Positions 1 through 64,000 of a DNA stretch of 64,000 nt are shown here, in pieces. The notes under the pieces were generated by a model that ran no database searches, was not told where the DNA came from, and saw nothing but the letters and a program-made list of their open reading frames with translations. Numbering within the stretch: position 1 is the first letter of the stretch; each line of letters starts with the position of its first letter. The translations under genes were made by a program, and so were the position numbers. Source of the stretch: Minutocellus sp. GHC0000111 (lineage: Eukaryota); contig OZ361259.1 of NCBI GenBank assembly GCA_977018835.1, positions 992,001 through 1,056,000 on the forward strand, in the 5' to 3' direction.

Positions 1-118
1 GCTTTGAAGCAAAGCAGTTTGAGCATTTCTATTTCTCTGCTCAGAATTCCATCAGGTTGCTTTGCTCAAATCGGTTGAGCACAAAATCCGGTTGAAATTA
101 GCATGGTTTTGCAACGAA

Positions 119-200
119 GTGGTGGTGGTGGTGTCGTCCCGCTAAGTATAGCTTAAGTCTATCTAATAGAACCCTATTTGAAAATAGGTAGCCGCACTTG
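119..200 (-). mobile_element. Conserved element end ...TTAGCGGGACGAC(ACC)n with subterminal hairpin CCTATTT-GA-AAATAGG
   Basis: Homologues at 9742-9823, 37062-37144, 38671-38716, 5331-5407(+), 23844-23931(+), and core only at 48187-48203(+). Flanks beyond the ACC tail differ, except between the two duplicated copies. Confidence 0.75.
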
Positions 201-276
201 CATTAGCAAGAGCACACATCATAATTTCATATAAACATAAAAAGATTGTAAATCACATGGCATCAATAGGACCAAC

Positions 277-792
277 TCACAAGTCTCGATCTCTCCAAGC
301 ATCATCAGGATTGTTGGCTGGAACAAATCCTTCGAAAGTAGCTGCCAGATTAAGTCTGGCTGACCTGCTCCTCGTAGTTCTTCTCAGTATGGGTACTTGT
401 GTGTCTTCGTCGACGGATGCTATTACTGCAGCTACTGTAGCATTAGTAAGAGCATTTATCATCGGAGACATGGTGGCACGCTCAATGCTCTGAGTCGAAC
501 AGGGAGACAGTTCGTTGACAGCTACTTCAACATCTTCAGCAGTAAACGGGTCTGTGATGATGTTATTGTTGTCGGTGAGGAGGGAGCATTGGACATAGGT
601 AGGTCCATGACGAAAGTTGCAGCTATCACAAAAGGGCGGTTGGCTCAACGGTGATAGGCACGGTGGGCCAACACAATCTGCACATTGACAGTTGCCGCAA
701 ACTGTAGAGGGCCTAGAGCGCTGCCGCCGACTCTTTTCACGGAAAAATGAGGTGTGTGCAACAGATTGCACTAGATAACAAGGAATAGGCAT
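277..792 (-). CDS. Element-associated ORF with Cys/His cluster (CxxC..HGPxxxxC), function unknown
   Basis: Identical copy at 9900-10415. Diverged protein-level homologue at 23110-23754(+). Each lies just upstream of the (ACC)n terminus. Confidence 0.55.
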   Translation of the reverse strand: MPIPCYLVQSVAHTSFFREKSRRQRSRPSTVCGNCQCADCVGPPCLSPLSQPPFCDSCNFRHGPTYVQCSLLTDNNNIITDPFTAEDVEVAVNELSPCSTQSIERATMSPMINALTNATVAAVIASVDEDTQVPILRRTTRSRSARLNLAATFEGFVPANNPDDAWRDRDL

Positions 793-2364
793 ATGCTTAT
801 CATGAGTTTGTGCATTGTGATAGCTTGATGTGCATTGACTAGGTGGCGGAGCTCCCTGGTCCCTCTCATGCCTCCCACCCTTCGCCTGAGGACATCTCAG
901 GCAAAGGGAGATCTCTTTTTTTGTTCTTTTCTTTCTCCTTTTCCCTTTTCGTTATCAAATTACAGGCAGTCCGAGATTATCTTCCAAATGACAATAAAAA
1001 GAAACTGTCTTTCCGTTGCAAGAACGTCGGCGCTCCCAGCCTCACATTTTTGGGAGAAAGATGGCGGCAAGAGCGACGACCATAAGTAGACCGAAGGGAT
1101 GACCCGAGCGACAACAGCCCTCGACAAATCAAGAAGCGAGGGCATAAAAGTGGATTCTAGTTGTTGTGCAGGATTGCGGAGATCAATCGGAACGAAGGGG
1201 ATGCACGAATGAAAACTGCACAGCCGCAGAGCTGTTTGTGACAGGATGGTGCATGACAAACGAACAAATTCCTCGAAAGAGAAACCACAAAAAGAGCTGA
1301 CTTAGTTCCCATCGACCCAGGCCTGAATGCGACGGTGCACTTCTACGGCGACACCAATGTCAAACAAAGATGGCTCTGCCTCCGTCCTCTCCGACAAGAC
1401 TGCCTGCCACGTTGCTTCAATCGCTCCTGCCAAACGGCGCCTCTGGACCAAGGACATCATCGAGCCATGCCAGTTCGAGCTGCCAACTGGAAACGTGACC
1501 TTCGAACCAGAAGAAGAGTGGAAGCAACACGCTTCTCTCACCCGCCCGGCCTGCGCAGGATGACCGGTCCACCTCCCCCACACAACCGCAACCACGCAAC
1601 CCCATCCTGCTGTCATCACTCCTTGTAACCCAAAATCTCAGCAATTGCCTCAGTCTCAGACATTTTGCATCCTTTCACTTTGCCCTGTCGAGCCTCCTTC
1701 TTTTCCACTTGCTCCTTCGCTCGTTTGTTTCGAGAGATTTTCGCATTGATGATCTCCCCGTCCTGAACTCGAAAGACCCCCTGCGACGCAAATTCAACTT
1801 GAGCGGCAGTTTTCTCATCCATCTTCATCACGTGCTTTGCCACGTGCCTCGCAGTAGCACGTGGAAATCATTGGCCCTCTCAATTAAAAAAATACCAATG
1901 ACCCCCAAAAAAGTTTGCATGGCTGCACCATGTCAAACGAGCACATCACGTGTCGGCACAGATGCGTCGATTCTCGCTTGCCTCAAAATGAAACATGTCG
2001 CGCCAACAAAGAGCAAATGCAAGTGCAGCAAGCAATCTCTCACTTAGTGAGGCAATGTGTTTCGTCGAAAAGAGGGACCGCAGAAGCGGCCCTGTTGCGG
2101 CGCGAGAGCATGCTGCCCTGCGACGGTTTTGTGCCAGCTTCTGCGTGCATGAGCATGAAGCAGCACAACTCCCACACAACGTCGCGCAATTTTTGGGCCA
2201 AAACCACTCCAGACCTTAGGCAACTGCAAGACAAAGCAGCAAACAGGACAACACCAGAAATCTCGGCCGGGACCAACATTCGAGTGGCACAGCTTGCCAA
2301 TGTGACTCAATCGACTCTAGAATTTTAGCTAACCCAGGGCTAACCCCTAACCCCGAAGCCGCAA

Positions 2365-2870
2365 AAATCTACAACTACTAACCCCCCAAACCCAACCCAA
2401 ACCATCCAATGCTCATCCCATGCACCACAGCTAATATCCCTATCAATCTACTCTACATCCTACACCTCCTTCCCCGTCTATTCTTCCTCCAACCCTATCT
2501 TCATCCCAATTTTCAACTCAATCAAAAAATCACCCCACCAACACTACCAAACCATGTAAATCTACAACTACTAACTCCCTAACCCTAACCATCCAATGCT
2601 CATCCCATACACCACAGCTAATATCCCTATCAACCTACTCTACATCCTATTCCTCCTTCCCCGTCTATTCTTCCTCCAACCCTATCTTCACCTCCAAACT
2701 CCACCACTCAAAATGACGCCACCAACACTACCAAACCATGTAAATCTACAACTGCTAACCCCCCAAACCCAACCCAAACCATCCAATGCTCATCCCATAC
2801 ACCACAGCTAACATCCCTATCAATCTACTCTACATCCTACACCTCCTTCCCCGTCTATTCTTCCTCCAAC
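2365..2870. repeat. ~187-bp C/A/T-rich satellite (~2.7 units) preceded by CTAACCC telomere-like motifs
   Basis: Repeating AAATCTACAACTACTAAC...CATCCAATGCTCATCCCAT...TTCCTCCAAC with almost no G on the + strand. CTAACCC/CCCTAA motifs at 2329-2353. Confidence 0.93.
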
Positions 2871-2874
2871 ACTA

Positions 2875-3219
2875 GAGTTTCCTCGCTTCAATTCAGAAGA
2901 AGGCAGAACCGTTCTCTTCCTGAAGGGACAACAGCATCCAGATGGAAGCGGTGATACGTGTTCCTCCCTATCCATCGTTGGAGGAACCGGCTGCTTTCAA
3001 GGTGTTCCCAATAGTCAAGTAATCCTTCGCAGTGGTACCAAATTCCTCTTTGATGACCTGTACCAGCCCTCAGATGATTTGGCCACAAAATTTGTACTCA
3101 ACTTGTTTCCTCGTGAGATTCCCGAGCATGGTGACTGCATCGATGATGAAGATTCCGATTATGATTATTATGGTGGTGACTATTATGACTATTATGACTA
3201 CCATGATTATTATCTATAA
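2875..3219 (+). pseudogene. 3' gene fragment with dirigent/AOC-like IVGGTGxF motif and Asp/Tyr-rich tail
   Basis: Manual translation (no ATG, absent from the ORF track): EFPRFNSEEG...SIVGGTGCFQG...DEDSDYDYYGGDYYDYYDYHDYYL*. Duplicate at 13371-13715. Confidence 0.5.
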
Positions 3220-4022
3220 GAGAGCAATCTTCTTAGTTACTGTTCCTCACTCTTTGTGAAAGTTGATTGCCATGATCACCCAATTAAAAATTGAGACATC
3301 TTGCATTGCCTACATCCTTATGCTAAAACTAGAACGACCGGAGATCATGCAACCCCAGAGCGAAGCTCCAAATGCAGGTGTTCGAGCCTTCTATGTCGTC
3401 CCTGCTCATGAAGGACCGTTAAGGCTGTTTTTGCATCCACCGATCCTCTTCCCCCGGCGCCCTGGCAGTGTTAAGTTTGAGCTAGTTCAAAAGCCCTGTG
3501 TTGACCGATATTTTTGTAGTTAGCCGGTTGGCCTCGCGCCGAGAGACTTGAGTCCTTAACTGTCCACCAATCAGTGACATCCCAGCTTCAAGGAAATGTG
3601 ACTCCAGTCGCATAGATGGAGACACCACTCACAAAAGTAACCACATGCATGTCCACTTCACCACACATGTGTTCACCTTCGTGTTTGGGCGTCCAGCCTG
3701 TAATCAACATCTCCCACAGGTTCATCCTACCTAGCCGGGTGGCTTTCCTTTCCGGTTCCGAGGTGGCTTCGTGGCCTCCCAGAGGCGGTGCACCATGCAC
3801 TACATGGCAGGTCTTCCACTGTAGCCTACTGATCCCCTCTGCGACGCACTAAGCAAAGGGACAAGTGCAAGCTGACGAGGGTCAATGGAATAGCAACCCA
3901 CCTTCCTACCTCCCCGTTGCGTTCAATAGCCAGCCGATGTGTCCTTGCTTCAACAGGTTTGCTAGGAGGCGGCTAAAGCTTGTCAGGCTAAATCAACAGA
4001 GACGATGGATGTGTCCAAAAAA

Positions 4023-4243
4023 AGGACTGCAACCCCGCCATTTTGGTCGGGAAAAAGCTCGGAAGGTTAGCTTCGCAGGAACCTCCTCGTAGTTGGGGCA
4101 GAGCCATAACCTGCGTGTCCGCAGAGGAATTTCAACCTCACGTCGTCGAGGAGTTTCAACCTCGTGTCTCAAAAAAAGAAAAAAAGGACTCGGGGCGCCA
4201 TTTTGGCTGGCCATTTTGGCCGATGCAGGCAGGACCGGGTCGG
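4023..4243. repeat. Dispersed GC-rich repeat
   Basis: High identity to ~58648-58866 (GGACTGCAACCCCGCCATTTTGGTCGG...GCAGGACCGGGTCGG). TpA-poor. Confidence 0.9.
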
Positions 4244-4760
4244 TGTTGAAAGCTTGATGCCGTGATGATCGATGTGCAGTGATGAAATCTTGCTCTCCTC
4301 TTTGGTGGGTGGGTGGAATTCCACACCACGAGCGGAACATTGAGCAGAACGTTGCGGTGATTCGCTTGTCCACTTCCTTGCGCCACAAGCTCGCTGTGAT
4401 GCACCACAATGGAAAAGTTGACTCTGCTTTTCCATTGCAGTTTGAGAATGCAGGAGCATCTCTTGCACACGCAAATACGCAGCGTGCACCACAAATGAGG
4501 TTTGGTTAGACTTTCATTCGGTCATTGGATTGGGCATGGAAACTTCCGGACGAGTTGTTAGTTCGCCGAAAGTGGAGTTCGGTTCAGAAATTAATTTTGC
4601 TAGAGAAAGCTAGTGGCAAATGTTCTGACGCACCCCCTTTCAAGTGTTCGAAAGTGAGGTCACCAACATTTCTGTCTCACTCCTTCAAACATGATTTTTA
4701 GTACATTTTTGAGCGCTTCTCGGCGTGTTCTTTCAATTTTTCTGCAGCACCTAACCCCAA

Positions 4761-5075
4761 GTGTCAAACAGATCGATCCATGTTTTACCAAAGAAACCCC
4801 GTTCAATTTCTGTCATTTCCACTAAAAGAATTGCTCGAATTAGCTCATTGCGGGCTCAGGACAAGACAAAACCCGGCACTATCAGTAGTAATGAAATGGA
4901 CACACATGCTGATACTTGCGTTGCCGGTAAAAATTGGGCTGTTGTCTGAGAATCAGTTGCAGCTAAGATTGTGGTGGTTGGAAAGGAAGACAGTCAGACG
5001 AATCTAGCTGATTTGCTTGCCAAGGTTTTGACAGCTGAAAGGAGAAATTATTTGTGTGGTTTCATTTTTCGTTAA
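4761..5075 (+). mobile_element. Internally deleted Ty1/Copia (CoDi-like): protease motif joined to RNase H C-terminus
   Basis: EMDTHADTCVAGKN, then one stop, then in the same frame ESVAAKIVVVGKEDSQTNLADLLAK. Confidence 0.8.
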
Positions 5076-5407
5076 ATATTTTACATGTGGATGTCCCGAC
5101 AAGCAGCTGTCAGTTTTCTGGTTGCGTGACACTGGTTTTAACCAGGCTCTGTACAAAGTCACTCCTAGTTCATCTAGGTCCGTGCAGGACACACTGTTGG
5201 ATGAGTCGAATCAATCCATGTTGTTGATGGAATCAATTCGCGGGGACCGAGTAAATCCTGTCGACGTATTCCCATCAGTAAGAACGAACATCAATAACAT
5301 AAACAGAATCCGCAATTGTGAACATTGTATTTGGTTCTAACTTTTCATTATGATAGATAGATTTAAGCTGACTACATTTAGCAGGACGACACCACCACCA
5401 CCACCAC

Positions 5408-5656
5408 TGTCGACGTATGTGTGTACGTAGCAGACCGTAGTACGTAGTCCGAAGAGTAGTGAGTTATAATTTGATGTTTCAAGTCTTTCCAACTGGTTTA
5501 GTCCGTATCGAGTTACGAAGGTCAATTCCACTATCGTCGGAATTGACTCGCACAGAGTGGACAAGAAACTGGAATGCCGTCTCCAAGAATTGGCCAGTGG
5601 TTGGAAGCTAGATGGCACGGGCCTGGGCAGAAACGACATGGGATAACGGGATAACA
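5408..5656 (-). mobile_element. Probable LTR or solo LTR
   Basis: TGT...ACA ends. Shares a ~110-bp core with the LTR at 45107-45426 in opposite orientation. No TSD seen. Confidence 0.55.
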
Positions 5657-6021
5657 AAAAGTAGGAGATAGAAGGATGCCGTGAAAATTAATCGGTGAAC
5701 CACGATGAAGTCAGAACACTGTTGAGTGAGTGAAATTGAGCACGAACACGACAGAAAAAAGTGCTAGGTTCCCCTTTTGATCGACATACCCGTCGAGTTC
5801 ACTTGTGGTTAGCTGGGCGAGCACTTGTTGCTCCTTCCTGCAGACAATTATCCGTAGGACCTCGGAAACGGCCCGGCGGCACCCGAATGCTCGATAGAAT
5901 GCCAAAAGGATAGAATGCTATAAGGACAAAGTGTTGCAAGTATTCCATTACCTTGCCAATTACGCTCAATCGTAACATCTTTTTTAGGTGACTATCGAGC
6001 TATGGAAAAATGCTGTGTCCT

Positions 6022-6303
6022 AATATTCCCCTCAAGTCCCTTTATCCATCTTGGAGGTGATGAGATGAAGTTGAAAAATGCTGTGTCCTAATTTTTGCTT
6101 GGTTTTGAAGCACGAGGTGGCCAATCAGCTGCATGCTCAGCAGCCTGGCCTCATAACCCCAATATTCCCCTCAAGTCCCTTTATCCATCTTGGAGGTGAT
6201 GAGATGAAGTTGAAAAATGCTGTGTCCTAATTTTCGCTTGGTATTGAAGCACGAGGTGGCCAATCAGCTGCATGCTCAGCAGCCTGGCCTCATAACCCCA
6301 ATG
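6022..6303. repeat. 139-bp tandem duplication containing a ~50-bp GH20 active-site snippet
   Basis: Units start at 6022 and 6161. CAAGTCCCTTTATCCATCTTGGAGGTGATGAGATGAAGTTGA matches 54453-54493 except for one T. Confidence 0.9.
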
Positions 6304-7268
6304 TGGTTTCAAGTCGCCAACAATTCGATTCAAACCATGAGAGCGTGAAGACACTGCTGCACCAAAGTTGGCGAGTCCCATGTGTTGCGGAGCAGTTGAA
6401 GCAAACCATCTTTCTGCTGTCTGGATCAAACTCAGTGTTTTCTGTCGCATGTCCAGATTGGACTGTTCGTGTGCGGTAAGGCCATGTGTCTTCCACACAA
6501 TGAAAAGAGTGACGGGTTTGAAATCTCATTCAATGCATGCAAGAGTTCAATCAAATACTTTTCTGGGGTCTCCGACGTGTCTGATGAACGACAGTCTCTG
6601 GGCCTCACAACTTCCCATATCCTCCAAGATAAAATCAAAACGCTGTACTCTTCTTCTAACGTGCGGGTCAAATTGAAAAGCAGAGGAGAAATCCCCCTCA
6701 AACAGGGCAGGTCATTGAAGAGGTCGAACTTTCCCCTAACGTTTGGTGAAGCGGTGCAATTGGATCCAAAGACTTGACCGGAATCAACTAAAATATCACA
6801 CCAATTTCGCAACGGACAGTACCTCTCATGGCATGGTGTTCGACTTCCCTTGCCTTTATTAATGTGTTGTTCAAGCTGAATAACATCAACATTAATACTG
6901 TTACTGGATAGTATTGCATACATGGTGTGGTAATCTTGTCAAGCAGTTGAGTCTCCCCACCAAACTGTATTTTCTTTCAAAAAAATAGGTTGCAACCTTT
7001 CTAGTGACAATTGTTCAATGCCGGAAGGAGGAAACCAGAAATTCCAATCCAGGTGTACTTCCATGAAGTCGTAGTCGTGGGAAGCGGTTTCCTCCTTTGA
7101 TTTGTTTCGACACTCAGCATGAAATACTTTTCTCTTGCGTGTGACATGGCATGAAAACAACGAAAAAATATGATTGACCAGAACACAGCCCGATGTCCAA
7201 AAAAGGGGTTTGTGAGGTAACTCATTCTTCAGCAAATGCGAATGGGTGGTTGAGAGCAAAGATTCCAT
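6290..7268 (-). pseudogene. Multiply frameshifted remnant, possibly SGNH/acyl-esterase-like membrane protein
   Basis: Chained minus-strand ORFs with a hydrophobic N-terminal segment and a VWWGDST motif. Confidence 0.3.
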
Positions 7269-7339
7269 TAGATCAGATGAAGTTAGTCTTCCTCAATAGT
7301 TCTGGATGAGCACACACAAGATCTACCGGAAGAGGTACA

Positions 7340-7437
7340 GATCCTGAGTTGCGATTCAAATTCGACTACAACGGAAACAACATTGCACGAAGCTGTGAAT
7401 TTGTAGGTCGCATCGAAAACAAGGTAAGCGGTCGATC
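7340..7437 (+). pseudogene. ~100-bp fragment of Cys-rich extracellular domain
   Basis: RFKFDYNGNNIARSCEFVGRIENKVSGR is a paralogue of 15330-15427. Confidence 0.75.
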
Positions 7438-8048
7438 CCGGCACAAAAAAGAGAAAATGATGCGGTCATGTTGCAACATCAAGAACACCGGTTTCCGCTG
7501 CGTCAACGCTCAACCAACCGATGAAATACCTCCTTATGTATCCAGAGCGAGATGGCAATGCACCAGGGATGATGATGGTCATCGCATTGAATGAATAGTG
7601 GGACATCGTCTTCTTTGTGTGCAAAACATTGGTGAAATTAAGAACCTCTTTCATCTTTGATGCAACACAGTGTCAAGAAGGACTATATGTGAGATAAACC
7701 CCATTTAGTATTATGATATAACGGTGTGACATGCTGCTCTTGGTGGCCTGAATTTTGTAAACTATTGCAAGAAGTTTGCCATCATCGGGAACCACATGGA
7801 GTTTGGAGGTCATCCAAGTGTGGAAATCCTCCGCAATGCTGTCTGCTTTGTAGTCAATAGGTGGTCTGATAGCTTAAATCATTTGATTTGGTCTAACTAT
7901 AAAATCTGCCCTTCAAAACGATGTGCTTGGACAGGCCGGAAAATTTGCATGAATTTCTTCTGAATGACGCCCACAAAGAAATAAGCTACGTATTTGCGGA
8001 ATGTCTCCATCCACTCTATGACCCCTGGGGACGGCCGATATCTCAGCT

Positions 8049-8140
8049 CCGGCTGTTGTACTGTCTGGCGTTAGGGTTAGGGTTAGGTAGGGCCCGGCTG
8101 TTGTACTGTCTGGCGTTAGGGTTAGGGTTAGGTAGGGCCC
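8049..8140 (+). repeat. 45-bp tandem duplication, each unit with (TTAGGG)2TTAGG interstitial telomeric repeat
   Basis: Read directly from the sequence. Confidence 0.92.
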
Positions 8141-8305
8141 AGAACCGGTTTCGGCCCCAATTTTGGCCTCCTGAAAATAGCTGCTCAGGAATGGCTGACG
8201 AAAAGTAGATCGTAGACAAATTCATGTAAGCTATCTATCCAACCTCAAAACCTTCTCTTTAGATGTTGGCGATTCCGTACAAGTAGAACCGGTCGTATAT
8301 GTATC

Positions 8306-9592
8306 ATGGCATTTTTAAAGGGAAAAATCAAGTATGTGTTCATCCTCACTGCGAACGTTGTTTGCTTTTTCATCATTCGGAATTCCTTCTTTATTCTTTC
8401 CCAATCGAGTATTGATGATCTGTACACAAGCGTCACGAGGAACAATGAGAAGGAATCGGGACGTTCTTGTACTAGTATGTCATACAAGACAAATGAAACA
8501 GCTAAGCCCTTCTCTTCGTCAAAAGAGGAATCAAAACTGCTGCTGGCAGATCCAGAATACTACAACACCGTCGAGCATCGTGGTGGTTGGAAATCTGTAA
8601 TATCGTTCCTAAAGTCTTCGAAGGTCATTGCGGTAGAAGCCAAGGAAGTTTTTAACGAAACAAGTATTTTGCTGGTTGATGTCATTGAAAGATGGTTTAT
8701 ATGGAAAAAGAAAGGAACAATAACTCATCCCTGGATTGGAATTTGTCATTTCCCTTTGGACATACCAGAAGACTTAGAGAAAAAGCTACCAGATTGGCTT
8801 AAACTCGATCACCTCAGATTCACAATTGAAGATCCGTCCTTCCTTTCAAGCCTTCCATACTGTGTCGGAATAGTAGTCCTGTCTGATGACCTGGCTGACG
8901 GCAGGCTTCAGAAAATAATCCATCAGAAAGGATATACAAACCATATCAACATTTGTTCCTTGTACCATCCCATTGGAGTGGAGCAAACGGCTCGCTTGTA
9001 CAATTCCAGCACGGACACAGAACATCAAATTTCGAGCTCCGGCAAGATCGTCTTCCTTGGACAACAACTCCGCCGCCTTTCAACTAGTCATCGTCTCAAG
9101 ACAACAAGGGAAAAAATTTGGCTTCCTGGCACACAGAGTGAAGGAAATCTAAAGAGGCTCAACAGTGTTCTTGAAATTGAATTAACGTTAGGGCCGTGGG
9201 CACATGACGAATCTGTCAAGGTTGCTTACACCAATTCCTTTGAAGAGTATGACAGTCTTGTGAAGACCAACATTGTAGTTATTGATTTATGGGCCGCTAC
9301 AGCAAACAATGCAGTGCTAGAAGCAATTGCACTAAATGCCCCATTCTTTGTTAGAAAGCTGCCAAGTACTATTCAATACATCGGAGAGAATTATCCTTTA
9401 CTCTTTTCGAGTTTTGAAGAGTTACAACAAATGATCAAAAATGAACATCAGTTGAAGAGTCTCCTTCTTTCTGGGCATATTTACTTGAAACACATGGATA
9501 AATCAAAGCTTTCTTTGGAATATTTTGGGAGCACACTGAAGCAATGTGCGGCAAATGGCATCAACGAGAGACAGGTGAAATTGCACCATTGA
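8306..9592 (+). CDS. Intact type-II membrane protein with GT-B/GT4-like glycosyltransferase C-terminus
   Basis: 428-aa single ORF with an N-terminal TM. Motifs EHRGGW, WIGICHFP, GQQLR, NIVVIDLWAATANNAVLEAIALNAP and YIGENYPLLF. Confidence 0.7.
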   Translation: MAFLKGKIKYVFILTANVVCFFIIRNSFFILSQSSIDDLYTSVTRNNEKESGRSCTSMSYKTNETAKPFSSSKEESKLLLADPEYYNTVEHRGGWKSVISFLKSSKVIAVEAKEVFNETSILLVDVIERWFIWKKKGTITHPWIGICHFPLDIPEDLEKKLPDWLKLDHLRFTIEDPSFLSSLPYCVGIVVLSDDLADGRLQKIIHQKGYTNHINICSLYHPIGVEQTARLYNSSTDTEHQISSSGKIVFLGQQLRRLSTSHRLKTTREKIWLPGTQSEGNLKRLNSVLEIELTLGPWAHDESVKVAYTNSFEEYDSLVKTNIVVIDLWAATANNAVLEAIALNAPFFVRKLPSTIQYIGENYPLLFSSFEELQQMIKNEHQLKSLLLSGHIYLKHMDKSKLSLEYFGSTLKQCAANGINERQVKLHH

Positions 9593-9623
9593 TGCCTACC
9601 TGAGCAAATGGCTTTAATGTTGG

Positions 9624-12600
9624 GCTTTGAAGCAAAGCAGTTTGAGCATTTCTATTTCTCTGCTCAGAATTCCATCAGGTTGCTTTGCTCAAATCGGTTG
9701 AGCACAAAATCCGGTTGAAATTAGCATGGTTTTGCAACGAAGTGGTGGTGGTGGTGTCGTCCCGCTAAGTATAGCTTAAGTCTATCTAATAGAACCCTAT
9801 TTGAAAATAGGTAGCCGCACTTGCATTAGCAAGAGCACACATCATAATTTCATATAAACATAAAAAGATTGTAAATCACATGGCATCAATAGGACCAACT
9901 CACAAGTCTCGATCTCTCCAAGCATCATCAGGATTGTTGGCTGGAACAAATCCTTCGAAAGTAGCTGCCAGATTAAGTCTGGCTGACCTGCTCCTCGTAG
10001 TTCTTCTCAGTATGGGTACTTGTGTGTCTTCGTCGACGGATGCTATTACTGCAGCTACTGTAGCATTAGTAAGAGCATTTATCATCGGAGACATGGTGGC
10101 ACGCTCAATGCTCTGAGTCGAACAGGGAGACAGTTCGTTGACAGCTACTTCAACATCTTCAGCAGTAAACGGGTCTGTGATGATGTTATTGTTGTCGGTG
10201 AGGAGGGAGCATTGGACATAGGTAGGTCCATGACGAAAGTTGCAGCTATCACAAAAGGGCGGTTGGCTCAACGGTGATAGGCACGGTGGGCCAACACAAT
10301 CTGCACATTGACAGTTGCCGCAAACTGTAGAGGGCCTAGAGCGCTGCCGCCGACTCTTTTCACGGAAAAATGAGGTGTGTGCAACAGATTGCACTAGATA
10401 ACAAGGAATAGGCATATGCTTATCATGAGTTTGTGCATTGTGATAGCTTGATGTGCATTGACTAGGTGGCGGAGCTCCCTGGTCCCTCTCATGCCTCCCA
10501 CCCTTCGCCTGAGGACGGCTCAGGCAAAGGGAGATCTCTTTTTTTGTTCTTTTCTTTCTCCTTTTCCCTTTTCGTTATCAAATTACAGGCAGTCCGAGAT
10601 TATCTTCCAAATGACAATAAAAAGAAACTGTCTTTCCGTTGCAAGAACGTCGGCGCTCCCAGCCTCACATTTTTGGGAGAAAGATGGCGGCAAGAGCGAC
10701 GACCATAAGTAGACCGAAGGGATGACCCGAGCGACAACAGCCCTCGACAAATCAAGAAGCGAGGGCATAAAAGTGGATTCTAGTTGTTGTGCAGGATTGC
10801 GGAGATCAATCGGAACGAAGGGGATGCACGAATGAAAACTGCACAGCCGCAGAGCTGTTTGTGACAGGATGGTGCATGACAAACGAACAAATTCCTCGAA
10901 AGAGAAACCACAAAAAGAGCTGACTTAGTTCCCATCGACCCAGGCCTGAATGCGACGGTGCACTTCTACGGCGACACCAATGTCAAACAAAGATGGCTCT
11001 GCCTCCGTCCTCTCCGACAAGACTGCCTGCCACGTTGCTTCAATCGCTCCTGCCAAACGGCGCCTCTGGACCAAGGACATCATCGAGCCATGCCAGTTCG
11101 AGCTGCCAACTGGAAACGTGACCTTCGAACCAGAAGAAGAGTGGAAGCAACACGCTTCTCTCACCCGCCCGGCCTGCGCAGGATGACCGGTCCACCTCCC
11201 CCACACAACCGCAACCACGCAACCCCATCCTGCTGTCATCACTCCTTGTAACCCAAAATCTCAGCAATTGCCTCAGTCTCAGACATTTTGCATCCTTTCA
11301 CTTTGCCCTGTCGAGCCTCCTTCTTTTCCACTTGCTCCTTCGCTCGTTTGTTTCGAGAGATTTTCGCATTGATGATCTCCCCGTCCTGAACTCGAAAGAC
11401 CCCCTGCGACGCAAATTCAACTTGAGCGGCAGTTTTCTCATCCATCTTCATCACGTGCTTTGCCACGTGCCTCGCAGTAGCACGTGGAAATCATTGGCCC
11501 TCTCAATTAAAAAAATACCAATGACCCCCAAAAAAGTTTGCATGGCTGCACCATGTCAAACGAGCACATCACGTGTCGGCACAGATGCGTCGATTCTCGC
11601 TTGCCTCAAAATGAAACATGTCGCGCCAACAAAGAGCAAATGCAAGTGCAGCAAGCAATCTCTCACTTAGTGAGGCAATGTGTTTCGTCGAAAAGAGGGA
11701 CCGCAGAAGCGGCCCTGTTGCGGCGCGAGAGCATGCTGCCCTGCGACGGTTTTGTGCCAGCTTCTGCGTGCATGAGCAAAAAGACACAAAGAATTTCGCA
11801 TCTTCAGTTTCGAGGACTTTCTGTTCGATTTTTTTTGGTCCCGGCTTCGGCAAACACGCGTGGGCTAGGTCCCCCCACGAATGTTTTTATGTTGGCGATG
11901 CCGGCGCGGGTTTTTTGTTACAATTTTATTGGGACATGAAGAAAAGCATTTTCATGCAAGTCCGTCCGTCAACCGCCTTCTGACACGCCGGATCGCTCTG
12001 TGCCCACACAAAAAAGAGGAACCATGATGTGTTGTCTCGTTTTTGATTGAAGATGCCGTCTGATCGTTTGCTGATCTTCAACTTCCAATGATTGAAGGTG
12101 GTAGCGCTCAATCTTGCCGTTCATGTGCTGTCTTTTGAGCCACATCTCTCAACTTCTTCCCTCTCAAAACACGTCGCACATGGCTCGGCCTGCTTTTTCC
12201 GGCTTTGTTTTGCTTCTTTCTTTCGGCTCTTTCATGCCCAAAATCAAAGATGCGAGGCTGAAATCACATCAAACAATCAACCAAAAGCAGGACAACGTGG
12301 GGATGTGCTCACTGTTGGGTTTGGAGAACGATGGGTCGAACAGCCGTCGGCGGAAGCTCCCATGGTGCGAAGCAAAAAGACTTTCTCCGCAGAGCGCACG
12401 ACATTGCGTGATGCGATTCGCCCCACACCTTAGGTCATTGGTAGTTACTATTATTTTTGGGCCATGAAGCAGCACAACTCCCACACAACGTCGCGCAATT
12501 TTTGGGCCAAAACCACTCCAGACCTTAGGCAACTGCAAGACAAAGCAGCAAACAGGACAACACCAGAAATCTCGGCCGGGACCAACATTCGAGTGGCACA

Positions 12601-14297
12601 GCTTGCCAATGTGACTCAATCGACTCTAGAATTTTAGCTAACCCAGGGCTAACCCCTAACCCCGAAGCCGCAAAAATCTACAACTACTAACCCCCCAAAC
12701 CCAACCCAAACCATCCAATGCTCATCCCATGCACCACAGCTAATATCCCTATCAATCTACTCTACATCCTACACCTCCTTCCCCGTCTATTCTTCCTCCA
12801 ACCCTATCTTCATCCCAATTTTCAACTCAATCAAAAAATCACCCCACCAACACTACCAAACCATGTAAATCTACAACTACTAACTCCCTAACCCTAACCA
12901 TCCAATGCTCATCCCATACACCACAGCTAATATCCCTATCAACCTACTCTACATCCTATTCCTCCTTCCCCGTCTATTCTTCCTCCAACCCTATCTTCAC
13001 CTCCAAACTCCACCACTCAAAATGACGCCACCAACACTACCAAACCATGTAAATCTACAACTACTAACCCCCCAAACCCAACCCAAACCATCCAATGCTC
13101 ATCCCATGCACCACAGCTAATATCCCTATCAATCTACTCTACATCCTACACCTCCTTCCCCGTCTATTCTTCCTCCAACCCTATCTTCACCTCCAAATTC
13201 CACTCAAAATGACGCCACCAACACTACCAAACCATGTAAATCTACAACTGCTAACCCCCCAAACCCAACCCAAACCATCCAATGCTCATCCCATACACCA
13301 CAGCTAACATCCCTATCAATCTACTCTACATCCTACACCTCCTTCCCCGTCTATTCTTCCTCCAACACTAGAGTTTCCTCGCTTCAATTCAGAAGAAGGC
13401 AGAACCGTTCTCTTCCTGAAGGGACAACAGCATCCAGATGGAAGCGGTGATACGTGTTCCTCCCTATCCATCGTTGGAGGAACCGGCTGCTTTCGAGGTG
13501 TTCCCAATAGTCAAGTAATCCTTCGCAGTGGTACCAAATTCCTCTTTGATGACCTGTACCAGCCCTCAGATGATTTGGCCACAAAATTTGTACTCAACTT
13601 GTTTCCTCGTGAGATTCCCGAGCATGGTGACTGCATCGATGATGAAGATTCCGATTATGATTATTATGGTGGTGACTATTATGACTATTATGACTACCAT
13701 GATTATTATCTATAAGAGAGCAATCTTCTTAGTTACTGTTCCTCACTCTTTGTGAAAGTTGATTGCCATGATCACCCAATTAAAAATTGAGACATCTTGC
13801 ATTGCCTACATCCTTATGCTAAAACTAGAACGACCGGAGATCATGCAACCCCAGAGCGAAGCTCCAAATGCAGGTGTTCGAGCCTTCTATGTCGTCCCTG
13901 CTCATGAAGGACCGTTAAGGCTGTTTTTGCATCCACCGATCCTCTTCCCCCGGCGCCCTGGCAGTGTTAAGTTTGAGCTAGTTCAAAAGCCCTGTGTTGA
14001 CCGATATTTTTGTAGTTAGCCGGTTGGCCTCGCGCCGAGAGACTTGAGTCCTTAACTGTCCACCAATCAGTGACATCCCAGCTTCAAGGAAATGTGACTC
14101 CAGTCGCATAGATGGAGACACCACTCACAAAAGTAACCACATGCATGTCCACTTCACCACACATGTGTTCACCTTCGTGTTTGGGCGTCCAGCCTGTAAT
14201 CAACATCTCCCACAGGTTCATCCTACCTAGCCGGGTGGCTTTCCTTTCCGGTTCCGAGGTGGCTTCGTGGCCTCCCAGAGGCGGTGCACCATGCACT
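9624..14297. repeat. Direct segmental duplication, copy B (+686 bp at 11779-12464, +1 satellite unit in 12674-13366)
   Basis: Alignment to 1-3801, confirmed by ORF-track offsets. Confidence 0.97.
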
Positions 14298-15654
14298 GTT
14301 TGACCGCGCAGTTGGTGACTATGTACAAGTAGATGATGCATATATTTTCGACGCAAGATCTTTTCCGATGATGTCATGACCCAATTGTGGTTGCGTGCTA
14401 GTGACTATTCTTCTAATGAAGCTCAAGTTCAGGCTTTGAAGTATGCAGAGTATGTCGGCAGCTTGCCTCAATTTCTTCGCAAGCACGTTCGAGTGGCTCA
14501 AATACTCGGTGGTGATTATCCCGCGGGTGGAAGTCCAGGTGGCTTCGCACTGTTTCATTCTGGCAGAGATTACTCAATTTTGGGAGGGCAGAATGGAGGC
14601 GATGTTTTTGAAGAACTTACAGTTCATGAAGCCACCCACATCATCGACCCATGCAAGCCCTACACCTTTCGACTTGGAATGTGCAACGGCGCAGCCGAAT
14701 GAGCCCTCTGGGTCAAATTGGAGTGATGGTGTCGACAACTCCGTGTGGTACACTTTCGTTGCACCTGCCTCTGGTTCTGTGGAGATCGAGACGGTCGAGG
14801 GTCCGAATGGAGAAAGTTTCGACACACAGCTTGCCCTTTACGTTGTAGATGGCGTGGTGTCTGACTTTTCAACATTTGTGGAACTTGCTTCTGATGACGA
14901 TGGTGGAAGCTCTTTTGAATTTGCATCGCTCGTTGTTGCTGAAGTATCTCCAGGCGCAACATGTTACGTTCAGGTCGATGGCTGGCTATCAAGGAGATGC
15001 AGGCATCGCACAGCTGGAAATTCGTGAGCAGGCACCAGCGACATTACCACCCACACCCTCTCCGACCAAGACACCAACAAGGGTTCCCAGTGAAGTCCCT
15101 ACAATAGCAAACACCAATGCAGATCCTACAACAGCACCCACCAATCCACCCACCCAGGCCCCGGTCACCACGCCCTGCAGCGACAGTCCCCTCAGACTCA
15201 AAATCCTCAAGAATGGGAGCATCATTACTAGGCCCTGTGAATGGGTTGCAAGAACAGACACAGCAGAGCGTTGCAATCTCACTGGAGTGTCTGCCGCCTG
15301 TCCACCTGTGGAAGCTGCGACACTTGCGCCGATCCTAGGTTGCGATTCAAATTCTACTACAACAATAACGACATCGCACGAAGCTGCGAATTCGTAGGTC
15401 GTGTCGAAAGCAAAATAAGCGGTCGATGTGCAGCATCGCAGAACATTTGCCGTCTGACATGTGGCACATGTTCGGCACTGGCTCCGGTCGCCACCAATCC
15501 TGCTGAAGCATTGAGAAGCAAAAGTGGTAAGTCCCGCACCATGGGTGGCAGCAAAAGTTCAAAAAGTGGAACCAGGCAAACAGGTGGCAGTAAGAGCAAG
15601 AACTCAGGTGGCAGTAGGAGCAGGAGCAAACAGGGTGGTCCTCCGAAGGTCTGA
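14298..15654 (+). pseudogene. Frameshifted extracellular mosaic protein: HEXXH segment, PPC-like beta domain, PT stalk, two Cys-rich domains, Ser/Lys/Gly tail
   Basis: Across 4 overlapping ORFs: EELTVHEATH; SVWYTFVAP...FDTQLALY...DDDGG...YVQVDG; PTPSPTKTPT; CSDSPLR...CEWV...RC; SKSGK..SKSSKSG. Confidence 0.7.
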
Positions 15655-16513
15655 TGCGGAAACGAAATCTTTTGACGCGCGCGAAGTTAGTGCGACACAC
15701 GGAGATTGGTAACTTTTGTATGTTTGTTATATGTGGATATTGGAAACTCTCGTATGTTTACTATAAACACCGCATCCAGCTAAGAAGGGGGCCGGTGGCG
15801 GGGGATGAGCGGAAATAATTAATTAGCTAGCGGAAACCAACAACCACATCGTTGTACCTACCATCTTGCGAGTAATTCCCTAACCCTAACAGGCGCATCG
15901 CATGCTGCTATTGTTTCTGTGCCGAGATGTCGCCGTCGTTCTGATCAAGGCCCGTCATGGTGGCCGAAGGTTTTTCTTGGTGCAAGTAATTGTTGATCCC
16001 GCCCTTTGCCACCACGCGCGCACAACGCGGTGAGCACCGTTCCCCTTCTCGTCCGTCGGCATCCCCTGAAACGCAACATAATCATCCTCCGTTAGTTTCA
16101 TGACGTTGGCATAAGTCAAAGCCGTCGTCTTGGTAAACTGTAAAACTTGGATACCATATCCAGTTGCAGCGTGTTAAGAGGGGTCATAGTAAGAGTCTTC
16201 TCCGCTGCTTTCGATCCCTCCACCTCCTTGACTACTGCGGTCATCTGAGAAACCGTGGCCTTGTTGGCACAAGTGAGGAGCAACAGGTAGAACTGTCACA
16301 AGTAGATCATTCTGCATCGATACCATTTGCTTGAAGAAAATCCGTCTAGGGGTTCCGGAGATATCGTCATTTAGGCTTTTCCAGGACTCGAGGGTTTGAG
16401 GCTTTGCAAAGGGGCTCGGCTACCCCATACAGTAACAATCGGACTAGGTGGAGCGCCACAGCAGCACTTCTACTCGCGGAGAGGGACTTTGTAGTGTTTC
16501 TATACGTTGCAAA

Positions 16514-17255
16514 TTACCTACCTTGATGTGGGACGCAGCGAACAAAAAGAGCATCACCTACAATATTACTCGAACATTTATTGTATTGTTGGTTCGACCA
16601 TGGAGCTCTCATAAAGTTATGTTCCAAAAAGTAGGCAACTTTGCTGCTGCCACCACCATTGAAATGAAGCATGCCCACATCGGGAAGTTTTTCTGCATAC
16701 GGCTGATATTTCCTTCTCCACTTATCTGTCACTGACATATCCCAGCCATCAGAGAGCACATTGACCTTTTCAGGGTAAGTGTAATTCACAGCCATGTAGA
16801 TCAATTGATAATTTGGATCCTGTTTAAATTTTTCGGAGACTTTTGTGATGTTAGGAACAGATTGGGCCAACGCCCATATTTCTGGAACACGCTGAACAGC
16901 ATCCATCACTACAAATGCCGATGTCAAAGATCCACCCCAGTGAAACAACGCGTCTGGGTGTGGTTCAATTTCATTACTCCAAAGCTCGTCTAGGTTTGCC
17001 ATGACCACGACATCAGTATCCAAGTAAAGCATGTCTTTTATCGAAGAAGAGACAAACTTATGTGCAATCAATTAAAAAAAAAACAATTGTGTGTGCTGAG
17101 GTAGCGCGGACAATTTTGAAGTCTGAACTGAGTGTTGAATTGTATGTTTTCACTATCAAATCTTCCAGCCAACTTATGTCCGCTTCAACATCATATGCGT
17201 GAACTTCAATTGGATTGCGGGTATTCCATGTGGTGAGATTTGTCCTGCTAGACAT
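16514..17255 (-). pseudogene. GT8-like glycosyltransferase, frameshifted at a homopolymer (~17073-17083), truncated
   Basis: LYLDTDVVVMANLDELW (DxD) and LHFNG motifs. Confidence 0.7.
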
Positions 17256-17642
17256 GGTCGACGCGGTGCCGCTTCTTGCGGCGTTTCATGTTGTTTTGCA
17301 TAAAAAATAGGAAGAGGGCGGCAAACTGTATGGTGGCAGCTCAATTTGCTTCTATTTATTGTTGTCTAACTTATTATCCATGTGTTTCGCCCCCCTCATC
17401 TCCCCTGCTGCCGTCCTCATCACATGCCACACAGGCACCACCCGCCAAGCTCACGCGTGTTTGCCAAAACCGGGACCAAAAAAATCGAACAGAAAGATCT
17501 TGCGGCAAACACTGCACGACATGTTCGAACTTCTTTGAAATCTCAATGAGGGGAATGTTGTGTTCAATTGATGTTTTTTTGAATCCGTAAATTCTAGATG
17601 GCGGTTGGCGATGCCACAAGATTCCATTCCAATTGACAAGAA

Positions 17643-18380
17643 TTACTCCCAGACCTTTGAGTATAAGAGAAAGAGAGAGGTCACACACCGATTGTGCCTC
17701 GTAAGGCCTGACATTTCAAAAATTGCAACATCTTCGTCACCACGTAAATCATTGCAGTGACATGTGAATCGCGGTCCAGTTCCACCTTTCGCATGATTTC
17801 GAATTTCCACATCGATATTAAGGTGTGGTGAGAGCGTCAAATAAGATTGAAGGGCGGAAACAAATCCCTGGTGGTCAGCAGCAACAGAGTCGCCAAGCAC
17901 ACCTGCAATGAGTGCCTTGCTGGACTCTGGCGAAATGATTTTGCGATGAATTGCCCTAGATATTCCATTCAAAGAATCTTTTGGAATTGTGAAACTATTG
18001 CTAAAACATGGGTCTTTGTTCGAGCGCTCAAGAATCCCCAAGATTGTGCTATTTGACACTTCCTGACGTCTAGACCATTGGGCGAAGAGATCTTTCTCGA
18101 TTTTGAAGGTCTGATTTTTTGGCAGGTCTTCTCTTCTAAATACTTCATCTGTCTTGCTAAATTTGAATTCGATGGCTCCACGATCCAAACCCAGAAAAAG
18201 AGCTCCGAAAATCATTCCCATCACGAAGGCAAACACATGGCCAATGATTTTTTTCCATTTTAGAGGCGCACCGGAAAAGTGCGATGGCAACAAATTAGGC
18301 AACAAGGACGTCCTTAAGAGGCGCTCTCTGACTCTACGACCTAAACGGTGGTAGATGGCTGCTGACTCAGGCAAGACCAT
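17643..18380 (-). pseudogene. Type-II membrane SGNH/GDSL-like protein, 3'-truncated
   Basis: TM segment followed by VLGDSVAA and NHAKGGTG blocks. Confidence 0.6.
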
Positions 18381-19025
18381 CCCTCATCGCGATCGAGCTT
18401 ACTTCCGCCTTCCAAAGTTCCTTTGGAACTGATTCGAGGAGGGTCTAAGGGGGGTGTTGGATTTGGACTGTATCCACTACCCCGAATTATGATTCTTCTG
18501 TGTAAGGGAAATCACTCCAAATCTTTCTCTCGACGAACCCAATGACGCAAGCAATCGGAATGCGAAGGATGCCGGTGAAGAACCAGCCAGCTGTTTTTCT
18601 GCCTAATCACGGTGTCATTCATTAAGTACACATGTCTATCTCTTCTTTATTTGTTACTCTATTGAGTTGTCTCAATAGATCCTTTCTCTCATGTTCTTTC
18701 GGAGAAGTTGTCCTCGGTGAGCACATTAGAAATGTCAATGCTGATCACCGATGAACACTCCAGAACATCCCAGATTCGGAGGAATTCATAGGAACATGTT
18801 CCTTGAGCTTCCTCCAGATCGTGGGATGTCAAATACTTAATCTGAGCTTGTTCTCCCCATTCATTCTGTGGTGAGAGCAAGCTCACACTGAACAGTGCTT
18901 CCTACGAAGCACCCCCTTAGTAAATGAACTTTCATCTACTTCTACTGAAGCATTCAGCTCTACCTTGCATCGAGGGACGCCTCCATTGAATCTATTGATT
19001 GTTGTATTGTAGCTGCTGTCTACTT

Positions 19026-20637
19026 CTACCACATTACCGCTCCAACAGTCCCTTCAAAGGAAGACCATTGATTGCGCCTCGACCCATCAAGAAACTTTGT
19101 GTGTCTTTCAATGGAACGCGTGATTCCACCAGCCTTCCGCAGATGAATAACCGCAGGAGTAATCTGATTAGTGAGATTAAAGGAAGGCATCTGGTCCCCC
19201 GTAGTGTGGTGCGCAATTGGTTGCAAGGGCTGATTGAGGTTTGAAAACATGGGCCAATACTTTCAGTCCCAACAAAGTTTGGCGACACAAAAAATTCGTT
19301 GAGGGATGAAACAAATTGTTGACACCATATTCACTGAACAATGGCCGACCTGTCTTTTCATAGATGGCATTGTTCTTGAGAAAGCAGGTGCACGGTGCAA
19401 CCATGGTCTCATGGATGTTCTAAGAGTTGTAGAGTGAGATTAGAAATGTCAACAATGCAAGGCTTCCATTAGAAATAAAAACAAGTAAGACACACAAAAA
19501 TAATCCCTCTTGTCGCCAAACGTAGGCACAAACCGTAGCGCCACCAACCTTGTTGCCACACCCAGGAGTAGTCAAGAAACTGTACATGTACAGTCTTACA
19601 GCATCTGAATAGGAATCATACTTGTACAATTCCAATCCCTCCTCTTGATACCGCCAGACGAGGTAGCGGCCCATGTCATTGACGGACACTAAGCAGTAAG
19701 GTCCACAACTTTTGCGAATAATGCTCAAAGCATCATTTATGACTCTATTCTGATCTGAGTACCGCGCGCGAGACAAAATGAATTGAAATCCTGTCTTCTT
19801 TTGATGTCTTTCAACTTCTAAAGAATCAACAAAGTCCCAGGGCAAGGCGAATTTGATGCATTGAGGGTCAAAACTGTTATAGAATTTCACGAAATCGTCC
19901 ATATCCTGATCGTTAGTTTCTTCATAGTAAAACAGAAGAATGAGTGGGCATGGATGTAACCCACCCCAGTGCTCTTCGCTGAGAAATTTTCTCTTATCCT
20001 TTGGTTGAGCCATTGCTTCCTTTACGGCTCTAGTGTACTTGGCCTCTGCGCCGTCTGGTTTACACTCGTTGCCATTAAGGGGTGAATGGTTGGCAAAATA
20101 CTCTTCCAATGCGTGATGGAGGAGTTTGGAGAACAATCTTTTATTCTCCGTAACATTCAAACCTTCCAGAATTTTGCTGGGCCTGTTTGGTGAGAAGTTT
20201 TTCCCGGAGTTCTTACTGTTTCCTTTTTTTCTTGAATTCTTACTGCTATCGGTAGATACACCGTGATAGATGGTGCCGTTATTGAATACATAGTCAGCAG
20301 AGTTGGAAGTCTTTGGATGACAACAAGGCTTTCGCCACGATCCCATAAATGGAATATTCTTTAAAACAGTGAATTTCTGATCCAAACGAAAGTGGAGCCC
20401 GACTCTGACCCATTCCAGGGAATTGTTTGTTTCATTCTTCCCTTTTGATTCACTCTTGCTTACATTCAGAACGTCAGCTCCATGCCATCCGTTCTCATCA
20501 CTCACGTAGTACTCAATGAAATCACCTACATTGATTTCATCCGGAGATACGATAAGACGAGGGTCAAAATGGCTCTTATAGTGACGAACCATGTCTGCGT
20601 CACTATTGATTCTATGCTGTATCATTCTTGCCGCCAT
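19026..20637 (-). CDS. Unknown protein (Tudor/Agenet-like N-terminal segment), probably spliced and degenerate at the 3' end
   Basis: 405-aa ORF 19420-20637 plus downstream ORFs. VGDFIEYY...GWHGADV. A 41-bp tandem duplication lies at its start (20602-20683). Confidence 0.4.
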
Positions 20638-21129
20638 TTCTGACTATTGATTCTATGCTGTATCATTCTTGCCGCCATTTCTGCCATTGGCAATTCCACA
20701 TCACGTACTGTACTGGGTTGCCACTCAACAATATTCTCTGTTTCTCTATTTCAGTGGCTCTTGAGTTGTGGTTCCAACCTGTTCGGAACAGTCGGATTTG
20801 ATGTGCATTAATGAAATATGTGCTGTCGACTCCTGATCTCTCTGCAAGAAGGCCAAGACATCCTCATGCTTCACATAGCGAACAGTTCCAATGTTGTGGT
20901 GATACGACAAACACTGTATGAATGAATGCGATGTAAGGAAGCCACAACTTTGGCAGTATGGCGGAAAATTTGTTTCCGGATACTCCTCGAAGCTGGTGTA
21001 ATATTTTTGTGAACTGTTCCGAATTTCAAATTGGAGACACTTTTTTGTTGCATTTCCCAATGTAGTCAGGCTTCACAGATTCGACAATGTTCAAATGCCC
21101 CAAGAACATTTCGATTCTGTCCAAAGCAA

Positions 21130-23095
21130 CATAGGAGTCATCTGTTTTCATTGCATAGAAAGAGCAAATTAAAATTATCTACTTCCTCGGGTACTCCACC
21201 TTGCAAATCCAGTGGCTCCAAAGACCTCACCGCTATGGCAAGGCCACCGGTGTGCTCTTTCAATTGGGCTACATGCTGAGCAAGCAATCCATTGTGCAGG
21301 CTGATGACTACCACCCTGTCGCCCTGTCACACATCAAAACCTCTTGCAATTGCAGCAGAATACATCACATTCTTGCCTCCGCCACATTTCATGTGAACAA
21401 AAGTGTGGCGACTATCATTTGTATTTTCAAAATGAAGCGCAGCTTCTTCTTGCGCTCCTGGCCAAAGAGAAGAGCCCGGCCCGTGCATTCTCTGCGCAGC
21501 TAAATTCAAGAGCTCAACTCCCACCGGGCCATTTGCTGCTACATGATTCTGAAGCAAAGGAAATGAGGCCACCTCCTCACCAAGAGCCCACCACTGCTTC
21601 TGCGCCGCTACAATTTCAGAATTCATAATTTCTCCACCTGGAGCACGGCTCATTATGTCGCAACCGTACCGTGCAACTCGTCAAGGGTTCAAACAGTGTG
21701 GTGGATCGCCTTCCCACTTCTGGAGAAATAGACAGCTTCTGCATGTTGTCAGGCCAAATAAAATTCAAATACGATGCGAGAGACTGCCGATTGTTTTTTA
21801 TTCCTCCAAGAGACTGGCTGTTGAGGGAGAGGAGGTGCATGCCATGCACCAATTTATCCAGCTCATTCACTGCTGGTGCTGACACGCCCTCTGTCCGCTC
21901 CACGTCCGGCAGCAACGCCAACTCTATCATCACTACCCTCCTCGTGGCCGACGGCGACATGTAGTGATCTTGTAGATGGCTGCTATCTACGCCATGGCGC
22001 ACTCCCTTGTTGGATTTCATTTGGAATCGGAGAGAATTGAATGCAATGATGGACTCGGAGATTGGCGGATAGTTTACCGCCTCGGTCATGCGGCAGATTC
22101 CAAGGCTAAGATACGCCCTAGAAAATATGGCACAAGTCTTGAGGGTGGCTATGTAGCTTTCTCTGCGATGAAAATGAAAGAAAGGAAAAATACTGTTAGA
22201 CTTCATTTACAAAATGTAAAATAAATGACGATGAATTTTCACTTACCGGCATCCGGATCATCATAAGAAATAGCAACATCCTTCAAACACAGTCTTTCCT
22301 CTGCGCCGCCATCGTTCTTGTAAATCACAGAAGTATTTGTACCTCCAGTGTCCATAGAAATGGGATTGTGCACATTACAAAAGAGATTTCTGTGATTCTC
22401 TGATGGAATCAACATTTTGAGAGCCTCATCAACCTCCGCATTTGCTCGGGGTGTAAATTTTCTAAATTGAGACTGCCTAATAGATATCCCATTGATAACA
22501 GTCTCACCGGTCTGAGAATCTACCGCCTTTTTTAGCACCTTTCTGGTGTTTGCCTCAATGGCTCGACCGGAGCGGATGCGCGTACAAATAGCGGCAAGGG
22601 CGCTGCTGTCCTTGTAGTCATAAATTGCTCTCTGCAAGTGCTGAAGGGCTTGGTCGTGGCTCCACTTATTAAAATAGCCTTGCTGCAGCTGTGGCTCAGC
22701 AGAGCGTGCCGCACCAGCCGAAGAAGCACGTTGACAGACCTAGAAACACCATTTCCACCTCTCATCATCACGCCGCTGCCAATCTTCTTCAGACTCATGG
22801 CTGCCACATGCATTTCAAGCATGGCCACTCCATGAGCAAGCTCAGGCTCGTCTAACATGGTGGTAACAACAATGTCGGGGACAACTCCGGCCTCCATCAC
22901 CAGTTTTGCTGCCATCTTCATCCGGTCCTCTACACCATTGTCAAGCTCATCAAGAATGTGATTTACACTTTCCAGATGGGGCTGCATCTTAGGCCATTTC
23001 TGCCTAGATAAAAAGCAGAGAAGGCGAGTCGCGCACTGGACCAAATCTTTGTGCGCGCCCACCTCAGTTGAGGTAAAAGTGCTGCTCCTGCTCAT
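21130..23095 (-). pseudogene. Degenerate tyrosine-recombinase-like domain fused to RecQ-like SF2 helicase N-terminus
   Basis: CRMTE ... SNK ... HYMSP ... NNRQSL ... HHT, then Walker A-like MKCGGGKN and motif Ia-like VVVISLHNGLLAQHV. Several frameshifts. Confidence 0.55.
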
Positions 23096-23109
23096 GTCCT
23101 GTCATTTTC

Positions 23110-23754
23110 ATGGTTGAAGTGGGGTCGGAGGTCAGCATCGACGGGACACATGTAGAGGAGAAAAAGTGTGGTCGACATGTTGGAGCAATCAATCAGCGTC
23201 AACGTCTAGTTGTTCCAGATTCTAGCTTAGACACTACGATTGATCACAGATGGATGCATCCATCCGCGATCGCCTACCAGCCACTGACCTGTCGCTGGCC
23301 GGCGCCTTCGTCGCTGACCGGTATTTTGTACTTGTGCCGATTCCTGCATGCAGTTACTTACCGGAAAAATTCATGCTTCCGACCTCCTCTTTGCAACAGC
23401 TGTAACTTCCGTCATGGCCCAACACATGCCCAATGTTCCCGCACCGAGGCCGTCATCGCAGAGCCGTTTACTGCCGATGACATTGAAACAGCTTTCAACG
23501 AACTGTCTCCCTGTTCAAACCAGAGCACCGAGCGCGCTACCGTGTCCCCCATGATCAACGCTCTTGCTAACAATGCTGCAGCAGCATCTGTAACAGCAAC
23601 GGTCGAGGACGACACAGAAGTGACCGCACCGAGAAGAACAACTAGGAGCCAATCAACCAGACTTAATCTGGCAGCTACCTTCAAAGGCTTCGTACCGGCC
23701 AACAATCCCAACGCTTGGAGAGACCGAGACCTGGAACAGATCTACAAGTTCTGA
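23110..23754 (+). CDS. Homologue of the 277-792 element ORF, followed by terminus at 23844-23931
   Basis: Shared CNSCNFRHGPT...FNELSPCS...LNLAATFKGFVPANNP...WRDRDL. Confidence 0.6.
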   Translation: MVEVGSEVSIDGTHVEEKKCGRHVGAINQRQRLVVPDSSLDTTIDHRWMHPSAIAYQPLTCRWPAPSSLTGILYLCRFLHAVTYRKNSCFRPPLCNSCNFRHGPTHAQCSRTEAVIAEPFTADDIETAFNELSPCSNQSTERATVSPMINALANNAAAASVTATVEDDTEVTAPRRTTRSQSTRLNLAATFKGFVPANNPNAWRDRDLEQIYKF

Positions 23755-24249
23755 CCCCTGCCTTTGCCCCTCAATCTTGTCCTACAACATTCACAATCAC
23801 GTTTCTATTTATGTTATTGATATTCGTTCTTACTGATGCAAATGAGGCTACCTATTCAATCGAATTTGGTTCTAACTTTTCATTATGATAGATAGATTTA
23901 AGCTACATTTAGCGGGACGACCACCACCACCATCATGCTTCCGCAAAAAAAATCTTTGAGAATTTTTTCCGGCGGAAAGTTTCTTTCTACGTCACCCCCC
24001 CCCCCCAAAACTTTTTCCGACCTCTCCTGGCCCTCATCGGTCAAAACGTCCTGTCCCGCCATCCGTTCAGCACACCTCCGAGTCCCGGAAACAGCATCAA
24101 CGTCTGTTTGCTCGTTTGTGTCGTTCCTGACTAATCCAAATTTTTGCATGCAATTTATGCAAGAAATAGATCTAGCGAGTCTGCCCAAAATAGCCACATT
24201 GCTGGATTGATGTCTTTTTTTCTGAAACTGTGAAAGTAGATCTACTTTG

Positions 24250-24862
24250 TGAATTGATAATTACTTCCCCTGATGTCGAATCGTTCGTTCTTCTCGCCCA
24301 ATCCCAATGGATATAAGTAAACCCGATTTGCTACTTCTCTCGGATTGAATTCTTTTCCGTGTTGAAGAGCCCTGAAATTGTTCTCATTGATTTCAAATTA
24401 ATGAACGTCCATGCCTAAAGAAGCAAGATAGTATGTGTAGAAGCCCTGATTCGCGCCAATGTCAAATGCCACTCCCCGTTCATTTCCTTTCAACAATTGT
24501 TTTATCAGGAAAAAGTTGGCAATGTCTGCCATCATGTGCCATGATACTTTGCTCTTGTCGTTGAAGACAGTTCCAACATGAAAAGAGGGTTTAACCGCGT
24601 CAGGGCTAGATCCCATCTGAATGCTTTTATCCAAAAAGAATGATCCTGCCGGACGGATAAGTGGCAGTTTCTTACATGAATCGTCGACTTCTAAGAAATT
24701 CTTCTCGGACACAGATAGGTCAAAAGTAAGATTTTCGTGGACGTTTCCGCGCTGGTTTCCATTATTCAAAGTGCAGTGCCCAACAAAAGAATACAGTATG
24801 CACCATGCGCAGACTGATTGCAGGACGCAGTGCACACGCTTGTGCTTACATTGTTTTACCAT
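24250..24862 (-). pseudogene. FkbM-family methyltransferase with in-frame stop, truncated
   Basis: AFDIGANQGFY...DVH*FEINENN...YPLGLG. The frame continues past the TAA at 24398. Confidence 0.8.
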
Positions 24863-25725
24863 CTCATCTCACTCGCAATGCCTCGCAATGCTGCCCAAGA
24901 GCACCCTGATCCGCGCGTTGTCGCACCTCACCATGTTCGGCAATATTTTCCGGGTCATTGGTAATTTTGGCTCCTATCCTCACGCCGGGTGTGCCCTAGA
25001 TCTACAGGCGCAACAAAAACTTTTCAACATCCCTACTGGTGTGCTTCCCTCCTTCTTTTTGGTCATTTGCACCGACCGTGATTAAAAGTGGCCCCATCTT
25101 GCTGTTGGCTTTGGCATGACATGAGGCTGGAGATGAGGCAGCAAAACGTAAGACAAGTCAAGTTTCAGATCCAAACTATTGCTGCCAACACGACGGAGTT
25201 GGATTCCCTTTTTATGAAAGCCCCTGTACAATAAAAGTCCAAAAAAAGGTTTGTCTAGCATTTTTTGTGAAGCCTGCCAATTGCTGGTGTTCTTTCAGCA
25301 AACTACACATGGCAGCACCAATAGCAAGTAGTCATTAATCTTTCTACTAATCCTATGCTTACCGGTGACACACCTGTAGTGTTAACATAGTAGAGAGGCT
25401 CTTCTGTCGATGGCCTTTCTGGCCGGGCCCGGACTGTGCCTGACGTGTGCACCTTTTTGATGTCAGCTTGACCACAAGCCCTGCATGTGTTTATGTAACT
25501 ATCTGGCCTCATAAGGGCCTCAGGAATCTTGACATGTTGTTGTGTGCCCGACCCTCGCTTTAGCTGCTTTAGCTTTCTTTGTCGCTTGTGTCTGCATGGC
25601 CAACATGGCTTTCGGTGAGGTTTGTCCTTTTGTAACACTCCTTAACCGAATTTTCCCCTCTATGTAGCCTCAACTCTTAAATTAGAGGAGTAATTATTAT
25701 CATCATCGACAGGCTCATCACCTAC

Positions 25726-27412
25726 ATGTCAAGCTGGACCAACTCCCTGATCTGTGACAAACATGGTCGTGAACAAGTCATTATAGCCTCATCGAAAGAC
25801 AAGACCAAACATAACAGACAGATGAATATTGTGCCCCAAAGGCATAAAATAGAGACAAACAACATTTTTGCCTGGGCCGCACGATTAGCCCCGTGTTTGA
25901 TTAATGTCACGCAAAAATGTCGCTTCGATGATGTTGGCCGCTTTCTGGAAGCAAGTCAACCTAACACCAATGTCATTCACCAGCACATTCGTGCAGTCTC
26001 TTCCCACAGGCGCATGCCTCCATTAATGGCAAACAATAGAACTCATTTCATCAGAGGACTCACTTCTTTTCCAAATGATCCAAACAATTTTGATGCAACA
26101 AACTCAGTCCTAAATGATTATAATCCTACGATACTCCCTCTGTACAGGAATGGAAAAAATGGCACTAAACATACGGATTTGGACGAAACACTGTTGAGTT
26201 TACTGACTGGAAGCTATCATCCCGACTTTACAAAAGGCGAAATAGACGAGGTCCAGTATTTATCTGTTTCCCGAAGTTCGAATCATTATCCTCGATGCAT
26301 TCCAGATGGATGGATTTCGAAAAGGCGAGGATAAGGGATAGGAATGGGTGAACTATCCTGGACTGGCGCTTCTTGACAAAAATCTGCAACCGATCAAAGG
26401 AGCAGATGTCTTGATTGACATTGAAAAATATTACTTCACAGTACGCGACACAAGAGTATTTCAGGATTTTACCTTGTATGCTGGACGAACTACTGAAGAC
26501 AACCCGCAGAAAGACCAGTTGTTTCTAATTTCCAACGGTATGCTTGCCGTTCCTATAGCTATTAGACGGCTGCCGCCCTCAACTGATCTTGTAGAGCAAG
26601 GAGAAGACTGGAGGTCCAAAATAAAAGGGAGGGCTATGCGACGTCAGAGTTTACATGGTGGTGGACTTGAGGTAATAATGAGCAACGCCGAGCCCGCGGC
26701 GAACTACAAGGAATTCTTGCATAAAATTCCTTCCGTTCAAGTGTTTGCTGGCAAAAACATACATTTCTTTGAATCGAGCGACGGAAAGACATTCCTTGAA
26801 GTATGGCCACATAGTAATCACACATGTGCTGACGTGAATTTGTTCGTAGAGTCTTTTTCATCTTTTGGAGACTACACACTTCGCCATTCCCCCCTTTTTG
26901 AATCTTCTGATTTCAATCAGGGAGAAGCAGGAAAAGACATTTGGCAGCACTTCCCAGTTAAAGGTCCACCAAATCGGGGGACGGGCTGTTGTGCTGACAT
27001 AACATTATCCGATGGAAGACAAATGAAGCTTGGTATTTCACACTTTGTGGTGGCCCCTCTCACTTATCTTCACCGCTTTTATGCTTTTCTTCCGGAGGAA
27101 CCTTTTCAAGTATTGTCAATATCTAAGGCATTCTGTCTAGGACAAATGAAAGTGACTGATTTGAACGTCGAAAAGCACTGGTTATCTCGGGCTCATCACA
27201 GCTTCACTCCCCGCAGGACAAAAATTGGACGGTACCAAAATACCGGTGTATATAATTGCCCAGAACTCACTTTTGCATCTGGCATCTCAAACAAAATTGG
27301 TAATTACGACTACTTCACGGTGTCTTATGGGGTGGATGACTGTTACTCTCGGTCAATTGTAATCCATAAGGATAAGATTGAATTGATGTTGTTCCCAGCC
27401 TTTTTCAAATAA
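25726..27412 (+). pseudogene. Frameshifted protein with beta-propeller GH/GT91-like C-terminus
   Basis: Two consecutive ORFs. GKNIHFF, RGTGCC, YLHRFYAF, FASGI and SYGVDDCYS motifs. Confidence 0.5.
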
Positions 27413-28318
27413 ATAAATGGACACAATGATTGAGCTGAAAAATTTTTATTTTAAATTGTCCCTTGTCCCAAGTGAGATTAATGAATGCAACAAACTGAAA
27501 CTACCATAGTTTTGTCCCCATCTGCACACAATGGGCAGTACCTAGGTATGAGGATTGACTTCAATTATTCCTAGTTTTTGAAGGAAATGTTACAATCCAT
27601 TCTTTTAGTCTCCATCTTTTTCAGTAGCGGTTTCCATTCCTCATGGTCAATTTTGTACATTTGGACCCCACGAAACACCTGTGGCTCTGTATCCTTCAGA
27701 ATTCTCTCTCCAAGGGTCACAGGGCAGGTCGCTGGGTAACCTCTTTCTCGTAGAGTAGTTAATTCATTAAGAGCCATGACTCATTAAGAGGCAGCTCATC
27801 GACAGGGCCTCCTCCCCTAGTAACTACTAGTAATAGGGACATTGGTAACTATTAGGAGGGGTATTGGTGTCTTGTTAGTGTTTGTTAGTAGTTTTACTAG
27901 CGGCTCTTAATTGGTACTCATCAAAATTTGCTGGCAGATTCGGCCTCTTTCAGACTCTCGTTTCCTCGGGGACCGAGATCCTGATGGAGGAAGCTGAGTC
28001 CTAGGTGAAAACTTAGGTCTTGGAGTTGGTTCAATCAATCACATCCATGTCCATCTACTACATCGATCATTGCATCTAAGCTAGATCTAGAATAAGGAAC
28101 GACTAGACATTGATGCTTGAGCTGAGGTTTGGGTTTAGGCTTGCCGTACCTGACCTCTTCTTGGTGGTCATTGAAGGGGTTCGTTGATTCACAGCGTCAT
28201 CAACGTTATGGGAAGGCGGGACGATTTGGGTGGTGTTAGTGTGCCGGCCAAGCCAGCATCATTGCGACATGTCTTGGGTAAAATAGGAGAAACAACAACA
28301 ACATCAAGACACAAATGT

Positions 28319-28652
28319 TACGCTTAATAAGTTGCTGAGACTTATCGGGTAATGAATTGAGTTACTGGGCTCTGAGAGGGTGCGTTAGCGCCCTGAAGTG
28401 AATTAGAAGTTATCAGTAAGTTTGCTCATTACCCGCCATGTCTTGGTAATTTATGAAGGTGATGCTCAACTTGGGGTCATGAAAATTCTTACACCATCTT
28501 GATGCACCAAAATCGCGTAACTCGACCGGGGCCAGTAACACAGAATAATAAAACAACAATGGCTGTAATTTTCATGTCCCAAGTCCAGCATTACGCTTAA
28601 TAAGTTACCGAGACTTATCGGGTAATGAGCTGAGTTGCTGGGCGCTGAGGGT
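28319..28652. repeat. ~270-bp structured non-coding repeat (one full unit plus one partial)
   Basis: Second full copy at 29299-29547. Nested inverted repeats. Confidence 0.85.
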
Positions 28653-29298
28653 GAAGTGACCCCTTCACCTCTTCCTGCTGCTGTCGGAAAGACAGTGTCG
28701 AGCTACAAAGGTGAATTCCGGCATCGTCCGATTTCACTCGTTTTTTCAGAATCCGTAGCAAAAGAAAGAGAAAAGCAAAGAAAAAGTTTTATGTCACTTG
28801 GATTGCATTCCAGCGTTGTTGACACATTAGGGAACGAGTGGCACCTCTGCGTTGAATTTTATTGTGTTTGTTTTGTTTATTAGGAATTATTTTTACACAA
28901 ACACAAGTGCAAGAAGAGAGATTCATTGTGTGCACTTTTGTCCCAAGAGTCACCCTAAGTTATAATTTTATGTTTCAAGTCTTTCCAACTGGTTTAGATA
29001 GTGTTGAGCTACAAAGGTGAATTCCGGCATCGTCGGATTTCACTCGTAGGGGGGTAAAAATGGTGCATGTGCATATTCTTACCTTGACCTATTTGATGTG
29101 CTATGTTGCCTTTTGAGTATCGATTCAAGCAATGGTGAGGATCCTCCTGAACGCAACTGAAGGTTTGCGCCGGAATCTGCATTGTTCTTCAGTAAATGGG
29201 GCCGGGATGAAAGATATTGATAACAATTGTAGCGATAACATGTATTGTAATCGAGAATTAAATGCTCCTCCACTAACAATGTGTGACATGCAAGACAC

Positions 29299-29547
29299 GC
29301 GCTTAATAATTTACCGAGACTTATCGGGTAATGAGCTGAGTTACAGGGCGCTGAGGGTGCGTTAGCGCCCGAAGTTATCAGTAAGCTTGCTCATTACGCG
29401 CCACGTCTTGGAATTTATGAAGGTAATGCTCAACTTGGGGTCATGAAAATTCTTACACCATCTTGATGCATCAAAATCGCGTTGCTCGACCGGAGCCAGC
29501 AACACAGAATAATAAAACAATAATGGCTATAATTTTCATGTCCCAAG
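29299..29547. repeat. Second copy of structured non-coding repeat
   Basis: Aligns to 28319-28584. Confidence 0.85.
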
Positions 29548-29570
29548 CGTAAGTAACTCGCATAAAAACA

Positions 29571-32500
29571 CAGGAGTCAATCTCCTCAAGCAAGCGCTCC
29601 CAACTTTTTGGCTTCATCATCGAATTGGATGACAATGAGAAGCTCCAAGAGAAAATATGGTGGGAACATTCCTTTGCAATGCCTCTGTCCCGACTCTAAA
29701 GATTGTCTCATGAATGGATCACCAGACGTTTGATGAACATAATGGGGACATTTTGAAAGTGAAGAGAGGTCGGTTCAAAAGACTCTTAGAGCTACGTAGC
29801 ACTTGATGCCGCGGAGACGTGTGAGCATTAGTCGGCGGCCGCCATCAATCGTTCAACAACAAGTTTCCATTAAGAATGCATTAAGATTGAGGATGTAGTG
29901 CATGATGGCGCATTTTTATTGCAAAGCACAACTCTGTCGGCATTGGCGTCTTTTCGGTTTCCTCTTTGCTGCAGCGACCCTGTCTCTTTCCCCCCTCTAC
30001 AAACTGCCTCAGAATGGTGGTGCATTCCGGTAGTAGATTCCTTGGAGAAAGGTCCAAGACAGAAGCCCTGTACATCCTGCCACCTACCGGTAGGAAGGAA
30101 CCGCACACCAAGGAAGAGCTACTGACAGAAACTGCTGACACCACTATCGATGACGACCAATTCAAATCTTACACCAATAAATAAATTCAAATACCTCGGT
30201 GCAGTAGCCTTCTTGAGAAGCGAATGGACGACAAAGTTGATGTAAATGGGAGAATCAAGCAAGCCAAAGGCCAATTCCAAGCAATGAGGGAGACAATGAC
30301 GGTGTCAGGCAACAATGCGAAAATGATGGGCAAAAGATGCTACGTAGAAGCAATTGCTACCTAGCTCCTATAATCTACCAAATCTGAGTCTCCTGGGCAG
30401 CAGTGGATGCCGCTCTCTGCTCCTGAGGAATGCTATCATGGGAAACAGATAGATCCAGTAGAAGAAGAAGAATGAGGGCGGATCCAATGGGTCGATCCCA
30501 GCAAGCCGACGAGAAGTCCAACCCATGTGTTACCTCTCAAGTTTCCTTTTCTTTGCACCACTAATTTCTTTCTTCAAAGAAGCAAGTTTGGATGAAAGTT
30601 CCTTAAAAATTGACTCTAAGTCTTTGCATCTTTTCCCTGCATCTTTAATCATGACACTAGCATTGTTCTTGGCCAGATGTGCTAAGAGGTCTTAAAGCTA
30701 AGCTAGATAGACATGCGCAGCTAGTAGAGCTTAACAGGACCTACGTAGATGAAAAATGGGCCATCGCTGATGTCGTTGGACCATGCATCTGCGGTCAGGA
30801 GAGGGCACTGAGTCTGGTCAGACACCCCTGTAGTTCATTCTTCCCTCGTGTTTGAAACAACTCCCGTGAATTTTGTGCCATGCCTTTCCACTTTTTCCCA
30901 ATGAATCGCGTTTTGTTGGCAACCTGTCGATGTTCAGCTTTTACAAATGAAGAACTACCAAAATAGATCTACCCCGTAGCTACTACATAGGAAATAGCAT
31001 ACTACGCAGCAGCTACGTACGTAGCTGGAGCTAGATACGGACAAAACTTTTGAACACACCTGAGCTTTTTCCCACTTCCACGACAATTGCACAAGAAAAC
31101 TCTCCATGTGAGACTTATTGAAAATTTCAAGAGGAATCGAATGAACGTCGGACCAAAAGCGAATTCACTCGAGAAGTTGGTCAAATCGACGAAAAACTGA
31201 AGATGCGGGTGAGTTTCTGAGGCAGATTCGGCATGTTCCCGTTGAAGTGACCGATCTGCTGTCCTCACGACTGTTTTTTGTCCTCGGCCTTCGCCCGACT
31301 CCTCGTCGCTCGCTCTGCCGCATTTCACAAATTGTCGCACGCCATGCGTTGAGTCCTTCTTCGACCAATCATGTGCCAGAAGCAAGCCGCTGGCTTCCCT
31401 TCGCCCCTGTTGCTCTGCGCATGTCGCGGGCACAAACTTTGGCCATTGGCCGTCACTGCACGCCGCTCATCAGCTAGCTCAACTTACTTACACATGCACA
31501 CACTTTCATGTCGATGGAATCATTTTCGCGTCTCGGAAGGAAGAGTTCCATTGAGGCGGATGCACATGCGCCGCTTCCATTTTTTTGTTTCTTTCTCCCA
31601 AGCTGACTTCCATTTGTTTGTGCCAAGAATCGGTTTCCCAAGCGCATTGCAAACATTGCGCCACGTTTCCTTGTCCAAATGGGCAGGCTTTGCAGAAATG
31701 CAAGCTGCGAGATGTTTGCTCTGAAAAACGCTGATTTTGTCGATTGTGGCCGTTCCCGTGTTCTTTGACAGTGCCATCGACATTGCAACGAGCTTTCCAT
31801 GGACATTTCCATCCAGCCATGACTTCTTGTTCAGCTCAAATGCACCAGCAACAATGCCCAGCGGCGGACACAGGATGTCTTCAGCAAAGCCACGAACGTC
31901 TTGAAACATGTGCCAGGCATCATCCTGGTCAGTCATGGTGTCAATGTGCAGGTGAGAAGAAACAAAATGAGGCATTCTTGGTTTGCCTCCCTTCTCATCT
32001 CTGGGTGATCTACACCAGCAATGCGTCACAGTCTCTTGTTGCTTTTCCAACGAAGCGATGGTGACAGAGTCCTCCCAACGGACAATCTTAGGTGACGCAA
32101 AGCTCATGTTGGAAATCATTGATTGAAGATCACTGTCGAACTGATCTGCATGTGCTGCATTTCTTCCAGCTTCCAGGAAACACGGCCTGCTCAACTTCAT
32201 CTCATCACCTCCAAGATGGACAAGGGACTTGCATGGAACATTTCTTCCAGCTCACCCAATGAAGTTTCAAGGACAGACATTAAGCCTGCGTTTTGATGGT
32301 TGAGAGGAATGCCCCAGGAACATTTAATTCAGGCATTACGGAAACTTCCTTTTCGGTGGCAAACTCAATGAGGTGCTTCATTTCGTCCACAGAACACACA
32401 CTGCCACCTGGAACTGATGGTTTTGCTACGTAGTTTAGGACAGGAATCAAACTTCAACATGAGTGATTGATCATCAGTCAACCTGAGATGTAGCAGATTG

Positions 32501-32947
32501 AAACCAAGCTTCGCAATGAAGTCAACAACATCCTTCAAGTCTGAAATGGAAAAATGCACACGAGCAGCATCCACAAGCACCCCAGCATGTTGAACACGTC
32601 GTCGATTGTGATGCATTGGCTCCTTCATGTTGCCGATGTTGGTGTAACTGTCTTGCTACTGTTGTTCGTCTTGACATCAGAACGATTGCATGGGCAGATG
32701 TCAGAGTCGGGACATGCATCAAAGTCAAAACAATCCCAACCATGCTTGTCTTCACTTTTGCGATCTATTCCAAGCTTCTCTTCATTCATCCACATTCCGC
32801 GGTGCGGCTCCAAACATCTTGGCAAACGCTTGCTTGACTGGGATGGTGTCCTGACAGCAAGACCTTGCCCTCCAAGTGGTTGCACGAGAGTGTGTGCCAC
32901 AAGATATTGTCTGGTGACAGCCCAGCCTTTCTCATTTGATTTGTCCT
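29571..32947 (-). repeat. Inverted duplication of 53740-57126 (the hypermutated copy), containing a GT/GH20 pseudogene at 31520-32947
   Basis: Reverse-complement alignment. Endpoints CAGGAGTCAATC and ATTTGTCCT. Confidence 0.95.
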
Positions 32948-33264
32948 GTGTGTCCCGTCCAATTGGACATCCGGCGGCTGGTGTCGCCTCAAAAGGAGTG
33001 TCGTCAACTTCGTCGCCAGGGGCGTCGCACCCTGATGTGTGAAGATGTTCAAAGAGAGAAAATGAGAAAAGTTGAGAAAGTGCAAAAGGAGAAGTTTAGT
33101 AGTTCTTGGGGAATCTGCACTCACCATTGGGCCCTGGATCAAAAGTGTGGCACAGACCAAGCCTGGAATTGGGAATTTGAACGCAACACCAAAGACATGT
33201 AAAAAAGCGCAAGAAAGTGCACAATCACACACATTAGCAGCAGTTAAAAAGCATCAACAAAAAA

Positions 33265-33516
33265 TTACTTGCCAATGACCACTTCGTGGACACATGTGTC
33301 TCCCTCATTGAAAGGCACTGACGGCCCGCCATTCATGGAAGACCACAAGTTCATGACACCATCTTCAGGGTTGTTGGAAGAAGGACCAGGCAATGTGGCC
33401 CATCCCAGTGATCCTTCCACGAGTTCTGTAAAATAAACATTCAATGCAGACTCATTGCCTCGTCTGTGTAGGATCTTGACTGCGCAATCGCTTGTTTGGT
33501 TGTGTAGCTTGCACAA
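33265..33516 (-). pseudogene. Peptidase M43 (pappalysin-like) fragment
   Basis: LNVYF...LGWATLP...DGV...PFNEGDTCVHEV, broken at the HEXXH motif. Confidence 0.75.
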
Positions 33517-34476
33517 CTACGGCACTTTTATTCTACCTTTTCGTGTCTCTGTGCCTCGCACGTGGTGCACCTTGATCAACAGGTGGAGCTGTGCTCGGAC
33601 TTCCAACTCGGACGGGACATTCTTGGATGCGTGGTGGTGTGGATCGCTGCCGTGTCACATGCAGGTGCACAGAGAGGAGTTGGGGCGACGACAAGGAAAG
33701 GCCTGGTGACACACCCGTCTCATCCACGGCCCTTTTTTGTGAGTTGGTGCACAGTGGTGAGTGAACAGGTGGCGGCCGGGGCGCACCTCGGGAGCGGCCG
33801 GAAGGGACCTGCTGCTCTCATTGCACTGCGGCACCCTCATAGATGGTGCACAGTGGTAGAGTGGCCTCAATGGCATGGCCAAAGAGCAGCCCCGGAGTGG
33901 ATGGCAGTGCCGTCCGGTTGGCTTCGCCACGTGTAGTCGGACCATGCCGACAACCATGCGGCGTTGATGTTGATGGATGCGGCCATTTTATGTTGCCGGC
34001 AGGTGGCTGCCGGATGGAAGAACCATGCTAGCATGCTGATAGCGGCGCCCTTAGCTACCAAACTCTCCTACAGCTAGCGCAGTACGGCAGTGTAATAACG
34101 GAGCACTAGCATAGTTAATGGCTACTTGCTTGATTCTGGCATTTGTGTCAACTATGTCGTTCAGTTGCTTCTCAAGCAGGCTGCGGAGGCATTTGAATTC
34201 GTCGGTCCCTACATGTACGTAGGGTAAAATTGGAGAAGCAACAACAACAATTCACGTACGAACTTGTACATGTAGGGCTACTACGAAGTACATGTGACGT
34301 TGATTTGGTCGACACAATCAGGCAATGGGAAGTGGAGAAAGTAAGACGACACATGTGCTGCTTCTTCTGTTTTCGTAGTGCCTCTTAGATTAGTACCGGT
34401 AGGTAACATCTTGCTTTGGTCTCTCTCCATGGGGTATTCTTTATCTATTGCATTTTGATTTTGCCATCAAAAGGTC

Positions 34477-35524
34477 ATGGTAGAACAAAGAAGAACAAGT
34501 GCAATAGTCGCTGCTTTTATTTTTGTTTGTGTTGAATCGGTCAAGGAAGTTTGGCAATTCATTCGTTGTATGCTCAAATGTCACACTGAGCACACAGATA
34601 TCACCAAGGCGGCCAACTCGTGTCCTGTGGGGTATTTTTACTGTTACCTCTGACGTTGTCGAAGCTGAACGGCGGAAGATGTTCCGAAACCTTCTTGCCG
34701 TCGCTCAGAAAAAGACTTGTCCACTTTCAAGGGTTACTGTGGGTTGTGAAATTATTTACACCTTTGTGGTGGGTGGGAAGACCGAGGGAAGGACCTTCAT
34801 CAGACTGCCTAATGTTTCATCCTCGGACTTTTTTTTCTCAAACCAAAACCTTGAGGGAAATAATCGTTCTCTGTCGCGAGGTTTTACGGAAGACAGAAAG
34901 CATGGCGACATTACCTACCTTGACATAGTAGAGAATATGGATTTTGATAAGAGCCCGACATGGTTGGGTTATGCCTCCAGTATCATGCAGGACATGGAGA
35001 TTGATTACGTCGCGAAATTAGACACTGATACTTTACCCCTGCTTGACTTGTACTTTCGCTTTGTGAGTCAAGAACTTCCAAGTCCTGCAGGGTCCCGTCG
35101 GATTATGGCTGGAATCTTGGCCGACACTGTTACCTTCTTCAATCACATCCCTCAGCAACATTACAGAGACCGAGCACACTACATGAAACAAAAATTTGGC
35201 AGCATACCTCCTCATTACTATTTTCGAGGAGAATTTTACCTGCTTTCAAAACAACTTGCCAAAGACGCCTATGAAACTTATGTGACTAACTTCCCTGAGT
35301 TTCCAAATTGGACACGCCGACATGAAGACCAAATCGTGTCCGCCCTGGTCTTCACATCTCAAGGACCCGTGACAACAGTTTTATTGGCAAAGTCAGAGGC
35401 ATTTTGGAAGCATCCAGTTAAACTAGGTGTTGAACAGATCAGCAAATTGCTATGGCTTGAAGAACTCAGTGCCCTTGAACACCGAGTGGGAAGCAACAAC
35501 ATGGTCGAAAAGTCGCTGCGATAA
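34477..35524 (+). CDS. GT31-like galactosyltransferase; probable ATG at 34477 is out of frame (T-run frameshift)
   Basis: TFVVG, HGDITYLDIVENM..KS, DYVAKLDTD, GEFYLLS and HEDQ motifs. Confidence 0.75.
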
Positions 35525-37252
35525 ACTTGACATAATTTTTTCACTCTGTTGAGCGTTCGAACCCCGCCGATTTGGAGTCTTGTGCACAAGCCCCAGAAAG
35601 ATCTGAATTTACTCCGAGCGGTAGCAACCACGTATATGCAATCTGGTTTCATCTGGTCTAAACCATTCCGTGCCTGCAAAAATGAGTGGATGTACGAGAC
35701 AAGAAAGAGTAAGTATATATTGTGGGGGCTTTGGCAGCAGGAATGTTGCACTAAATGCGACATTTCCATAGCTGGTGCAACACTGCCATGGTGAGCTAAA
35801 CATGCAGCTTGAGATTCATGTTGAAAGAAGGAGAGCAGAAGCAAAAGAAAATAAAAAGAATAATGAACGTGAGAACGATAGGAGAATTCCTCATCGCTAC
35901 ATATCGCCGAGGCGACAAGATACTAGGCCTAGTATTGTCAGCACCCATTGACTCCGGTTCATTTTGATCCCGCCTCTCGGTTCTAGTCCCGACTTTTCCC
36001 GCCAAGTTTGTCGGGAGAGATCGGCACTCTTCTTTTCGCATCCTCCAGCTTCTTTTGTCGTAGTAGCTGAGATCGGGATCGGAGAGACGGGCTCTTTACT
36101 GCCTAGATAGCTTTATCTTTACTTTAGCAGGCTTTTAGCCACTAGTCCCGATGCGCGGCATCCTGGCAGTGTCAGGTTGTTCGCTTAATTGCGCACCTTT
36201 GCGGCCGACAAGTCATCGGCATTTGAACTCATCGGTGGTGTGCGTGAATTTGTGCCAAGTTCAACGACGGACCACCAATTCCAACCTTCATCCGGCACGT
36301 TCCGCACCCGAAGAAGGTTCACCGACAACGACATTCGACACGACGCAACCAGCGTCGAACCGAATGACGCATCAATCATGGCCACAGATTGTCTGGCCAT
36401 CACCGTTCACGGCCAGCTCGGCACGACCAAGCTCGGCACACGACGCCTTCGAGTCAGCAGCTTTTTGAACCTGCAGTGCGAAGATGATGGACCCCAGCTT
36501 GCCGGAGCGGACGTCAGCGACCGTCAAGGACTGCGGATGACCCTCATCAACAAGCTCCTACGCAATCCAGTCTGCACTCATCCCAAGACCACTGAGCTTT
36601 TCAAAAATAGCCATCGTTTGCTCCCGAGACTTGGCAACTGCGTGACAAGCATGGCCGCTGGGCTGGTTCTGCACTGCTACAACATCTTCCGATGCTTTTT
36701 CAAGCACGGCACCATCGTTCATCTTGCGCTCAATTTTCACGGCAACGTTTAAGCATGAGGATGCGTTTTCAGATGAGCTCTCCGACACAACTTATTTGGC
36801 AAGTGGTTGAGAGGGCTCTTGGAATGCAAGCCGATCCGATCCGATGTTCCGATGGGAGCACATTGACATTTTCATTGCTGCCAACTCCAAATTGTGCCGC
36901 CACATGGATCATGTGGATGACGACACTGATGGACATGATTACAATTGCGTGCACTCATTCAATTGCTCTTTGGATGGGGCAGATTGCAAAGTGTCTGCAA
37001 TTGTGACCACCAGGGACAGGTTGGCTAGAGCTCTGGACAGTGCAAGGCCGAAGCTGGAGAAGGTGGTGGTGGTGGTGTCGTCCCGCTAAGCATGGCTTAA
37101 GTCTGTCTAATAGAACCCTGTTCGAAAACAGGTAGCCGCACTTGTCACAGCTGCGGGTTGGAAAAACAAAGAACGAAGACGCGTGCGGGTGCGCGCGGGC
37201 GAGAGAAAGGTTTTTCCACTGCTAGCAAGTCTTTTGCGCGTGATTTTACGCT

Positions 37253-38116
37253 CTAGGCCTCATTCTTCGAAGAGCCTGAAAGAGCCAGTTCAACGCATTC
37301 TGCATGACGGCGCTCAGAAAGGGTCATCATGACCGAAGAGTGAACATGCTCCCCAACTTCTAGTGACAACACAAAGTCAGCCTTGGGAAGGGCAAGGGGC
37401 AGTGTAAGATCAAAGTACTTTACCATTCCTTTGGTGTATTCTTCGATGTTTCCTGCTCCATCGTATGCACGGTAATCAAAGTTTGGATATTTTTTTAGTA
37501 GGGCACCTTTATATTGGCCTACACCGGCACCAAAATCATTCAAGCATGTAATATTTTTTTCTGTCATGAGTTCTCCAAGTACCTTGACAATGCCTTCACT
37601 TGCCGGCACATGATTCGCAGGGATGGGAACTTGAACACTCTCAAAATTCACATATTCTTTTGCTCTTGTTCCATCAAGACACCAACCTCCTGTCCCTGTG
37701 TACTCAGCTCCTGATGCGCAGAGTGTTCTAGCAACAGCATGCCTTTCTTCTAGATTCTTTTCATATTGAGCTCTTTCCTCGACGTCATTTCCTGCGTCAG
37801 AACTAAGGATGATGTCCGAAACATCGTAGTTCCTGTAACAGTCAACATTGTGATCAGGGGTTCCACACGGAATACCACTTGTGTTTCCATTCAATCTGCT
37901 ATTTGCTTCCTCGATTTTAACACTGGGAGCAGATCGAATTGAAAGAAGATGGGAAAGATCAGCATCTGCTTCTTTTTTATCTGGTGGTCTTGAGATCAGA
38001 CATGTTCCATTGAATAAGGGCAAAATTATGAGAAGAAACACCAATGCCAAAGCAAGGAAAACACTTTTTTGTTTCATTTGAGATATTTGGGCTAATGAAA
38101 TTTTGAACCTGGCCAT
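37253..38116 (-). pseudogene. Type-II membrane class I SAM methyltransferase, C-terminally truncated
   Basis: TM segment; NDFGAGVGQY; YDGAGN; LSLEVGEHV followed by unrelated sequence. Confidence 0.75.
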
Positions 38117-38807
38117 GAGTCAGAGTGGTAGGAGCGCGAGGACGCTAGGCACGTAGGCGGGGCGGGCCGGTTTGGACCTCGGGAGGATAAAATTTTGCAA
38201 TTTACTATGGGGTTTTGAACAGGAGCGTCACAGACCGTCACCGTAGCGTCCAGCACAAGCCTACACAGCGTTACATGTACATACGGACTGTGACGCCGTA
38301 AAAATGTAAAATGTAGGCGTAGAGTAGGTGCCAAAATCCGGTAAGGTGGTGCACTTTATAGGCGGAGGCACCGGTACTCACACTCCATCAACCCTAGATG
38401 TAGCCACTAGGTAATTGCAACTAGAAGCTAGCGGTGCTAGTTGTTAACCACTACCAAACCCTCATCTGCCCGTCTCAAAAGAGGCGGGACCAATGTGTTT
38501 TTTGGCGGGACTAATGCCATTTACTAGCAGTTTGTTAGCCGCCTTATTTTGTCACTTGGTCGGAGCTCGAAATTTCTTTTGCCTCCCCTTGGCGCCTTCT
38601 CGTCAAAATGAGCAACTCCCAATTTTTGGAGGCAACCACCACACCTAATGCTTCAATTTGCCGCATGAGAGTGGTGGTGGTGGTGGTGTCGTCCCACTAA
38701 GTAGTTGCTTAAATCTGTTTGAACAAAAATCCAAAGTCTCGCACTAGCTAGTTTCACTTGCTTTTACAGCTGGACAGAAAAAAAACCTCACTGTGGTAGA
38801 AATGGCA

Positions 38808-40660
38808 CTAGCTAGTTTCACTTACTTTTACAGCTGGACAGAAAAAAAACCTCACTGTGGTAGAAATGTTCGCGCTCCAACAACTCGGCATCCCGCCGAA
38901 ACTGTTCAAACAACTCGAATCCATTGTCATTCGGAAGACAATCTCGGACTTGGCACTCATTGGAATCCCAAGTAAAGCCTCAAAAAGTGCACAAAGCATG
39001 GCGTGAAACTCCATTGAGGTTGCCACAGGATTTCCCTCTGCTTTGCGCAAAAGAGAAGTGTAGTCAGTTGGAATCCTCAAGTTTTTCTCAGCGACAAAGA
39101 CAGATCTTTCTGTCAGCTTCTCAAAAAAAATCATCACTTGCTGTAGCTGGAAACTCAGAGTTGCTAGTGCTGCGAAAGCACAGTCGAAAGCTGGTGGGGT
39201 TGTTCACATCATCTGGAGAAATTGTTAAGAATGTTGAAGGAGGGCAATACCTCTTAATCATGGCCAACATTGGTCACAGATTGAGCACTTGTCCCCTTTG
39301 CTCCTTTTAGTTCCAAGTCTCTTCCATCCTGAACCAAACTCAGGACAAAACTCCTCCGTGCCACCCCTGCCATCAGTTCCAAGTCTCCCTAGAACTCCTC
39401 CACCGTCACGAACCACAGCCTTTTTCTTCTTGGGCATGAGTGCTTTTGGCAAGTGCTCTAGCAAAATTGTGAAACTCCAAAATGGACCAGAAAGTCACCA
39501 AAGTCGCGAAGTTGCACGCTTGGTCCTGATCCCTCTAACCTCCTGCAAAACTGTGCTCTCTCCAAAAAGTCCTGACTTCCTGATCTCCCCCCAAAAATCA
39601 AGGTGTGCAGTGGCGCTGCTAATCTGTTTTCTGCGGCATGTTTTTCTGGTTTGCGAGAATTTTCTGGAGATGATGAACCCAATGCATCTGGCGAGGCTAG
39701 TGCAACAGTTGTCATTCGCCTCCATAGTGGAAATAGGTGTTTTCAGCCAACTGACATGCTCCAGTTTGCAAAACACAGTGTATGTTTTGATACGTTCATC
39801 CGTCACATGGCCAGTGTGGTGCGCAAGCAATCTCGCCAACAATATTCCAGGAAGCTAAGATAGTCCTGCACATGGACATGTCCATTTCCCACGTAAGCAT
39901 AGTTGTTGATCAAGTTCTGCAATCTGGTGACAAGGGTAGTGACAGCCTCACTGCTCAAAAACTGTGTAGTCTGACAGAATGGCAGATTCACAAGAGGTCA
40001 ACTTCGGTTCATGTAGCATGTAGTTCGTTAAAGTCAAATAATCCCATCAACACATGCAAGGGATTGGGGTGTCGATAAAAGTCAAGAAGGGGAATTTCAA
40101 ACCTAGCTTCAGGCGGAAAGGCCTGCCTGTCGCTATAGTCTTCCAGTGAGAGTTGTGATCCTATGGGTGTGGCGGGTCCCCAGTAGTGTACATTTAGGTG
40201 TTTTCTGTCCAGTGAAACACGTTAGGGTTAGCGTAACATTGATAAATAGGTCGTTTCTGAATTTATTTGCTGTGTCCAGAACGAGGTTGAGAAAGGTAGC
40301 CTCTCTCGACCTGTCAAATAAGAGGTGACGAGATTCCCTCAAGTAATAAAATAAATTTCCCGCCTCAATTTGTGTTGTCAAAATTGCTTCACAAGCTCTG
40401 TTTTGTTCCTCTTCCGTCCACTGCGCCGTGTTGACTAATTAGTTTGCACCATGTGAAAAATCAACTGACGAATAATTCCTTGATGAAGGTGTATCTTTCT
40501 TTTCAATGTAAATGTCGTTTTCGTCAATTATAACATCACACACAAACCGGCATTTGTGCCCTCTTTTTATTTGTCTTGATTATCCACGCCCTGTGTTCTT
40601 CAGAAAAACCTACAATGCGTGGTGCACGTTCGTGCAGTGTGAAAAACTTTTCTTTTTCTG
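38808..40660 (-). mobile_element. Helitron Rep/helicase N-terminal fragments (frameshifted)
   Basis: PPSTFLTISPDDVNNP and NPVATSMEFH...LLGIP resemble Helitron_like_N. Overlaps the homologue at 47036-47927. Confidence 0.7.
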
Positions 40661-41326
40661 CGAGTAGCGATGAGGAATTCTCCCATTCTTCTCACATTCA
40701 CTACTCTTTTTTTATCTTTTACTTCTGCTCTAGTGTGTCTGCGCATCAGACAACTTGCGGGAACAGAACGCAGCAAGCCTTCTCTTCTGGGAAATTACGG
40801 CCTCAAGTTTATGGCCTAAGGGAAGACACCTCTTCCCAGAGTCTAACACGAAAGATGGAAGACTACCGGTACATGTTCAACTGTGAGAGTGGATTCATAT
40901 GCGCCCAATGAAGGAGACGTTAATGAGTTGGGTTGCAAGGAGGCAGCAAAAGGTGGAATAATTCTACTAACTAACCAATCAAAATGTGGTCATTTTACTA
41001 GAGGTTTGTTAGCGTTTTGGGATTTTTTCGCGGCATTGTCAGAACCTTGAAAATTTCACACTTCTGGGATTCTCCCCGTGCTGAAGCTCGAATTTCCAAT
41101 CAATGCACCATGAACGTTACTCACCTTTTGTTCGTATGTATTTGACTTCTGCGCTGTCTATGCAGCCAGTACAGGCATTTACTTGTCTCCTTATGAGGGC
41201 TCATGAATTTCCTGCTGCGTCTCTAGCTGAAGATAAAGCAGTCCTCAAGCTGGAGAAAGACGAACAAAGGAGGAAGCCAATGCAAGATGTGGCCTCATTG
41301 CTCTCTTTTTTGGAGTCCATTGAAAT

Positions 41327-43693
41327 TCAATTATTCACCTTTTTACAATCAATCAATAAGCCACATCTGAAATCTTCTTTCTTCATGGATCTGACAGCAT
41401 CCACTAGATCCTCAGTTTTTCGTTGAAATTGATGTTCATTGTGTCTGTTCTTTTGTGAAAGGATCTTTCCATATTCACTTAAGTTATGCATCGTTGCAGC
41501 TTTATAAACTGTTGCAACAAAGTCATCAAGATCAACCTCTGATGTCATCCATTGTGCATCATGAGAAAATTGCTCTTCTGTGCCACCTGCTCTTGTTGCC
41601 ACAACTGGAATTGACAAAGCCATTGCTTCCAGAGTATTGAGAGGATATGTCTCTTCTCTCGAGGAACTAATGTGGAGGTTAGCTAGCAGGAGGTACGGAG
41701 CGATGTCAACTTGCTCTGGTATGACCTGAATGGTATCATTCCCCAGCTCCTCCTGTCCGGGTAATATACGTTTGAGGAAAAAGTCTTTGTCAGTTTCCGT
41801 GTCTCCAATCATGAGGAGAACAGCATTGATTCCTCTCTGACGAAGTTCACTGATTGCGGTGATTGCCCAGTGCTGTTGTTTACGCAAACAAATTGTCCCT
41901 ACTGTTGTCACAACAAAAGCATCACTGGGTATCTTTAAGTTCTTTCTTGTGATATTACTTGAAGAGGGACCATCAGTATCATGAAGCTTAGAAAAGCCAT
42001 GTATTGTCGAAAAAGGCACCAGTCCATCAAATCTTTGCCACTGTCGTCGTGCAAGCTCTGAACAGAAGACTATCGCATCAACACTCAAAACTACTTGTCG
42101 TTGTTTAGATTCCGAAGAGATAGCACGAAGACGCTTCCATGAGTTTCCAACTTCTGGTACCCATTCATGAATTACCCAAATCATTTGTGGAGAGTTTTGG
42201 CAGTACCTTGATTGACCAGACAGTGAGAGAATGTCCGCCCAGACGATAGTATTCCACAACACAGTGTCTGGTCGCAAACCTGTCTTGGTTTGCACAATGT
42301 CTTGAATCAAATCAGTTGGGGTAGGACAAGAGAGTTTGGCGCAAGTCCTTTGCTTGAAATGAAGCACATTAGAAATGATCACTTCAACTCCTTCAGCCCA
42401 AAAGTCATGAGACAAGCTTCCATCAGAAGGTGCGATCAAAAATACATTTTCTCCTCTTTGAACTAAGATCTTCGCAACGTGCAAGAGGTAGAGTGGGGCT
42501 CCGGTCCTTGTGAGCTCGTGTGAGACCAGCAAGATAGAAGGTCTACTTTGGTGGAGTATCGTCACTGTTGTGGATAGTGCCAGCGGGTCAGATTTTTCTC
42601 CTTTCAACAGCTGCATGCCTGGGTAGGAACGGCCCTCCTGGTCGATGAATTGTAAGTGAGGGAAACTGATGAGCGATCTGTTCTCAATAATTATCCTACG
42701 TGTAGAAGCGTATGAATCTGACAACAGCGCCGCCCACGTTCTTTCCATAAAATGCATGACCTCGCCGTTTTCATGAATCCGTAGACGTTCCAGAATGCGC
42801 TGCCACACACTGAAGGGGATTTGCTGAATCTTATTAGTACGAACAACAAAATTACCGCCATAACATACTTTGATGAATTCATTATGTTTCAAATGGTCGA
42901 ATTCAGTTGGCCCTAATACGTCTTGTAGGAATCGACACATCGTGCCATTGGCCCTCTTGAAATTTTTGTCTGTCTTCATTGTTTTGTAATTGTCTGCTGA
43001 TGCGTAATACGGTAGACGAAATTTCCAGGTTTCTTGTCGAACATGCCAGTCCATTCCACCTGCATCTGGACGCTGGAGGCAAATAAAAGAGCTGCCTAAC
43101 CTCAGTTGTTGAGAAACTTCTTTCAATGGCAAAAGTAAGTTTCGGATAAAGGTGATCGGGTAATTCATCATCGAATCTTTAAAAAAAAATATATAGTCAA
43201 CTTCGCTTATTTTATTAAAATCAGAAACAATGTGGTAGGTGAATGCCATGTCGTTTCGTCCACGATTTGGTAAGTGATTTATTATGAGTTCAAGGTTCAT
43301 AAACTGTCCAGTCAAGTCAAGATATGGTTCACGTCCACACATGCAATAAATATAAATTTTTCGACTAATGACTTCGGTTGACAATAGGTCTTGTACGCCT
43401 TTTTCAAGCCAGGAAATGTTTTTTTGACAGTAGGCAACGACAATGTCAACCATGAATTTTTTTTTGCTTGTGCTTAAGGACCCTGGCGGATGTTGGAGAG
43501 CTTGCGGGAAAATTTCTTGAAGGTAAATGTTTAGAGCTAATATAGGAATTAGAGCAAAGAGAAGGATAAAGTAAAAGTTTGCGGTACGGCTTGTCTTCAA
43601 CGATATTGAGATAGCCATCTCCTTCATCGCATGGGGAAGGGGGGATTCATTTTGAGGCAGAGCACAATTTGAAGCAGAAGCGAAAACAATCAC
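41327..43693 (-). CDS. Intact 788-aa fusion: TM + DUF3431-like domain + GT4 glycosyltransferase
   Basis: IVVAYC, LPNRGRND..F.YHI, CYGGNF, HFMERTW; then LLVSHELTRTGAP, GTICLRKQQ, ETYPLNTLEAMA..IPVV. Confidence 0.85.
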   Translation of the reverse strand: MIVFASASNCALPQNESPLPHAMKEMAISISLKTSRTANFYFILLFALIPILALNIYLQEIFPQALQHPPGSLSTSKKKFMVDIVVAYCQKNISWLEKGVQDLLSTEVISRKIYIYCMCGREPYLDLTGQFMNLELIINHLPNRGRNDMAFTYHIVSDFNKISEVDYIFFFKDSMMNYPITFIRNLLLPLKEVSQQLRLGSSFICLQRPDAGGMDWHVRQETWKFRLPYYASADNYKTMKTDKNFKRANGTMCRFLQDVLGPTEFDHLKHNEFIKVCYGGNFVVRTNKIQQIPFSVWQRILERLRIHENGEVMHFMERTWAALLSDSYASTRRIIIENRSLISFPHLQFIDQEGRSYPGMQLLKGEKSDPLALSTTVTILHQSRPSILLVSHELTRTGAPLYLLHVAKILVQRGENVFLIAPSDGSLSHDFWAEGVEVIISNVLHFKQRTCAKLSCPTPTDLIQDIVQTKTGLRPDTVLWNTIVWADILSLSGQSRYCQNSPQMIWVIHEWVPEVGNSWKRLRAISSESKQRQVVLSVDAIVFCSELARRQWQRFDGLVPFSTIHGFSKLHDTDGPSSSNITRKNLKIPSDAFVVTTVGTICLRKQQHWAITAISELRQRGINAVLLMIGDTETDKDFFLKRILPGQEELGNDTIQVIPEQVDIAPYLLLANLHISSSREETYPLNTLEAMALSIPVVATRAGGTEEQFSHDAQWMTSEVDLDDFVATVYKAATMHNLSEYGKILSQKNRHNEHQFQRKTEDLVDAVRSMKKEDFRCGLLIDCKKVNN

Positions 43694-44029
43694 ACTTTCC
43701 GGCGAAGCTAGAAACTTTCCAAGGGCCGCGCGCTGCTGCCGTATAAGCCTAGAGATTTAGGAAGCGGGAGGGGATGTAAATTCACTAAAAAAAATGTAGG
43801 GAAGGCAGCGTCGGCCCGTCACATCCAAATCGAAGGTTACGGTGACGACTAATTTACGCGTGCAGAACGCTAACAAAAATTTCAAAGATACCCGGATGTT
43901 TCTCCTCTCATCGAACTCGAAGACAAAAATTCACGGACGAAGTTAGCGTCACGCCATGGCCTCCACTCTCGTCACCATGGAATTTTCTGACTGATGTTGA
44001 CCTTCAACCTTCCGGAGGGTCCATGGCAA

Positions 44030-44270
44030 GGGCATTTGTGGTGGTGCCGGGGACCGCATGAAAGGAATGCTGCACGTTTTTTGCACTGCCATCAGGACGA
44101 ATCGGACTTTTTTAATTGACCATCACAGCGATCGATTACGTTCCCCTCAACAGTGTTCTTCAGGAAAATTGTGTCTCTTGGAATTGGCGACCCGTTGGAG
44201 GTCTGGAAAATATTGACAGCACCGAAATCAATCACATTGATGATCCTGATGATCTTTTCAACTTAGCACT
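44030..44270 (+). pseudogene. Fucosyltransferase-like (GT-B) N-terminal fragment
   Basis: Manual translation GICGGAGDRMKGMLHVFCTAIRTNRTFLID resembles the CGGxGDRxxG motif. Confidence 0.55.
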
Positions 44271-44329
44271 GCCGGCAGCAGAAGGCAGAAGGGAGTCTGT
44301 GCCAACCCGGCGCGCTTCATTGGCCACTC

Positions 44330-45106
44330 GGACGCTTTGCATGCCGACCCGTCGGACCCCGACACCTTGTGGCATGTTGGCGAGGTCGTCCGTCTGCCGG
44401 GTGGGCCTTGCGGTCACACTCCGATCACCCGCGGTGTCATCGTGTGCTGGCCACTGCCTTAAGGGTGCCCTCGACTACGGCACTCACTTCTCGTCGCGGG
44501 GCAATCCTCGTCTCGAAGGCTGTGTCAAGTTTAATCCATCCGTCGAACAGTCTGCCCTTCAGGATCTCAACTCTCTTGACACGTTTGTTCCGTTCACCGA
44601 TGCCAACTGGGGTCCCCAAGACGGCTCGGCGCCCACCGCTGCCAACAAGCATGACAAGATTCCCATTGAGAATCTCCGCTCTGTGTCTGGTTGGATTGCG
44701 CTTCGCGGCGGCGGTCCCATCACCCACGGTTGCGCACGTCAAGGGGACACTGCTCAATCGTCATGCCAAGCCGAGACCCATTCCATCAATGAGTGCACCA
44801 AGGACACTCTTCACCTCCGTCACATTACCCACGATCTTGGGCTCCAGGACACCCAGCGTCCGACCCGGCTCTGGAATGACAATCAGGGTGCCGTTGACTG
44901 GTCTGCTGGTTTCTCTAACCGCAAAATGCGCCATCTTAACATGCGAGAGAACCTCGTTCGGGAGAGCGGTCCCGCTTGCACTCACACCATCGAGGTCGCT
45001 CATGTTCCCGGCAAGTGTAACTTCGCCGACAACTTCACGAAGGAGCAGAAATGTAACGCTGCATTTGCTGCCTCTAGGGACACCTGCATGTGTTCTTTAT
45101 GGGGGG
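44330..45106 (+). mobile_element. Ty1/Copia RT end + RNase H and polypurine tract
   Basis: LKGALDYG, FTDANWG, RSVSGW, SSCQAE, DNQGA, RHLNMRE..VRE, NFADNFTK; GGGGGG immediately before TG. Confidence 0.9.
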
Positions 45107-45426
45107 TGTTTTGGAAGGTCTCTAACCCTATCCCCAATGCGGAGTAGTGATATCTCCTCTTCCGTCTTTCGGCTTGCAGGTTACCGCTGTGATAGTAACT
45201 CATAATTTCATCTTTTATCCTCACCATGAGCTACTAGCCGCTCTCTTCACGTCAGTACGACTATCTCTCTGATACTCATACATCTTCCTATATGAACTCC
45301 GACGATAGTGGAATTCACCTTCGTAACTCGATACTAACTGAACCAGTTGGAAAGACTTGAATCATAAAAATTATAACTTACTACTCCACGGACTACCTAC
45401 TACGTACTACAGACTAGTTATCAACA
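45107..45426 (+). mobile_element. 3' LTR
   Basis: Starts TGTT directly after the PPT and ends AACA. Confidence 0.65.
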
Positions 45427-45713
45427 AAGATGTCAAGTCGAGCAGCATTGCGACGGTTGATGAAAGGGATCCGGTTACTTCGATGCTTAATTTAATTTTG
45501 GCTATTGGTAGTCATCGTGGTCGTGTAAAATATGATATTAAAACAGCTTGAAGACAATTTCTGCCTGAAGTGAAGATGCCAAACTAGCTAAGTCGGCGCA
45601 CTATTTCAAAAGTGGGGCACACTTGAATGTAGAATGAGATTGTGCCAAAAGGAGAGTGATCAGTGAAGGCAGGGTGGCGAACGAGCGCTTGAGACCAGAT
45701 TCTGCACTCACGT

Positions 45714-46743
45714 TTACTCAAGGATCTCATGGTGCGGACACCAAATTTCCCTTTTTACATCTTTCTCATATCTGACAATCATTTCATCAATGCTGCAACC
45801 AATCTTTTTGCAAAATAGATCTCCTGATACATTGTAATACCCACTATCATTCATGTGACTCTCAAGTTTCCAGCTGGCCAATTTTCTATTGTTGCTCTGG
45901 GAAATAGGAAGATGCGTCAATGTCTTGTCCATGTGCCAAGCCCACCTCGAAAAATCCTGTGCAAATGTCAAATTGGGACAAGAATCCTTGAACAAAACGT
46001 CATAGAACCAGCCTCTTCTGCCAGAATAATGCAGCATCTTGAAGAAACATTCCCATGCCTCTCTCGTGAACAATTAATTTGATGTATATCTCGATGTAAT
46101 CTACTTCTCCTATACACCATTCCAAACCTTTGCGTTGGGCCTTTTTTAAAGATTCGAAAGTATCATTAATTACGCGTGGAGAGAACACGTCAGTCAATAC
46201 CCTTTTCTTTCATTTTAGCAATCACCTCGTTCACGTCCACCTTGTGCTCTCCACTATGTGGGATAAACACATCATCCAAAACAATTGAAATGTAATTGTA
46301 GTTTGAAGTCAGTGTTGGTGAAATGAAATGAAGAAAGTCCCCCCAGTAGAGACCGGGCACCCGAGATATTGAGCAACCTAGATCATCCTTTAACAATAGC
46401 AGATATTTCGCGTCATTATCTATGTCGTCCTCCCCGGCATACATAAATGAAATGCAATCCCATTCACCTTTGGAAAAAATATTGCGCCTCGCATGTTCAA
46501 CTAGAATGAGATTGCTTTCGATTCCTATTGCATTGAAAACCACGAGATTTTTTCCGCAACTTCGATTGTGCTTCTTTCGACCAGTACCGGTAAACCAACT
46601 AACCCGCACTTCAGAGGTTCGTGTGGAACAAAGAAATACTGAGCTAATGAGAGTGTAAATGCTAGTGTTAGGAGCAGTGGCCAAACCTTAAGTTTTTGCC
46701 TTGGCAAAGTAAAAGGAAATGAGTAAGTACTGGTGCTACACAT
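45714..46743 (-). pseudogene. DUF707-like GT-A protein, frameshifted
   Basis: WDCISFMY, YNYISIVLDDV, DVFSP, YIEIY...FTREAWECF and GWFYD motifs over three frames. Confidence 0.6.
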
Positions 46744-47035
46744 CAATAACTAGGCGTACTAGCTAGAGTAAGGCAGCATTCCTTTGCGACGGCATCTGGT
46801 GAAGTCCATGTAGGATAGTTTCTCGATCCAGCGTGCTCGACGAAGGTCCATGGTTTGGATGATGTCTTGCTGTACGGTAAAGTGTACCATCGTGACACGA
46901 AGCCGCTAAAAACGATTGGACACTCCCACACCAACAGCTTGAAGCGCATCGGTGAAGCCCCGTTCCTCGAAAATGGAGTTGCGGCAATAGCTCCGCTCGT
47001 CAAAAAGCTGGATCAATCACTGTTGCTCCTCGGAT

Positions 47036-47927
47036 CTAACCGCTGTTCCAACTAGTGCATCGGAAGTATTTGTTACTTTTCCACACATCATTTGGGATAT
47101 TCAACTGCTCGCGTGTCCAGTTTTTAATCTTTTGTTTGAACGCAGAAATACCTCCGCCACCTCCGCCCCTGTTATTGGGGGGTCCCCCACCGTTCTGAAC
47201 ACTTTCAAGGTGTGCAGTGGCGCTGCTAATCTGAATTGTTTTCCGCGGCTTATTTTTCTGATTTGCAGGAATTTTCTGAATAATGAACCCAATGCATCTG
47301 GCGAGGCTAGTGCAATAATTATCATTCGCCTCCATAGTGGAAATAGGTGTTTTCAGCCAGCTGACATGCTCCAGTTTGCGAAACACAGTGTATGTTTTGA
47401 TATGTTCATCCGTCGCATGGCCAGTGTGGCGCGCAAGGAGTCGCCAACAATATTCCAGGAAGCTAAGATAGTCCTGCACATGGATATGTCCATTTTCCAC
47501 GTAAGCATAGTTGTTGATCAAATTCTGCAAACAAGGGTGGTAACAGCTTCACTACTCAAAAACTGCGTAGTCAATGCCTGCCGCATTCCACGATATCTTC
47601 CTTTTCAATGAAAATTTCGTTTCCGTTTATCACAATGTCACGCACTAAGCGGCATTTGTGCCCTCTTTCATCAGTTTTGATTATCCACGCCTTGTGTTGT
47701 TCAGAAAAACCTACAATGCGTGGTGCACGTTCATGCAGAGCGAAAAACTTTTCTATTTCTGCGAGTTCTTTTACAAAAGCGCGTTTCCACGCCTTTCCAA
47801 GGTCTTCCTCCTGCGTGAGAGTACTTTCGTACCTTTCGTTGCTCATGCAGAGACCAATGGGACTGAGTAAACTGTACGAATATAGGGGTATCCGACCAGA
47901 GATCGGAATACACACTATCAATTCCAC
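47036..47927 (-). mobile_element. Second Helitron-related fragment
   Basis: 47205-47570 is homologous to 39590-39965; 47640-47765 is homologous to ~40545-40665. Confidence 0.7.
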
Positions 47928-48412
47928 TTGAAACGATAAAACTTATATTATGAGCCCATCTGGGCTTTACATGCTACGACCTTCCTACGTGGTCTGTCCT
48001 TCGTCCGTAAATATGTCCACTTTTATACACTTCGTCCATAAATATGTCCACTTTTATACAACAAGGGGTCCTGCCACCTATAACTCTAAAATTTCTCTCG
48101 AGGAGTACAGTACACATTATCTCCATGTCACCTGAGCAGGCACTTCGGACTGCACCCAACTTCTCCATGTCACCTGAGCAGGCCCTCTAGCGGGACGACA
48201 CCGAAAGCGCAATCGCAAGAATAAAAGAGGTACCCGCCGGATTGACTCGCGTCTGTCGTAAATCTATCATTTTTTTCGGATTGACACTGTCTGTCCATGT
48301 AAACCTCGGTCACTTCCGCTGAAGAGTGCTGAAGATTGGAATCGAATGCTGTAACATTGCTGTAAGACCGCGCTCGTAGACGGGTGCAGGGTAATTCAAA
48401 TGAACTCAGATC

Positions 48413-50400
48413 ATGAGATTTATTTTGACTCAGCGTGAAAGAGTAAAACTTTATATTTGTATTTTCTTTCCCCTCCTATTTTGTTGTTACATCTCGACAA
48501 AGAAATGCTATGCTCCAAGAGGCCAAATTGCCTATCACGTTCAATGTTTTAGGTGTGAATCAGTGGCGAAGGCGAAGGTTGTGCAAAACCTGCACGTCTA
48601 TTATATCCATCTGGATCACTCAATAGAACGTCGTCGACAATTCCTAAGGAGCGTCAATCTTCTATCAAGTCGCTTGCAAAACACAATTCGTCTCGAGCGA
48701 GTGTCTGCAGTTACGAGCGAGGACGTAGTGCATATGATTGCAAACAAAACCCTGGCCCTGAATGGAGTTGATAAATTGGTTGAACATAACGCATCTTACA
48801 AATGGTGGGACAAAAAATATACTGCTGAGGAGGTAGCATGTACATTGTCGCATTTGAAGGCTATAAGGCAGGCGTATTTTGATGGACACGAATCTGTCCT
48901 AATCGTCGAAGACGACGCTGTATTAACAAATAGTTTCCTCGAAAGCTGGAATGCTTATGCAGATCTAGCACCTGTGGATTGGGCGATTCTTCAATGGACA
49001 ACAAATAATGCTGCCGTCAATACCAAAAAAAGCTATCGATCAAATGATTTCTGGATATCGTGGACGGGCTACCACTGGTCCACAATTGCATTCACAATCA
49101 GAAGGAAGGGCATGCAAAGAGTTTTAAATCATACATCGAACATGTTTCATTCAAGAAGGAAAGACAAAGAGCACCTCCAGTGGTGCTTTGACGAGGAAAA
49201 CATGCTGAGGGCAGATGAACTGATATATTTTATTGCAGAAAAGACATATACCTCAACCTATTGCTGGATTGTCCCATCAGAATTCAACTCCACGATACAT
49301 CGTGGCCATATTCCCTGGTTTGACTTTGGTCAATCCAGGCATTCACCACCACTATCAATCGATCATCCCTGGTACCAGAAAAGGCAAGAAAGTATAGCTG
49401 TTGTAATGAGCATACGAATAAGTGGCGCCAAACAGATTGACGAAGAAATGTGCAATCTGGACGCTGACATACTAACACTGGCACGCTTCAACCCCCACAG
49501 CAAGTTAACCCTGTGAAGGTTGTCCTTACACATTTCGATCTTGTGGATTTATTACGTCAAAGTTTATCAAAGTTACCCAACATGCATGTGCAGGTCCAGA
49601 TGGAATTTTCGAATGAGCGCTTCAACAAGTTTACACTTGTTCGTCAAAAGCTCGATGCCATTTCAAATTTCGACTATGTTCTACTAAAGGACAACGACAT
49701 ACGCCTTGCAGGATTTGAGTGGAACACATTCTTTAATGCTAATAAGCATTCAATAATAAGTGGGCCATTTAGACAGAAAGTTGAAGGGACGACAAGTCGT
49801 TACAAAAAGTTTATTCATGAAATGCAAACTGATGCTTCTGCTACACCATATGTCAACCTACAAGATGCAACATTATTCAACACTTACCAAGACGATGATT
49901 TCCGGACGGTCTTGAGTAAAGCTGTTATGACACTTGAAGAATTCATGGTGATGATGAAGTCATCGTATGCTGCCTGGTTTTTCAATGAAATTTTGACAAG
50001 TGAATTCTTGTCGCAAGATGTAGATTGGGGTCCTGATCTAATGTGGTGTGGTGCAGCTTATGATTATCAGCAGCAGGTCATTGAATCCAAAAGGGGTTAT
50101 CCGTGTTCTTTGACATCTCTGAATATCAACGACATGGACAAAAAACAAATATCAGAAACAAGAAAGATGGAATCGCATCGCTTATATGTAGAGAGAGGTA
50201 ATGAAATTGTCCAAAGCTTCATGAAAAAGAAGCTTACATTCAAACGGTGGATTGAGGCTAGTAATAGGCCCATAATTAGATATCACTTGCTGAGAAACAG
50301 GTGCTCGCTACATTCAAAGCATGAAAGGATTAGTGACTGCTTGAAAGAATACCACAATGAATTCTTTACAAAATTTACATCACCTCGTCGGACATCTTAA
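48413..50400 (+). CDS. GT25-like domain + second GT-A-like domain, frame break at ~49513
   Basis: YYIHLDHSIERR, EVACTLSHLKAI, LIVEDDA; then FDYVLLKDND and DWGPDLMWC. Confidence 0.75.
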
Positions 50401-52749
50401 CGCCAAGGCGTTATTGTGTTTATTGATGATGCTTTGCAATCTGGTTTGCTTGGTAGAGCTCACAAGCGGATTGATCTAAATTTAATTGCACATTGAAATC
50501 TACTGGCAAGAGTGTGTTCAGACACAACATTCGTTTGACCGGAAGACATACAACCACCAACAGGCACCCTGATTAGACGGAAGGGATGGCATGGTGGAGT
50601 TGTTCTCATGGGCATTAAGAGCACCCCCCCCCAAAAAAATATCATTGTTGCAGAAACCGAGGCCTTAGTCTCATTCCTTGACACCGCTGTTTGGAACCCA
50701 TAGTGAGAGTTGGTAACTCTCTCGCAAACTCGCCTGCCATGCTTGACGAACAATTCAAACGAACTCGTGCTTGTTCTTTTGGGCAAGGATAGCAAGGTTT
50801 GTACGTGACACGAACCATTGAGCATTCTCCTTGTTTTGTCGGCGCCACGTGACGTGGGAAAACGTAAAATGAGTTTCTGAGTGGGCAAATGGCGCCGACC
50901 GATTATTCAGAAGTTGAATTTTTGCAAAAACATGCTGCTTGTAAAAAGCTAACAAAACGAACGACACGTCAAAAAGAACACACCAGAAGTGAAGAAAAAG
51001 CAAGGACCCAAACGCAGGGGAACTTTTTTTGTTAGGGAAATCACGCGAAAAAGAGTCCTCTTGGTCCCATTTTTCCCTAACATTGTCGGCGCCATTCGCC
51101 GACTCAGAAACTCAACTCTCATTGTTAGCACCTCCATCGGCTGTGTTTGGATGTGACGGGCGCATCCAAATGTAGCCCTAACTCGCATTGCGAGGTCTGT
51201 TTTGCAGCAATTCCAGTCCCCGGCCGGGACGAAAAAAATCGAAAAGCAGTGATTGACGGCAGATCTAGCTCCAGCAGAGAGGCACTTGTAGGCAAACAGA
51301 TGCTGTTAGGGTTAGGGTTAGAAATGCCACGGCAGTCTGCATTCTGTTCTGTTCTGTTCTGTTAGACTGCCAAAGTTTGTGCAGGCATGGGAAAGAAGAC
51401 GAGTCTGGCTCATCTTCTTGTGATCTGCTGGGCAGTGATGCTGGTGCCGTGCGCCCGGACAACCCACCACATTGACCCCAGCTGGACTTCCCACGAGCAA
51501 GGATGTCAACGGGAAACAATGCTCTAGGTGCAGGCATGGCACAAACCATTGGCCGATTGACCCCATGCCAAAAAGTTTGCACGGCTGCACCACGTCAAAC
51601 GAGCACATCACGTGTCGGCACAGGTGCATCGATTCTTGCTTGTGACTTGGAGCATCCCACGCAAGTTCAAAGCAGCGCAGTGAGTGCCGACGCTGGCACT
51701 GCAACAACTGCCTTCTAGTGTGTTTCCGTCTAATAGAAGTCTTTGTGATTAGATTGAAGATTTAGACCGACGCTGACTGCTGCCCGACAAAAAAATTCTG
51801 TGGGAGTCTCAATTGAGCAAGAAGACACACATGCATAAGTCCTCGGTCCTGCCGAGAGCTACACCAGAAAGTGCACCCTGCGCACTGCGGCCCGTAAACC
51901 GGCACCACAACAAATTGTTCCAGCATTGACTTTCAAACATTGAGGGCTTTTGGCAATTTATCCATCGACAACATCAAGCACTTCCTGAACGGAAACATGA
52001 CAAATTTCCCCCTTTTTTGTGCCTCTTCGAAAATTAAGCTTTTTCAAAATTTTGATCGGAAACCACTTTTCTTTCAAGACGTCGCTTTCACTGCTGTGCA
52101 TGTGTGTTTGGTAAGCAAATGCATCAAAAAGTTGAAAAACATGAAAGCATGAGCATGTGGCACATCAACATGCTCCACATGACTAGCAGAACACGAATCC
52201 ATGCTGTTTGGTTGCGTGCCTTCTCATGGGGCGGCGCAATGGAGGTCGCCATCTTGGAGGCACATTTGCGGGACCACATGACTTCATCGCGTGAAAGCAT
52301 GAGGGGTCTTGGTCCCGTTTGAAAATGACTCGATTGACTGAAAAATCTTGGTGCCTTGAACAACCGTCTGCTCCTTGTGGGCGTCACTGTTTTGAGAGAA
52401 CTGAAAAGAATTGGAACGCTAAACTCAAGCGGCACACAGGAGACCCCTGCCCGCATGTGCCGCGAAAAGGGCTCCAAAAAATTCCAGAAACTGATTGAGA
52501 ACTAGTGACGCCCAGGTCGACGATGCATTTTCTTTCCAAAAATACAGCAACACGATTAACTGAACAGTCCTGAATAAAACCTGTCGCTGAGAAAATCAAT
52601 TGATCGCTGAAATTTTTGACTCGCTCGACAACATTGTCCCCATGCACTACTTCGTGCGTAGTAGGACTACTACTTCTTGCTACATGTGCTACGTAGCTAG
52701 TGAGCTACTAGGAATTCCTATGTACGTAGCACATAGCAGGCGCATCTTG

Positions 52750-52940
52750 TGTCTTGCACTGTCGTAAGTCACACATGATGTTTACTCATGTGTGCTAGCA
52801 GCACATGCACCTAAACATGTTACATTAGTTGGATTATTTCTTGTACCTACATGTAGCCGTAGCTCTCTACTAACAGCACGTGGGACTACTGCACACAAGT
52901 ACACAGAAGGCCACACAAGTACACAGAAGGCGTATCTTGC
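52750..52940. repeat. Left arm of a ~190-bp inverted repeat; right arm split into 58010-58080 and 59211-59335
   Basis: Reverse-complement matches (CACACATGATGTTTACTCATGTGTGCTAGCAG; CTACTAACAGCACGTGGGACTACTGCACACAAG). Confidence 0.85.
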
Positions 52941-53099
52941 TCTCAACACAACAATTTTTTCATGGCCCGTCTGGAAAAACTCACCGTATTACTGTAGCTG
53001 CAGCTGCGTGAAAAGAGCATGAAAATTTGGAAGATGCATGAAATGCAAAGAGAGATGCAAATGTAAGTAACTTGCACAAAAATAAATGACATCATCATT

Positions 53100-55177
53100 G
53101 TGGCAGCCTTTACTACTTGGGGTGGTGTTGTGGTAGCGTCATACTGTTTCAACAGTAGTAAGTATCTTCTCAACAGTAGCAGCAACAAGCTCGCTTCTGT
53201 AACAACTTCTTTCTGGTTTCCTCAAAATGAAACAAGAACATATGAACATCGCAAACGAAACGTCTTGCAAGATAATAATCTCTTTGCATTCATGATGCGT
53301 GATGCAAATCGGATGGTTGCAATTGATCCTCCATTTGGCATGTACATTTTCAATTACATCAATGTGGATGGTGAGTCCATTCCTGCAAGTAGCAATCAGA
53401 TGCAGCTCTACCTCAATGGGCGCAAGATTGGAGTTGCTCCGTGTGATGAATACTCGATAAGATGCTACAAGGCCAAAATGCTACAAATCTTTCATTATGT
53501 TGCCAATCATGCTCAATCGCAATATTTGTTCTATATGGAATCTGATAATACACTCTGTGTTCCACTCTCCGAGTTGGAGAGAATCGCTAAAACACAATCG
53601 CGGTACTTTGTTGGGACTGGTATTGGTGCCTCTGGTTGGATAATGACTAGACCATTCCTGTTGGACTTCATGGCAAGATATGAAAGTGGCGTTGATGATG
53701 ATGATCGTCCTGATGTTGTTGCATCAAAACTACTAATGGAGGACAAATCAAATGAGAAAGGCTGGGCTGTCACCAGACAATATCTTGTGGCACACACACT
53801 TATGCAACCAATCGGAGGGCAAGGTCTTACTGTCAGGACACCATCCCAGTCAAGCAAGCGTTTGCCAAGATGTTTGGAGCCGCACCGCGGAATGTGGATG
53901 AATGAAGAGAAGCTTGGAATAGATCGCAAAAGAGAAGACAAGTATGGTTGGGATTATTTTGACTTTGATGCATGTCCCGACTCTGATATCTACCCATGCA
54001 ATCGTTCTGATGTCAAAACGAACAATAGTAGCAAGACAGTTACACCAATATCGGCAACATGAAGGAGCCAATGCATCATAATCGACGTGTTCAATATGCT
54101 GGGGTACTTGTGGATACTGCTCGTGTGTATTTTTCCATTTCAGACTTGAAGGATGTTGTTGACTTCATTGCGAAGCTTGGTTTCAATCTGCTACATCTCA
54201 GGCTGACTGATGATCAATCATTCATGTTGAAGTTTGATTCCTATCCTAAACTACGTAGCAAAACCATCAGTTCCAGGTGGCAGTGTATATTCTGTGGACG
54301 AAATGAAGCACCTCATTGAGTTTGCCACCGAAAAGGAAGTTTCCGTAATGCCTGAATTAAATGTTCCTGGGGCATTCCTCTCAACCATCAAAACGCAGGC
54401 TTAATGTCTATCCTTGAAACTTCATTGGGTGAGCTGGAAGAAATATTCCATACAAGTCCCTTATCCATCTTGGAGGTGATGAGATGAAGTTGAGTAGGCC
54501 GTGTTTCCTGGAAGCTGGAAGAAATGTAGTAGATACAGATCAGTTCGACAGTGATCTTCAATCAATGATTTCCAACATGAGCTTTGCGTCACCTAAGATT
54601 GTCCGTTGGGAGGATTCTATCACCATCGCTTCGTTGGAAAAGCAACAAGAGACTGTAACAAGAGACTGTGACGCATTACTGGTATAGATCACCCAGAGAT
54701 GAGAAGGGAGGCAAACCAAGAATGCCTTATTTTGTTTCTTCTCACCTGTATATTGACACCATGACTGACCAGGATGATGCCTGGCACATGTTTCAAGACG
54801 TTCGTGGCTTTGCTGAAGACATTCTGTATCCGCCGCTGGGCATTATTGCTGGTGCATTTGAGCTGAATAAGAAGTCATGGCTGGACAGAAATGTCTATGG
54901 AAAGCTCGTTGCAATGTCGATGGCACTATCAAAGAACACGGGAACGGCCACAATCGACAAAATCAGCGTTTTTCAGAGCAAATATCTCGCAGCTTGCATT
55001 TCTGCAAAGCCTGCCCATTTGGACAAGGAAACGTGGCGCAATGTTTGCAATGCGCTTGGGAAACCGATTCTTGGCACAAACAAATGGAAGTCAGCTTGGG
55101 AGAAAGAAACAAAAAAATGGAAGCGGCGCATATGCATCCGCCTCAATGGAACTCTTCCTTCCGAGACGCGAAAATGA
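53100..55177 (+). pseudogene. GT-A-like domain followed by GH20 beta-hexosaminidase domain, frameshifted
   Basis: YLFYMESDN and GTGIGASG; then YAGVLVDTARVYF..LHLRLTDDQSF..SYPKL, PELNVPG and HLGGDE. 13-bp duplication at ~54645-54670. Confidence 0.85.
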
Positions 55178-57126
55178 TTCCATCGACATGAAAGTGTGTG
55201 CATGTGTAAGTAAGTTGAGCTAGCTGATGAGCGGCGTGCAGTGACGGCCAATGGCCAAAGTTTGTACCCGCGACATACGCAGAGCAACAGGGGCGAAGGG
55301 AAGCGCCCCAGCGGCTTGCTTCTGGCACATGATTGGTCGAAGAAGGACTCAACGCATGGCGTGCGATAATTTATGAAATGTGGTAGAGCGAGCGACGAGG
55401 AGTCGGGCGAAGGCCGAGGACAAAAAATAGTCGTGAGGACAGCAGATCGGTCACTTCAACGGGAACATGCCGAATCTGCCTCAGAAACTCACCCGCATCT
55501 TCAGTTTTTCGTCGATTTGACCAACTTCTCGAGTGAATTCGCTTTTGGTCCGACGTTCATTCGATTCCTCTTGAAATTTTCAATAAGTCTCACATGGAGA
55601 GTTTCCTTGTGCAATCGTCGTGGAAGTGGGAAAAAGCTCAGGTATGTTCAAAAGTTTTGTCCGTAGCTAGCTCTAGCTACGTACGTAGCTGCTGCGTAGT
55701 ACGCTATTTCCTATGTAGTAGCTACGGGGTAGATCTATTTTGGTAGTTCTTCATTTGTAAAAGCTGAACATCGACAGGTTGCCAACAAAACGCGATTCAT
55801 TGGGAAAAAGTGGAAAGGCATGGCACAAAATTCACGGGAGTTGTTTCAAACACGAGGGAAGAATCAACTATAGGGGTATCCGACCAGACTGCCCTCTCCT
55901 GACCGCAGATGCATGGGCCAACGACATCAGCGATGGCCCATTTTTCATCTATGTAGGTCCTATTAAGCTCTACTAGCTACGTATGTCTATCTAGCTTAGC
56001 TTTAAGACCTCTTAGCACATCTGGCCAAGAACAATGCTAGTGTCATGATTAAAGATGCAGGGAAAAGATGCAAAGACTTAGAGTCAATTTTTAAGGAACT
56101 TTCATCCAAACTTGCTTCTTTGAAGAAAGAAATTAGTGGTGCAAAGAAAAGGAAACTTGAGAGGTAACACATGGGTTGGATTTCTCGTCGGCTTGCTGGG
56201 ATCGACCCATTGGATCCGCCCTCATTCTTCTTCTTCTACTGGATCTATCTATTTCCCATGATAGCATTCCTCAGGAGCAGAGAGCGGCATCCACTGCTGC
56301 CCAGGAGACTCAGATTTGGTAGATTATAGGAGCTAGGTAGCAATTACTTCTACGTAGTATCTTTTGCCCATCATTTTCGCATTGTTGCCTGACACCGTCA
56401 TTATCTCCCTCATTGCTTGGAATTGGCCTTTGGCTTGCTTGATTCTCCCATTTACATCAACTTTGTCGTCCATTCGCTTCTCAAGAAGGCTACTGTACCG
56501 AGGTATTTGAATTAATTTATTGGTGTAAGATTTGAATTGGTCGTCATCGATAGTGGTATCAGCAGTTTCTGTCAGTAGCTCTTCCTTTGTGTACGGTTCC
56601 TTCCTACCGGTAGGTGGCAGGATGTACAGGGCTTCTGTCTTGGACCTTTCTCCAAGGAATCTACTACCGGAATGTACCACCATTCTGAGGCAGTTTGTAG
56701 AGGGGGGAAAGAGATAGGGTCGCTGCAGCAAAGAGGAAACCGAAAAGACGCCAATGCCGACAGAGTTGTGCTTTGCAATAAAAATGCGCCATCATGCACT
56801 ACATCCTCAATCTTAATGCATTCTTAATGGAAACTTGTTGTTGAACGATTGATGGCGGCCGCCGACTAATGCTCACACGTCTCCGCGGTATCAAGTGCTA
56901 CGTAGCTCTAAGAGTCTTTTGAACCGACCTCTCTTCACTTTCAAAATGTCCCCATTATGTTCATCAAACGTCTGGTGATCCATTCATGAGACAATCTTTA
57001 GAGTCGGGACAGAGGCATTGCAAAGGAATGTTCCCACCATATTTTCTCTTGGAGCTTCTCATTGTCATCCAATTCGATGATGAAGCCAAAAAGTTGGGAG
57101 CGCTTGCTTGAGGAGATTGACTCCTG
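53740..57126 (+). repeat. Inverted duplication partner of 29571-32947 (less mutated copy)
   Basis: Alignment. Confidence 0.95.
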
Positions 57127-59689
57127 AGTGAGTAGAAAGACCTTGCCCTCCAATTGGTAGTTTCGTAGCATATGCCACAATGCATTGTCTTGTAAGAAGC
57201 CAGCCTTTCTCTTGTCCTTTGTTATTAATTTTGCAAGAACATCAGGGCAATCACTGTTCCAACATGGATTTGATATTTTGATATTTTGCAAAGAAAACAA
57301 ACAGGAACGATAAAAGCTACTTTCCCCTTCAGAATTCAATTTTCAACCAGTGGCCGAGGAGTTTTCACCCCAACAAAGCAATTGCGAGTGTCATTTTACC
57401 TTTTCTTCCTCCAAAGCTGGAAAAATAGGATATATTCAGATTCCACATATAAATGAATGGATTCATGTTGGTTCCTGATTGGTCCAAAATCCTCACAATA
57501 GTTTGGCCTTGTAGAATTTTATCGAGAGTATTCTTCACAGTGCCCATTGAGGTAGAGATGCATTTGATTGCCAGTCCCAATATAAAAACTTCACGCAGAA
57601 ACAAATTCAAAACGCACATGCCGAACAGTTGTTTGATTCTATCTACCCCACTCATAATGAATTTTGGCATAAAGAGAGAGAGAGAGAGTCCTAATTTTCT
57701 GCTGTGCCTCAATTAAGACGTCTGCTATTCCGAAGAAATCGAGAAACGAAAACAAAAAAGTGTCATGGTCAAAAATCGTTTCGACTAGGCTTCAAAGGGA
57801 AAATAAACATTCGACCAGCCAGTTCAGGTTAGGGCTCGTCTGTACGCACGACACGCTTCCTGCTTTTTGCGCGTTATTGTCTTTTATTTCTGATTTCTGT
57901 TGTGGGTCTTATGCAACTTTGTGCAAGTGTACACTGTGAAAAGCTGCTACAGGTGCTATGAATCTGCAAGATGCATGTGCGTAAACTAACATGTCCTGTG
58001 TTGGTGCAGTGCAAGATACGCCTTCTGTGTACTTGTGTGCAGTAGTCCCACGTGCTGTTAGTAGAGTGCTACGGCTACATTCTATTCTATTCTGTTCTAT
58101 TAGACTACCTATCTTTTGACGGGACATGGAAAGACGCGCCTGACTGACCTTCGTGGGATCTGCAAAGCAGTGATGCTGGCACCGCACCCCCAAGTGACCC
58201 CCACGTCGAACCCGGTGGAACCTCCCGGAGACCGGACGGGCGCCTCGGCATTCCCTTCCGTCCCCAGGCATCCACCCAATGGACTGCAGCAGTCGAGAGT
58301 TCTCAGGCGCAACTTGGCAGGCGTGGGGCTGGAGTCGCGCTCTCCCCCCACGTTGTCGTCCATGCGACCAACGATGGATCTCTGCGGTTCGGTTCGGCTG
58401 CAGACCTGCCCCGATTCCATTCACCTCCACCTGAGTGCCATGGGGCAGGCTCGCCTGTCGTTACCCGCGCTGGGCATGCAAAGTCAAACCGCATGAGCGC
58501 TTGGAGCCGTGTCTCCCTGTTTGAGCCGACGAGAGTCTTGTCTAAAAGACTTTGGTGCAACTGTGCACGAGAAACTCGAACGTGAGAAAAAATGGACTGC
58601 AACCCCACCGTCGTAGTTGGCGGGAAAAAGCCCCAAAGGTTGGCTTGTGGACTGCAACCCCGCCATTTTGGTCGGGGAAAAGCCCGGATGGTTAGCTTCG
58701 CAGGAACCTCCTCGCAGTTGGGGCGGAGCCACAACCTGCGTGTCCGCAGAAGAGTTTCAACCTCGCGTCGTCGAGGAATTTCAACCTCGTGTCTCAAAAA
58801 AGAAAAAAAGGACTCGGGGCGCCATTTTGGCTGGCCATTTTGGCCGACACAGGCAGGACCGGGTCGGCCTCCTCGTCCTGGCAGGAAGGAAGCCGCGGCT
58901 GGGCAGGAGCTTTGGGGGGTGCTGCTCCCACTGTGGTGGCAGCGGCGGTCGATCGATCGGCTGGGCCATCGCAGAAACGTGGCACAAAACCACCGGCACG
59001 ACCAACAGATTGTGACCTGGGGAAACATGATGTGCTAAAACAAGACGCTGCTTGCCCAACTCCGCCCATCCGCCTTTCTCCAACGCACCGCGATGATGTT
59101 CTGAAGCGACCTGGTGGCCGCGCACGGGCGTCGATGGGGCGCCATCGCCGGAGCGGCGGTGCCCGGCGCAACCCTTGCTTTCGCACGTTTCGGGCCGCAG
59201 TTTTTACAAGTGCTGCGGCTACATGTAGTTGCAAGAAACAGTCCAACTAATGCAACATGTTTAGGTGCATGCATGCTGCTAGCACACATGAGTAAACATC
59301 ATGTGTGTCTTGCGCACAGTGCAATGAGACACATCGCATTACAAGGATTCTAGATGAAAAAAGCATGCCGAATGAAGAGAGAGGTCATACTTTGCATAGT
59401 GAAGGGGCAGGGCATCCAGTGCTGGCGGAGAAGTTGGCTGCGGCGAGGAGGCTTTTGTTCCGGGTCGATTTGGATGAGAGGGAACGGAGAATCAATAACC
59501 TCCGTAGGCAGATGATGGAGCAAGGATGTTCTACCGAGGAGGAGAGAAGAGACAAGATGTCTGGCCCAATATTCAAGATGAAGAGAGAGGTATTGGCAAA
59601 AGAGCAATTCAAAGCTAAGCATTAGACAATTTGCATACATATCTATAACACACATATAACATGTATTGAAACCAAATGAGCTTTCTAGT

Positions 59690-61168
59690 TTACATTTTGC
59701 AAATCGTCAATTTCTTGAATCGGCGAGAGCCATCAGTAATAACATCATCAAGACACTCTGTTGTTGGAGGTCGGCATCTTTCCCAAAAATCTTCGTTGAT
59801 CACTTTATCCCTTGCTGAATCCATATCATGGCAATTCTCAATCTTATATGAGGCTTGGAGTGATGTTGAGACGGACGAATTACTGAATGGAGGCACACCA
59901 TTCGATATGTGTTCAGTTGCTCTGCTGAGAAATTCGGAGGAGCCGGCCAGTACGTGGCAGGTAGCATCGCTCCCGTGCTTTCTATTATCGATGATGAATA
60001 AAACCGGGGCAAGGAGAGGCCATCTTTTGGTACTGCCAAGATCATCCTCTTTCGGAGGAGTAATAGCCTTGATCCAATTGTAGAACTTGAATATGATGGA
60101 GCCAACCTGGTCCAGTGCATACTGGGATAGGTGGATGTACGCATGGACCACTGCATCTTCCTCCTTCTCATGAATTGCCGTCGAATCGACATTATTAGAA
60201 CCAACAAATCCAAGAGCGGCAGCTACTGATACGATGGTATGGAGCTGAGAAGTAACGCCACCGTCATCATTGGCTTCGCCGCTGCTCTCATTCTCACTCC
60301 CTCTTACAATTTTGCCATCGGCCTCGGCCCGCGAAAAAGATGCAAGGGCGGCATCATCATCACCATCTGCGAGGGCCTTTGAACAAATAGCAGTAAGGGC
60401 GGAGTAGCGGTCCCTCTCGGAGCAATGCATCGATATCATGGTTCGTTCACGCCGCTCTTGTCCGCGAGGATGCTCCCCATGGGTCCGAGGCGGCTTATAT
60501 TGATTCACCAAGGCAAGAACGAACTCAAAGGGCGCGATAAACAGACATATCGCCAAGACCGGCAGCTTGGCTGTACTCCTGTACAGCGGAGTCCAGTGCC
60601 GAAGTCCTCTTTCTAATTTCAGCCGACACATCGAATGTTGATTCTACAACCTCCGTCAACTTCGACCGCGCCTCACGGTCCGTCATGTGCGACCTTCTCG
60701 TCACGGGATCGCCATTGCTGCGTCGACACTGTGGGTCGAGCTGGTGTTGAGACTCCAGCATAGTGGAGGCTTGCTCCCTTGCTTCGTCGCCGGCCATCAA
60801 GAGCGTATGCTTCTGCGTAGTAGCCTTGGTACCAGTAGCAGTGCCAACAGCAGCAGACCTAGTACTAGATCTAGCTTCTGCGTAGTAGCCTTGGTACCAG
60901 TAGCAGTGCCAACAGCAGCAGACCTAGTACTAGATCTAGCTCCGGCCCCGGCCACACTGCTTCCAGTAGATGTTGCAGATGACGTACCAGTCTCCGTACC
61001 ACCGGCACTGGTCCCCATCGTCGTATCATCGCTATCCAACATCATGAGCACATCATCATCGCCAATGTTATCATTGTCATCACCGCTATTCCCACTGCCC
61101 AGAGCGGGTGAAGACGATGCCGACGAAGAATTGGACGGTGATATCGGAACCGAACGATGCTGTACATC
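59690..61168 (-). pseudogene. Unknown protein with low-complexity N-terminus, frameshifted; ~65-bp tandem duplication at ~60811-60940
   Basis: Chained minus-strand ORFs with no recognisable motif. Confidence 0.35.
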
Positions 61169-61844
61169 ATAAAAAATATCTATCCACGAATACGAACATG
61201 TACCGTATGGTGCGTTTTTTGTTGTGAAGAGACCGTCTGTCTGTGTCAGACTTTGCTAGTAACATCTCGTGCCTCGAAAATGGTATCGTCGACGTTCGAT
61301 CCCCATGGCCTATCTTTTCTTTTTGCGAGCGAAGAGAGACGACTCGACTGCCGAGCAGATTTGTCTGAATGCGCTCCCTTTTCTCCTTCTTTATCATTCT
61401 TTCTCCCTCTTTTTCTTTCCGCGGGTAAAGTTTACCCGCCGGGTAAACTTGAAAATTTTTGCCACTGACCAACAACCACATCGTTTTATGGGGCAGAAGA
61501 AATGGGACGAGAGGGACCACACCCCATATATGGATCCATCGCTGGTGACAGTCAACCAAATTTTCACCATGTCTAAGGTACAAAATTCGACCGGCCCGCC
61601 ACCACCCATTTCGGTGCCCTGCATATGCGTGCCGACGCAAGAGACGCAATTGCTGCCCTCTTCGAAGCAATGCAAACTGCCAAAGACTTGCCATGTTATT
61701 GGCATAACATCGTCGGTATCAATGAATTAACAAACTGAAACTACCATAGTTTTGTCCCCATCTGAACACATTGGGCACTACCTACCTAGGTATTGGTACG
61801 TAGCCGCAGCAACTCGGTCCAAACAATCGACTGTAACCATTGAC

Positions 61845-62679
61845 CTAGGAAATGGTGCTTGTTGGACTAGATCTACAGGTACCTTCATGCATGAAAAGCA
61901 CAACAACATATTTACTCGGAGTAAAGTTGGACCTACCGAGGACAAGGTCAATTTTGTGTGGACTTTTCACTATGCCATGTGATGGCCAATATTCTTCGGA
62001 GTCGACAGAATCATAAGGAGTGGGTGTGTCAATGTCAACTTCTTCAAGGAAATTTGTGTACATTCGAAGCTTTTTTCCCGGGATTGGGGCAACATTGAGA
62101 TGGATGTGTTTTGCCGTTGCGTTATCGTACATTTTGAAAACAGTTCCTTCAGTGTAATCTACTTTCCTCCACCAGGCTAGGTTCTTGTCTTTAGTACGAC
62201 GCAGGAAAGTTGGTTTGTCTGCATTTTCTGGCATCTTGCAATATTCTTCAACATGAGAAATTTCGCCGTTGTCACTTCTCATAAATCTTCTTAGATCTCG
62301 TTGGCAATCGTAGAAAGAACTGGTTTTAATTCCACCAAAGAGCGGGTTTGCTCCGTCATTAGAAGTTAGCCAAGTCCGCACACTTGGAGCAGCTTCTTGA
62401 ATGGTTTTCCAAGTGCTGCCTGTACCATTGTGGACCCAGAAATTTGTATTGTTCCTTCAACCAACGCATGACTCTTTCACTTGCCCTGATTCGTATTCTT
62501 TCAGGATGAACAGATAAATACCTCAACAGATACAAATTGATTTCTCTTTCTGAAATTTCACTAATGTTTGCTTCGTTTGGCGAAATTTCACCGAGGTTTG
62601 CTTCATCCTCATTTGACGTTTCGTTATCAATGTGAGGGTCGTTGGAAAAATTTCTCGTTTCAAAGTCGTTCATGGCCAA
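61845..62679 (-). pseudogene. Unknown protein, two overlapping ORFs
   Basis: Protein-like composition; apparent single frameshift at ~62370. Confidence 0.35.
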
Positions 62680-63029
62680 ATTTCCGTTGAATGATTTGCT
62701 ACTTCAAACTTCTAAGTCGTGCTTCTTTATTTCCAATGACGGTGTAATATAAATGCATGCATGTGTAGAGCATGTAGTGTACCAATTAGTAACGGGTGTG
62801 TAAAGAAATTTTTTATGTACCTGTTAGTACCTGTACGAAGTCTCGCGAAATCGAGCACAGGGTCGGGACCAAAACAGCGACTTTTTGGGCCCGCAACCGC
62901 CTGAATCTTAGATCTACCGGCATTGAACACATGTGCAATGCAAAGTACATGCATTGCAGCAGCTAGCATCCAGATCTACAATCCAATCTAGTATTATTTA
63001 ACACAAAATAACTTAAATGCACCGCAGGA

Positions 63030-63999
63030 CTAATTATCCATGGTTGGATCAGCAGGAGGAGGAGCGATAATTTTCCCATCTGTCCGAACCATTCCATTTT
63101 CAGTCGGCCTGAAATCCTTTCGCACCCCAACATGAATGCCTTCACCGTTTCCAAGAAAATCATTGTTGCCTTTTGCAACGATTACCTTCTTTGCAATTCT
63201 ATGAGCCTGGATGTATGCCGATGCGATCTTCCAGTTTTCCAGCCCCATCCAAACTTCCTCCGCTGCATCCCAAGTCTGATCCTCTGTCAAAACCTTCAGC
63301 CCCTCCCGATCGCGGCACAACATTGTGTGCTGCTTTGACATGCAAGGGAAACAGACAGATCAAGAACATTCATATGGGGCATTTGCGGGGCCTGAGGTTC
63401 CCAACGCCATCCCTTGTCCCGACAGTATCCTTCCACATATTCCACAAATTCAGTCTCGGCATGGGGCCCAGTGTTGTCGCCCTGGAAAACAGGGACACAG
63501 CCTTCAAACTTTCCGCCAGGTCCGACCAAAGCCTCAACATCCGGAAATATCTTGTTCTCAAACAAAGCTTTCAGTGGGAACTTGGGATTATCAAGGGTGC
63601 CATGGCTGCATCCAGTCACCGCGCAATCCACAAGGTGTAGATCGTCTTTCTTCCGAACCACCGGGCCGCAATGTTTGATTCCACCATCTGCCTGCCGCAC
63701 CGCCTCCCTTGCCATCTGCCTCGCAATTTCATGCGCCTGAGCCCGAAAAAGTCCAAGCTTGAACGCAATGCCGCCATTCTCAATGCTGTCAATAAAAGCC
63801 AAGGCAGTGACAGCCACCACCATGCACTTGTTGATGTGATTTCGGTGACATGCCGAGAAGGACCGAGGATCAACACCCAATTCTGCAACTTGCTTGGCAT
63901 GCGATCGAAGAACCAAGCCCCAAAACCACTTCTCATCGAACATAACAAGGAGAAACTTGCCACCGCCGAGCCCCCAATTGTTTCGGAATTTCCGCGCAA
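63030..63999 (-). mobile_element. IS630/Tc1/mariner-type DDD/E transposase, frameshifted, runs off the window
   Basis: FDEKWF, FQGDNTGPH and PQAPQMPHMNVLDLSV catalytic blocks. Confidence 0.85.
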
Positions 64000-64000
64000 A

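Follow-up and report, generated by a model that had tools for sequence, protein, structure and literature searches.

One copy (A) of a 3.4-kb inverted duplication carries a polarised, TAY-specific transition bias that affects both strands, is regional and graded along the copy, and is nearly absent from the partner (B). We estimate at about one half the probability that these TpA changes are due to an adenine deaminase of the host that acts on DNA in a silenced patch of chromatin. The window referred to below is the whole stretch of DNA that was analysed, 64,000 nucleotides in length, and all positions are those of the window.

Results

Layout and gene content of the inverted pair

Comparison of the window with itself gave an inverted pair, A at 29568–32947 and B at 53740–57129, which is 96.8% identical and whose likeness ends abruptly at 29571/57126 and at 32947/53740 (Table 1). 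Of the open frame associated with B, the first 670 bases lie outside the duplicated segment; A accordingly has just the 3′ part of this frame, and the frame is uninterrupted throughout its overlap with the segment. The start of this frame outside the segment, together with the frameshifts and the deletion common to the GH20 pieces of A and B, indicates that B is source-like. The GH20 pieces of both copies were broken already.

Table 1. Features of the duplicated segment and of other DNA discussed in the text
Feature	Position	Strand	Remarks
Copy A, hypermutated half of the 3.4-kb inverted duplication	29571..32947	-	61 A>G events at TpA relative to B
Copy B, source-like partner keeping ancestral TA sites	53740..57126	+	
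Most heavily hit part of A	31068..32947	-	RTAY 20/21 and mixed-context 18/25 changed; TpA observed/expected 0.14, against 0.44 in the B counterpart
GH20 (beta-hexosaminidase-like) pseudogene piece in A	32027..32637	-	Y>H, Y>C, I>V, I>M and T>A at TA codons
GH20 pseudogene piece in B	54050..54660	+	PF00728, E = 9e-15; frameshifts and deletion common to A
Open 331-codon frame, uncharacterised diatom protein family	53067..54062	+	Starts outside the duplicated segment
Flank of A beyond the duplication	32948..34030		TpA observed/expected 0.30, RTAY sites 0; degenerate M43 metallopeptidase-like piece (lead only)
Copia-type retrotransposon fragment, RNase H region	44116..45147	+	TpA observed/expected 0.32, 1 RTAY site; not polarised

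No Pfam match was obtained for the frame at 53067–54062, and its only named homologs (2 of 22 matches) belong to the pennate diatoms Seminavis robusta and Nitzschia inconspicua, which makes a diatom the likely host. The gene family is multi-copy: its cluster has 45 members, 15 of them listed, and the depths of its contigs add up to several times the depth of the flank. The paralogs were taken from a 90%-identity cluster of called open reading frames, which under-samples heavily hit paralogs and favours intact copies. Longer homologs of the C-terminal frame of B were not found among 242 candidates, nor homologs of the peptide from the flank of A among 3 candidates. Terminal repeats or a target-site duplication were not evident around A and its flank, and the 64-kb window gave no Rfam match. 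The M43 identity of the flank piece is a lead, as is a LINE-tail identity.

Substitution spectrum

The whole A/B alignment comprises 3397 columns, with 86 substitutions and 24 gap columns (4 indels). In 69 of the 86 substitutions B has A/T and A has G/C; 7 others are G:C>A:T and 10 are transversions. TA dinucleotides of B aligned to A number 144, and 84 are kept in A. The changed steps read CA (32), TG (27), CG (1) or AA (1) in A, with another at a gap, and the 59 changes from TA to TG or CA plus the one CG make 61 adenine events. The reverse configuration, TA in A facing TG or CA in B, occurs at no site of the whole pair. When both strands are counted, adenines after T were changed in 61 of 291 cases and other adenines in 8 of 1550 (Fisher p=1e-42), which bears out the TA-context enrichment expected in a preliminary description of this DNA.

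The count given in that description for 54059–54319 against 32365–32628 was found to be exact (10 substitutions, 8 at TA, 9 A:T>G:C, 4 of 12 TA sites kept). Its statement that the copies differ almost only at TA holds in so far as the pattern lies far above chance, with 61 of 86 substitutions (71%), but is overstated, since the other 25 substitutions and the 4 indels are of different kinds. Both strands of A are hit, as it had said, with 28 TpA events on the plus and 33 on the minus strand; the hits form 31 strand runs, against 31.3 expected, and thus lack strand coordination. Four of the 7 G:C>A:T changes in A lie at CpG (p=0.019), which may be a faint hint that A is methylated. Non-TA changes near TA hits numbered 8, against 4.7 by chance, a non-significant excess (p=0.085).

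Flanking bases

The frequency of change depends strongly on the 3′ base: TAT was changed in 33/75 and TAC in 24/81 cases, against 2/82 for TAG and 2/53 for TAA. Taken together, TAY stands at 57/156 and TAR at 4/135 (p=8e-14), in agreement with the earlier remark that TAT and TAC are preferred. Sites with G as the next base rank lowest among TAY (9/35), and YTAR is almost immune (1/25 in A). On the 5′ side, AA was changed in 4/562 cases and TA in 61/291, a 30-fold gap; T>C at TpC, which corresponds to A after G on the opposite strand, was seen in 1/481 cases, and ApT without a 5′ T was seldom hit (4 of the 8 non-TA events). The statement that TadA-type enzymes prefer T-A-Y found no confirmation in the literature consulted: a review table has 5′ACG for TadA/ADAT2 (PMC10661471), and nothing more specific was found.

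Direction of change

Polarity was assessed from proteins and contig allele tables, not from paralog DNA. Votes were drawn from 14 close paralog proteins, P0024 being excluded as 100% identical to the B frame. At 23 of the 24 informative TA sites (of 61) the base of B came out as ancestral, with 80 votes against 6, and the remaining site sides with A (3 votes to 2). Beyond the paralogs, the Tyr of GWDYF, which is Cys in A, is retained in 10/10 distant homologs, a solved GH20 structure has Tyr at 2 of the 3 motifs from which the preliminary description had deduced the polarity, and the family contigs at 31714, 32395, 32397 and 32858 all have the TA allele. A metagenome scan with paralog P0032 gave no relative among 99 pattern matches. 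As the paralogs side with B at 23/24 sites, TA is the ancestral state and TG/CA in A the derived one, which is not what RIP of B would give. The earlier polarity is accordingly upheld. At non-TA sites, too, A carries the derived base in 7/7 informative cases (p=0.016); this could reflect error-prone repair or selection on the open frame of B.

Support from public sequencing runs

Among 24 rows of public runs, 20, from 7 studies, contain the stretch wholly or partly. Alleles were checked in the contigs of 6 public runs, X14–X24 being left out because of their small shares. The derived allele of A was seen in contigs at 18/61 sites (8 in X3 and X7, 6 in X5, 4 in X10), and 43 were unseen among the listed pieces. 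In X3 and X7, which are Illumina libraries of two different studies, contigs agree fully with A over 30419–30880 and 30431–30765, and X3 also shares the base of A at 29808 and 30022; contigs of Illumina libraries, the kind of data which the preliminary description had named as a check for artefact, thus carry 8 derived alleles. Contigs with 100% likeness to A come from X5 at 32035–32099, 32119–32184 and 32365–32423, at a depth close to that of the unique flank, and from X10 at 31287–31364 and 31536–31633; X1 and X10 may be the source sample of the window itself, no library type is recorded for X5 or X10, and the derived allele at 31565 could come from a paralog. Over the flank, 32948–34030, contigs of X1 and X5 match without difference. 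The best runs contain 0.46–0.49 of the words of A, about the 0.51 that is common to B. Since contigs collapse variants in a multi-copy family, the 43 unseen alleles are not evidence of absence, and the 18 derived alleles present in contigs argue against a basecalling artefact.

Distribution of the changes along A and its surroundings

The hit rate is about 3 times higher in 31068–32947 than in 29571–31067. Between these parts, towards 32947, the changed fraction rises from 9/14 to 20/21 at RTAY, from 6/24 to 18/25 in mixed contexts and from 1/27 to 5/9 at CTAC/GTAG, so that the gradient is found inside each context class (p between 0.002 and 0.03). TpA observed/expected is 0.14 in 31068–32947, against 0.57 in 13 long open reading frames, and the TA-poor zone runs on to about 34030 through a flank that is single-copy within the window. 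TA-sensitive codons were changed at 15/25 positions in A, against 4/268 in 13 paralog proteins (p=2e-15). For the lineage of B, a reading of codons gave about 3 probable older hits (53511, 54155, 54363) out of 25 positions at which it departs from most of the family.

B is repeated to the same extent as A and yet nearly spared, and the TA-poor zone enters the unpaired flank; targeting by position or chromatin therefore fits better than RIP-like pairing. The process had been termed inverse RIP at the outset, and this term is apt for the direction of the chemistry and fails for the targeting.

Other repeats in the window

Elsewhere in the window, 18 further repeat pairs also show the TAY bias (44/342 against 18/412, p=3e-5). 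In the 2155-base direct repeat 1–2155/9624–11778, 0/62 TA sites differ, possibly because it is too young. The 648-base conserved part of the copia fragment, whose homolog P0050 carries rve and RVT_2, has no RTAY site, while at least 3 are found in 80/80 related metagenome loci. These 80 loci have a minimum TpA observed/expected of 0.22 and a median of 0.86, and in 31 alignments among them TA–TG/CA differences make up at most about 17% of substitutions, two tiny cases excepted. The related copia loci from metagenomes being without the pattern, the signature is not general to such elements. For the copia fragment, reversal to TA explains 2/20 amino-acid differences at 97 conserved columns, the homologs being too distant. 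In unbiased 500-base bins, RTAY:YTAR was 26:52 in low-TA and 248:309 in other non-ORF bins, a non-significant difference (p=0.068). Neither the copia reversal nor the bin comparison lends support to a wider reach of the process.

Discussion

Possible mechanism

Copy A may have landed in or beside silenced DNA, from which a mark would have spread over about 31000–34030 and, more weakly, as far as 29571. An enzyme recognising 5′-T-A-Y would then turn A into hypoxanthine, which would be read as G in copying, and would do so in many separate hits on either strand rather than in a single pass along one strand. The effect would be an erosion of Tyr, Ile, Thr and Val codons in repeats and gene debris, which would serve genome defence. 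We infer both the deamination and the defence. Adenine deamination is favoured by the pure A>G change and the 5′ T rule, and has also been proposed by the authors who described TpA hypermutation in Bigelowiella natans. The strand runs (31 versus 31.3 expected) speak against it, being unlike what a processive single-strand deaminase would leave. As the ADAR motif 5′UAG is the least hit here and the 5′ACG of TadA/ADAT2 seems not to be specially favoured, such an enzyme would have a specificity of its own. As A was a broken gene piece already, a role in defence is not demonstrated by A itself.

At the rates known from B. natans, the change of 21% of TA adenines would take about 4e4 generations, and about 1e7 would be needed for the other 25 changes found over 3373 bases. 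One brief episode would be enough, but a slow 40-fold excess agrees just as well. One may tentatively go further and suggest that diatoms possess a natural 5′-TAY DNA adenine editor, guided by silenced chromatin and not by pairing, which, starting from a nucleation site, extends to gene copies nearby and represents an old SAR defence shared with rhizarians, an A-to-G counterpart of RIP; we hold this wider proposal to be possible rather than probable.

Alternative explanations

A less favoured, though still plausible, idea is that repeats carry a silencing mark at RTA/TAY, on the thymine or the adenine, which causes mutation by itself, for instance through oxidised T pairing with G, and that TpA decays at a slow, steady pace as methylated CpG does. 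Changes on both strands, without strand runs and graded by position into the flank, are expected of decay driven by a mark and, as A>G and T>C on the opposite strand are one and the same base-pair change, a modified T at RTA would fit equally. In eukaryotes 6mA occurs in the ApT context, and the scarcity of hits at ApT without a 5′ T (4 of the 8 non-TA events) argues against an ApT-type 6mA. A precedent is the 5hmU of dinoflagellates, which is made by TET/JBP and marks repeats, with a preference in C. cohnii for T in TA and TC (PMC11572971, whose available text leaves diatoms unmentioned); the TA+TC rule fails here, T>C at TpC standing at 1/481. The process in B. natans, moreover, is on or off by line, which suits an inducible enzyme (bioRxiv 10.64898/2026.01.13.699255, main text). 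We regard it as unlikely that G was placed opposite T at TA by an error-prone, Pol eta-like polymerase filling repair or late-replication gaps in heterochromatin. Pol eta does mutate WA hotspots including TA>TG, as far as the accessible parts of PMC7884765 and PMC9723645 tell, all 7 informative non-TA sites are derived in A, and non-TA changes lie slightly nearer to the hits (p=0.085), but the disparity between AA (4/562) and TA (61/291), the near absence of transversions at TA and the near immunity of TAA and TAG are difficult to reconcile with such an activity.

The rise in GC through 69 of the 86 changes and the multi-copy nature of the family might point to GC-biased gene conversion, or to copying from an already changed paralog, as the source of the G/C alleles in A. 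No TpA/TAY context is expected of conversion, for which reason we reject its GC-biased form; a donor would be needed, whereas the paralog proteins have the residues of B and all family contigs the TA allele at 31714, 32395, 32397 and 32858, and a donor that had itself been hit would merely shift the question. Conversion is thus very improbable. Scarcely any credence is left for RIP or methyl-C decay acting on B (CA>TA, TG>TA) with A ancestral. Read backwards, the alignment does give C>T at CpA in 60/569 cases, against 9/1014 elsewhere, the accessible literature credits diatoms with DNMT4 relatives of RID, and a single TA site sides with A (3:2). Ordinary RIP and methyl-C decay of B are nevertheless ruled out by 23/24 sites and 80/86 votes for B, by the Tyr residues of distant homologs and solved GH20 structures, and by the open frame of B, unless every paralog and distant homolog had been hit in an identical way. 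Equally negligible in our view is the possibility that modified bases led to errors in basecalling or assembly: the 43/61 derived alleles unseen in the listed contigs, and a share of A words in the runs (0.46–0.49) close to that shared with B (0.51), would agree with errors, but contigs show the A allele at 18/61 sites and the collapse of bubbles predicts that alleles go missing. Editing of the ADAR type was also rejected, given TAG at 2/82, hits on both strands and no runs.

A deaminase, if it is the cause of the changes in A, would represent a naturally occurring editor of adenine in DNA; a mutagenic base mark, if that is the cause, would amount to a new epigenetic base in diatoms. With either cause, the dating of repeats, the GC content and the annotation of pseudogenes would be biased in such genomes. 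The occurrence in a second lineage, the targeting of a host gene and the sharpness of the TAY rule provide a fingerprint for screening candidate enzymes, and diatoms are editable.

Comparison with known systems

RIP of ascomycetes, which depends on RID/DIM-2, wrecks repeats through dinucleotide-specific transitions on both strands and mutates both copies of a duplication. The process seen in A involves the same three dinucleotides, CpA/TpG and TpA, and likewise both strands. It differs from RIP in that TpA is lost and not made, that one copy is hit (61 events in A, 0 in B relative to A) and that unpaired flank is affected. Diatom repeats are reported, in the parts of the literature consulted, to carry DNMT5-dependent CG methylation, and diatoms to have DNMT4 relatives.

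Among adenine deaminases, TadA/ADAT2–ADAT3 and ADAR resemble the present case in changing A to G after T or U (61/291 versus 8/1550 here). ADAR prefers 5′UAG, and TadA/ADAT2, which act on tRNA, are listed with 5′ACG (PMC10661471, table); unlike ADAR, which edits RNA and one strand, the process here concerns DNA and both strands and leaves TAG at 2/82, and in relation to 5′ACG the values are 24/81 for TAC, 33/75 for TAT and 9/35 for TAY followed by G. With Pol eta and its WA hotspots A shares A>G and T>C at TA, but not the behaviour of AA (4/562) or the strong effect of the 3′ base. The 5hmU of dinoflagellates (TET/JBP) is likewise associated with repeats and prefers TA, and also TC, which is not the case here (1/481); in the available text it is reported with silencing, not hypermutation (PMC11572971). 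In what could be consulted on the atypical mutation spectrum of Prasinoderma coloniale, TpA is unmentioned; the literature basis further includes parts of PMC9998398 and PMC11884799.

The preliminary description knew of no system like this one. Such a signature, TpA>TpG/CpA, is in fact on record for the rhizarian B. natans, where integrated NCLDV and virophage DNA undergoes TpA hypermutation (Mettrop et al., bioRxiv 10.64898/2026.01.13.699255, main text without figures and supplements). In mutation-accumulation lines, 230/231 mutations in two virus-derived regions were A>G or T>C changes, every one of them at TpA, at about 1000 times the background rate and in certain lines only; the hypermutable NCLDV region is single-copy, and the preprint reports the signature from transposons and further sequences as well. 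Its authors propose A-deamination with an ADAT2-like candidate, the enzyme being unproven there, and its main text contains neither the word diatom nor a 3′ rule. In a literature search covering few subscription papers, this was the one report found of targeted A:T>G:C mutation of genomic DNA, from a rhizarian alga and with no enzyme shown, and no report of TpA hypermutation in diatoms was found.

By analogy, the process that altered A would appear to work like that of B. natans. In both, A:T>G:C transitions prevail (here 69/86 substitutions, over a background of older or ordinary changes), TpA becomes TpG or CpA according to strand (61/69 here), and the effect is regional, with TpA-poor, CpA+TpG-rich tracts, ordinary genes spared and no paired copy needed. 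The present case differs in its host, likely a diatom and hence a stramenopile, and in its target, which is not a viral insert but a host-gene pseudogene composed of GH20 and part of a diatom gene family; a 3′ pyrimidine rule was measured here, and the evidence is historical, not de novo. What is new here is that the target is a host-gene duplicate, seen in a clean pair with outgroups and read support; that one copy is hit while its partner and the paralogs stay almost untouched; that the gradient runs on beyond the pair into unique flank; and that a TAY rule has been measured.

TA-poor islands and resistant sequences

In addition to the TA-poor zone, which comprises the hard-struck part of copy A (the hypermutated member of the 3.4-kb inverted duplication) and its flank, eight further islands, all unpolarised, displayed a TpA observed/expected ratio of 0.17–0.34, and most of them hold zero or one RTAY site, with YTAR sites surviving. 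The CTAC, GTAG, CTAG and TACGTA motifs that abound in three intergenic tracts are the contexts withstanding the process (A>G at TpA, on both strands) most, and one such tract adjoins the TA-poor zone at ~34030. TAY sites are retained in the four glycosyltransferase-type genes, for three of which Pfam gave GT4, GT25 and galactosyltransferase; the gene at 34508–35524 lies ~500 bases from the TA-poor zone.

Features listed with their positions in the window
Feature	Coordinates	Strand	Remark
Small non-coding repeat	28321-28667 and 29300-29547		adjoins left end of copy A
Further TA-poor islands	1001-2150, 3950-4550, 10500-12500, 36100-37050, 38800-40000, 50900-52500, 58100-59300, 63000-64000		unpolarised
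Intergenic tracts rich in CTAC, GTAG, CTAG, TACGTA	30700-31060, 34030-34300, 52640-52870
Intact-looking glycosyltransferase-type genes	8216-9592, 34508-35524, 41327-43756, 48404-49516
Degenerate M43 (pappalysin/ulilysin) metallopeptidase-like piece	33105-33516	-	Atlas likeness
Short non-LTR reverse transcriptase tail-like pieces	30184-30263, 34125-34199, 56434-56513		Atlas leads and motif
Near-identical direct duplication	1-3801 and 9624-14297
Old inverted repeat (arms)	53702-53860 and 57101-57253		flanks copy B on both sides; self-comparison of window

Pieces and repeats around the two copies

The M43-like piece scored 0.91 in the Atlas to a cluster of which 43% carries PF05572; its PDB matches reached only E ~1, and a Pfam search found no match. 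It has Cys at a position occupied by Tyr in the family motif, which would make one further TA hit. Three short pieces, resembling a non-LTR reverse transcriptase tail, had Atlas leads of only 0.86–0.87 and no match in Pfam.

The small repeat contains inverted arms, is present as three partial copies and has high contig depth in public runs; it is possibly a miniature transposon. The arms around copy B, the partner of copy A, are ~70% identical over 164 columns and contain both ends of the duplicated segment; this inverted repeat may have been a determinant of the breakpoints.

TA differences in other repeats

The direct duplication, 2155 bases at 99.9% followed by a 180–190-base tandem unit, may be either very young or an assembly duplicate. 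Between 2154–2874 and 12463–13183, three of the four differences pair TA in one segment with TG/CA in the other, and they run both ways. The metagenome loci L010 and L012, related to the copia piece of the window, are 98.8% identical (60 substitutions), with TA changes polarised 6:1 and six of the seven in TAY. Their differences could represent a weak version of the TA signature outside the window.
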